DNA from: Lingula anatina
Taxonomy: Eukaryota; Animalia; Brachiopoda
DNA length: 64,000 nt
Reading direction: 5' to 3'
NCBI GenBank assembly: GCA_051362555.1
Contig: CM120644.1
Location: forward strand, 6,704,954 to 6,768,953
The position numbers were made by a program, and so were the translations under genes. Positions 1 to 64,000 of the stretch are shown one piece after another; position 1 is the first letter of the stretch, and each line of letters opens with the position of its first letter. The notes beneath the pieces were generated by a model that worked only from the letters and a program-made list of their open reading frames with translations, had not been told where the DNA came from and ran no database searches.

Positions 1-641
1 TTTTCCCACATAGATTCCTTTTTTCACTATGACTTTGTTCTGAGATGAGATTTAGTTTGGTATCACCTACGACGTGAAAGAGCACAGTGTGACGATTTCA
101 GTTTAAGCAAGCCCCTGAAAAGAGGGAAACATTAAAAAACGTTCAAATGTGCTAAAGCTGGTGCGTTTTCCATTCAAGCAATTGCAACCATGTGAATTTT
201 GAGAAAGAGAACATATTTGGCGAACAATTCCGCCGACAGAACACTTTATTTTTCTGTCAATCCCCATTTTGCTGACAATCCCAGCGAGAAGACATCACTC
301 TGGGACGAAAGGGCAGTAGGACGTCCGTGGCGCCATGCCGAGTCAGCTATACTGACTCAATTCAAGTTTGATCTGTTGCGTAGCTGGTAAATTATAGTGA
401 TCAATGACCATCCCCGCCTAGGCATCATTTTAAGATCCTCTAAATGAAGAGTAAGGAAGTGTTATCGACGAGGCAGACATTTTGATAAGGACCAGCAAAA
501 GTTGTTGTCAAATCGATCTCTTATGCGAAACTATACCGGTTTTTAATGCAAAAGGTAATTTGCCGGGACCGAGGAGAGCGTGCATTCGTTTTCGCGCCTT
601 CCCGATCACGTGACCAGCTCGTATCCGAGGGGAAGGTTACA

Positions 642-753
642 TGCCTTATCTGGGATTCGAACTCGTGACTACTCGTGACTTGTTTCCCTGGTAGATGATT
701 GGTTTGCATCTTTTTTAACAGTCTTGCACGCTACCGATTGCGCCGTGAGTGAC
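642..753 (-). pseudogene. Degenerate tRNA-Asn(GTT)-like Pol III unit (tRNA pseudogene or SINE head), copy 1
   Basis: Minus strand has A-box/D-arm GGCGCAATCGGTAGCGT, anticodon-like GACTGTTAA, ~40 nt extra sequence, and B-box GAGTTCGAATCCC. Acceptor and T stems pair poorly. Confidence 0.55.
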
Positions 754-2178
754 CCGCCCACCCTCCGTGGGTACGAGTTTCCTCTTATAGTAACCAAAGC
801 AAAATTTTAAAAATGATTTCCTGCAACAAAAATGGAGGTGCACGTTCTAGTACTCGAACCTACGAATGTGTCCCTAGCTGCGTCCCAGTCATCGGAGTTA
901 CCACGGAACCGCGGAAGCTTCGTCGAAAAACTCGAGATCAAATGCAGACTTTCTGCCTTGTCATGAAGAGGGCCAGTTTGAATGCACATGCAAATGTCCG
1001 AAATTCCAATCTGTAGCCTTTGAGCCGTAAAAATGAATTTCATCCCGCACAACGATTTTCCCCGAAAATTGTATTATCATTGAACGTTGAAGTAGATGAT
1101 GTACACGACACCTTGGTTGAGAATCCAACACGGAGCGTTCCCACATAGATTCCTTTTTTCACTATGACTTTGTTCTGAGATGAGATTTAGTTTGGTATCA
1201 CCTACGACGTGAAAGAGCACAGAGTGACGATTTCAGTTTTAGCAAGCCCCTGAAAAGGGGGAAACATTAAAAAACGTTCAAATGTGCTAAAGCTGGTGCG
1301 TTTTCCATTCAAGCAATTGCAACCATGTGAATTTTGAGAAAGAGAACGTATTTGGCGAACACTTCCGCCGACAGAACACTTTATTTTTCTGCTTAACGCA
1401 GTTTACATGCGGTATGACGTGGTGCTAAAGCGGGAAAGCTACCGAAACAATATCAAGTTTGATCGCTTTTATTGATAAGACTGCCCGGAACGTAACTGGC
1501 CAGATGATTTCTGATGCTTTCATTTTCATCTTGGTTTGCAGTGAGATTACGTCTGACTTCACCTGTGAAGTTACCGAGCACGACGAGAGCTAAAGGGGTT
1601 CACACTTTGGCAGCTTTGGAATTGAGTAGTCTTTGACATTACTAATGGCCACTGTGGAGTTGCCCAGGGTACTGTAGGACAATATGAACAGTCTTCAGAT
1701 GCAAGGCCCTAAGAGGAGGGGATGGCCTTACAAAAAACAACAAAATGTAAGATTGAGAAAAGCAAAGGCGGTGACGTGACTTTCGAAAAAAAAAAATTAA
1801 TTATTTTGCTGACAATCCCAGCGAGAAGACAGCACTCTGAGATGAAAGGGCAGTATGACGTGCATGGCACCATGGCGGGTTAGCTATAATGAATCAATTC
1901 AAGTTTGATCCGTTGCGTAGCTGGTAAATTATAGTGATCAATGACCATCCCCGCCTAGGCATCATTTTAAGATCCTCTAAATGAAGAGTAAGGAAGTGTT
2001 ATCGACGAGGCAGACATTTTGATAAGGACCAGCAAAAGTTGTTGTCAAATCGATCTCTTATGCGAAACTATACCGGTTTTTAATGCAAAAGGTAATTTGC
2101 CGGGACCGACGAGAGCGTGCATTCGTTTTCGCGCCTTCCCGATCAAGTGACCAGCTTGTATCCGAGGGGAAGGTTACA

Positions 2179-2290
2179 TGCCTCATCCGGGATTCGAACT
2201 CGTGACTACTCGTGACTCGTTACCATGGTAGATGATTGGTTTGCATCTTTTTTAACAGCCTTGCACGCTACCGATTGCGCCGTGAGTGAC
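2179..2290 (-). pseudogene. Degenerate tRNA-Asn(GTT)-like Pol III unit, copy 2
   Basis: Minus strand reads GTCACTCACGGCGCAATCGGTAGCGTGCAAGGCTGTTAA...ACCATGG...GAGTTCGAATCCCGGATGAGGCA. The D-arm and GGCTGTTAA resemble metazoan tRNA-Asn. Confidence 0.55.
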
Positions 2291-3019
2291 CCGCCCACCC
2301 TCCGTGGGTACGAGTTTCCTCTTATAGTAACCAAAGAAAAAGTTTAGAAATGATTTCCTGCAACAAAAATGGAGGTGGACATTCTAGTACTCGAACCAGC
2401 GAATGTGTCCCTAGGTGCGTCCCAGTCATCGGAGTTACCGCGGAACCGCGGAAGCTTCGTTGGAAAACTCGAGATCAAATGCAAATTTTCTGCCTTGTCA
2501 TGAAGAGGGCCAGTTTGAATGCACATGTAAATGTCCGAAATTCCAATCGATAGCCCTTGAGCCATAAAAAATGAATTTCATCCCGCACAATGCTTTTCCC
2601 CGAACATTGTATTATCATTGAACGTTGAAGTAGATGATGCACACGACACCTTGGTTGAGAATCCAACACGGAGCGTTCCCACATAGATTCCTTTTTTCAC
2701 TATGACTTTCTTCTGAGATGAGATTTAGTTTGGTATCACCTACGACGTGAAAGAGCACAGAATGACGATTTCAGTTTTAGCAAGCCCCTGAAAAGAGGGA
2801 AACATTAAAAAACATTCAAATGTGCTAAAGCTGGTGTGTTTTCCATTCAAGCAATTGCAACCATGTGAATTTTGAGAAAGAGAACATATTTGGCGAACAC
2901 TTCCGCCGACAGAACACTTTATTTTTCTGTCAATCCCCATTTTGCTGACAATCCCAGCGAGAAGACAGCACTCTGAGATGAAAGGGCAGTCTTGAGAAGC
3001 AATGCCATCTACCTGGAAG

Positions 3020-3170
3020 TCTCCCATGACAGAGAGTCCGCTTCCCATTCATTTGTACAGGTGAGCCTCGCCCTAGATTTTGACCTACTTGGGTCAAACT
3101 AACCCTAACCATTATAACTATATGGAGGTCGGTCTCTCTGTCAGGCGGACCCTCAGTGTCGTGACACTGG
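3020..3170. mobile_element. Short putative non-autonomous Helitron/Helentron-like insert
   Basis: Inverted pair tgacagagagtccgcttcc / ggaggtcggtctctctgtca, an internal taaccctaacc, and a terminal hairpin cagtgtc-gt-gacactg. Absent at the equivalent position of the upstream repeat units. Confidence 0.4.
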
Positions 3171-3937
3171 GATAGCAATTGACTCAATTCAAGTTTGATC
3201 TATCAAGTTTGATCAATCAGCATATATTAAATACCCTGTCCTTTCCATTCTTTTCCATTTAGAATAATAAACACAATTCTTTAACAAATAAGCAACTGTC
3301 TATTCCAAGGTCCCTTTAACAAAATTAAAATGCAATCTTTGCATAAAATAATTTAAAATAAAAATCCATTTCCGGTATTAACTCAAATGCGATGCTTTAA
3401 AATCAACTTTCACTCAGCATTTCAAAGGAGCACTTTAATATGATATGGAAAATACGTGTTTAAACTTAAAGGTACACTGCACGAAATTGAATTTTCCCTA
3501 CAGTCAGTCTGATCTTGAAAAATCTGCACGTCCACATTTAAGACAGTAAGTACGATAAAAATCCGTAAATCTTTTTTTAAGCATACCTAGTGCCTGATAT
3601 GTCATCTAATTATTGTCAGGTACTTTGGCAGCTCGCAACGTGTGTATTATACACAACACAGGGCTGCAATTTAGCACTGCGCTATTTTCCTGTGGTATGA
3701 AGTGGAGGGAAGTGAAAACTAGGCCATGCCCGGGGAAGGTCTGAAAGATACCATTCTAAAGGAAGGGCCAATCATTTACAGCTAACTTATCAAATTACAA
3801 GTACGAGTCAAGCATGATTATGAGAAATTTGTTTTTTTTTTCTCAAAGAAATTCATTTTGGCTTGGAAATCCTGTATAGAGTGCCTCCGGATGAAAATAA
3901 ACTAACTTTAGGCCTATTGGAAAACATGGCATTCAAT

Positions 3938-6900
3938 TTACGCATTTCTACCCTCAACTTTCAATACTATTGGCTTTTCGGGTTTCATTGGTTTTGATGT
4001 AGAGAGAACCAGTGGGATTTGCGTCTCCGCGCATGTCTTCAAAGTGAAGTTCTGCAGGACCTTCACAAGGATAATCTTCATCTCGAGCAGGGCCAGACGC
4101 ATACCAATACAGTTGCGGGGGCCCATTCCGAAGGGCATGTACCAGTAAGGGTTCCGTTTTGCTTTGGCCTCCGGCGTGAATCGCTCTGGGTCGAATTTCT
4201 CCGGGTCTGGATACTTTTCAGGATCCATGTGGATAGCGTAGATCGGAATAATCACGCACGTCCCCTTGGGGATGAATAACCCGTTTACTGTGGTGTCTTG
4301 GTTCGGGACTCGATCCATGCGAAACCCTACGGGATACAGCCTCATTGCCTCGTTTAAGACCTGCTCTAGATAGGTCAACTTTGACACGTTGTCGTAGCTG
4401 GGTTCTGTGCCTTGAAGAACGTCATCAATCTCCTCGATGAGTCGTTGCTGGACGCCGGGGTGGGCCGCTAGGAGATATGTCGTAAACCCTAAGGTATCAC
4501 TTGCGGTGCCATGCCCTGCACTAAAGAATAACAACCCGTTACCGGCAATTTCCTCCGTCGTTAGAGATTTTTTCTTCCATTTTTGAACCTCCTTTTCGTC
4601 GTCCCCAACTTCGGTTGCTGACATGGTATGGGCGGTGAGCATCAACTGTAGAAAATCGTTGTAGTGTCCCTCTTGGGCATGTTCTCTCTCTTTCAGTAGC
4701 CCTTTTGTTTCGTTGCCAAAAAACAGGAAAGACATTAATACCCCACGGAATCCGGGAACGTAGCGTAGAATGTGTTGTAGTTTTTTCATCAATCGTGGAA
4801 AAAATAAAATGCCAAGCACTGCGGGATCTGTCACTTTAAAACTATTAGCACGTTCGGCATTTGTAACATACGGGTGGTTAGGGTTATTCAATGAGTCAAC
4901 CTCGATCCCAAAAGCTGTAGCACATATCACGTCCATCGTGTAGCAGCCCCAGACTGAGTTGTCAAAACTCTCTTTAGCTTCGGCTTTCTTCTTCAGGTTC
5001 TTGATCAGGGTGTTGGCGCACTTCAGAATCATTGCCTCCATGCGTCGCAGTTTTCCAGAACTGAATGTTGGAGTTAACGTGCTTCGCATCTAGAACGATA
5101 ACAGTAGGTTTTTGGGTTAGGTAAATTTCATTGATATTAAATCTGAGTAAAAAATTACTCTTTGAGTATAATATGCATGATTGTTTTGTTTGAAAAGTTA
5201 AGTCAAAACAATCATGCTCTATAGGCCTATTTTTTCTAATAGATACACAAATATCATAGCTACATATCTGTGTATGAAAAAAAACGTAAAAATGTTTGAT
5301 CTGTCTCATTTAGATAAAAAGCCATTCGAGTTTTAGCGACACCAAGTCATAAGATACACCTGTCATTTTTTCAGACGCCATTTTCAAAAATAATTCAAAA
5401 TGGCCCCACGTGTTTTTCATGATAACCCACTAAAGAAAAGAAACTTGAAGCTTGCTACATCGTCTTGCTACATCAACATTATAAGTTAATAAGCTAGGCA
5501 AGAAGACACTAAAATTTTTAATTTTAGGATTTCTCCACACAGAGTAATGTTTAAAGGGATAATAACTCTTCGTATGAGGTCTATATTTCACAATAAAAAC
5601 ATTGTGAATAACTCATAGAAATATATTCTGTTTTACGACAAAAACAGCAGTCAAAGCTATGTATTCTGATATCTGAGCTTGTCTTCAGACCACGTGACCT
5701 CCATTGATGGCTATACTCTGTTATAATCTCTTAACAGATTTTAACAAAAAACCAAACTTTAAAAAAAAAACAGGGACTAACTTTGAATGTAAAAATGCAT
5801 TCATTAACTATTTGTAAGTACGGGAAAATTGTTCTTTACTCCAGGAAAATTCATTTTTTGGCCAACACGAAGAGTTATTATCCCTTTAAGTGAAGTAGGC
5901 AAAGTGATAGAATTTTGGGACACTGTTGCGTTCAATATGGGAAATACGAATTGTATACACAGTGTATGCAGTAGAACTTGGCCTCCGTACATTGACTGAA
6001 TGGGGAACAAAAGGGAAAGATTGGTAACAAAAATCTGAAAGACTGGTTGAAAACCTCTGTCTTTGTTATTTTACATGACACATAATTCGTTTTCGTTAAT
6101 TCAATAACCAAGTTTGACCTTGAAGATTTTCTTTTTAAACCTGTCCTAGATTGTCAAAACATTGTCCATGAGGCAGAACTGTAGTGTATTCGTATTTATA
6201 CATGACTAACACATGATGTAATCTCGCGAGACGCGTTGTTGTTCAGCCATTAAACTAGATGAGAAATCCATGCTTGTTGTGGGTTATTATTTTCCCTGCC
6301 ATCCCTATGTTCAATGACGAACATAACAGCTGTTCTAAGGGTGCATTCCCAGAGATTTAGATCGATCCAGGGATTTAGATCGACCTAACTCCCTGGGGGT
6401 TCACGCTAAATTGCAGTCAGCCGAGCGCGCACCATAGTTAATTACCCCCTTACAGCTTTTTGTAGGCGGAACAGACGCTTAAGCCGGCTAAGCTGACAGT
6501 AATCTAATGAGACTCCCCACAGGGATAGATCGATCTAAAATCTATGGGAATGGGGTCTTAGAAATGTATCGTCACGGGTCAGTTCCAGTAGCAGTGTTCT
6601 TACATTGTAGTTGCGCAGCAGCATGGAATGTCAAAATGGGTAGAAACCTGATAAGCCTAGATACAGTAGTTGGAGTCCGGTGTGGCATGAATCGTTCGGA
6701 GCGTGAACCGTCCGTTCTGTTCATGCGCACAAAGCGCAGGCATGTACAGTCCGTCTCTATCGAGTCAGCAATACATTCTTAGACCCCATTCCCAGAGAGT
6801 AGATCGATCCAAACTAGATCGACCTAACTCCCTGGGGGTTAACGCTAAATAGCTGTCAGCCGATCGGGCACGAAAGTTAATTACCTCCTTACAGCTTGTA

Positions 6901-7986
6901 GAAGGCGGCATGGACATTTAAGCCGGATTACGTGACAGTAATCTAGTTAGACTTCCCACGGGGATAGATCGATCTAAAATCTATGGGAATACGCCCTTAG
7001 ACTTAATAAACATGCTCTGTTGAGAACATACTGTACATTCAAACATCATCCTGAGAAGTATTAATATCTTATAGTTGTTCATCTCTACTGCGATTTCCAT
7101 CAGGTGGCCAAATCAACACACTAGCCAGTCAAATCAATACATAAATACATGTACAGTAGGCCAACAACTGAATAACGGCGACCCGTCCACGGTAGGTTCA
7201 TCGATGCACCGAACTGTAATTTCTCGCCGATTCTCTATCAAAATTATCAATTAACACATGTATTTTACCTAGAAATACCCCCATTATAGTAAATATAATG
7301 AGGTAGGAAATGAACTAGCTGAATATAACAGCCCAGGTGAATAACAACGGCTCATACATGCGTCTGCTGCGTGTACCTGTATAATTGGTCAGGACGGTGG
7401 TTCACGCAGAACGGACCGTACACGTGACACCGGAGGCACGACAGATCCTCAACAAGTAGTGCCTCCTATTACTATTGTCGTCTGTAATCCCTTATATCAA
7501 ACGTCATTGATCGACCTTGCCGCGCGTGATAAAACTGTGTAAACAAAATGAGACGGCTACGGGTGAAAAAAGAGGATTTATTTGACTTGCCTGTTTCCAA
7601 TGTTCACCTCTCACTGAAAACACCGACTGATCGAATGGTGTCACAAGTGTGTCCGGATCTGCATTACGATCCGAGAAGATGCTTGCTTGTTTCACCATCA
7701 CCTCTTTTAACATTTCCGTGTCTGCGATCACAATGTCCCCTAAAAAGTGCCCAAAAACACCTGTAGACAGCGCGAACACCTTGCCGTACATCTTAATAAA
7801 ATGGCGATCTAAGTCACATAGGCCGTACTTGAACATGTCTATTATGTTCCCAAACACTGGCAATGGAGGTGGTCCTGGAAGGCCAAACTTCCGCCTGTTG
7901 TCCTTGCTGTAGTGTAGATAGATGATGGTCAGGACGGCCACAACCACCACGACAACTAACCAAGACGGTAGGATGAAGAAATCCAT
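3938..7986 (-). CDS. Cytochrome P450, clan 3 (CYP3A-like), paralogue 1; 2 exons, 515 aa
   Basis: Exon 1 7986-7591 (MDFFILPSW TM anchor, PGPPPLP hinge, ends GEHWKQ). GC-AG intron 7590-5090. Exon 2 5089-3938. Motifs: WxxxR across the junction, TPTFSSGKL, EAMR (ExxR), DPERF, PFGMGPRNCIG (haem Cys). Confidence 0.95.
6339..6557 (+). mobile_element. PIF/Harbinger (Tourist-like) MITE, subfamily A
   Basis: TIRs ttcccagagatttagatcgatc / gatcgatctaaaatctatgggaa, TAA and TTA flanks. Homologous to five other copies in the window. Confidence 0.8.
6782..6996 (+). mobile_element. PIF/Harbinger MITE, subfamily B
   Basis: Same core and TIRs; TTA target-site duplication on both sides. Confidence 0.85.
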
Positions 7987-8542
7987 GCTAACGAAGGCTG
8001 CACAGCAACTATGACCTACTCTGTATACGTGCAAATAAAACGGGACTGAAAATGGCGACCTTGTTGCGTGAAGGGAGATCGGTGACCAGTAAATTATAAC
8101 GGAGCTCAGCTGCGGTCATCCAGGGTCACCCGTTATCACTCTATTTACATATCGTCTCGACTTAATGTCCGCTGACTTTAGTCGATCACTCACGGTAGTT
8201 TGTTCAATTTGTCGCATTAACTGCGTGTCCCAAGCCACTCCGGAGCCCACCCAGGCGTCAAGCAGTGTCTTTGAATAGGCGCACAAGGTTATCAAAAGCA
8301 CAGGACTTTAAATGTCTGCGCATGAGTAGGAGCAGCAGCAGCGTCCCTAAGACTGTTTGAAAATGCACGCCTGGCTTCCGTGGCTGTCACCTTGATCTAA
8401 AAAACACGAAATACTACAGAAAATGACCGAAAATACCACGCTCGTGTACGAAAGGCAAATGCAAAACCCTGAACGAAATTGATGGAGTATTTTGAAGCCT
8501 AAACAAAGTGATTGCTAATAGTATGGCGTAATCTATCCTAAA

Positions 8543-10671
8543 GGATGAGTGCGAATAACCATTGGCAAAGTGCCCATCGTCATTTTTTTTTTAATTTGCT
8601 ATTATAAAGTTTATACATATATTGGTTGTGTGATAAAATATTATTTGGTTTGAGGCATCGTAACTTAGTATTTTAATGAGTTGTATGTGGGGGGGGGGGG
8701 GGGGGTAGCCGGATTTACCTGTTGTATGCAGGCTAATGAATCAGAGCAACTTGTTTCAGCATATATATTACATAAATGATATTTTTGTCTAATGAAACTT
8801 GTCTTGTGATGTAAAAGAGTTATATGTTAAATAATTGTGGTGTGGCACAAGTAAATGGGAAAGTAATTATGTTTTTTTTTTAATCCTAGAGAAGAGAGGG
8901 AGGGGTGGCATATTACGGTATTTTCTCACAGAAGCCATCACTGATTTCACTTAACTGTATAAAAGTCTTGTAACTAGAAAAACTTGTTGCAGTGTATTTA
9001 TTAATTTTATACAACTTTTCTCACAGACCAGCATTTGTTGGTCTAAATAATTGTATTTTTAACCAATACACACTTTGTACAAGGCTCTAAGGAATAGTAA
9101 AAAATGCTAAAAGCAAAAGGCTGTTACAGTAACAACAAAAAAAGCATGTGTAAAAGCACTCTAAACAGCTATTTGGAATGTTTCCATTAACAATAAAATA
9201 AACAAGGTTTAAATTGTACCAAAATAATAATAAGATATAACTAAAAACTAAATGAAAATATATAACACATAATAACAGTTATGGCCAATAATCTGTATGA
9301 CAATGAAATTAAATCACCTTAAAAGTACTTCATATATGATTATGTATGTGATAAAGAGCTTGTATAGAATGCAATGCAATAGTTATTTTATACAAAATAT
9401 ACAAATATGAGTATAAAAAATGTATAAAGAAACAAAAGATGATTAATCAGATGTGCTGTCCAAAACACTTTTTGTTTCATTTAATACTGTCACCACTTGA
9501 TGTTGGTAAATGTGAGGTATCCAAACAGCCTTCTCCACAACATAATTTTCGATTGTATCCCTGCCTCATAGCAAACCCCACATACCACAGGACTGAAGTG
9601 ATATGTGCACAACTTCCAACTGTCTTGGAACCAGCTTTACACTGTCAGTACCAGACACTGATGGGTCTAGTTTTGCTATGGGAGGTCTGAATCCATAAGG
9701 TGTACTGGTGGCAATAGATGTGTGCCTTAATTAACTATTTTGGCTCTGATTAAATCAGGTGCATCCTTGCATACACTGATATCAAACTGGCCATCTAGCA
9801 GATGCTCATCAGTATATTGGCTAGCTTCTTTTATCTGGTAAACTTCTGGTGGTCTCTTGTTTGGAATATTTACCAAGTCAATAGCTTTTCACAGATTTCC
9901 TTTTTTTTTTTTTTTTTGGTTAGCATTTTTTGGTTGTAATTGAAAATATTTTACTGACTCTAACCCCTATTTTTCTTTCAAAGACCTACATTTTATTTTG
10001 GGTTGTTCTTTTTGTACAAAAGTTTCACTGTATCTGCCTAGCCATCCTATGTAAGCATGTAGCAACTACCTCATGGCAGGAATAAACATGGCCGCCTGCT
10101 AGCATATGGACTGAAAATGTCCCTATTTAGTTTGAGTACATATCGAGCCCAACCCTCAGACAAGCTGATTTTCACATATATCTCACCTTATATTCATATC
10201 TTTTCAACCGTGAATAATTAGCTTGTCTGAGGCATTGGCTCATATAAAAAATGAACATCTTTTAACCTCAAGTCACGGTAAGATTTTTCTTTCAATCAGC
10301 ACTACATTTAAGAATAAAGCAATCAAAATATTGATCACAAGCAGTGATTGGCCACTTATTGCCTTTCTCTTTTACACTGGCAACTTCTGTACCCAATTAC
10401 AAAATTTCACAGTTGTCACGTTACTATAGCTAAAGATATGTAGCATTACAATTCAGCCCCACCCTAAAACACACATTTTTATGAATATTTGACAAGGTCA
10501 TTTTGCTATTAATTTTTTATATTTCAAATTCAATAAAAAATATTTTTTCATGTGGATCATATAAGTGTTAGACCCCAACTTTAATTTGGCATCAATTTTT
10601 TTTTCATTCATTCACAATTTATTTTTCATGTACAAAAGAGGGCACTTTTACCCCCTTATTCGCACTCATCC
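8543..10671 (-). mobile_element. Spy-like (PHIS group) non-autonomous DNA transposon, 2129 bp, no TSD
   Basis: TIRs GGATGAGTGCGAATAA / TTATTCGCACTCATCC, inserted exactly between AAA and TTT. The empty site cctAAATTTgagg is intact in paralogue 2 (18554-18559). Contains a transposase remnant. Confidence 0.85.
9560..9846 (-). pseudogene. Decayed C-terminal (SWIM-type zinc finger) fragment of a transposase
   Basis: Manual translation with two frameshifts and a stop: EVYQIKEASQYTDEHLLDGQFDISVCKDAPDLIRAKI / RHTS / YTLWIQ...VWY*QCKAGSKTVGSCAHITSVLWYVGFA (CxC..CxH pattern, first Cys mutated to TGA). Confidence 0.7.
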
Positions 10672-11323
10672 TTTGAGGTTCCGTGCTACAGTGTAGTGCA
10701 CCCGCACTTTTTTTAGTTAAGACAGCCCTGTTTATTTCCCTTTAGAAGAAAGATCTGCCACCAAATTTCCAGACTTGGGCATCTTTCCGACATCACGCGG
10801 TTTTTTTCTTCCGTTAAATGAGTAATTGCAAAACTCTGCGTTATTGCAACGCACAGTCGTGGATCGGTACGGTTCAGTTGTCAATTGCCAACTACTTCCT
10901 GGTTTTCACAAGGTCTTTCAAAGACTCTAAAACATCGTTATAATTGCAGCTCATACCAAAAAACACCCAGAAAATACTTAGATATGGGCATAACAGATTG
11001 CATACATGCATAAATTCCACATGACAACGAATAATAACCTCCCGGGAATTCTTTTCCCTTGACGCTCTTTGTCGCGCTAGCGGTTGATGCCGCATATATT
11101 TCAAAACAAATTGACTGCAAATTAAGCACGATTTTTCACCCTTAAAATCCGTGACACGATTTCATATCATGCTCCAATTATTTCTACAAGAATTCTCTGC
11201 CTATAGATGAATTGTTATCTTGTCGTTTTGTAAGAAAAAATGCTTTTTTCTCCGAGTCCACGTCTTTACTCCCGATCACCTCCAGCTAAAAAAGACCACT
11301 CAGCTTCGCGTCTTACACCACTA

Positions 11324-11337
11324 CACGTCACTTCCGG
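11324..11337. promoter_or_regulatory. ETS-CRE composite motif CACGTCACTTCCGG (second copy at 19207-19220)
   Basis: Exact overlapping ETS (CCGGAAGT) and CRE-half (TGACG) motif, retained in both duplicated intergenic segments. Function not shown. Confidence 0.3.
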
Positions 11338-12260
11338 CACAATTCTGATCAATTCCCGTCTCCTCCGTACCTCTTATTCAAGTTTGATCTGTGGCGTAGC
11401 TAGTAAAGGATAGAGATCAATGACTATCACCACATAAGCATCATTTTAAACACGTTTAAGCACGTTCTGATGCTACATAAATGTGTATAAATTTGGTGAC
11501 TCCCAGTGACCTCTTGATATTATTGCCATTCTTTACTTCGATGGAAATCGTTTTGAGAAAACCATATTTGAAGGGATACATGGCCGAATGTTGTTAATTT
11601 AAACTAATGGTATAAGATATGGATATCCTCACCGGTATTTTGGCTTTCAGTAAGTCATGTAAAATTCGGCATATGAAAAAAAAACACTATTCAAAACGGT
11701 TTAAAGCTGCCATACAATCATTTATATAAGAATAAAGGTGGAACAAACATTTTAATCAAGAGTGTAGAACAGACATATGCGAGCCTTTATCCAAACATAA
11801 TATGCAACTCTTGGTTGTATAAACACTGTATAATAGCTACCAAAGTCCGAAGCAGGAATTGTTACCTCATATTATACTCCATAAACATATCTGATAAACG
11901 TATAGGATAAATCATTAGCCAACTTACATCTATTCAAAAGGGTAAAATATATGTAATTATCTATCCGAATATATGACACTCTTGGTTATATAGGAATTTC
12001 CAAAGCTGGGTAACGACAACAGATTCTACACAAATACAAAACATGTGAGACAAACATGGCAATTGTGCCAACTTTTCTTGGTACATTGTTTTTAAATGTT
12101 GCTGTCAGTAATTTTTGTATAAATTGTAGTGAGAATGATGGAATCGTCTTCGTCTAATATAACATTGGTTTTTCTCACGGTGTTCATGCATTTAGCCTAT
12201 ATAAAATGCATTTAGTACATTTAATACAATTCTATAACATTTATGCATAAGCTTATCTAA

Positions 12261-12486
12261 CACCCCATTTCCATAGATTTTTAGATCGATCTATCCATGT
12301 GGGGAGTCTCACTAGATTACTGTCAGTTTGGCCGGCTTAAGCGTCTGTCCCGCCTACTAAAAGCTGTAAGTGGGTAATTAACTATCGTGCCCGCTCGGCT
12401 GACTGCAATTTAGCGTGAACCCCCAGGGAGTTAGGTGGATCTAAATTGTAATCTTTAGATTGATCTAAATCTCTGGGAAAGCACCC
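12261..12486 (-). mobile_element. PIF/Harbinger MITE, subfamily A
   Basis: Reverse-complement copy with TAA TSD. The empty site gcttatcTAAaggtcacc is present in the paralogous segment at 20147-20149. Confidence 0.9.
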
Positions 12487-13045
12487 TAAAGGTCACCTTA
12501 ACAAAATTGAAGTACATCGTTGCCCTAAGCTATTTAAAAAAAATCCATTACCGTGTTGATTCAAATACGATGCTTAAAATCAACTTTTGGTCAGTATGTC
12601 TAAGGAACAGTTTAATATGATGGGAAAAGTAGGTCTACGTGTTTAAAGGTACTCTGCGCGTGATTGAAAATTCTCTACAGTCAGTCCGATCTTGGAAAAT
12701 CTGCATGTCCTCATTTTAGACACTCAAAAAGATAAAAATTCAAAATTGAAATTTTATTTTAAGTGCGTGTTATTTAAACCTTGTCAAGCAATTTGACAGC
12801 TCGCAACGTGTGTATTATACACGACACAGGGCTGCGATTTAGAACTGCGATTAGACACATACCATTCTAAAGGAAGGGCCAATCATGTTCAAGTAAATTA
12901 TCAAATTACTGGTACGGGCCAAGCAATCATTCATAATTAAGAGAAATTTGCATTTTTTGAAGGAAATTCATTTTGACGCGGAAATCCCGTATAGAGTACC
13001 TCCGAATGAAAAAAATTAACATTATTGACAAACATGGCATTCAGT

Positions 13046-15948
13046 TTACGCATTCCTGTCCTCAACTTTCAATACTATTGGCTTTTCGGGTTTCATTGGA
13101 TTTGATGTAGATAGAACCAGTGGTATTTGTGTCTCCGCACATGTCTTCAACGTGAAGTTCTGCAGGACCTTCACAAGGATAATCTTCATCTCGAGCAGGG
13201 CCAGACGCATACCAATACAGTTGCGGGGGCCCATTCCGAAGGGCATGTACCAGTAGGGGTTCCGTTTTGCTTTGGCCTCCGGTGTGAATCGCTCTGGGTC
13301 GAATTTCTCGGGGTCTGGATACTTTTCAGGATCCATGTGGATAGCGTAGATCGGAATAATCACGCATGTCCCCTTGGGGAGGAATAACCCGTTAACTGTG
13401 GTGTCTTGGTTCGGGACGCGATCTACGCGAAACCCTACCGGATACAGCCTCATTGCCTCGTTCAAGACCTGCTCAAGATAGGTCAACTTTGACACGTTAT
13501 CGTAGTTGGGTTCTGTGCCTTGAAGTACGTCATCAATCTCCTCAATGAGTCGTTGCTGGACGTCGGGGTGGGCCGCTAGGAGATATGTCGTAAACCCTAA
13601 GGTATCACTAGCGGTGCCATGCCCTGCACTAAAGAATAACATCCCGTTGCCGGCAATTTCCTCCGTCGTTAGAGATTTTTTCTTCCATTTTTGAACCTCC
13701 TTTTCGTCGTCCCCAATTTCGGTTGCTGACATGGTATGGGCGGTCAGCATCAACTGCAGGAAATCGTTGTAGTGTCCCTCTTGGGCTTGTTCTCTCTCTT
13801 TCAGTAGCTTTTTTGTTTCGTTGCCAAAAAACAGGAAAGACATTAATGCCCCACGGAATCCGGGAACGTAGCGAAGAATGTGTTGTAATTTTTTCATCAA
13901 TCGTGGAAAAAATAAAAAGCCAATCACTGCGGGGTCTGTCATTTTAAAACTATTAGCACGTTCGGCATTTGTAACATAGGGGTGGTTAGGGTTATTCAAT
14001 GAGTCAACCTCGATCCCAAAACCTGTAGCACATATCACGTCCATCGTGTAGCAGCCCCAGACTAAATTATCAAAACTCTCTTTAGCTTCGGCTTTCTTCT
14101 TCAAGTTCTTGATCAGGGTGTTGGCGCACTTCAGAATCATTGCCTCCATGTGTCGGAGTTTCCCAGAACTGAACGTTGGAGTCAACGTGCTTCGCATCTA
14201 GAACGATAATTGTGGGTTTTTTGTTAAGTAAATTTCATTGATATTTAATCACAGTAATTGGTGTCTCATTGACTTATGATATGCAAGATCGTTTTGTTTA
14301 AAAAGTCAAGTCAAGAAACCGCACATACTGAATAGGCCTATTGCAAGCATGTTTCTCCAATCAAAATAAAGACCTAGGGCTAACACGTTTTTTTTTTTTT
14401 TTTGTAATAAATACACAGATATGATAGCTACATATTTGAGTATGAATACACTGTTAAATATTTTGATCTGTCTCATTAAAAAGTTATTCGGGTTTTAGTG
14501 ACACCATAAGTGACACTTGTCATTTTTTCAGACGCCATTTTCAAAAATGAGTTAAAAGCAGCTCCACTCGATTTTCACCCACTTAGGCAAGAATATATAT
14601 TTTCTCAAACAGAGTAATGTTTATGTGAAGTAGGCCAAGTAATAGAATTTTGGACCACAGATATGTGTAATATGGGAAACACAAACTGTGTACAAAGTGT
14701 ATGCAATAGAACTTGACCTCATAACATTGGCTAAATGGGCAACAAGAAGGGGAAGATGGAAAAAAATCTGAAAGACAGGTTGAAAACATTTGTATTTATT
14801 CTTTTATATGACACATAATTAATTTTACCGCTCTATGCCGATTTTTTAAAATTACATAAAATAGTTTGACCTTAAAGATATTTACTTTCAACCTGTTCTA
14901 GATAGTCAAAACAGTGTTCATGAGGTAGAACCAGCTGCTCTTAGTCATGTGTCAACACGGATCAGTTCACGGAGCAGTACATTGTAGTTGCGAAGTGGCA
15001 TGCAATGTAAAAATGGGTAGAAGTCTGGGCTCTGTAACTCGAAAGCATTGCGTATTGCGAACAGCGATATCACATAGACCCCATTCCCAGAGATTAGATC
15101 GATCTACTTTAGATCAACCTAACTCCCTGGGGGTTCACGCTAATTAGCTGTCAGCCGAGCGGGCACGAAAGTTAATCACCCTTTACAGCTTGTAGTAGGC
15201 GGTACGGACATTTAAGCCGGATTATCTGACAGTAATCTAGTGAGACTCCCCGCAGGGATAGATATAGATCTAAACGCTCTGGGAATACGCCCATAGAGGC
15301 TACAATGTTTTATATGGGGCGAGTATGAGCGAGTTATGGAATCGACATGCCTGCGCTCTATGCGATGCGCGATGCTTTCGAGGAGGCACTTTTTTGGCAG
15401 TTTGTTTACACAAACAACTAGCGCCACCTATAAGTATTATCGTCTGTGGTCCCTGATATCAAACGTTATTGATCGACCTAGCCGTGATAAAACTATGTAA
15501 ACTAAAATGAGACAGCTACAGGTGAAAAAAAAAAAGGATTTATTTTACTTGCCTGTTTCCAGTGTTCCCCTCTCACTGAAAACACAGACTGATCCATAGG
15601 TGCCACAACTGTGTCCGGATCTGCATTCCGATCTGAGAAAATGCTAGCCTGTTTCACCAGCACCTCTTTTAACATGTCTGTGTCTGCGATCACAATGTCC
15701 CCTAAAAAGTTTCCAAAAACACCTGTAGACAACGCGACCACCTTGCCGTACATCTTAATAAGATGACGATCTAAGTTACAAACGCCGTACTTAAACATAT
15801 CTATCGTGTTCCCAAACACTGGCAATGGAGGTGGTCCTGGAAGGCCAAACTTCCGCCTGTTGTCCTTGCTGTAGTAAAGGTAGATGATGGTCAGGACGGC
15901 CACAACCACCACGACAACTAACCAGGACGGCAGGATGAAGAAATCCAT
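13046..15948 (-). CDS. Cytochrome P450, clan 3 (CYP3A-like), paralogue 2; 2 exons, 515 aa
   Basis: Exon 1 15948-15553, GC-AG intron 15552-14198, exon 2 14197-13046. All P450 motifs intact; nearly identical to paralogues 1 and 3. Confidence 0.95.
15077..15292 (+). mobile_element. PIF/Harbinger MITE, subfamily B
   Basis: ATA TSD. The empty site tcacATAgaggc is present in the paralogue-3 intron (22785-22787). Confidence 0.9.
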
Positions 15949-16371
15949 GCTAACGAAGGCTGCACTGCAACTATGACCTACTCTGTATACGTGCAAATAA
16001 AACGGGACTGAAAATGGCGACCTTGTTGTGTGAAGGGAGATCGGTGACCAGTAAATTATAACGGAGCCCAGCTGCAGTTATCCAGGGTCACCCCTTATCA
16101 CTCTATTTACAAATTGTCTCGACTTAATGTCTGCTTACTTTAGTCGATCACTCACAGTAGCTTGTTCAATTACTTGAACTGCCGACCACATCTAGACGTC
16201 AAGCAGTCAAGCAGTGTCTTTGAATAGGCGCACAAGGTTATCAAAGCACAGGACTTTAAATGTCTGCGCATGAGTAGGAGCAGCAGCAGCGTCCCTAAGA
16301 CTGTTTGAAAAATGCACGCCTGGCTTCCGTGGCTGTCACCTTGATCTAAAAGACCCGAAAAACTACAGAAA

Positions 16372-18437
16372 ACTAGAGGATCAGAGAGGCGATACCGCCT
16401 CCGGATATTGTACCACCAGCTGGAGTAAGGGCATTCGTATGGACCCCCCCTCCAAAAAGGGACACTATCACCAGTTTTGTGCTTGACAAGCTGTATAAAA
16501 TGCAATCAACAAGAGTTCTCAAAATATGCAAAAAAAAAATATATATATATAACTAAAAATGGTACAATCAAGAAGATTTTTGAATTGACTTGCATTTTTC
16601 TGCCATTGATCACTCCCTTGATTCTCTAGACAAAAGGCCTATTGGTTTTCCTTGAAATGTGTTGTCAGTGGTGCATATATGCTGACAAAAGAGAAAACCT
16701 AGGGGCAACAATGGGCACATCTCTGCTAGTTTTGAAGATATGGGAGCAAGAAAATACGTAAAGCTCAGTTCATGGTGAAAAAGTAGGTCAAATGTCAATT
16801 TTAAGGTCACACTTAGATTGCCAGTATATGACTTCCTATTCATGTTCAATAGTAACTATGGACCTATCTCTGCCAGTTTTGGAGATGAAAGGGAACGAAA
16901 ATTTGCAAAGTTCAATTCATGATGAAAAGTAGGTCAAAGGTCAAGTTCAAGGTCACACTTAGATTGCCAGCATATGACTTCCTATTCAAGTTCAATAGTA
17001 ACTATGGACCTATCTCTGCCAGTTTTGGAGATAAAAGGGAACAAAAATTTGCAAAGTTCAGTTCATGGTAAAAAGTAGGTCAAAAGTCAATTTTAAGGTC
17101 ACACTTAGATTTCCAGTATATGACTTCCTATTCAAGTGTAATAGTAACTATGGCCCTATCTCTGCCAGTTTTGGAGATAAAAGGGAACAAAAATTTGCAA
17201 AGTTCAGTTCATGGTAAAAAGTAGGTCAAAAGTCAATTTTAAGGTCACACTTAGATTGCCAGTATATGACTTCCTATTCAAGTTCAATAGTAACTATGGA
17301 CCTATCTCTGCAAGTTTTGGAGATAAAAGGGAACGAAAATTTGCAAAATTCAGTTCATGGTGAAAAGTAGGTCAAAGGTCAATTTCAAGGTCACATTAAG
17401 ATTTCCTGTATATGACTTCCTATTCAACTTCAATAGTAACTATGGACCTATCTCTGCCAGTTTTGGAGATATAAGGGACTAAATGTTATAATTTAGGAGT
17501 TACAATAATGCGCCATAAATTTCCTATAGAAAAAAATTAATTAAAATAAAGTAAAGGTCATTTTGGTCAAAATTTTTGAAATGGGAGGTGCTCTGTAGTT
17601 CCAGATGTTCAAATTTGATGAATTAATGTCATTTTTGACCACAAGTTGTCTGCCTCGCCAAGCCTTATGTTTTATTTTTCCGGGGTTCAAAATTTATTAT
17701 CCATTACCGTACTGCACATTTTGTTTTCACCACCAATATGTACTTTTTGATATAGCGTAACTTGAAAACCGTATGGAATACAAAAAAAACGGAGACCACT
17801 TCCAGTGTTGGGCTTTACATGCTCTACAAAATGCAAAAAAGAATAGGTCTCTAGCATTAACGTTTCCCGAATTAGAGACAATTTTCAGTTTCGGTATCTA
17901 ATGGCCGCTACTCCCGTAAAAATGCACCGATTGACCCCAAATTCACGGAGAGGAAAGATGACCCCAAGGGTAACACTTTCCAATAATATTATTGGTCAAG
18001 TCTGTCTGGTGTCTGAATAACAGCGCAAATAATTTTTTTTTCGTAAAAAAATTCGTTTTTTTGAAAATTTTGGCCCGTTTGACCTTGAAAGAAAGGTCAA
18101 AGGTCAAATCCAAGGGCATATTTGATATCTACACATATGACTTTTGGAAAGCCGTCTGTAGAAATTTTTCCCATAATTCCTTTCGTAGGGTAGATAATTA
18201 GCATTTAATTTTGCCATTTTTGGACAAGGGTGTATTGCAATGAGTGCCACACCTAGACCCCAATACCGACAAAGCCCAAATTTTACGTGGAACGAGTTGA
18301 GATTATAGGTGACCTAAATCCAAGAGATGGGTATGGCTGCCCTTACCGTCTAGGAGGAGAAGCGGTAACGGTGAGATGGCGGCGGAGCCAGAGGAGCCGG
18401 CGGAACATGCGGGTCGGGACTAAAACCATGTGTACAA
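16372..18437 (-). mobile_element. Non-autonomous Helentron-type element (HINE/DINE-1-like) with internal 146-bp tandem array
   Basis: Reverse-complement homologue of 38976-42172: subTIR, 3' hairpin and CTAG end. Inserted in a T-run without TSD; absent in paralogue 1 (cagaaaatgacc, ~8417-8428). Confidence 0.85.
16715..17480. repeat. 146-bp satellite array, ~5 units
   Basis: Unit marker gacctatctctgc (one variant) at 16861, 17007, 17153, 17299, 17445 (period 146). Confidence 0.95.
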
Positions 18438-20687
18438 TGACTGAAAATACCACGCTCGTGTAAGATAGGCAAATGCAAAACCCTGAACGAAATTGGTGGA
18501 GTATTTTGAAGCCTAAACAAAGTGATTGCTAACAGTATGGCGTAATCTGTCCTAAATTTGAGGTTCCGTGCTACAGTGCAGTGCATCCACTCTTTTTTTT
18601 AGTTAAGACAGCCCTGTTTATTCCCTTTTAGAAGAAAAATCTGCCCCCAAATTTTTAATCCAGACTTGGGCATCTTTCCGACATCACGCGGTTTTTTCTT
18701 CCGTTAAATGAGTAATTTCAAAACCCTGCGTTATTGCAACCCACAGTCGTGGATCGGTACGGTTCGTTTGTCAGTTGCCAACTACTTCCTGGTTTTCACA
18801 AGGTCTTTCAAAAAACTCTAAAACATCGTTATAATTGCAGCTCATACTTAAAGACACCCGGAAAATACTTAGATATGGGCATAACAGATTACATACATTC
18901 CACATGACAACGATTAATAGCCTCCCGGGAATTCTTTTCCCTTGACGCTCTTTGTCGCGCTAGCGGTTGATGCCGCATATATTTCAAAACAAATTGACAG
19001 CAAATTAAGCACGATTTTTCACCCTTAAAATCCGTGACTCGTTTTCATATCATGCTCCAATTATTTCTACAAGAATTCTCTGCATATAGATAAATTGTTA
19101 TCTTGTCGTTTCGTAAGAAAAAATGCTTTTCTCTCAGAGTCCACGTCTTTACTCCCGATCACCTCCAGCTAAAAATGACCACTCAGCTTCTCGTCTTACA
19201 CCACTACACGTCACTTCCGGCACAATTCTGATCAATTCTCGTCTCCTCCGTATCCCTTATTCAAGTTTGATCTGTGGCGTAGCTGGTAAAGGATAGAGAT
19301 CAATGACTATCCCCACATAAGCATCATTTTAAACACGTTTAAGCACGTTCTGATGCTACATAAATGTGTATAAATTTGGTGACTCCCAGTGACCTCTTGA
19401 TATTATTGCCATTCTTTACTTCGATGGAAATCGTTTTGAGAAAACCATATATGAAGGGATACATGGCCGAATGTTGTTAATTTAAACTAATGGTATAAGA
19501 TATGGATATCCTCACAGGTATTTTGGCTTTTCTTACCAGTAAGTCATGTAAAATTCGGCATATGAAAAAAAAAAAACACTATTCAAAACGGTTTAAAGCT
19601 GCCATACAATCATTTATATAAGAATAAAGGTGGAACAAACATTTTAATCAAGAGTGTAGAACAGACATATGCCAGCCTTTATCCTAACATAATATGCAAC
19701 TCTTGGTTGTATAAACACTGTATAATAGGTACCCAAGTCCGAAGCAGGAGTTGTTACCTCATATTATACTCCATAAACATATCTGATAAACGTATAGGAT
19801 AAAACATTAGCCAACTTACATCTATTCAAAATTTAAAGTGTAAAATATATGTATCTATCCGTATATATGTCACTCTTAGTTATATAGGAATTTCCAAAGC
19901 TGGGTAACGACAACAGATTCTACACAAAAACAAAACGTGAGATAAACATGGCAATTGTGCTTTTCTTGGTACGTTGTTTTTAAATGTTGCTGTCAGTAAT
20001 TTTTGTATAAATTGTAGTGAGAATGTTGGAATCGTCATAGTCTAAGATAACATTGGTTTTTCTCACGGTGTTCAATTAGCCTATATAAAATACATTTAGT
20101 ACATTAAATACAATTCTATAACATTCTGCATGAGCAAGTGCTTATCTAAAGGTCACCTTAACAAAATTGAAGTACATCGTTGCCCTAAGCAATTTAAAAA
20201 AATCCATTACCATGTTGACTCAAAGACGATGCTTAAAATCAACTTTTACAGTTTAATATGATGGGAAAAGTAGGCCTACGTGTTTAAAGGTACTCTGCGC
20301 GTGATTGAAAATTCCGTACAGTCAGTCCGATCTTGGGAAACCTGCACGTCCTTATTTTAGACAGTCAAAACGATAAAAATCCAAAAATGAAATTTTATCT
20401 GAAGTGCCTGTTATTTAAACATTGTCAGGTAATTTGACAGCTCGCAACGTGTGTATTACACACGACACAGGGCTGCAATTTTTTTGTGTGTTATGATGTG
20501 AAAAGTAGGCTATTCCCGGTGAAGGTCTGAGAAGACACATACCATTCTAAAGGAAGGGCCAATCATGTTCAAGTAAATAATCAAATTACAGGTACGGGCC
20601 AAGGAAATTAATTTTGGTGGGGAAATCCCGTATAGAGTGCCTCCGAATGAAAAAAAATTAACATTATTGACAAACATGGCATTCAAT

Positions 20688-22038
20688 TTACGCATTTCTA
20701 CCCTCTACTTTCAATACTATTGGCTTTTCGGATTTCATTGGATTTGATGTAGAGAGAACCAGTGGGATTTGTGTCTCCGCGCATGTCTTCAAAGTGAAGT
20801 TCTGCAGGACCTTCACAAGGATAATCTTCATCTCCAGCAGGGCCAGACGCATACCAATACAGTTGCGGGGGCCCATTCCGAAGGGCATGTACCAGTAGGG
20901 GTTCCGTTTTGCTTTGGCCTCCGGTGTGAATCGCTCTGGGTCGAATTTCTCGGGGTCTGGATACTTTTCAGGATCCATGTGGATAGCGTAGATCGGAATA
21001 ATCACGCATGTCCCCTTGGGGATGAATAACCCGTTTACTGTGGTGTCTTGGTTCGGGACGCGATCTACGCGAAACCCTACGGGATACAGCCTCATTGCCT
21101 CGTTTAAGACCTGCTCTAGATAGGTCAACTTTGACACGTTGTCGTAGCTGGGTTCCGTGCCTTGAAGAACGTCATCAATCTCCTCGATGAGTCGTTGCTG
21201 GACGTCGGGGTGGGCCGCTAAGAGATATGTCGTAAACCCCAAGGTATCACTTGTGGTGCCATGCCCTGCACTAAAGAATATCATCCCGTTGCCGGCAATT
21301 TCCTCGGTCGTTAGAGATTTTTTCTTCCAACTTTGAACCTCCTTTTCGTCGTCCCCAATTTCGGTTGCTGACATGGTATGGGCGGTGAGCATCAACTGTA
21401 GAAAATCGTTGTAGTGTCCCTCTTGGGCTTGTTCTCTCTCTTTCAGTAGCTTTTTTGTTTCGTTGCCAAAAAATAGGAAAGACATTAATGCCCCACGGAA
21501 TCCGGGAACGTAGCGAAGAATGTGTTGTAATTTTTTCATCAATCGTGGAAAAAATAAAAAGCCAATCACTGCGGGGTCTGTCATTTTAAAACTATTAGCA
21601 CGCTCGGCATTTGTAACATAGGGGTGGTTAGGGTTATTCAATGAGTCAACCTCGATCCCAAAAGCTGTAGCACATATCACGTCCATCGTGTAGCAGCCCC
21701 AGACTAAGTTATCAAAACTCTCTTTAGCTTCGGCTTTCTTCTTCAAGTTCTTGATCAAGGTGTTGGCGCACTTCAGAATCATTGCCTCCATGTGTCGGAG
21801 TTTCCCAGAACTGAACGTTGGAGTCAACGTGCTTCGCATCTAGAACGATAATTGTGGGTTTTTTGTTAAGTAAATTTCATTGATATTTAATCACAGTAAT
21901 CAATGACTCATTGACTTATGATATGCAAGATCGTTTTGTTTAAAAAGTAAAGTCAAGTCAAGAAACCGCACATACTGAATAGGCCTATTGCAAGAATGTT
22001 TCTTTAATCAAAATAAACACGTAGAGCTAACACGTTTT

Positions 22039-22073
<35 letters not shown>

Positions 22074-25000
22074 CAGACATGATAGCTACATATCTTAGTA
22101 TGAATACACCGTTAAAAATCTTGATCTGTCTCATTTAAATTAAAAAAAGTTATTCCTGTTTTAGTGACACCATAAGTGATTTTTTTCAGACGCCATTTTC
22201 AAAAACGAGTTAAAAGCAGCTCCACTCGATTTTCACACACTAAAAAAAGAAACTTGAAACTTGTCACATTATAAGTGAGCTAGGCAAGAATATACTGTTT
22301 AAATGCTAATTTTAGAATTTTCTTTTCCAAACAGAGCAATGTTCATGTGAAGTAGGCAAAGTAATAGAATTTTGGACCACAGATATGTGTAATATGGGAA
22401 ACACAAACTGTGTACGCAATAGAACTCGACCTCATAACATTGGCTGAATGGGCAACAAGAAGGGGAAGATGGGTAAAAAAATGAAAGACTGGTTGAAAAC
22501 ATTTGTATTTGTTCTTTTATATGACACATAATTCATTTTACCGCTCTATGCCGACTTTTAAAAATTATATAAAATAGTTTGACCTTAAAGATATTTATTT
22601 TCAACTTGTTCTAGATCGTCAAAACAGTATTCATGAACCAGCTGCTCTTAGTCATGTGTCAACACGGATCAGTTCACGGAGCAGTACATTGTAGTTGCGA
22701 AGTGGCATGCAATGTAAAAATGGGTAGAAGCCTGGGCTTTGTAACTCGAAAGCATTGCATATTGCGAACAGCGATCGATATCACATAGAGGCTACAGTGT
22801 TTTATATGGGGCGAGTACGAGAGAGTTATGGAATCGATACCCTTGCGCTCGGTGGCAATGCGCCATGCTTTCGAAGAGGCACTTCTTTGGCAGTTTGTTT
22901 ACACAAATGTAGCGGTGCACTTCCTCAGCAATCCAGTACAACAACGCTGTGCTTTCTTTTTTCATAAATTTAATAGGTTAACGATATATAAGCTACTAAG
23001 CAGTGCACAAGCTGCGCAGCGTCTGCTACGCCGCCATGTTTCTTTTCCCTCGACATTACCCCGGTTTATGCACACCGGCACTATATTTACCCCGTTACAT
23101 GCCTCCCCGGGCAGATAAGACTCGTCCCGAGTCTCCAACCTAGTAACTACCGATTATAACTAAGTCCCAACACACTTAATCAACACTGGGTCTAAATCCT
23201 TGAAAAAGTTCACAACATTAATATCAACACTATTAACAGTAAAATTCCAGATGAAATGTCTCTTTTAACAGTAAAAGTTCCAGTTAAAATGTTTTTTTTT
23301 TTTTTAATCCTCTGTCAAAACAACTAACTTGTCCAACATTAACGTGCATATAAACAACAACAATCATAACTGATGAAACCCACAAAATGCCATTCATAAG
23401 AGTTAATCTGCATTAATCTGTTAGTAGCCATCTCCAATAGCTGCCACAAAGTCTCTGTATTTGGTGGGTCGCCGCACCACTCTTCCTGATCGGGTTGTGA
23501 CCAAGGGTTCTCCACTGTCCTGCGAAGCTCCCTTGTCCTTTCCAGCGTCTACAGTCGCTTCTTCTGTCTTTTCTTCCACTGGGATGTGCTCCTCTCCCTC
23601 ACAACAGGCAGTAGCCTCCGGCGCTGCAAACGAATTTCTACTGGTATGTACAATGTAACCTTCTGCTGGAAGTACAGGGGCAAGACGAAGTTGCTCTTGA
23701 AAAATGTTGGGTCTAGGTACATGTATTTTTGATTCATCTTCCTCCGTCACATAGTCTGAATCTGCTTGAAGTGGGTTAGGTATCCTTGGTGCCTCATAGG
23801 GTTTCAGTCTGTTGTGGTGTACAACCATTTTCTTCTTCGTCACCTCATGTTGTATGCGGTAAGTGACACCTGGCATGCCCTCTGCATTCTGGAATCTTTT
23901 CTTCACAATATAAGGCCCTTCCCAAGGAAGTGCTAGTTTTCTGTGCCTTGTTTTGGACACCATGACTAGTAACCACACTTTGTCACCCTCTCTATATGGG
24001 TGATGATGAGCCCATTTATCATACACCTTTCTTTGCCTCTCCTGTGCCAGGGCTGTATGCTCTTTGGTTGTATCAAAGGCCGCCTGTAGTTCGTTGTGTA
24101 TTTCCTTTGCGTAAAACCCAGCCTGCTTCCAATACTGTGGTGTTGGTGTACCATAAATGATGTCTGGTGGCAAACGTGGTTCTCTTCCATGCATAAGGAA
24201 AAATGGTGAGAATCCTGTACTCTCGTGAACACTAGCATTGTACGCCAAGGCAAGTGGCCCTAATTTTAGGTCCCAGTCTTTACAGTCTTCCTGTGATGTT
24301 TTGGCGATCATGTTCTTTAGCGTCTTATTGAAACGTTCCACCATGCCATTTCCCTGGGGGTGGTATGATGTTGTTCTTGATTTGTAGATCTGTAGCAGGG
24401 CACATAACTCATGACACAGACCTGCCTCAAACTGACGACCTTGGTCAGAGTGGAGACTCTCCGGGACGCCATGCTCCCTGACATACTCCCTAAATAATAT
24501 GTCAGCTACAGTCTGGGCCGTTTGATCTTTCATTGGATAAACATTGACATATTTAGTGAAATGGTCCTCTACTACCAAAACATACTTGTTTCCCCGGGAT
24601 GTTGCAGGCAATTCTGTAATGTCTGTGCAAACCAACTCTAAGGGTCTACTACTTGAAATACTTTCCATGGGTGCTCGCATGGCTGGCAGGGGTTTCCGTC
24701 TGCCCACACAACCGGGACAGGTTCTACAATAGTCATGCGTCTCTTGCATCATTCCGGGCCAATAAAATCTCTCCTGAAGCTTCCTGAGAGTTTTGTTTCT
24801 GCCTAAATGGCCACCTCCTGCTGTCAGTGAATGTATGTCATGTAATGCCGATAGACGTAGACCTGGTGGCATTACCTGACGATAGATCACCTTATCACGT
24901 TTTGGAATCTGCCACTGGTAACACAGTGTTTCGTTAACAATGGATAAATTTTCAAAATGTCTCCAGAAGGTTCGTAACACGCGTCCTTGGTTCTTAATTT

Positions 25001-28000
25001 GGTGCCAATCTGGTTTATTTCCAGATCTGACCCAATTCTTCACCAGTGAAATATCAGGGTCTAGGTCCTGTTCTGATCCTATGGAGCCAGCGATGGATGG
25101 GTCTGCTGTGGCTTCTGGTGAGACTGTGGTTACTCGAACCCTTTTTGTTGAGTCTCTCTCCTCTTTTCCTTTTCTCCCATCTTTCCCTTCCTTCTCCGCA
25201 CCTTTCTCCATCACATAATCTCCACAGTTGAGCATACCGTTTGCCTGAGTGGTGGAAGAAGTGCTTGTCCTTTGTTTGTATTTTCTTGGTTCCAATGCAG
25301 GACAGGAGGTCTTTCCTTGAGCAGCCGGTGGATCCCTGTCGGATGATAAAGTGTCTGGCATCCTGCTCAGAGCATCAGCTGCTCCATTTTGTTTTCCAGG
25401 GCGGTATCTTATCTCCAGGTCTCCAAACGAGGATAACTCAATTGCCCATCTACTTCTCCTTCCTGATACTTCTGCTTCTAAATTCAAGCTTTTGTGGTGA
25501 GTGAGTGGTTTATGGTCAGTGTAGATGGTTAGATTCGAGCCCCATACATACACATGGAACTGTCTGAGAGCCCATATAATTGCCCAAAACTCCTTGTCGA
25601 ATGTGGCCCATTTTCGTTCAGTTTTACTGAGTGATTTGCTTGCAAACACAATTGGGCGCTCCATGCCATCTTGTTCCTGAGACAAGACTGCACCCACAGC
25701 CGTGTCTGATGCATCTGTGTTTAAGATGAATGGCTCACCCCACCTTGGATGAGCTAGTACGGGAGGGGTAATCAACTTTTCTTTTAACCGCTGAAAGCTC
25801 AACTCACACTCTTCCTTCCAACCGAAAGGTGTACCAGCTTCCAGCAAGCTATTCAGTGGTCTTGCTATGTCAGCGAATCCTTCAACAAACCGACGGTAGT
25901 ATGAGGCGAGTCCTAAAAAGCTCCGAACCTCTTGCTGATTCTTGGGTCTTGGCCAATTCTTGACCTTCTCCACGTTACTGGGATCTGGGCGTATCCCCTC
26001 TTTTGATACTTCATGGCCGACATTAATTGTTTTCGGCTGTGCAATTTTGCATTTACTAGGCTGCAACTTGAGGTTTGCTTCACGCAGCCTCCTAAATACT
26101 TCCTCTAGTGTCTCCAAATGTTCCTCAAAAGTACGTGTATAGATGAATAAATCATCCAAGTACGTGGACATTACCCTCCAGTTCATGCCACTAAACACAA
26201 GCTCAATAAGCTTTGCGAAAAGCGGTGGCGCATTGCATAAGCCAAAGGGAAGTCTGGTGAAACGGTACAGATCTGGACCAAATGAGAAAGCGGTCTTATC
26301 ACGATCTTCTTCAGATACAGGCACCTGCCAATACCCACTGGTCAGGTCTAGCGTCGTGAATATTGTAGCACCCGCCATACCTGAGAGTACATCGTCGATC
26401 CTTGGCAAGGAGTGGGCATTTTTCACTGTATCCGAGTTTAACTTGCGATAGTCTATGCAGAAACGTATATCGCCATTTTTCTTTCTCACCAAAACTATTG
26501 GAGAGGACCAGGGACCATAACATGGTTCGATTATGCCATCTTCCAGCATACCTTGAACTTGCTTCTCTACTTCATCCCTCAAGTGAAATGGGACTCTCCT
26601 GGGTTTCTGCTTTATTGGATCTGCACTGCCTGTATTGATGGTGTGAGAAAGGATATTGGTGAGACCTCTGTCATTCTGATCTTTACTGAATACGTCACTG
26701 TTCCGTTCCAAACACTCCCTGAACTTCATCATCTGATTATCTGTGAGGTCACATCCCGACAGATCAATTTGGGGACACCCATCTCTTGACTTTTCTGCCT
26801 TTTCGTGCTCACCGTCAGACTCTAACAGCTCATACATTCCTCTAACTTTTGAACATTCGTGCTCACTAAGACAATGAAATTCACCAACAAACTGCCCTTG
26901 TTTAACGAACAAAGGTTGATCTGAAACATTAATAACACGGAGGGGAATAAGTGCTTGTTTAGCATTGGCCAAAACTCGTGCTAGACCAATTCCACTTTCT
27001 TGAGATGGTTCAAAAACTCCTTCATAACTCAACATAGGCCTACCTCTTTGGTGTACCAGATGTCCATGGCAAATAATCTCTGAACAAGGTGGCACCCAGC
27101 AGTCTTCAGCCATATTGACCCTGCACACACTGGGGGGTCGCGAAGGACTCAGTTCTAATGGATGTGAAACTCCACCAATTACTAGCTCGCGTTTACCCGG
27201 ATTCATAGCTATACCATGTGCCAATATAAAATCCCACCCGATGATCAGTGAATTGTCTACATTACTTCCAACACGGAAGCGATGATTAAAAGACTGGTCC
27301 CCGATTGACACTGTTATATATGAGCAACCCTTTATGGTTAGAATGTCTCCAGTTACTGAGGATGGTCTCTCCTTGGACTCCTCTAGTATCATCTCTGGCG
27401 GCTGACATTCTTTCCAACAATTTTCATGAATAACAGATATATCAGCTCCTGTATCTAGAAGCGCAAGAACCTCTTTACTTCCAACTTTTACTTTCACAAG
27501 TGGTGTGGGTTTTACTGGGTCTTCAAAAAATTGTGTGACTGACGACTGACCCATGTCGACAGCCCTTAGTATTCCCCCTCCCCTTGCTGCAAAGACGGAC
27601 AGTTACGCCATTTGTGTCCTCGCTCCTTGCAATAATCACATAAACCTTGGAAGGTATGATCAATTTTCCTAGGTTCAAATTCCATTGCATTCCGAGCATT
27701 GGTTGGCCAGCGGTCCTTTCTCTCACATGCCATTTGACAGCCCTGACTCTTGCCACTTACAGGAGCTACTGTATTCCTACCTCGTGGAAAATTGGGTTTT
27801 GTGTGGTAACGGTCCTTGCTCCGTCCATTAAAAGCTTCAGGTGATCTCATGGCACCTGTGTTGGCACCAGAACCAAACACAGAATTATGTTCCTGTTGCC
27901 TCCATTTCTTTTGTTCCACAGTGAACTCAGCCATGCACTCCGATAATTTCTGTACTTGGGCCACCAGTTGCGTCAGCATGGGATCTCGGCCTCCCTTACT

Positions 28001-29564
28001 CTCAGCTGGGCCTTTTTCCATTGAACGGACAGCATTTCTACCATGGGCAATATGCTGAACTTGTTCAAATTGCTCTGCCTGCTGCACAGCAACTCGTAGA
28101 CTTTCTGGATTTTTAGTGAGGAGATGAAGTTGCAGATCACCATCCCCCACACCTCTAATAAATTGCTCTTTGGCGAGGGCATTTCGAGCTGCTTCTGGAA
28201 AATCGTTGTATGCCAAACGGACAGCCTCCATGATTCGCAGTTCAAATGCGACCAGCTTTTCTCCTGGACCCCGAACCAGCGCCATAAAATTTTGTCGTCT
28301 CATCAAATTATGTTCTCCTGGCACCAACCTGTGTCGCAAGGCCTGTTTGAGTGCAGGATAATCTCCTTTTTCTGCCTCTGTCAGGGAATCATAAGTCATA
28401 AATGCCCGCCCTGATAGATATAGAGGTAAAACAACATGTCTGGGCTGTACATTGTCCGCTGGGGGCTCTGAGAAACACAACTCAAATTTCTTGAACCAGA
28501 GTTCAAAATTTTCCGTGTTTTCCCCTGAGAACTCCGGTAACTTTGGTCTGGCGACTCCAACAGATGCCATTTTGATACGGTCCCTTAGCTTTGCAGACTA
28601 AAAGCAGGTTACAATTGATAGAATTTCTATGAAAAGTTGTCAGCAGATACTATGTTTCTCTTTAAATCTAATAACAAGGACTGTCAGAGTCTTCACCAAA
28701 GTCTGTTTGGCAATTAAATAACACGTAACACATTATAACATAACGTGCGCCGCTTTTCAGATTCAGTGTCGTTTGCAACTTGCCAGGCAATGGGTCCGTG
28801 AATCCTCCAGTCTTCGTGCCCCGCTTTTGGGCGCCAATTTTGTAGCGGTGCACTTCCTCAGCAATCCAGTACAACAACGCTGTGCTTTCTTTTTCATAAA
28901 TTTAATAGGTTAACGATATATAAGCTACTAAGCAGTGCACAAGCTGCGCAGCGTCTGCTACGCCGCCATGTTTCTTTTCCCTCGACATTACCCCGGTTTA
29001 TGCACACCGGCACTATATTTACCCCGTTACACAAACAACCAGCGCCACCTATAAGTATTATCGTCTGTGGTCCCTGATATCAAACGTTATTGGTCGACCT
29101 AGCCGTGATAAAACTATGTAAACTTAAATGAGACAGCTACGGGTGAAAAAAGGATTTATTTGACTTGCCTGTTTCCAATGTTCACCTCTCACTGATAAGA
29201 CCGATTGATCCATAGGTGCCACAACTGTGTCCGGATCTGCGTTCCGATCCGAGAAAATGCTAGCCTGTTTCACCATCACCTCTTTTAACATATCTGTGTC
29301 TGCGATCACAATGTCCCCTAAAAAGTTCCCCAAAACACCTGTAGACAGCGCAACCACCTTGCCGTACATCTTAATAAGATGACGATCATAGTCACAAAAG
29401 CCGTACATAAACATATCTATCATGTTCCCAAACACTGGCAAAGGAGGTGGCCCAGGTAGGCCAAACTTCCGCCTGTTGTCCTTGCTGTAGTGTAGATAGA
29501 TGATGGTCAGGACGGCCACAACCACCACGACAACTAACCAGGACGGTAGGATGAAGAAATCCAT
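20688..29564 (-). CDS. Cytochrome P450, clan 3 (CYP3A-like), paralogue 3; 2 exons, 515 aa, Gypsy element in intron
   Basis: Exon 1 29564-29169, GC-AG intron 29168-21840, exon 2 21839-20688. ORF and motifs intact. Confidence 0.93.
22908..23099 (-). repeat. 3' LTR (192 bp)
   Basis: Identical to 28841-29031 except one T in a homopolymer run. Preceded on the minus strand by the purine tract GGGGAGG (PPT). Confidence 0.97.
23421..27554 (-). CDS. pol: Gypsy Pol polyprotein (aspartic protease, RT, RNase H, integrase)
   Basis: LLDTGA protease; SPIVLV..RFCIDYRKLN, LDLTSGYWQ and YLDD RT motifs; TDAS/TDHKPL/ADALSR RNase H; HHCC plus TDI/SDQG/VERFN integrase; C-terminal TRSGRVVRRP. Confidence 0.97.
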   Translation of the reverse strand: MGQSSVTQFFEDPVKPTPLVKVKVGSKEVLALLDTGADISVIHENCWKECQPPEMILEESKERPSSVTGDILTIKGCSYITVSIGDQSFNHRFRVGSNVDNSLIIGWDFILAHGIAMNPGKRELVIGGVSHPLELSPSRPPSVCRVNMAEDCWVPPCSEIICHGHLVHQRGRPMLSYEGVFEPSQESGIGLARVLANAKQALIPLRVINVSDQPLFVKQGQFVGEFHCLSEHECSKVRGMYELLESDGEHEKAEKSRDGCPQIDLSGCDLTDNQMMKFRECLERNSDVFSKDQNDRGLTNILSHTINTGSADPIKQKPRRVPFHLRDEVEKQVQGMLEDGIIEPCYGPWSSPIVLVRKKNGDIRFCIDYRKLNSDTVKNAHSLPRIDDVLSGMAGATIFTTLDLTSGYWQVPVSEEDRDKTAFSFGPDLYRFTRLPFGLCNAPPLFAKLIELVFSGMNWRVMSTYLDDLFIYTRTFEEHLETLEEVFRRLREANLKLQPSKCKIAQPKTINVGHEVSKEGIRPDPSNVEKVKNWPRPKNQQEVRSFLGLASYYRRFVEGFADIARPLNSLLEAGTPFGWKEECELSFQRLKEKLITPPVLAHPRWGEPFILNTDASDTAVGAVLSQEQDGMERPIVFASKSLSKTERKWATFDKEFWAIIWALRQFHVYVWGSNLTIYTDHKPLTHHKSLNLEAEVSGRRSRWAIELSSFGDLEIRYRPGKQNGAADALSRMPDTLSSDRDPPAAQGKTSCPALEPRKYKQRTSTSSTTQANGMLNCGDYVMEKGAEKEGKDGRKGKEERDSTKRVRVTTVSPEATADPSIAGSIGSEQDLDPDISLVKNWVRSGNKPDWHQIKNQGRVLRTFWRHFENLSIVNETLCYQWQIPKRDKVIYRQVMPPGLRLSALHDIHSLTAGGGHLGRNKTLRKLQERFYWPGMMQETHDYCRTCPGCVGRRKPLPAMRAPMESISSSRPLELVCTDITELPATSRGNKYVLVVEDHFTKYVNVYPMKDQTAQTVADILFREYVREHGVPESLHSDQGRQFEAGLCHELCALLQIYKSRTTSYHPQGNGMVERFNKTLKNMIAKTSQEDCKDWDLKLGPLALAYNASVHESTGFSPFFLMHGREPRLPPDIIYGTPTPQYWKQAGFYAKEIHNELQAAFDTTKEHTALAQERQRKVYDKWAHHHPYREGDKVWLLVMVSKTRHRKLALPWEGPYIVKKRFQNAEGMPGVTYRIQHEVTKKKMVVHHNRLKPYEAPRIPNPLQADSDYVTEEDESKIHVPRPNIFQEQLRLAPVLPAEGYIVHTSRNSFAAPEATACCEGEEHIPVEEKTEEATVDAGKDKGASQDSGEPLVTTRSGRVVRRPTKYRDFVAAIGDGY
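27566..28570 (-). CDS. gag: Gypsy Gag with CCHC zinc knuckle
   Basis: 334-aa ORF with LPEFSG capsid-like start, EQFIRG motif and CDYCKERGHKWRNC (CX2CX4HX4C), directly upstream of pol. Confidence 0.93.
   Translation of the reverse strand: MASVGVARPKLPEFSGENTENFELWFKKFELCFSEPPADNVQPRHVVLPLYLSGRAFMTYDSLTEAEKGDYPALKQALRHRLVPGEHNLMRRQNFMALVRGPGEKLVAFELRIMEAVRLAYNDFPEAARNALAKEQFIRGVGDGDLQLHLLTKNPESLRVAVQQAEQFEQVQHIAHGRNAVRSMEKGPAESKGGRDPMLTQLVAQVQKLSECMAEFTVEQKKWRQQEHNSVFGSGANTGAMRSPEAFNGRSKDRYHTKPNFPRGRNTVAPVSGKSQGCQMACERKDRWPTNARNAMEFEPRKIDHTFQGLCDYCKERGHKWRNCPSLQQGEGEY
28818..28836 (-). other. Primer-binding site, tRNA-Lys-like
   Basis: TGGCGCCCAAAAGCGGGGC, 4 nt after the 5' LTR; resembles the retroviral tRNA-Lys1,2 PBS TGGCGCCCAACGTGGGGC. 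Confidence 0.75.
28841..29031 (-). repeat. 5' LTR (191 bp)
   Basis: TG...CA ends; followed by the PBS on the minus strand. Confidence 0.97.
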
Positions 29565-31139
29565 GCTAACGAAGGCTGCACTGCAACTATGACCTACTCT
29601 GTATAAGTGCAAATAAACCGGGACTGAAAATGGCGACCTTGTTGCGTGAAGTGAGATCGGTGACCAGTAAAATATAACGGAGCCCAGCAGCGGTTATCCA
29701 AGGTCACCCCTTATCACTCTATTTTCAAATTGTCTCGACTTAATGCCTGCTTACTTTAGTCGATCACTCACGGTAGCTTGTTCAATTTTTCACATGTACT
29801 GCGTGTTAGAAGGTACTCCCGACCACACCTTAAGACGTCAAGCAGTGTCTTTGAATAGGCGCACAAGGTTATCAAAGCACAGGACTTTTATGTCCGCGCG
29901 TGAGTAGGAGCAGCAGCAGCGTCCCTTCGACTGTTTGAAAATGCACGCCTGGCTGCCCTGGCTGTCACCTTGATCTAAAAAGCCCGAAAGACTACATAAA
30001 ACGACCTTTAAATACAACGCTAGTGTACGATAGGCAAATACAAAACCCCGAGCGAAATCGATGGAGTAGGGGCCTATTTTTAAAAGGCCTTAACGAAGTG
30101 ATTGCTAACAGTCTATATGGTCTATATGCCGTAATCTATCCTAAATTCGAGGTTCCGTGCTATGTACAGTGTAGTGCACGCACTTTTTTAGTTTTAGACA
30201 GCCCTGTTTATTCCTCTTTAGAAGACTATGAAATATCTGCCACCAAATTTTTAAATCCAGACTTGGGCATTTTTCCGACATCACGCGTTTTTTTTTTTTT
30301 TTTTTTTTTTTTTTCACTCGTTAAATGCGTAATCGCATTTTAACCTAGCTTACGTTATTGCAATCCTACAACATATTTTTGTAGCTGTTTTGATGTGTTT
30401 TGTATCTTTCAAATATTGTTTTTAGCCTAAAAGCTAATGTTGCGGCTATTTGTGTGTATTGCAAAATGCATAGGACCTGATAGACTTATATGTATGTTAT
30501 ATAGGCCTATCTAGTCTACAACAATAATATAAGAAGGAATAATTTTTTCTTCTTGTGAGATCCAAATTCAGGGCTAAATTGCGTCAAATTCAAAAATAAC
30601 TAAACCCGGAGGCCTACATAAGTCTACAAGTAAATACTCTAACATTATGTCAATATAGGCCTACGGGATTTAACCTGAATTTTCCTTTTCATATTTTAGG
30701 CTAAAATAGACTCGAGGAAGACACTCATATTTCTAACTTGTAGCTTAGCCTACATATATCAGTGTAGGCGCTACTTTCGTCGATATTCCTTCAAGCATTG
30801 CAATAACGGCTCTTCGCTTAAAGAGGTGTTAAAACTTCACAGGACCAAAAATGTTTTGACACAAATTATGAAGACAAAAATTTTATTTTCCAAATAAAAT
30901 TGCATCAAGTAGACCAAATCTTGACCTGCTGGCACCGCTAATGCAATGAGCTATGTTGATTATCGATCCGTGGTTCTTATTCATTTGAATCGTTGAGTAA
31001 TTACCATTTGCGCTACAAAATTAGATATTAATATATCCTAAGTTTGATAAAATCCACGTTTTTATTCTTGCCAAATAAGTCGATAAATAAAATCCTCTCG
31101 ACAACTAAAGCCATAATAAAAAACAACCCTCACTGCCGT

Positions 31140-31373
31140 ACTCTGAAGTAACGCGCTTGCTTATTGGTTTACCGTGTGTCACATGACTGAGTTGCCAAGC
31201 TTCGAAAAACGAATGTACACATCAGGGGTCAGCTGAGCAGGTGTAATTTTAGCCTGGATAGTGAATGATTAGTTCAACACACGGACGCTTTTCAAGTAGT
31301 TTGTCGAGAAACGGAACGCTATGGAATATAACTGTGTTCATAGGATATTTATTTCAGGCTGTAAAAGGTGAGT
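31140..31373 (+). promoter_or_regulatory. Probable TTLL4 promoter and non-coding first exon
   Basis: CpG-richer stretch with an inverted CCAAT (attgg ~31163), a strong donor AAG|GTGAGT at 31368, and a matching acceptor ttcag at 32505 just before the first coding exon. Inferred only. Confidence 0.4.
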
Positions 31374-32554
31374 TTAGGGAACTAACTGGCTTATGCTTCT
31401 CCAAGATCCACCCGTAATGACTGACTGGCGGCGTGACGAGAGAAAAGTAGGATAGGCTTTGTGCAGGCTCTAACCTTAATTTGAGTCATGTGTGCACATT
31501 CGCAGCTTTTTACTCTGCATTTTTATTACCGTAGAACTAAATTCCACTAAAAATTATTCTGAGGCGTACACCTTAGCTGTAAAGTGGTCATATTGTGTAA
31601 TAATCACAACAAAATTTACTATCAGTAGCTTTGCCAAAACCGATAACATAACCACTGTCTGCTACTAAATTTGTGTCAACAGGTGCACGTGGAGCTAGTC
31701 TTCTTAATCACGTCAGTATTACGAGTAAATGTAGCATAAGTATTTATTATATAACATTGACCTTTAAGAGGAGGGGTATTATTTCACCAGTTTATTAATC
31801 TCTTTTTCCCTTTTTTCCATACATCTGTCTAGTATGTGGATTCATTGATCTTTTCTAGTAGTACCTTGTGTCTTTCAGCCATTTATCTATCTTTTACAGA
31901 AATAATCTGATTTTAACATTACAAACCATACTGGGGTAATTTATTGACTTGATAACAATCTATAAATCTGCATTTGAATTATGATCACATTTCGACTTTT
32001 TGCTAAGATTGGGTCAATACATTGATTCATTTCTTACTCCATACAAAGAATAAATGTTGATGATCGTGAATTATTAAAGGGTTCAAAATAATTACATTTC
32101 TGGTGATAAGGGATATGCCTTAGCAACTTTATTGTAATGCATTAATTGAGGGGAAAAATAAATTGAAGCTACATGTAACAGTCCTATTAAATTAAAAGTC
32201 ATGGTCCCTGTGGTCTTTATTCCATTTATGACATTGGATACATGTGTATTGATATAATGCTTTTCACAAAATCAAAGAACACAGTGTCTAAATTTTTTAA
32301 CGATTGTCCATAAGAAAAAATTAATTTAGTAAAAGACCAATGGAAAAAAAATTATCTTATATATATATATGCATTGTAGTCATGAGAAATCATACTTTTT
32401 TAAGGAAAATTTAATCTGCTTTTTCAAGCTTGTCAAAACTTGTTATTAATATAGTGACTTCAGTATATATTTGGCTGTATTAAGTATTTACGTAAATTGT
32501 TTCAGATCCTGGTAATGGGCTTGTCTAGTCCGCCTCTGTCTGTAGTTCAGTATT

Positions 32555-35500
32555 ATGACCAGCTGCAGCATGCCTAGTCCCTCCAGTGTTGGAAAACTCA
32601 GCACAAGCCTTGAGGAGCTGTCCCTTCGCAAACAGCTCCCTCTACGGCAGCAGGCAGATAAGCCAGTGCTGAAATACAGCAGCAATTCCAAACCCATACA
32701 TCTGTATGAGAAACGAGATGCGACGGCAGTGAAGAAGGGAGGGAGCAGTCCTAGTTTGCTGCAGACAGTACCATCTGGTACCAGTGGATATGGATATACT
32801 AATCATCATGCTCATATGGTTTCTGGGCCGTTTAAGCCCAAGCCGCCTGCTGCTCCTTACTTGGCAAAGAATGCAGGTAGCAACAGCGCAGGGTCCAGTC
32901 CACTGCAGAATCGTAGTCGGTATACCTCACCGCAGCGAAGCACGCCCTCATCCTTGTCACCATCATCAGGCTCTCCTTCATCTTCATCGACAAAATTACG
33001 CAGTGATCCATACTCTCGCCCCATCAGTGCCAAAGACGTCGAGGAAAAACTGCAGCAAAGTAGCACTAATTCTGCTCTACGCAAATCATTATCTGGTTCA
33101 GCACTAAAGTCGTTAGCGATAAACAGTGGGGTCAGCGGACTGAAAGGACAGCGAGATATTGTCGTCCCCGCCAGCAATCCGCCATTGCCAAATGCATTTT
33201 TACGCCCTAAAAGTGCCTTAAAAAGTACTGAGCCCAGCAATAAGCCACCTCCGAGCCCTGTCAAGGACAGCTCTGTGAGTAAAAATAATAATGTTAATTC
33301 TTTACAAGGAAGCAGTGCCTTAGCTAAAGGAAGCACAAGGACAGAGACTGTTAAAAGTGTAGCCAAGGGGGACGGCCATCCACCAAAGCCACCCCCTGGG
33401 ACAAGGCCCCGCTCGGCCCGCCCTCCGTCTGCCATGTTGGTGGCTCGGCCGTCTAGTGCCAAAGTACGCAATCCCAACTACACTCCTGTGAAGCCATACT
33501 CGGATATCTCCAGGGAGGGTTCCAATGAGAGCATAGACTCTGGGAAAGTTAGTAATAATAGTAATAACACAGGTGGTAAGAATGGCATTGATACCAGTGA
33601 CAGTGACTCTGAGCTTAAAAGTGCTGGTGGTAGTAACAGTTCCAGTTCACTTGATAAAGCAGTGAAATTAACCCCCACCACGGAGCCTCATCTGCAGTCC
33701 AGTGGATCGGACAATGAAACTAGCGATAAAAACAACTCTGCTACCCCCATGAAGAAAATGCCAGTGACTGGCACACTTATTGATGGGACCATGTTTTATC
33801 GGAAGGATTCCCGCGAGGAACAAAAAATAGCTGACTATGGTGTTGTACGTCCAAAAGCAGAAGGTGCTCCAGCTAAAAATAGTACTGTTGAGAACTCCTC
33901 GTTGAAATCCCCAAGCAGCCAAAAGAAAGTAGTGGCTCATCCACAGAGTGGAAGATCGGTGAAGTCGACGGTATCCAGGATGTCGAGTGCTGTTGATGAT
34001 GAGGCTGATGATGGAGAGTGGGAAGACGAAGGTGAAGTGGATGATGATGATGATGATTATGACGATGGGGATTATGATGACGTAAATACCAAGTAAGTGT
34101 TTTTTTTACTGCTGCTGTAATAATATTCAATATAAGAAGACTTGGAGATTTTTTTTAATGAAATGTTATTTATTACAAGTTGTTGCAATTCATATTTCTA
34201 ATGTTTGTTACTGCTGGCAATTTTGATTTTATAAGTATTTGATGGAATGCTTTGTTATTATTATTATTGACATGTTGTTGCTGATGTTGATGATGTTATA
34301 AAATAAGTGAAACGTATCATATTATAACTAAGGCTATATTCCCAGAGCTTTTAGATCGATCTATCCCCGCGGGGAGTCTCACTAGATTACTGTCAGATAA
34401 TCCGGCTTAAATGTTCGTCCCGCCTACAACAAGCTGTAAGGGGGTAATTAACTTTCGTGTCCACCCGGCTGACAGCTATTTAGCGTGAACCCCCAGGGAG
34501 TTAGGTCGATCTTAAGTAGATCAATCTAATAAATGAAATTCAGGCACAACACATGCACTCGTAGATGAGTTAACACGTAGATGATGTTCTTAAACACTCA
34601 GTGTAGTCTCAATAACATAGGCGGTAATTCAGGTTTCTTAATGCTCTCTTCGAGAGAACTTCAGAGAAGCAAATACAGTCCCCATGTAATCCTTCCATTT
34701 AAAGTCTCGTGATTCACTTCCATATCAATAAGCTCCCACATGTCATGTAAGGGAAGGTTTATCTGTTGTACAAACCTGGTAACCAACAACGCTCAGATAA
34801 GGGCACCTTGTATTCCGACCTTTTACTCCCTTGATCGCTTTTCAATTAAGGTTTAATCTGTGCAGCCATCACACGTTGAATGTGATTACTGCCTTGGCAG
34901 TAGAAACTGTCATACTTCTCTTCTGTTGCCTAGCAGTGTTGTAATTACCTCAGACGGTATGGTATTTGTTTTTAACCCCTTGACTTGAGATCCTTAAATT
35001 TTTTTTTTAACTTTAAGTAAATTGGCTTAATTCTGTGATTTTTATGACTTCCAGCATTAGTTGTGTCCAAGTGGTTTTCTGTGTTAGGGTTAAAAGTGTC
35101 AGACTTATTTTATAATTTAGCAGGGACAGGTTTAAAAAATGAGTCTCCAAGTCTTAAATGACCAATAGTCGGTATTTGCTTTAGGACCAAAAACATGCTT
35201 TAAGACCAAAAACAATTAATTTTAGCTAAAATATTGGTCTTAAAAGTTATCCATTCTTTTCTTTTATAAAACATGGCCCATGTTACCTTGTTTGGTGAAC
35301 CACTATTTTGGGTCAGAGAAGACGAGGAATTTTGAGCTGAGAGTTGAGGTCATGACCAGCTTTCAGGTGCAAATTCTCTAACAGCACTGACCCCTGATGA
35401 TGCTTAGCCATAAATGATAAGATTTCTTTTTTTATGGATTGGACAAGGACTCTACAGATCACATTTTGATTGGCATTTAGTGGCAATAAATCATTGATAT

Positions 35501-38500
35501 CAAGACAGAGATCTTTTTCCTATTATATAATTTCTAGTGATACTAGAAAATTATTCATTTAACATGTCACAATATATTTATAGATAGAGACGGAGTTTCC
35601 TTGTATCGTGAAAGTGACTTGGGGAAATGGAGTGGTTCTAGATTAACGATGGTCTACCGACTGTTCTTGGGTTCAGATTGCGAAATAGTCATATTCTCAT
35701 ACAAGAGAAACAGTAAATGTGCCTAGCAACCAACACAGTTGCTAATCGTAGAGCCTTGGCAATTGAGGAATTCTATATACCCTGGAAATATGCCTGTTAG
35801 GTTTCTTGTTTCCGAGTCATGAAAATTGAACAGAATTGACATTGTAATTATTACACCTATACAATCTCACTCAATTATCTGAATCAATGAAGTCAATTAA
35901 CCGTGAACAATTGACAAACATAGAACCCACGGCAGGTAAATTTGTCAACGGCCCTCACATTTGCTCTCGGTTTTCATTGCAGAGACTACAGCCCACAGTA
36001 TTATGAAAGGCCCAGATGAAATTCAATAGCCCTGAGCTAATATTTACCCGCCTGATTAGGGCCTTTGAGTGTGCTTAAAAACCCCTAACATTCAACATGG
36101 AAGTGTTTTGTGAGCCATGTAAAATGAGTTAGAATAACACCTGTTGACTTGAATTCTATGCTGTTCAGAGCTTGGAAATTTGATCAGCCCCCTCCAAGAA
36201 TTGTTACTATACGGCTTTTGATATGAAAAGTTTCAGCCTTCCCCATCTCTCTCTCTCTCTCTCTCTCTCCCCCCCCCCCCCCCTCCTTTTCATTTCCTCT
36301 CATGCTTTGAACGTGCCTTGGCCTGGTCCCCTGTTGCTAAGGGTACCACCTACTTGTGCAGTTGCTTAGGGCAAACTTCAGAACTATGTACTTAGTCTGT
36401 GACACTGTGGTGTGTATATAGTAGCGTTGGGAATTGCAGGAAATTCAGATGCAAAAATCATGTATGCAATGTTATATGTTAGCACTGATTATTAGACACT
36501 TGATTTGGGAGCACAATACATGATATTTTGTTATGATATTGATGATGAAGAAATCCAAAGAAATGGTATAAAAGAGATTGAAATAAAAAAGATTTTAAAA
36601 AACTGCATGTGGTAGAGGAAAATGTGTCTTACATGATAAAAAGAGACATTGTTATAAACAATTATTGAATTATTATGTGTAGAAAGTCTTCTTAACAATT
36701 ACCAATTTCCTTTAACAGCAGTGAGCGGCTGCCTGCAGATGGGGAGTCCTTTGGAGATGACATTGATGATGATGACGATGACATGCTGGACAATCTGGAT
36801 GACGACGTCGTTGACGACAGCGACGCAGAGTCTGACACATACTCCATTGGGAGTGCAGTCTCAAAGCGATCCTCAGCCACCAGTGTCAGGAGCACGCTGC
36901 GATGCAAGTCTGCAAAAACGAGACCTGCTGCGTCGACCATTTTGCGCGAGAATGCAACTTTGAGTTCTGCAGATGTAAGGACGTTGACGACAAGACCCAA
37001 GTCTGCTGCTCTGAGAGATTACGAACTGCAGCCCGCGCTGACTGCTAGTCTGTTTAGTAACGTCCCACCTACCATTAACTTTGTGGCAGATGGAGAGAAA
37101 GGTGCTTACATGTTTGATTTTGTTTATCTTTAAAACATCTTTTTAAAGAGTCACAGAAACTGTACTTTGATGTACTATATTTCTTAAAAGTCTTTTTATT
37201 ATAAATAAGAGAAAATCCTTTCTTAGAAAATGCAGTTTTTGTCGTGAAATATTCCAATTTTGAAAGGATTGTATCTGAGTTATTTAAAATGCATTTCATA
37301 ATTTTAACATCACACTTCACTTCTTTTAGTTTATTTGAGTATTTGTATTAGTCTAGTCCATTTTTCACAAGCCACTCCTTTTAATTTTCCATAGCATACA
37401 ATTAATCATACATTTATCTATTAATTTTCCAGTTGAGTCCCTGCCTTGGGAAATTAAGAAACTCCTCAAATGGCGCCTAAGTCCTGTGACACCAAACGTT
37501 GTGAAAAACTGCATCAATCGTTCCGGTTTTAGGATCACAAAGAGTAAGTAAATAAACCTCTGTACCAACATTATATCAAATATGCATGCTAAAAATGTAA
37601 ATTATTCAAAGCATGTCTTATAATATTGTGTCATGGACATTTTTTGTTTTTGTATTAAACTCTCCGTTTGAAAGAGTTAAATGTATTTAGTTACTAGTGC
37701 ATGGTGTTTCTTGGCATAGAACGCATGCTGAATTGGATGATTTAATATTCATACAGTGCACAGTTTTAATTATTTGCTTTTGGACTTGAATTGTCGGTGA
37801 ATAGATGATTAAATTCTGACCCTGTCCATGTTGTGTTTTCCAAGATGGATTTCAATGGGTCAGTTTCATCAACACTGGACAGCACTGTCTTATGGATAAC
37901 ACTATCTATTGAGTAGAATTGTTATCCTCCAGGCAGTTATCCTGAGGATAGCAGCCATTTATAACCACTGGATAGCTATATCAGAGACAACAATATCTAG
38001 TGTACTGTGTTTGAGAAACATAACCTTACCTATTGGATAACATGCCCAGAAGATAACAATTATATCCAATGGACAATGTTATCCATATGACAATGCTATC
38101 TGGTGTTGATGACACTGGTTCCTGGCATTGTTTACCTGAGCAATTGTGTAGTAACATACTTTTTACAGACATTTTGAATCCAGAGAAAAATTTTAAAAGG
38201 GAACCTTAAAAAAAAAAGAAAGCTTAAAAAAGTTCTCTGTCAATATTTAGCACCCTACTGTCAACATTTGCCACCAGTTCTTGATGAAAGCAGTATAGGG
38301 AAGTCTTTTTATATTTAGCATTGCATAGCCTTTTTTCTTTTGCATTGCAACTTTCAACAGAAGGTAAACTGCACTGAGAATGAAGAAATGTTTTAGATGT
38401 TTTTGAACTTGTTTGTTTCTTGTTGCCTGGCAGTTTTCACTCGACCTTTGCCAGAAGCTTCATGTTTGACTCTTGAAATGTGGTGCTTTTGAAAAGATTT

Positions 38501-41500
38501 AATCAAGATTGTGTGTACTATTGGTCTATTGATAAGTTATTTTGTCATTTGAAATAGTTTCAAGTTTGGTTTGAACTTAATTATTTCAACCTTTCAGCAA
38601 GTGTGCATTAAATACATACTTCATAAAATCATGGTTTGATTTTATATTTTTTTACATTATAATTTCACACACACACACACACATTCCAAATCAAATATAT
38701 ATATAATGATAAGTGCAATATAAGTAAGTCTAATACTTGATAGTAGAAGTGTTTATACATATTATCAATTTTTATAACACTTGCTCATTAAGGCCAATTG
38801 ATTTTCCTCGATAATTGCACTTCAGTGCATTAATTCCAGTACTGCTATGATTTTATAAGTGGGATTTTGTTCAAGAAGATTGATTGAGGACTAAGTGCTA
38901 ATATGCTGTACATAAAGTGTCAAACATATTCTCACAGTTTGAAAATTAACATTGTTCTTGCTTTCACTTGAAACTAATTGTACCACCAGCGTTAGCGCTG
39001 GCGGTACACATGGTTTCGGTCCCGTCCGGATCGTTCCGCCGGCTCCGCCGGCTCCGCCGGACGGCTACCGTTACCGCTTCTCCTCCTAGACGGTAAGGGC
39101 CCCCGTACCCATCTCATGGATTTAGGTCACCTATAATCTCAACTCGTTCCACGTAAAATTTGGGCTTTGTCGGTATTGGGGTCTGGGTGTGGCACTCATT
39201 ACAATGCACCCTTGTCTAAAAATGGCAAAATTAAATGCTAATTATCTACCCTACGGAAGGAGTTATGGGAAAAATTTCTATAGACGGCTTTCCAAAAGTC
39301 ATATGTGTAGATTTCAAATATACCCTTGGATTTGACCTTTGACCTTTACTTCAAGGTCAAATGGGTCAAAATTTTCAAAAAAATGAAATTTTTTACGAAA
39401 AAAATTTTTTTTGCCCTGTTATTCAGACACTACACACACTTAACCAATAATATTATTGGAAAGTGTTACCCTTCAGGTCATCTTTCATCTCCATGAATTT
39501 GGGGTCAATCGGTGCATTTTCACGGGAGTAGCGGCCATAAGATACCGAAACTGAAAACTGTCTCTAATTCGGGAACCGTTAATGCTAGAGACCCATTCTT
39601 TTTTGCATATTGTAGAGCATGTAAAGCCCAACACTGGATGTGGTCTTGGTTTTTTTGTATTCCATACGGTTTTCGAGTTATGCTGTATCAAAAAGTACAT
39701 ATTGGTGGTAAAAGCAAAATGTGCAGTACGGTAATGGATAATAAATTTTGAACTCTGGAAAAATAAAACATAAGGCTTGGCAAAGCAGACAACTTGTGTT
39801 CAAAAATGACATTATTTCATCAAATTTGAACTTCTGAAACTTCAGAGCACCTCCTATTTCAAGAATTTTGACCAAAGTGACATTTTCTTTATTTTAATTA
39901 ATTTTTTCTGTACGCAATTTAAGGCACATTATGGTAACTCCAAAATTATAACATTTAGTCCCTTATATCTCCAAAACTGGCAGAGATAGGTCCATAGTTA
40001 CTATTGAACTTGAATAGGAAGTCATATACTGGCAATATAAATGTGACCTTAAAATTGACCTTTGACCTACTTTTCACCATGAACTGAACTTTGCAAATTT
40101 TGCTTTCCTTTTATCTCCAAAACTGGCAGAGATAGGTCCATAGTTACTATTGAACTTGAATAGGAAGTCATATACTGGCAATCTAAATGTGACCTTAAAA
40201 TTGACTTTTGACCTACTTTTCACCATAAACTGAACTTTGCAAATTTTGCTTCCCTTTTATCTCCAAAACTGGCAGAGATAGGTCCATAGTTACTATTGAA
40301 CTTGATAAAAAAAGTCATATGCTGGCAATCTAAATGTGACCTTGAAATTGACCTTTGACCTACTTTTCACCATGAATTGAACTTTGCAAATTTTGCTTTC
40401 CTTTTATCTCCAAAACTGGCAGAGATAGGTCCATAGTTACTATTAAACTTGAATAGGAAGTCATATACTGGCAATCTATATGTGACCTTAAAATTGACCT
40501 TTGACCTACTTTTCACCATGAACTGAACTTTGCAAATTTTGCTTCCCTTTTATCTCCAAAACTGGCTGAGATAGGTCCGTAGTTACTATTGAACTTGAAT
40601 AGAAAGTCATATACTGGCAATCTAAATGTGACCTTGAAATTGACCTTTGACCTACTTTTCACCATGAATTGAACTTTGCAAATTTTGCTTTCCTTTTATC
40701 TCCAAAACTGGCAGAGATAGGTCCGTAGTTACTATTGAACTTGAATAGGAAGTCATATACTGGCAATCTATATGTGACCTTAAAATTGACCTTTGACCTA
40801 CTTTTCACCATGAACTGAACTTTGCAAATTTTTCTTCCCTTTTATCTCCAAAACTGGCAGAGATAGGTCCATAGTTACTATTGAACTTGAATAGGAAGTC
40901 ATAAACTGGCAATCTAAATGTGACCTTAAAATTGACCTTTGACCTACTTTTCACCATGAACTGAACTTTGTAAATTTTTCTTTCCTTTTATCTCCAAAAC
41001 TGGCAGAGATAGGTCCATAGTTACTATTGAACTTGAATAGGAAGTCATATACTGGCAATATAAATGTGACATTAAAATTGACCTTTGACCTACTTTTCAC
41101 CATAAACTGAACTTTGCACATTTTGCTTCCCTTTTATCTCCAAAACTGGCAGAGATAGGTCCATAGTTACTATTGAACTTGAATAGGAAGTCATATACTG
41201 GCAATATAAATGTGACCTTAAAATTGACCTTTGACCTACTTTTCACCATGAACTGAACTTTGCAAATTTTGCTTTCCTTTTATCTCCAAAACTGGCAGAG
41301 ATAGGTCCATAGTTACTATTGAACTTGAATAGGAAGTCATATACTGGCAATCTAAATGTGACCTTAAAATTGACCTTTGACCTACTTTTCACCATAAACT
41401 GAACTTTGCAAATTTTGCTTCCCTTTTATCTCCAAAACTGGCAGAGATAGGTCCATAGTTACTATTGAACTTGAATAGGAAGTCATATACTGGCAATCTA

Positions 41501-44500
41501 ATTGTGACCTTAAAATTGACTTTTGACCTACTTTTCACCATGAACTGAACTTTGCAAATTTTGATTTCCTTTTATATCCAAAACTATCAGAGATATGTCC
41601 ATAGTTACTATTGAACTTGATAAGAAAGTCATATACTGGCAATCTAAATGTGACCTTGATATTGACCTTTGACCTACTTTTCACCATGAACTGAATTTTG
41701 CAAATTTTGCTTCCCTTTTATCTCCAAAACTGGCAGAGATAGGTCCATAGTTACTAATGAACTTGAATAGGAAGTCCTATACTGGCAATCTAAGTGTGAC
41801 CTTGAAATTAACCTTTGACCTACTTTTTATCATGAAGTGAACTCTGCTAATTTCTTTCTCTTTTAACTTCAAACTTGACAGAGATAGGTCCATAGTTACT
41901 CTTGAACTTGAATAGGAAGTCATATACTGGCAATTTACTGTGACCTTGAAATTGACCCTTGACCTATCTTACAAAGAACTTAAATTTGGTTGTACCATAT
42001 ATATTTTTTGCAATAGTTTAAAAATTCTTGTTGATTGCATTTTTACAGCTTGTCAAGCACAAAACTGGTGGCTGTGTCCCTTATTTTGTGTATGTGGGGG
42101 TCTATACGAATGCGCTTGCTCCAGCTGGTGGTACAATATTCGGAGGCGGTATCGCCTCTCTGATCCTCTAGTTTTAGATCAAAATTGGTAAGGTTAGACA
42201 TTGGAAAACTGCCTGCCAGACAGGTCATGACTGCTTGAAAGGATTTTTGCAGGTCCTCTAGACTGGCAAGGGTTATGTGAAAATAGAATACATGATAATA
42301 AATCATGTAAACATAGATTAATAAAAATAAAGTACTTAGTTTAGACCATGACAGAATTGTTAGAACCTGCAGATTTTTTGTAGTGCATGTTCTCCAGACC
42401 TTCGATATGCCACAAGTTTTCCCCATGTCTGTCTTAAAGACACATGATTTTGAAAGAATTTTGTGTACCATGATTTAGATTACTGGTACTGTTAAAGTGC
42501 TTGATATCCTGTTGATATTCAATTAAATTTTTTTATTTTTTGCCTTTTTTTAGAAAATCATGATTGGCTAGGTTGCTGGGGGAAGCATATGAAGGCCAAT
42601 GCATTCCGAGCCATCAGAGAGTATCAGAAAGTAAGATATATTACACAAATAACAAATGTCAGAGAGTATCAGAAATCAAGATCTGCAAATATTTGACAAA
42701 TAAGTTAGCAATTATTGTGGTATTTTGTCAACTGATGTTTTTTGAAAAAATTGAGAATTTCTGAAATGAAAGTCATATTATGTTTGATATATAGCGTGTT
42801 GATCTTGCTAATCAGTGTTGTGTACACGATAAAAGAAAGTGGATAATAAACACAGAAAGATGGGTTTGAATGCACAGGATACAATAATGCATAATTAATC
42901 AAGTGAAATTTGCATTTGTTCTCTTATTTCCTCTCTCTAGCTCAACCACTTTCCCGGATCATTCCAAATTGGCCGCAAGGATCGTCTCTGGCGCAATCTG
43001 TCCCGATTACAGGTGCATTTTGGGAGAAGAGAGTTTGGCTTTTTTCCGCAGACGTTTGTCCTGCCTTATGACATGAAACTGCTGAAGAGAGCATGGGAAG
43101 ATGGAGGGTCCAAACAAAAGTGGATTATTAAACCAGTGAGTAGGGATTGATAATTAACAAATAAGATGACATGTGAATGATAAGTTATAAGTTCTTCATT
43201 TAAAATTGAAATTATGTAAAATGAGTAATATTGGAATATTTTGAACAGACTTTGGACAGTTTGAACAGAATTTGGATATTTTAAATCGAATTTTAGAAAT
43301 TAAAATTTTTGTCTCTTGCAGCCTGCGTCTGCCCGTGGAATTGGAATCAAAGTGATCCACAAGTGGAACCAAGTGCCAAAGAGGAGGCCGGTTATTGTAC
43401 AGAAGTAGGTGTTCAGTACTGATCCACTGAATAGAGAGCATATTTTAATGACACATTTCTGGGTCTGGTTTTACATATTTGGTGGTGATTTGTAGACTAC
43501 ACTGGTTGGTTTTTACTTTGACTTGAGGTGCATTTTATGTAGTAAAGTCTTTAAATGACATCAAGAAAATATACATAAATTATACATTATTTCAGCTGTA
43601 TGTCTTTTCAATAAGTTTATAAAGATTATAAGACATCCACTTTATTTATCTTACTGGACTTATTCAACTATATACATTTCCATAATCCAATACACCTTCC
43701 TTTATTTCCATGTACTTGTCTATGCAGTAAGAAGTGTTGAACTCTGTACATATCCTTAATCCTTGTATTCTCAGGTACTTATCCAGGCCATACTTGATCA
43801 ATGAGAGTAAGTTTGATCTGAGGATCTATGTGTATGTGACCAGTCTGGACCCACTGAGACTGTACGTCTTCCAGGACGGACTGGTCAGATTTGCCTCCAT
43901 GAAGTAAGTGCACCATTCTGTCTTATAAATAGATACTTCTGATAGTTTTTACTATCTCTCTCTTTCTTTTTTCCTTTAATTTTTTTTTTTTAATTTTTAC
44001 ATGAATAAATGAATATATAACAAAAGCATAATCTCATGTATTAAACAATATAATACTATTAGGCAGTATCATTAAAAAAAAAAAGAAAAAAAAGGATAAT
44101 GAAATACAATATAAAAATATTCTGCGTGCAGGAGTAAAATATATTCAATTTGATTAGAAGACAGAGTAATATATATTTATCTTCTTCAGATACTCTAGCT
44201 CAATGAAGAACTTGAACAACAAATACATGCACTTAACCAACTACAGCATTAACAAGAAGAACTCTGGCTACCAAGCTAATGGGGATGACACTGTGTGTCA
44301 AGGACATAAATGGTAAGACCAGTAATTCTGTCATTTCATGGATACCTGGTTTACTGCTACAGCAGTGTGATTTTTGATATTTGGACAGTTATCCAAGAAA
44401 TAATTTGTATGAGGGAAAACAATTTAAATAAAGTGAAATGAAGTGAAAGATTACAAAAAAGACATTTTTGACAAAATATGTATCTCCATTCCAGATTTTA

Positions 44501-47500
44501 TTTAAACAGACAATACTTCAGAGTATTTATGGGGAAAATGGGCTTTTTCCCAATATAATGAAAACTTTTAATGAAATATTTCATATGACTATATGACTTT
44601 TTTTTTCTGTAGTAGAATGTGACTTTACACTGTTACCTTATTCTGTTTTTACCTCTGCCAGCTATATAATCAATGCATTTTGTATATCTTCCAGGTCACT
44701 GAAGTCTCTGTGGGGATATCTTCAGAAGAAAGGGGTCAACTATGGCCCTATCTGGGAGAGCATCAAGGATCTAGTCATTAAAACTATTGTCTGGTTAGTT
44801 GAATCATATTAGAATATTTTTTATGAATGTCCTAAAGCAGAACCAACTTAGGACCATACTCCATATACATTTCTTTTTCATAACATAATGACACCTGTAG
44901 TGAATTTATTATTGGCTATTTTACATTTTTTAAATTCAGTTTCAACTGCGCAACCAAATAATACATTATGTAATTGGTTCTATACTAGTAATTATTTTTA
45001 AATCCACTACCAAATTTCAGTCTTAATTGCTTACTAGTAGTTAAAAAATATTTAATATTTTTAAACAATTAAACTCCATACACATATATTGTCTTGCCCT
45101 GCCTGATGTAGTATTGTATTGTATTGCATTGTAATTGCACTGTATTGTTGTGTATTGTGCTGTATTCTATTCTACAGTGCTGAGGCCCCTATGAACAGCC
45201 TGGTGAAGTCAAACTGTCAGAGCACCTACTCTGTCCATGAGCTGTTTGGCTTTGATGTCATGTTGGATGAACAGTTGAAACCCTGGATACTGGAGGTTAA
45301 CATATCCCCCAGGTCAGTGAACTAAAACAGGTGTTTAAAAATGGATTAAATGCAATCTTTGGTTTAAAAGATTACTCTATGTTGACATATACAACAGTTA
45401 AGGGAACTCAAACAGGTGTTTGGAAATGGAGAAAAACTGATAAAAAGATGAAAAAGAGCATAGCAAATAGATGAGTAAAGTTGAAGCAGTGTTTGAAAAA
45501 GGAGAACCCTTTGAGCAAAAGACTCCTAACCACCCTTTAAAATGATTGTGAGATTTTCCAACATATACTGAATGTTGAGGGTTAACCCATCCCTTTGGCA
45601 AATAAAGTTGAACAGGTCTGTGAAATTTTTAAAAAAATCTAATTATAATGTTATCCTGTAAGAGCTACACAAAAATCTTAAATGTATTATAATATAACAA
45701 ACCTAATGTATCTCTCCAGCCTCCACTCTAACTCTCAGCTGGACATGAACGTCAAGGGTCAGATGATCAAGGACCTCCACAACTTGGCTGGGTTCCAAAT
45801 CCCAGACAAGAATGACGTGGTGCAAAATCCTTCTGCTCCCGCAGAAACAAGGTATTACTTAAAAAAAAAAAGATACATTGCATATTCACATATTAAGCAT
45901 AATGCCTTCCTAACCAAAGGAAATAAGGGCAAGAAGACAATTACACAATATGTTCTTATTCTTTGAGGAAAATCATACGTCATGCAATAAGGTAACAGAG
46001 TTTAGTGGGCAGTCTGTTTCCAGTTCAGTTGCTCATGTCTGTAAGTATAACAGTTTCAGCAGAGATTTATATTATAATAGATTTATTTAGTAAATACATT
46101 TTATGATGTCTTTTTGTTGCAGCAATATCAAAGTGCCTAGTGAACTGATCATGGACAAGAGATTGTTCACACAGAATATGGCTCCTGATGAACGAGCCAA
46201 GCATGCCTACTACTGCCAGAAATACCAGGATGATGTGAGTGGAACAGTTAATTTTTCTTTTAATTTTGTTATTTGCTTTATTATTACATTCTTCTTCATG
46301 CATAAACAAGCACAACTTTGCAAAAAAAAAACAATTCAGCTTGAAAACTATTTTGTAATGATATCATGTAAAAATGCAAGGCATATGCTTCTTCATTTAT
46401 TTGTTCATTTTGAGAGCAAGAGAAGCAAATTTATAGTCAATATAGTATTGCTAGCAAAAGTTGATATGTAAATTGTGAGTGGCTGATCTATGGACATTTT
46501 AATAATCATGATTTTTTATATTTTTCATCAGCAAATCCAGCAAACTGTGCTTGACACGCTGACGCCAGATGACATCCGTGTCTTGATAGCTACAGTAGAT
46601 GAGGACTCCAGGAAGGGGGGCTTTGAGAGGGTGTTTCCCACTGCCAAATCCAGCAAATATCTCAAGTTCTTTGAGCAGCCAAGGTATGGTTGAGAATTTT
46701 GGAAACTTGGAAACTGTTCTGTAACATTTATTGTTGGGCATGTGCTGTATATTTATGTAAAAGTGAATGTTTTGAAATTTTTGGACGAATTTGGTTAATA
46801 TCCTTGGAAGGATGGATAATTTTGATGTCATGAAAAAATTTTGGATGAACCTTGTTATATCATATTTAAAGTTCAACAAGTTTTCCATTTTGTATTGCTC
46901 TTTGAGTTCAGAGAGCAGTCAAGAATATTAAGAACAGTTCTGAAATATATTACATAGCTAATTGTGACCATTTCAAATCAGTCAGTTTGAAAAATATTCA
47001 AATCCAACCCTAGGTACTACAACCTGTTGTTAAACCAGTGGGTTCAGAGGTATAACAAGATGGAGGCAAGGGGCGTGGCACTCCTGGATTCCTTCTGTCA
47101 GAAATGGGTCCATGTGCAAAGTCCAACTACAGATCCTTATCACCAGGTATGTAAGAGGGGAATCCCCTTTTCTCTTGGATAGAATAGTGATGATAAAGTG
47201 AATGAACAGTACTACACTGTCTTTTCATGGACAATCTTTACTGTCAGTGCTTACATGACTGAAACTGGCATTTCACTAGTTGAATTGTTTTGTCAACCTT
47301 TTGGTTTTGGTACATATGCTTTAAATATTAGGAAAAAAATTAGGAAGAAACTGGAAACAAGCCAGATCTCTTTTGGTAAAGGGGTGGGGGGGAGTTGCTA
47401 ACTGGAAAAAAAGTGGAGATATTGCTTTAATGCCAGTAACTTTGTGTTTGCATATTAAATCTGTAGTCTTTCCTCAGGTTTTACAATAAAAATAATGTAT

Positions 47501-48022
47501 TTTCTTTCAGTGGAGTCCTCCAAATGCCACCCCTCGCACACTGAGTGCTCCGTCTAGCAAACCAGGAGTAGGGAACTCAAGGTGAGTCTCTTCATATAGA
47601 CTGGACTTCACTTTTATAAAGGGGGGAGGAGAAGAAAAAGAACTCTCAAGATGTTATAACCAATTTGTATCTTTTCATACTTAATTTGTGTATACTAAGA
47701 ACTTAAAATGAATAATATATATTAGTAAGTGAATGAAGGATACGTGTTTTATAATTAAGTAAATGAATAAATAGATAATTGAATACATGCTATAAAAAGG
47801 CATTTGAGGAAAAAGAGCAGATGATAATTTGGATAATTATATCAGAAAATTCGGATCAAAATTTCACCAGTTACTTGTTTCCATTGCAGTTCAACATCCC
47901 AGCTGCCAAAACTACGCAAGAAGAACAACAAGCCAATTCAGAAAATGTCCCACTCAGGAAGTGCGTCATCACTGGATAAGTACATGATGCCATCCAACCC
48001 ACCGTCCAAACAAAACAGATGA
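32555..48022 (+). CDS. TTLL4: Tubulin glutamylase TTLL4 (~1201 aa to the first TGA), 16 coding exons
   Basis: Exons 32555-34092, 36719-37101, 37433-37543, 42554-42630, 42941-43135, 43322-43404, 43775-43903, 44190-44312, 44695-44793, 45178-45312, 45720-45851, 46123-46234, 46532-46683, 47014-47146, 47511-47581, 47890-48022, all GT-AG and phase-compatible. TTL motifs DWLGCWGKHMK, NHFPGSFQIGRKDRLWRNL, KPPASARGIGI, KFDLRIYV, GLVRFA, HLTNYSINK, ELFGFDVMLD, LEVNISPSL. Confidence 0.95.
34332..34530 (-). mobile_element. PIF/Harbinger MITE, subfamily B, one end truncated
   Basis: Reverse complement of 62678-62892; TAA at the left flank. Confidence 0.8.
37858..38120. mobile_element. Old palindromic MITE
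   Basis: ~43-bp imperfect TIRs cagtttcatcaacactggacagcactgtcttatggataac / gttatccatatgacaatgctatctggtgttgatgacactg, with internal ggata/tatcc motifs. Confidence 0.65.
38976..42172 (+). mobile_element. Non-autonomous Helentron-type element (HINE/DINE-1-like) in TTLL4 intron 3
   Basis: 5' subTIR ttgtaccaccagc with adjacent IR gctggcggtaca, (ccggctccg)n microrepeat, central satellite, 3' subTIR gctggtggtacaa (42124-42136), hairpin gaggcg-gtat-cgcctc, end CTAG followed by TTTT. Confidence 0.88.
39960..41970. repeat. 146-bp satellite array, ~13-14 units
   Basis: atctccaaaactggcagagataggtcc recurs with period 146 (e.g. 40113, 40259). Same family as 16715-17480, in the opposite orientation. Confidence 0.97.
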
Positions 48023-48856
48023 GGCCTTCCCCGTCTACCACCATTGAAGGAACTTTTAGAAGCTTCGGATATTACATTTTTTGGCCAGCAGAGTAGTAAT
48101 AGTAGTAGTAGCATTCGACTTCACCTTACACCTGGCGAGAGTTTGAAGCAGCAGCGTAACTCTATATCAGACTGGATGAAGAAGGTACGAGAGTCTATTG
48201 GAGAGTTGCCAGATTCCTTAGCAACCAAGGAGAACCTAATCGACACTGGTGATGTCAGTGTTGAAGAAGATAGCATTCCTCCTTTAACTTTGCCATTGAA
48301 TTTGAAGGAATCCTCAAACGCTGTCACAGGGACTTCGCCGTCATTCCTGGAAGCAGTGACACAGAAACGTGCCAACTCTGTCAGCTTGGCAATAGCTCGA
48401 AGGGGTTTGCTCCCTAAGAGTGGTAACAGCGCCACCTTGCGGGAACATGCACGTCTCACCAGCGTCAGTCGTGTTGGGCTGCGTGACCTTGACAGCAGTC
48501 TGTCTCAGTACAAGAAGGCGTCATGGTCTCAGTCCAGTACCTCGGATTCAGCCGTCTTCACGATGTCAGGTGCAGAGTCAGAGGCACTCGATAACAGGCC
48601 TGCAGCTAGAAGAGGAGGAAGACCTCGGCCCTCCTCCTATAAGATTCAGGGCCATTCCAGCTTCAACAGCAAGGATTACACAGGTCCCATAGGGTCAAAT
48701 ATTATACCTGTGTGGAGAGAGACACTGCAGATCATGCGGCGCCATAGTTCTCCCCAAGGTAGCAAGCTGCTCGCCAGAGCTCAAGTGTACTCTGTGGCCG
48801 AAGTTCAGAATCTCAACGACATAGGACAACCATCTTCTTTTCACGCGCACAAATAA
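48023..48856 (+). CDS. 277-codon in-frame C-terminal extension of TTLL4 beyond a single TGA (candidate recoding or alternative splice product)
   Basis: Same frame as exon 16 (...KQNR-TGA-GLPRLPPLKELLEASD...FHAHK-TAA). Ser-rich like the TTLL4 N-terminus, and GC-richer than the flanking introns and UTR. Confidence 0.6.
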   Translation, partial: GLPRLPPLKELLEASDITFFGQQSSNSSSSIRLHLTPGESLKQQRNSISDWMKKVRESIGELPDSLATKENLIDTGDVSVEEDSIPPLTLPLNLKESSNAVTGTSPSFLEAVTQKRANSVSLAIARRGLLPKSGNSATLREHARLTSVSRVGLRDLDSSLSQYKKASWSQSSTSDSAVFTMSGAESEALDNRPAARRGGRPRPSSYKIQGHSSFNSKDYTGPIGSNIIPVWRETLQIMRRHSSPQGSKLLARAQVYSVAEVQNLNDIGQPSSFHAHK

Positions 48857-48880
48857 ATAAGAACTGCCCAATCAAGCTAG

Positions 48881-48950
48881 TATTCCATTGCTTCGTGACA
48901 CGTTTCCATTAACGCCGAAAAGGCAGGAATGCTGATCATGTAATAAGCAT
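48881..48950 (+). promoter_or_regulatory. Candidate SECIS-like RNA element
   Basis: GTGA(48895-98)-N12-AA(48911-12)-N21-GA(48934-35) with apical mini-stem GCC-GAAAA-GGC. Helix II is only ~6 bp and competing pairings exist. Confidence 0.35.
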
Positions 48951-51535
48951 TCTGAGTGGTCATTTTTGATGACTAAAACGTAAACTGATTGGACAGTTTT
49001 TCAGGTCTCCTCTGTGATAGTAGTGTAATATGTAGTACTGGCACCATTCACACTGAATTTATTGTGCTGTTAGTATAGAGTTATTGTAGTTAGTCAATTA
49101 GCGTGCTTACATCAAAAGACCATATCATCAGTATTACAGTCCCCCCCCCAGTGATGGATTAGGTTTTGAAATAGAGACCAATCACCTTGGCCCCCATGTG
49201 ATATAAAATTATTTTTTCAAGTAATATGAGGCCAAGGGATGTCTTTATGCAACCTAAAAGTCTGTTTAAACGCAGCCATTAGAGTGGATTGCTAACGCAA
49301 GTGGCACATAGTTACTGGGTAGTGTCAGTCATGTTACTGCTCCAGGTAATAAATACATCAAGGTAATGCCGATGATTACAATGAAATTCATGTCTAATGG
49401 ACTGAGTTAATTGCCTGTTGTGCACCTTATGTATGGGCTGCCAAAGGGTATGTGGGGGGTGTCAGATCTCGTTCATGTCTCACTCTTTTTCTTTACACCC
49501 ACATTTCTGTGCCTTTTACTAACAGTTTCACTTTCACTTTCACTTTGCATGGAAATGCAAGCAAGTCAGCTGATTCAGAGAAGTATATGCAACATTGATA
49601 TAATTCTAATAGTAGTTAGGATTAACATTTACTGAAAGTATTTATTTTTATGCAAAAAGTCAACATGTATGTGACTGTTATTTCCTATCATGTAGACGTG
49701 GTGGTTATATTATAATGGAACTGAGTTATGTACTTTACTGAACACTAGGGATTTATATATTTTATATAAAACTTAAATGCCTAGGTGATATATTACATTC
49801 CAGGCACTATAAGCCATTTATGATTAATAATTTATAGACATGTATCTAATTTAAAGGCAAAATGACATGAATGCAGTATATAACAATACTAATCATATCT
49901 TATTGTTTTCAAAATGGATGTTTTACTACAAGTCTGGGGTACATATGGAGTATTTAGGAAGAACATTGAGATAAAAAGTACCTACAAATTACAAAAGGTA
50001 TCATCTATCCCATTTTCATGACCAAGTTCCATGGCTAGTTATTTATTTTTTGGTTTCTTTTTCATAAAAGTGTTGTAAAAATAAGATTTTTTCACAATAC
50101 TTTAAATCATTACTTGTTATGGAAACCCACATGTTATCACAAATTTTCACTCAATCACATCATTTACTAACATCAGTTTCATGTTTTTTGTGTGTCACAG
50201 TAGCATGACCATTAGAATTCAAGAGAAAGAGAACCTCTCAAAAATCAAAATGGATAAAATGTGAAGCTAAAATTTCTGTTCCTTAAAATTGTAATGGGGT
50301 AGGCGGGGATTTGTTGGGTCTGATAGTTTCTAAATTTTGAGAATTGTGCCTTGTACAATGTTTCTTATGACCGTTTTGACTGCAGAGACATCTATAGGAA
50401 ACATCTGAAGACCCCTTTTTCAAAAATTGGAAACTTTCAGAACAACTCAAAATTCAAACATGATTTGTCTAGTCAGGTTTTGTTTTGTTTGATAGTGATT
50501 TTTTTTTTGTTTGTTTTGACCGATTTTGTTTTTAAAAAATGCTCAGAGTGATGCATGTACTGTAGCTTTTTGTTTGTTGTTAAGTTTGTCTTCGTGTTTA
50601 TGTCCTGAAAGTTTAAGTGTTGATGTGCATGAATAATACTAGGGTAAATACTTTTTGTTGAAAAGTAAGGCTTAAAAATTCTGTTGTTATGCTCTTATGC
50701 AACTGAAAAAATACAACTATTTATATCATGTGTTCATACGAAATTTATATTTTTCTACTAAACACTAACTACTACATAGCCCACTGAGAATTTTAAGATT
50801 GGATAAATTTCAACTAACACAATAGGTTGTGCTACATACGAAATGCCATGGAGTCGAATCAAATTTAACATTGCTCAAGGAATGTAAAAAGAAAAAAAAA
50901 TGGTTATGCAAGTTTGTTTGCCAGTATTGTACATATTTTCTTGTCAATTACTGACATTGGCTGTGCCAATTTCTTTCAAATTGAAATAAATTTTCAGATT
51001 GAGTGAAAGAGAAACCAGTGGTTTACTTCTTTATTTAATAGAGCAATTTTTAAACGGGTTGAAAAATTAATTTGTGAAAATTAACGCTACAGTAAGTTAT
51101 ATGAAGTATGGTTTTGGCCTGCTGCACTTCTCTACTCAAAAATAAAATGATCAGCTTTGAAATTTGTGTTAGATGCAGCAATGCACAGTCTGGCTTACTT
51201 TGTCAAGAACAAGCCTAATGAAGGGAGTGTACGTAGCAGAGAACCTCTCTCCAAGGGTTGAATGCTGTAAAGTTCAACTTGTGAAATGCGGCATGTTGAT
51301 GTTCTGGAGATAATACACAGAGTTAAACTCACAAAGTCTTTCTCACTTTTTATTCCGTTTCATTCTTAATAACATTTGGAACTTCAAGCCATCTTTGGGA
51401 AAATGTTTGAAAACTCTTTTCTTGGAATGTGGAACATTTAGATGGACATCTTTTGAAAGATATTTAAATACTGTTGATAGATGTTTGAATATATACTTTG
51501 GATTTTGTTTAATAAAACTAATTAAATATATTGGA

Positions 51536-54500
51536 CTAAGAACCATCTTTTGGTAGATGTTTGAACACTGTTGACTCCATATCTTTTCTTGGTTGTGTTG
51601 GTGGCTTCATTTGCTTCATCATAAGGCGCCCATAATCTGACCCCTGAATTCCTGCCTCGCGCAATTTTTGCTCTAATCTCACTCTAGGGTCTGACGCAAC
51701 CTGGAGAAGATAGTTTTATATTTTAATTGTGACATGATTGTGCTCATGATTTACACAATATCTTGACTAATTATCCAGTGTGGTTTCCAAAATTAGCAAA
51801 TCTTGATCTCAGTCTTGGCTCTGATGTGATTTGGAAAAAACAGTTACTCGATCTACAATAAAAAAAGATGGCAAAAAAACTTAACTGTGGTTTCCAAAAT
51901 AAGCAAATTTTAGTCTCACTCTTTCATACCTCTTTTTTTTTCACTTCAAAATTATTTTGACAATAACTCATAAACAGTGGGTTACCTGATTTGCTGAAAA
52001 GCCAAGCATCTTGAAGAGAGGTTTCTGAATATTGATGTCTTCATCCCCTGTTACTCTACTGTGCCACGCCTGAGATAAAAAAGACAAATAAAAAGCAAAA
52101 AAATCATTAAATCAGGTATTTACCACAGTGCATTATTAGTTTCATTTAAATAAATTATAATTAATGGACATTTAAGCAAACAATTAGCGTTGATTACACA
52201 CTTTTATGGTTAAAATTCATAGCTTTCAAAATTTCTGTCAAAAACTAAAATTAATCAGAACAAAAAAAGAAATTTTCCAGCATCCATTGGAGAGTGGGTT
52301 GGGGAAGGCAGGAAAAGAGAACAGGAACAGGGTGTAAGTTAATATAAAATTATCACCTACCTCAGTGTCATTCCATATCCTCTCAGGATCACTGGCCACC
52401 ACAGGACGCACCTTGAAAATAAAATAATTATTACTTTAGTCTACTCTTTAAGATTGCAAAAGTCAATATAAAATTCTCTGGCTTTTCCTTAAAAAGAAAC
52501 AAAGGGAGGGGTTTGGTTTTCCTCCAAATTAGTAAAGAAAAGATTAAAACAGTTAGCTGAACAAAATGAGCAAAATGTCAGATTCTTTCATTTATTATAA
52601 TGAGTGAGTTATTCAATCTAGTAAGTATTTGTACACCTTGAAATAACTGTGTATAAATATATTTCAAATCTTTTACAAAATAACTTCCTAATCAAATTCT
52701 TATTTTCGCTTTAGAACCAACCTTTTCCCTGAGAGCCTCCAATCTCTGTTCCCTCTCCTCCTCATCTCTCAGCCTGTCCTGCTCCTTCTCATACTTAGCT
52801 ATTTCTTTCTTAAATATCTGCTCCTCACGGAACTTAACTCTAGAAGAGAAAAATTTATAACCGTTTTATTTCAAAATGATTAAACCTAAATTATTTTGGG
52901 GTGAAACACTGGCTCTTTTGGTCAGGAGGTTGCCATAACAACAACAACAACAACAACAACATCAACAACAAAAGATAAGTTCTGTATTATATTTCAACAT
53001 GCCATACCTTTCTTTATCATGTACTGCTTGTTCTTGTAGAATTTTCTTCAACTCTTCCATTCTTTTTTGTTCGTCCTCCCTTCTCTTTCTCTGTTCTTCT
53101 TCTTGCTGTATGTGGTACTTGTTCAGCTGAAATGGCACCATAAAATATATACTGTATAAAAAAAAATCAACATAAAGTAATTAGAAAGAAAAGATTAATC
53201 ACTAAGCCAAAAGCAAAATACAGCTGTAATCTCTTTACATAATTGTTGTATAGAAATACCAAAGCACAGCTTATAAATAACTTTGAAATTCTTTTAAACT
53301 GTATTTGTCATTAATCAACCTTAGTCAACTCTTTACATGCAAATGAAATAAAACATTCTTCTTTCTAAATCTTAAAATTCCGTCAAACCTTTTCCTTTTG
53401 CTCTTGTCGTTTCTTCTTCTCTTTTTCTTCTTCTATTTTCATCAGTTCCTCCTGTTCTTTCCTCTTCCTCTCTTCCTCCTGTTGTTCCAGCCACATCAGC
53501 TCCATCTTCTGTTCCCTCCAACGCTGCACCTAACACGACGAGTGGAAAACAAGAAAAGGTCTACTATTCTTATTTGAACATTTCCCCAAAACATGCTTCG
53601 TAGGTCTACATATCCTGCAAAGCTTCTAATCTTTCCAATTTCAGACCTTAAAAACTATCCCCCCCCCCCCCTAAAATAAAAGAACACTGTGAGTGGAAAA
53701 CAAGAAAAGGTCTACTATTCTAATTTGAACATTTCCCCAAAACATGTTTTCTTAGTCTACATATCCTGCAAAGCTACTAATCTTTCCAAATTCAGCCCTT
53801 AAATCTATAAATCCCCTCTAACATAACTACCTGCACTTAAATGGTATACTGTGAGAGTGGAAAAAAAAATTGGCAAGTAATACCTACATCTCAGACACAT
53901 TAACTTTGTCTTTTTCACACTCACACCCACAGAGTAACTCACCTTGTCATAGAGAACATCACAAAGCTCTTTCTGCTTCTGCTTGAACTCGTTTTTCACC
54001 TCCTCCAATTCCTGGGCCATGCAAACTTCGGCAAAGGTGGCGCTGGCCTTGGTGAGCAGCTCCTTCCTGTCCCGCAACCAGTCCAGCATCAGAGCTTTCT
54101 TCCTGTCATGGTAATATTTGTGTCTTGTACACCAATCTTCATGATCAACCTGACACACAAAGTAGAAGCTATTTTACCAATTGAGGGTTGTTTAAGTAGT
54201 TGCTGAAAGGAACTTTGTTACCACTTTGTTACCTATCCACATGAATGATAAACAAACATCTATGTGTCTAATGAAGTGATCTCGATTTTTTTACCAAATC
54301 TCCACAGTTAAAAAGAGGTGCAAGGGAATTATGCATGGTTTAAAATAGCAAGAAGAAAATAAAACAAACACACAGTTTTAAGTGTAAATTCTTATGTAAT
54401 CTGAGTACTCCTAAAAATGAAAAATAAAAAATAATCATCTTAAAAATGTTTAAATACAGTTTAAACAAAATAACAATAATCCTTACCAGTTCTTGTCTAG

Positions 54501-57008
54501 ATTTCCCAGGAAAATGTCTCTTCAGTCTGTCTATGTACAGCATTCTTCTGTTGGTCATGTCATGGGGGTATTGCTCTACTATAACTTGGAACAGATAATG
54601 ATCCTCCTCACTCCAACCTCCCCTCTCTGACCTATAAGTATACAGCTTTAATAATAATAAGAACAACAACAACAGTAATAATAATAATAATAATTTATTG
54701 GGTCTCAGATGAGTAGGATTGACCAAGGTAAAAGTTTAGTTTTTTTTTTTTTTTATTAAAAAACACCTGATATCCTTAATCAATAAAATCAGCTGACTTA
54801 ACAATCTATATTCAAACCAAAAACACAGGGGAAGGAGGATCCAAAATATCACCCCCACCTCCCTACCCCCCCCCCCCCCCAACCCCACCCTCCTCGATAT
54901 CCTAGAATCACCAGTATGTATGGACATATAATTTTGTAATCCAACTCAATTAATGCAGCCAAATCCTTTTATCCACAGGAATCAACTGTAACAACAATTT
55001 TACCCTAAAACCTGTGCGTGTTCCTGCTCCAGGTCCTCCAGCCTGGCCCTGTGCTGTTCATCTAGGAGGATAAACTCCTGGAGGACCGAGGCTTTCAGGT
55101 CAAGGTCAGGGCACTCCAGTTCAAAGGCCTCCATGGGGATCCCTCCTTGCACCTTCCTCTCATGGGTGTGGCACAGTTCTGCCAGCTCACCTGAAAGATT
55201 GAGATAAAGTTAATATTTATATGATTTGTAATATACTGTTATTGTAGAAAAAAAAAAGGATGGGGATGTTTACCCTCTTAACATTTTTGTGTAACTGGCC
55301 TTCAATAAATATAGTAAATTTATTATTGTTATTATATGTAAAAATTATGACAATTTGACTAACTGTTGTAGGGTCTCAGTTAAAAAGAATGTTGTCGGGT
55401 CTCAGTTAAAAGAGAAGAAAAATAATAGACTATCGTTATGGTAATAACTTTGGAATGAACTATCCCCAAGGGGATTCTCGCTTAATTGCAATTAACTTGG
55501 GTGGTTTAGATGTCTGTCACACTTGCTGAGGCTGATAGAGAGTACTTAACTATCACTTAGCAGCTTTAGTGGGTGTCCCAGATGTATAAGTCTTAAGACG
55601 CTGGGGCTGAAAGCAGTTTAGCGAGGGACCCATGTAGATGGACCAATCCTGTTAGATCGAACTAGTGATGGCAACCCAGTCTAAGTATATATGCGAAATG
55701 CAACTCCATTGGCATAAATTCCTGGTGGTTTTGCTAAAAATCCATTTTTGTCCCAAGTTGTTTTACAAAGCATGCAACCCACACACCCCCTGCCTCTTCC
55801 ACCTACCTGAGGACAACTCCTGCTCCAGTGACAGCTGTTCATTGAGTAATTTCTCCAGTACTAGCTCCTGCTGGCTATTAACAGAGGCCACAGTTTCTAG
55901 AATTGCCTTGCGCTCTTCCAGGACCGACTCATCGTCTTCTTTGGTGTCATTCTGGTGCTCTACCACCCAGTATTTTAAGTCTTCCCTGTTGTTATGTGTA
56001 AATAAATAAAATAATCAATCAATTAATTATTAAATTAATGCACCAAGAAATCAAAAAGTGAAAGAACAAATGTTACAGTAAAACAAATGAAAAACATTTA
56101 AATTAACAAGAGAAAGATAAAAGAGTTTTAAAACTTTCAAATTTTTAAAATACAGTTCAACTTAACGCACTATTTGATAAAAAAAAAATTGATGAAAAAA
56201 TCTGTCATACACACCTGAGATTCCAGACTGGCTCAACCGTGTCAGTTTTAAAGTGATTGAAATCATTTACTATACTGGACTCATAGTCTTCAAAGTCCTG
56301 AAAGCTATGTGAACACACTGCTCCATCCTCTGCATTCTGCCTTATAAATGCTTCCATCTCAACCTGAAGTCTTTTCCTGGCATTGTTTAGCCTTATGAAT
56401 TCCTTCTGCCAAGCCAGTTTATGCTGCTTTATCAAGTTCTGATCCTTGTGCTCTTTGGAAGCCTGTTGGATCTTCTTGATTTTAAGAAGAGACTTGTGTG
56501 CTGCCATCTTTTTCACTGTCGCCAGGGTTTTAAGCTGTTCATAGTCCATGGCTCTATAGGTGGTGGTTTTGAAACCCTCAGTAAAACGTCTGACATATTT
56601 GTCTATTAAAAAAATGATGCATCCAATTACAAGCTGAATAAAGATTTACCTTAAGTGTCTTATTACACTTTTAATTTAATATTTTTAATCTTTACTTTCG
56701 TGTATCTGAAAACATATTTTTTTCTTTGAATGTGTATTTTTTTAATTTAGTATTATTTTCAAATTTGTACTGTACCTCTGAAAATTGTTATGTCTTCTTC
56801 TCACATTTGATTATCATAGACATTGACCAATAGGCATGATGATGCTAATTCTGTTTAATACTCATGGTATTATTATTGTTGTTGTTGTTACAAGGAACAT
56901 GAATTTAATGTTAGTACCTTCTTCTTTTATCTTTTCCTTTGGAAAACCAGCCAGCTGGCTTTCTGTGCGATGGTTGGTCAGAAATGTCTTGTAATCTCTT
57001 CCACTCAT
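51536..57008 (-). CDS. CCDC148: Coiled-coil domain-containing protein 148 (~624 aa), 12 coding exons
   Basis: Exons 57008-56918, 56602-56215, 55985-55807, 55190-55004, 54631-54487, 54149-53943, 53529-53389, 53126-53008, 52839-52722, 52411-52361, 52069-51986, 51700-51536, all GT-AG and phase-compatible. Recognised from DYEQLK..IKQHKLAWQKE, LECPDLDLK, GGWSEEDH..YPHD, DPRVRLEQKLREAG..PRKDMESTVF. Confidence 0.88.
53540..53802. repeat. Local ~110-bp direct duplication in a CCDC148 intron
   Basis: gagtggaaaacaagaaaaggtctactattct...tctacatatcctgcaaagct occurs at ~53540 and ~53691. Confidence 0.85.
55427..55665 (-). mobile_element. Diverged longer relative of the Harbinger MITE family
   Basis: Approximate reverse complement of ~60880-61140; shares ctatcccc..gggga, tttagcg and tagatcga motifs with the young MITEs. 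Confidence 0.55.
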
Positions 57009-58768
57009 GTTGTTGAGAATGGCTGTTTACCTGAAGGCGAAAAGAAGAATATTATTTATTTACTAAAATTAATTAATTTTTTAAACATTATCAGCTGATT
57101 AAACTGTCGTCATTTCCAGTTCAAACCGACCAGATTAAGCGACATTTTGGTACTATTGTCTATTAATTTCATCCCTTTAGATGTCATGCAAAATTTCACA
57201 GGAGCAAATGCAAAAGAATCTATACATACCTAAACTTGTATCAGTTCTTCAGTTTCTTCAGTCAGTTCACTCACAGAGAAACGGGAGCCAATGGCCATTG
57301 GGTGTTTGTCATCGTAAAATGCTGTGAAGGGCAAATAATCATTTGGATTAAACAGGTATAACAATGAATATATTCAACCGAGTCACACTTTAAACCACAC
57401 ACTATTCAATACAGGAGTAACTAAGAAAAAATGACGACCAAAACAAAAAATAAGTATACCGGAAGCGGCCATAAAAACGGTGCAGGCTGGGATAGCTACC
57501 CAAGATATAACTAATGCTAGAATTAAACCCAAATAATGATTTATTAAACACTGACCCATTTTAATACTTACAAATCCTACCGTCAGCACAATCTGTCACA
57601 AAGCTCTTTTATTTTAGCATATTTGCCACAATTCTATAACATTTTTGCTCTCCTGCTAAACCATGTTTTAGGATTGTCTTGGGCTTCCATGTCATCACTC
57701 GGAGAATGAAGAGCGTGGAGATCGGAGAATGTAGGTGCAGTTTCTTTACTATTTCCATCACTTGTACGATACTTTAAGTATTGCAGTTAACTCCCCGGAA
57801 AACTCATTTGAAAATGTAGTTTGAAAACAATTTGATGCACTGTTTTAGTACCGTGGTGATTGGATTCCCAGGGCTTCTTCATTGCAAGAGTCGATTTCGC
57901 CGACAGTCGCCTTCATTGACGCTTCAAAGTCTACTCGTACTACGACCTGGCTTTTGATTCTAGAAAATTAATCCCCCTTAATGCCATCAATCAAAACTTA
58001 GCCGCAGGTGTCTTTCATCAATTAAAAGTAAAAGTCGATATTACGCCAGTTTGTATTCTGATTGAGATGCTATCGGCTTAGCCTTTTCCAAATTTATGAA
58101 ACTGCTGCCGGGCACTTTAAACACGCTTTAATTAGTAATGAGCATAAACCATCGGTTTATTAGAAGACAAAAAATCTTATTGGGAAGAAATGCTGTTTTG
58201 TTTTGTGGCTTGATCTGATTAGGTGGAAACGACCATCTTACGATATTAAGAACTTAGAATATTAACTTTTTCACTACACACTTATTGGCTTCCACAGATG
58301 TAAATTTTGATAGGTGTGGTTGTGTGTGTGTGTGTGTGTGAGAGAGAGAGGGAGGAAGTGAGGGAGGGAGGGAGAGGGAAAGAGTGAGATATGATGATGA
58401 TGCTCATGAGTAAAGACAAACTTTTCAGCGTGTTCCCTCTTTTGACTATGTTCATCCTACACAGTATGTTTATAGAAAAAATGAATAAAAGGGAACAGTC
58501 TGCTATTTGATATTCAGGTAGTTGATGCAGCTAAAATATATCAGTCACTGATTAGTTACTACTAGTATATGTGTTTGCTTTTCTCCATAATCTTATCTCA
58601 CTGGTCTATATATATATACAGATATATTTACATTAGGCTGCATTCAGATGATGGCTCAGTGTAAAATATTTAAGTTGTTACCTCAAGCAGTAAAATCTTG
58701 GTTGTGCACCCTTGCATTCATGTCCAGTTTTGCTACTAACCACTACTGACCACTTACTGGCACTGTTA

Positions 58769-59313
58769 GAACGCATTCTCAATGAATTAAGCCAGGCTTT
58801 ACAAAGCCGGTGACCTAAAAATGGCAGACGTACATGAAAGAAAAACCACCTAATCTTTTGATAGTCTCTCCGCCTCTCACACGTCGTCCGTGCGGGGTAC
58901 AGTAATTAAATCTCTGCTCCGTTCGCCATGCGGAAGCTACCTGAGAAATATTAAGTGCGCATGCTCATCAGTTAAACTCGTGGTGAAGAAAGCATGGCGG
59001 CTGAAGGCGATCGAAGGAAAAAAGCTCTTCTGTTCTATTATCTTTGAAAACAGAGAGGAAAAAGGAATAATTTGGCCCGTAGAGCAGCAATGAATCGACT
59101 ATCTACGGAGATAATATCACCAGCGATATTCACGGAAATATTAATGTTCGGAGCAGAGATTTAATTACTGTACCCCGCAGGGACGACGTGTGGGGAGGCG
59201 TGTGAGAGGCGGAGAGACTATTAAAAGATTAGGCGGTTTTTCTTTCATGTACGTCCGCCATTTTTAGGTCACCGGCTTTGTAAAGCCTGGCTTAATTCGT
59301 TGAGAATGCGCTC
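58769..59313. mobile_element. Foldback/MITE with ~155-bp terminal inverted repeats (545 bp)
   Basis: 58769-58921 is the near-exact reverse complement of 59149-59313; flanks are TTA and GTA. Confidence 0.9.
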
Positions 59314-60879
59314 GTAAACCCATTGATTATTGGTATATTATATAGAGAGAAAGGTATTTACTGGAGTTTGCCATCCAGTATCTGCATCTATATTTAAGTG
59401 TGGTTTAGTAAAAACCATTGTGACTGCAACCTCAGGCAGATGTCTAATTTTTTTGTCAGTAGCACTCCTATTCACGTTTTCTGTATTTACTGAGGGGACT
59501 GAGTGCTATATACAGAGGCAGTCCAGAAGCCATGAGATGAAAATTGTGTAGGTTTAAACTGTGTTATTCATATACTAGTACTGGTACTGGCTTGATGTAA
59601 GCCAGGTTACGTGGGCCTAGTAAAGTCCACTGTGTGCATTAGTAGTCTGCTACTAAAATGTTGAAAAGCACCCTGTGCACTAATGAGACTTTTTGGACTT
59701 TTGTCGGAATTCTGACTTTTTCAGGGTCATTTGGGTTATTCTTGTGAATCGTGTACCCTGGACTCCCAGACAGTTTTCCTACTTTTTCAGTGAGGACAGG
59801 TCTCATCCCTGTCTGTGATATTTTGAGCCATCAACGGGAATGCGTTCCTTGCCAGACATGATACCCTTTCAATGTATTTGTCATTGGGGGGCAATTTGAC
59901 ACCTAAGTGCAGAACTTTACATTATCCCAGGCAGTTAAAGTGCATGAATTCTCCTAGGGCCCCACAGTGTGATTTTGTATCGTATTTTAGGGGGCTCTGA
60001 TATTTATCAGAGGGTTGTAAAGATGATGGGGGGACATTTTTTTTTTTTTTTTTCAAATTTAATTTAAATTTATCCAGGTCAAAACTTGTTGGCTTTAAGC
60101 ATGAAAGTTGAGGATATTGAAGAGAATTGAGAATTTCAGTAACGGAGCCTGAGCTACGTCTGGTGTTGAAATAATATTCACCTCCTGTGTCTTTCCGAGT
60201 CTAGATTTATAGTGAATATTATATAAAAAATACAAGCAGGAGTGTCTGAGGCTGAATTTATAGACTAACAGACATGCTAACACTCATATGGCTTACTACA
60301 TGTATATTAGTATGCAGTTTGTGTTTAAGGAAATACACAGATTTGGCTTCTTTTAAAATCCATTTGTCATTGAATGGGATTATGGTACCCTCAGTTCAAT
60401 AGTTTTGATTTAGTGCTTGTTCTTCAGTGTAGTAAATTAAAAGTGAGTGTTTTATGAGGGAATGTCAAAAGATAAGAGTTGATTCTAAATGACTGAGAAT
60501 TTGTGTCCTTTTTTTTTTTCGACAGTTTTAAAAAGTATTTTATGATATTGTGCAGCAGTGCACACTCAGATTTTTATGGGATGGACCATTTTAGCAATTT
60601 CAGCATTGTTGTTTCATATTATGTGAGGTGAGATGAAATATATTAAAACCAGTGATATAAATAAGTGTAGCAATGAATTATTGATGTCTTCTTAGGTAAG
60701 CTATTGTGCATATTATTCATGAAAACTAGCATGAATACAATAGAGTACTTGAGCTCCACTACTTAAGATTAATACAGATGTCAGAGACATCACAGTGTCT
60801 CATACAGCTACCATGCAAGACTTCCATAAGGAAGATAACCTGAAACCTGTGTGTATTACATTATGGCGAGGTTGACTAG

Positions 60880-61140
60880 GTTCCCATACATACAGCGATC
60901 TAACAGGACCGATCCATCTCCAAGGGGTTTCTTGCTAAATTGCTTTCAGCTCAAGCTGCTTAAGATTTGTATAGTATGCCTACTGAAGCTGCTGAATGAT
61001 AATTAATTACTGTACTGCCTTGTAGCTTCAGTAGGTATGATGGACATGTAAGCCGCTTAAGTTGATTGCCATTTAGCGAGAATCCCCTTGGAGATAGATT
61101 GATCCAAAGTTAGTATGATAGTCTCTGGGAATGGTCTCTT
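60880..61140 (+). mobile_element. Diverged longer relative of the Harbinger MITE family
   Basis: Ends in ctctgggaatggtctc-tta; inverse homologue of 55427-55665. Confidence 0.55.
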
Positions 61141-61930
61141 ACATTATGGTGAGGTTGTGTGATGTAGGGAAGCCTAAGATAAAGACAGGCGGAATATTAA
61201 CTGGTGCTGTCTGACAAAGCTGCTCATCTAGAATAATGACCGTGTGTGCCGAAGTCATTAAAATTCATATACCACTACGTACTTAATGATTGAAATGAGC
61301 CTGGAGAGCCACCTGGAGTCCTCCTGTGTATTATGTCCCCCATCTAGGCACATTTAATCTGTTAACCAGATCACTGGAGTAATAATCCCCGTGAGCTGAC
61401 TAATTGGGGGAATTCTGCACAATTTGTTGCTTTGGTGCATCTTTTTTTCCTCCTGCAAAGTTGTGTACATGACATGTATGACTATGAATTATTTATGTAG
61501 ATTGACGCCAAATGCTTAACTTTGTCTCCGTGAAGCTGTTTAGCATATAGCTTATGAAATTATCTGTAGACTTCATAAAGCAGTGTATGGTGTATTTTTT
61601 ATTTGGGCACTGGAGACGAAATTGATAAGTTTGTTATTTGGTTTGGTTGACAGTTCTCTAGCATAAAAACAATATTAGGCTTTCTTTGGATGAGTTTTGA
61701 TTTTTCCCATCTTACAAAACCAGTGCATTAAAATTTGTTTGAAAAAATAGGTGAAAATAATTGCAATTTTCTCAAAATCAGTATTTGATGCACACATTAA
61801 CCAATATTACCACCTAACAATTTTGGTCTGGCCTTTCACATTTCTTCATGGCTATTTGCTTGTCTTAATTTTTTCACACTGATGCAGGGATGAAATTTGC
61901 AAAGTATTTATATATTAATAGACTTGACAG

Positions 61931-61961
<31 letters not shown>

Positions 61962-61988
61962 AATTTTACATGGGATATTTGAAGAAAA

Positions 61989-62058
61989 ACACACACACAC
62001 ATGCATGCATACATACACACACATGCACACACACACACACACGCAAACACACACACAC
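61989..62058. repeat. Interrupted (CA)n microsatellite
   Basis: Directly visible. Other simple repeats at 36246-36282 (CT/C), 52937-52970 (CAA), 54650-54692 (AAT/AAC) and 58320-58350 (GT/GA). Confidence 0.9.
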
Positions 62059-62677
62059 AGAGTGAGAGAGGATATGAATGAATGGATGTGTACATCTAAA
62101 CAGTGTTGGATATAATAAAGGCATTGATGTTACATCTGGCACTGACTTGTAAAACAGATTGTATCATGGTAATACAGACGCCTAATGAATTACTTATGAC
62201 TGCTTGTGTTGTATGGACACGTAGCACATGTCACAAATAGAAGACTTTGTCTTATGCTGATGTTGTAATAAGGATTTTGTTATTATTTTGCATTGCCTAA
62301 AATCTAAATTACTATAATTTCAGAAATTATGGGTTGCTTGGGGGGGGGGGGGGTCAAGTGAATTCGTTGATAAATATTGTCTTACTGTCTGAACAAAATC
62401 ATTTTTCAGTGCATTAAGAATATTTTTCTGTTCCTTACTAAATTTTTTTGACCTTGTACGAATACTACGTGTCTTGAATTGATTTAATTAGGTCTGTGTG
62501 TGTGTGATTGCGTAAGGGGGGGGTGGTGGTCTCGAGACGGCTTTTATTCTTCATTTAGCCAGACCTCTATCACTGTTTATAACTTACAGCCAAGTGGATA
62601 TCTGTTGTGAGGTAAGACTTGGGCCAATTGTGTATCATGATGTGTCTGTCTCTGGAGGAGTCAAGGCCAAAGTCTTA

Positions 62678-62892
62678 GACCCCATTTCCAGAGATTAGAT
62701 CGATCTACTTTAGATCGACCTAACTCCCTGGGGGTTCACGCTAAATAGCTGTCAGCCGGGCAGACACGAAAGTTAATTACCCCCTTACAGCTTGTAGTAG
62801 GCGGGACGGACATTTAAGCCGGATTATCTGACAGTAATCTAGTGAGACTCCCCGCAGGGATAGATCGGTCTAAAAGCTCAGGGAATACAGCC
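62678..62892 (+). mobile_element. PIF/Harbinger MITE, subfamily B
   Basis: Full-length copy with TTA TSD on both sides. Confidence 0.9.
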
Positions 62893-63501
62893 TTATGCCG
62901 CATTTTGCCAGATGACTAACTAGTCCAGGGATTAAATATGTCCTACCTGCTTGAATGCTTGTTTTGTAATCTCTGCAGGGAATCTCTTCACTTTGTATTA
63001 TGTCATGATTAGGGCATGAGATGGGAAGCTTCTACATGGGTTGATATATATTTGATTGGTGTACTAGTTAGTCAGCTGTTGTGAATGTGGTCTTAGCTGA
63101 ATTGAGGATAACAACAACATCCCTCCAGACAGATGAACTTGGATAGACAAATTGAAAAAAAAAAGGGGGGGGGGGGGGACAGGCAACCACTTTTATGTTA
63201 ATCTATTTGTGATATAATAAAATGACTATGATATTTGGCAACAAAAAACGTGAAAAAAAAAACTGCTGTGCGGAATGTGATTATGTAACCATACTGACCA
63301 TATTTTCAGAGGGATAGAACAGGTATTTATTATTAAATTTGTTAGCTTGACTGAAATTGATTTTTGCATGCAATGGCAACTCTCATGTTGTACTGGGTGA
63401 TCCCAGCTCCATGTGTTACCAACAGGGATTGGCAATAAATAAATAGATAAATAAATAAAAATTAGTAAATAAATAATAGTAAATGTGTCCCACATGAAAT
63501 G

Positions 63502-63533
<32 letters not shown>

Positions 63534-64000
63534 GAATAAAATAGATAAACGAAAATTGTCAGAACATCTGAATGAATTAATCATGTGAACAAACAAAAAG
63601 ACACTCAAGAAATGAAGCAAATTATTTTATTTCTTTAGTCCTGATAAAGTGCTGGTTGTTATGTTCACTTCTTTCCATATGTTCTCCTAAGTTATCCCAG
63701 ACTCCCCTATATGTAGAATGTACTACTAGTATTTCAGTATGGCATGCACTGTCACATTTCTCCATGGTTCAGTTCATTAACAGCAATAAAGTAGCTGCTA
63801 AGTGGTTTTAAACACCTCATTTTTTTAACATTAAATTTTTTCAAGGTTTGTGATTTTTTATTTATTTTGAGACACAGAAACATACTTTCTGCAATAAAGT
63901 CACCTGCTTACCTATTCAAAAGTTTTGAATGAGTTTAATTTTATAAATAAATTTAAGAAATTACTAGCTAAGCATTGTTGTTGAAATGCTGTCTCACCTT

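Follow-up and report, generated by a model that had tools for sequence, protein, structure and literature searches.

Functional stop codon readthrough has been well mapped only in insects and in a few vertebrate genes. In tests of 52 species, Jungreis et al. 2016 (PMC5100048) found readthrough to be abundant only in Pancrustacea. The readthrough genes of Drosophila and Anopheles (PMC5100048; PMC13278127) possess an in-frame coding second ORF, a conserved UGA, a long 3′ UTR, raised GC and a disorder-prone extension, and cell-specific readthrough has been described in Drosophila (PMC13278127). In mammals, OPRL1, OPRK1, AQP4 and MAPK10 carry the context UGA-CUA(G), and UGA-CUA is by itself sufficient for 1.5% readthrough in human cells (PMC4132726). 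The FVa/EFLGa neuropeptide precursor of Platynereis (PMC3890597), a lophotrochozoan, contains a coding region past its stop that has no start Met, and cell-specific readthrough was proposed there. As regards TTLL4, initiating glutamylase activity is known for the mammalian enzyme, a tubulin monoglutamylase and initiator (PMC10404701), and the available part of a preprint on Drosophila SCR lists TTLL4A as a non-conserved 21-nt candidate of tier 4, the lowest, at a TAG (PMC13278127). In the literature searched, which covered few subscription papers, Platynereis was the sole relevant case of readthrough for Lophotrochozoa, brachiopods, molluscs or annelids. The same literature, with the same coverage, yielded no report of readthrough in TTLL4 or TTLL genes, and TTLL4 names are absent from the supplements of PMC5100048 that were searched (two of three).

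The TTLL4 gene in the 64,000-nt stretch of DNA analysed here (the window) shares with the Drosophila and Anopheles genes the in-frame coding second ORF, the conserved UGA, the long 3′ UTR, the raised GC and the disorder-prone extension, but those sets belong to Pancrustacea, whereas the window gene is lophotrochozoan and has a G at +4. The UGA-CUA of the mammalian genes recurs in the TTLL4 of two related forms, L007 and L008, whereas the window itself has UGA-GGC, and its 277 codons compare with an extension of 13 in MAPK10. The gene resembles the Platynereis precursor in belonging to a lophotrochozoan and in having a coding region past the stop with no start Met; that precursor, however, yields short secreted peptides with antibody evidence, whereas TTLL4 would carry a long tail on a cytoskeletal enzyme and the evidence is evolutionary only. 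Compared with the described monoglutamylase (PMC10404701), the first ORF of the window gene encodes a complete TTLL4 that includes the TTL domain and has the C-terminal end typical of this enzyme. We consider it probable that the gene undergoes functional UGA readthrough, giving TTLL4 isoforms of 1201 and 1479 residues. If true, a selected extension on one gene in two distant lophotrochozoan lineages would mean conserved readthrough in a third animal clade, and the tubulin code would gain a new layer, in which one glutamylase gene gives two enzymes via recoding.

The TTLL4 gene and its first stop

On the plus strand, a 16-exon GT-AG model of TTLL4 extends from 32506 to 48856 in a single frame with one internal stop (Table 1), and the ATG at 32555 was taken as the presumed start codon. 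An out-of-frame ATG 39 nt upstream of this likely start opens a short upstream ORF (window 32516-32554), and the long intron 3 holds a tandem array at 39961-41966 (146-nt unit, 13.7 copies, 93% alike). Exon 5 shows 75-91% identity to TTLL4 proteins, and PF03133 (TTL domain) is present in all 120 of the exon 5 matches listed, most of the named ones being TTLL4. The TTL domain of the window is most similar to that of TTLL4, the tree having been built with TTLL4 sequences, and by this similarity the gene qualifies as a putative TTLL4 glutamylase. Two trees place the window protein among lophotrochozoans (annelid, nemertean and mollusc sequences; support 98/96 and 100/98), and they do not settle the phylum of the window protein or of L007. 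The first-pass annotation had exon 15 splicing in phase 2 to the acceptor at 47889, and this is borne out by raw RNA reads (four runs from three studies, 6-25% of each run read, joints requiring at least three reads), in which the joints 47146 to 47511 and 47581 to 47890 occur in seven reads each, the latter in two of the four runs. Its coordinates, i.e. a TGA at 48020-22 and the same frame open to a TAA at 48854-56, all hold, as do its sizes of about 1201 and 1479 aa; the short form counts 1201 residues and the long form would have 1479.

Table 1 Coordinates of the features discussed (positions in the window)
Feature	Position	Strand	Remarks
TTLL4 short-form coding region	32555..48022	+	1201 aa, 16 modelled exons, first in-frame ATG to TGA
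Exon 14	47014..47146	+	phase-0 donor; only listed joint goes to 47511 (7 raw reads)
Exon 15, 71 nt	47511..47581	+	phase-2 donor; joint to 47890 in 7 raw reads
Last exon before stop, 43 codons	47890..48019	+	LPKL-basic motif common to relatives
Donor-like site of 99-nt intron (donor 47961)	47958..47966	+	score 7.8; not conserved
First stop TGA	48020..48022	+	context AGA-TGA-GGC; likely read through in part
In-frame extension, 277 codons	48023..48853	+	Ser-rich, without Cys, no confident predicted fold
RLPP, codons 4-7 after stop	48032..48043	+	L007 and L008 have these residues at an equal distance
Best in-frame acceptor-like site near stop	48071..48088	+	phase 0, first exon base 48089, score 4.1; no joint listed
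First ATG of extension (codon 52)	48176..48178	+	constraint already present upstream
Second stop TAA	48854..48856	+	overlapped by AATAAA (48852-48857)
Long 3′ UTR	48857..50900	+	read cover on one strand, last acceptor to about 50900

The TGA lies at the position at which annotated TTLL4 orthologues end. Following PRYYN, the short form of the window has 113 residues, and the corresponding counts are 110 in Tubulanus, 112 in Owenia, 127 in Aplysia and 131 in Patella. Since the stop lies at the normal end of TTLL4, the question is why code follows it, not why a stop interrupts the gene. The presence of the TGA in other individuals, raised in the first-pass annotation, is supported by contigs of four further runs from four studies, all of which bridge the codon with no change at 48020-22 among the variants listed (40 of 83; 31 of the 33 changes in X10, 1 of 3 in X6, 4 of 10 in X8 and 2 of 8 in X9), and a nonsense allele, or a change of the TGA in X6, X8 or X9, could sit among the other 43 of the 83. 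The bridging X10 contig shows 33 differences from the window in 595 bases (about 5.5%), 31 of which are listed. Changes common to all four runs with respect to the window are listed at 48099, 48320, 48650 and 48689, with none at the stop; an error or a private allele in the window would have produced such a change in all four runs, and both are therefore unlikely. The stop codon is TGA also in L006-L010, the five related loci that reach it. The orthologous end, the four runs and these loci together point to an old stop, as described for readthrough genes in PMC5100048.

An assembly error or a recent nonsense change, which would make the extension a relic of a longer gene, would account for the long open frame without a recoding signal, and both a nonsense allele and an assembly error were among the alternatives suggested at first. 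We regard this explanation as extremely improbable, because changes shared by all runs are listed at four other positions and not at 48020-22, the stop lies at the orthologous end and is a TGA in L006-L010, and selection is still acting between the window and X10. Two of the data sets, X10 and X18, are labelled as the window's species yet are markedly diverged from it, X10 showing 5.5% divergence in its coding sequence; of 43 X18 reads, none is 99% alike to the window, which together with X10 hints at cryptic lineages.

The contigs of X6 and X8 have loose ends before 47888 that correspond to the 3′ end of exon 15, and they cross the TGA unbroken. From these loose ends we infer that both sets represent spliced transcripts, although an automatic guess had assigned them to DNA. 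It is conceivable that a splice form lacking the TGA exists at a low level or in certain tissues and that the extension is an alternative last exon, reached either from exon 14 (phase 0) to an acceptor before 48089 or from the donor at 47961 to a phase-1 acceptor. Such a form could draw on the in-phase acceptor-like site 66 nt past the stop (4.1) and on the donor-like site (7.8), both scored with a splice-site matrix built from TTLL4's own introns; bivalve TTLL4 genes have many annotated isoforms, and the RNA depth is low. However, no joint skipping the TGA is listed in the four raw-read runs (joints of at least three reads; depth 1.0-1.9 per run at 48010-48160), nor is there a loose end skipping it in the two spliced contig sets, where contigs drop rare forms. 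Acceptor-grade AGs are also common in exons, the score of 4.1 being matched by 12 AG sites per 2982 bases of real exons (4 per 1000), and the donor is degraded to 2.6 by the X10 change at 47965, with which the +5 G is lost, and to 5.4 by the X12 change at 47959. We therefore consider a splice form of this kind unlikely. The specific 99-nt intron 47961-48059 proposed in the first-pass annotation is weakened by the degraded X10 donor, by its acceptor score of 0.8 and by the spliced contigs, which cross the intron unbroken.

Coding selection past the stop

The chance of 277 open codons is 1e-6 given the extension's own base composition and 7e-8 given the stop rate in the two other forward frames, and its GC is 0.50 compared with 0.33 in the UTR behind it. 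The extension does outstrip the ORFs of the neighbouring introns and UTR, as had been claimed from the sequence at the outset; longer ORFs exist elsewhere in the window. The 36 changes listed in the extension comprise 20 synonymous, 16 non-synonymous and 0 nonsense changes, and are distributed over codon positions 1, 2 and 3 as 10/3/23. When transitions are weighted from 1 to 4, omega is 0.26-0.34 (about 0.3) and P lies between 4e-5 and 7e-4, and the stretch 48023-48448 alone, which is almost fully listed, gives 16 synonymous to 11 non-synonymous changes (P 7e-5 to 1e-3). Read in the other forward frames, the same changes would be counted as 8/28/0 and 2/30/4 (synonymous, non-synonymous and nonsense, respectively). 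The sole indel in the listed pieces of the extension is a 3-nt insertion, which is in frame but lies inside a short AGT repeat. The pattern of changes confirms, at the level of sequence comparison, that the extension evolves under coding selection in the frame of TTLL4. The second ORF thus shows, in the frame of TTLL4, the coding signature that characterises a readthrough gene in PMC5100048.

The alignments of X6, X8 and X10 to the window break at 48872-76, i.e. 16-20 bases past the second stop. In the X10 loose end past the break, 7 of 30 letters differ after a one-base shift made by hand, a biased rate, as the site is set by the break itself. The AATAAA that overlaps the second stop could yield an mRNA with a short UTR, and no poly(A) loose end is listed there.

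Although the changes are few, constraint appears to begin right at the stop. The first 66 nt after it contain two changes, both synonymous, and the 153 nt ahead of the first ATG contain five, four of which are at third positions (small numbers in both cases); X10 carries a synonymous change within RLPP (48040). The density of changes is 3.0-3.4% just after the stop, 3.8% in the coding sequence before it and 8.1% behind the ATG. The code-like character of the window codons from the stop to the candidate AG, where two of two changes are synonymous, and the position of RLPP ahead of every candidate acceptor argue further against a splice form that skips the TGA.

The extension could alternatively be a separate ORF, translated from the ATG at 48176 by reinitiation or from a promoter of its own. 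The in-frame ATG at codon 52 would give a protein of 226 aa, and the density of changes is higher past the ATG, 8.1% compared with about 3.2% (Fisher P 0.06). This explanation is nevertheless very unlikely, in view of the better conservation of the stretch before the ATG, the lack of any Met in the entire extensions of L007 and L008 and the depth of the X6 contig, a weak measure, which is not raised behind the ATG. Constraint before codon 52 and the Met-free extensions of L007 and L008 exclude a downstream ATG as the source of the coding signature. Coding on the opposite strand is likewise excluded, as the antisense frames of the extension contain 9-16 stops each (9 in the frame that shares third positions), stranded reads lie on one strand and the minus-strand neighbour ends near 51540. 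A minus-strand ORF of 127 codons at 48121-48504 was rejected as a shadow of the plus frame. Single-sequence structure prediction of the extension gave a mean pLDDT of 41 and is uninformative, and kinase and SxIP-type motifs in the extension are not enriched compared with shuffles (P 0.23-1.0).

Homologue searches and related loci

No homologue of the extension was found among 5665 candidates of 486-2000 aa or among 1755 candidates of 152-485 aa, and no match among 1.84 billion representatives at E 0.001. The extension has no match in Pfam, in the Atlas (best 0.78) or in the first 120 TTLL4 proteins listed (best E 0.53); RLPP[LV] occurs in 0 of 185 fetched TTLL4 proteins, and 113 pattern matches to the extension in metagenome contigs left 0 confirmed. 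These blank searches carry little weight, since annotation treats a readthrough tail as UTR and ends proteins at the first stop, and a long TTLL4 form would be hidden from protein databases in the same way. Literature linking the LPPL motif with cilia and microtubules was not found.

Scanning of metagenome contigs with the exon-14 alignment gave 171 pattern matches, which reduce to 10 loci; five of these reach the last-exon stop, and the other five, L001-L005, apparently stop short of the last exon. The last exon of TTLL4 starts at the same position in L007, L008 and L009 as in the window. The two related forms L007 and L008 contain the same phase-2 last exon, followed by AGC-TGA-CTA and then by 123 and 121 open codons, respectively. 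Their extensions are 79% identical over 121 codons (dS 0.87, dN 0.11, omega 0.13), with two whole-codon gaps and no Met, and the flanking intron and UTR do not align. The extensions start with L(K/T)LRLPPV in L007 and L008 and with GLPRLPPL in the window, which places RLPP at codons 4-7 in each of them. When the first ten codons of the window extension are scored against those of L007 and L008, the values are matched by 78 of 29,636 and 88 of 30,170 other window pairs; beyond RLPP, the tails resemble that of the window weakly (L008, 9 of 2000 shuffles; L007, 170 of 2000). L007 shares 53% identity with the window across 279 C-terminal-domain residues and stands apart from it in the tree. We take L007 and L008 as independent support for the proposed readthrough, as they present the same layout in a distant lophotrochozoan, behind a classic leaky context. 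A phase-0 AG 57 nt past the stop is common to L007 and L008 and would suit the splice form considered above, but the two sequences show only 7 differences over these 57 nt, where intron and UTR do not align.

In the remaining loci that reach the stop, no comparable extension is present. L006 ends at its TGA, and L009 and L010, which come from one animal and group with molluscs, have TGA-CGG-TGA and no extension. The TGA-CGG-TGA of L009 (2237-2266) and L010 (2978-3007) is followed by a second short ORF and may be a lost or doubled readthrough site; UGA-CGG is a leaky viral context (PMC4132726). In L007, the acidic end of the extension is repeated as degenerate copies past the second stop (4040-4260), and exon pieces around PRYYN and HQW occur in tandem in L005 (1217-2568) and L007 (2318-3330).

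Proposed decoding of the UGA and neighbouring genes

The stop context of the window is UGA-GGC; the +4 base is G, as the first-pass annotation had pointed out, and the leaky UGA-C is absent, whereas UGA-CUA is present in L007 and L008. None of the segments starting behind the stop folds better than shuffles (z +0.6 to +1.7), and a stimulatory stem was thus not found there. The SECIS element reported at first was found neither by Rfam nor by a pattern scan. The first-pass annotation had held that the +4 G makes a cis element necessary, and these searches revealed none. In 47800-52500, Rfam gave seven matches up to E 10 with no SECIS family, and in L007 and L008, whose UTRs are short in the contigs, it also gave no SECIS; the pattern scan, run without a positive control, gave 0 sites compared with 0.49 in shuffles. 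No Cys or Sec aligns to the UGA, as annotated homologues end there and the related loci keep the TGA. Selenocysteine decoding of the UGA, directed by a SECIS in the 3′ UTR, would agree with a UGA stop in the window and in all five related loci that reach it, and with the length of the 3′ UTR. It is highly improbable, however, given that no SECIS was found in the window or in L007 and L008, that no Cys is aligned, that annotated orthologues end at this position and that the UGA-CUA of L007 and L008 is a near-cognate readthrough signal. Two TTLL4 isoforms made by readthrough or by selenocysteine insertion had been proposed from the sequence at first: the readthrough part gains from the in-frame selection, the stop at the orthologous end and the TGA-CTA extension in a distant animal, and the selenocysteine part loses for want of a SECIS and an aligned Cys. 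By the exclusion steps given in PMC5100048, the gene passes with respect to the age of the stop, a downstream ATG, the opposite strand and SECIS.

We infer readthrough from the stop and the frame, their presence in spliced transcripts, the selection on the extension and the same layout in a distant animal, and we propose the following mechanism. The majority of ribosomes would terminate at the UGA and produce the 1201-aa TTLL4, while a fraction likely decodes the UGA via a near-cognate tRNA and runs to the TAA, giving the 1479-residue isoform. Near-cognate tRNAs at UGA insert Trp, Cys or Arg. The long isoform would combine an unchanged catalytic domain with a Ser-rich tail that is predicted to be disordered. 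The UGA-G context and the lack of a detected stem suggest that readthrough is likely controlled by trans factors in some cell types and not by a local stem. The tail, with RLPP conserved at its start, may serve for docking or localisation and thereby direct some of the enzyme to different microtubules or binding partners. As conservation across lineages is confined to the beginning of the tail, its most likely function seems to be that of a flexible arm bearing a short docking motif. The pair of contexts, UGA-CUA in L007 and L008 and UGA-GGC in the window, would bear on how readthrough survives the loss of the canonical signal. In a wider view, which we find quite possible but would put forward only tentatively, TTLL4 readthrough may be an ancient lophotrochozoan switch, older than the split of lineages whose C-terminal domains are 53% identical, that supplies this writer of the tubulin code in an additional version, whose tail begins with the RLPP segment. 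In the window it would persist at a non-canonical UGA-G via a trans-acting and probably cell-type-specific mechanism, and it could be the first visible sign of programmed readthrough that has gone unrecognised in molluscs, worms and related animals.

Several neighbouring features were observed on the minus strand of the window. From about 51540 to 57320, a coiled-coil gene of several exons is arranged tail to tail with TTLL4, and the 3′ UTRs of the two genes may overlap; three pieces of this gene gave no Pfam match, and we presume a resemblance to CCDC148. A tandem cluster of near-identical two-part cytochrome P450 genes, given as four, occupies 3938-29693, with long ORFs at 3938-5089, 13046-14197 and 20688-21839 and first parts at 7504-8115, 15502-16077 and 29124-29693. 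As the ORF list contains three of the long parts and three of the first parts, the copy number of four is approximate, and Pfam p450 was found in the one tested. Between the two parts of one of these P450 genes, an LTR-retrotransposon-like element at 23421-28597 encodes a gag-like ORF of 343 codons and a pol ORF of 1393 codons (protease, RT, RNase H and integrase), which overlap by 37 nt in the -1 frame.
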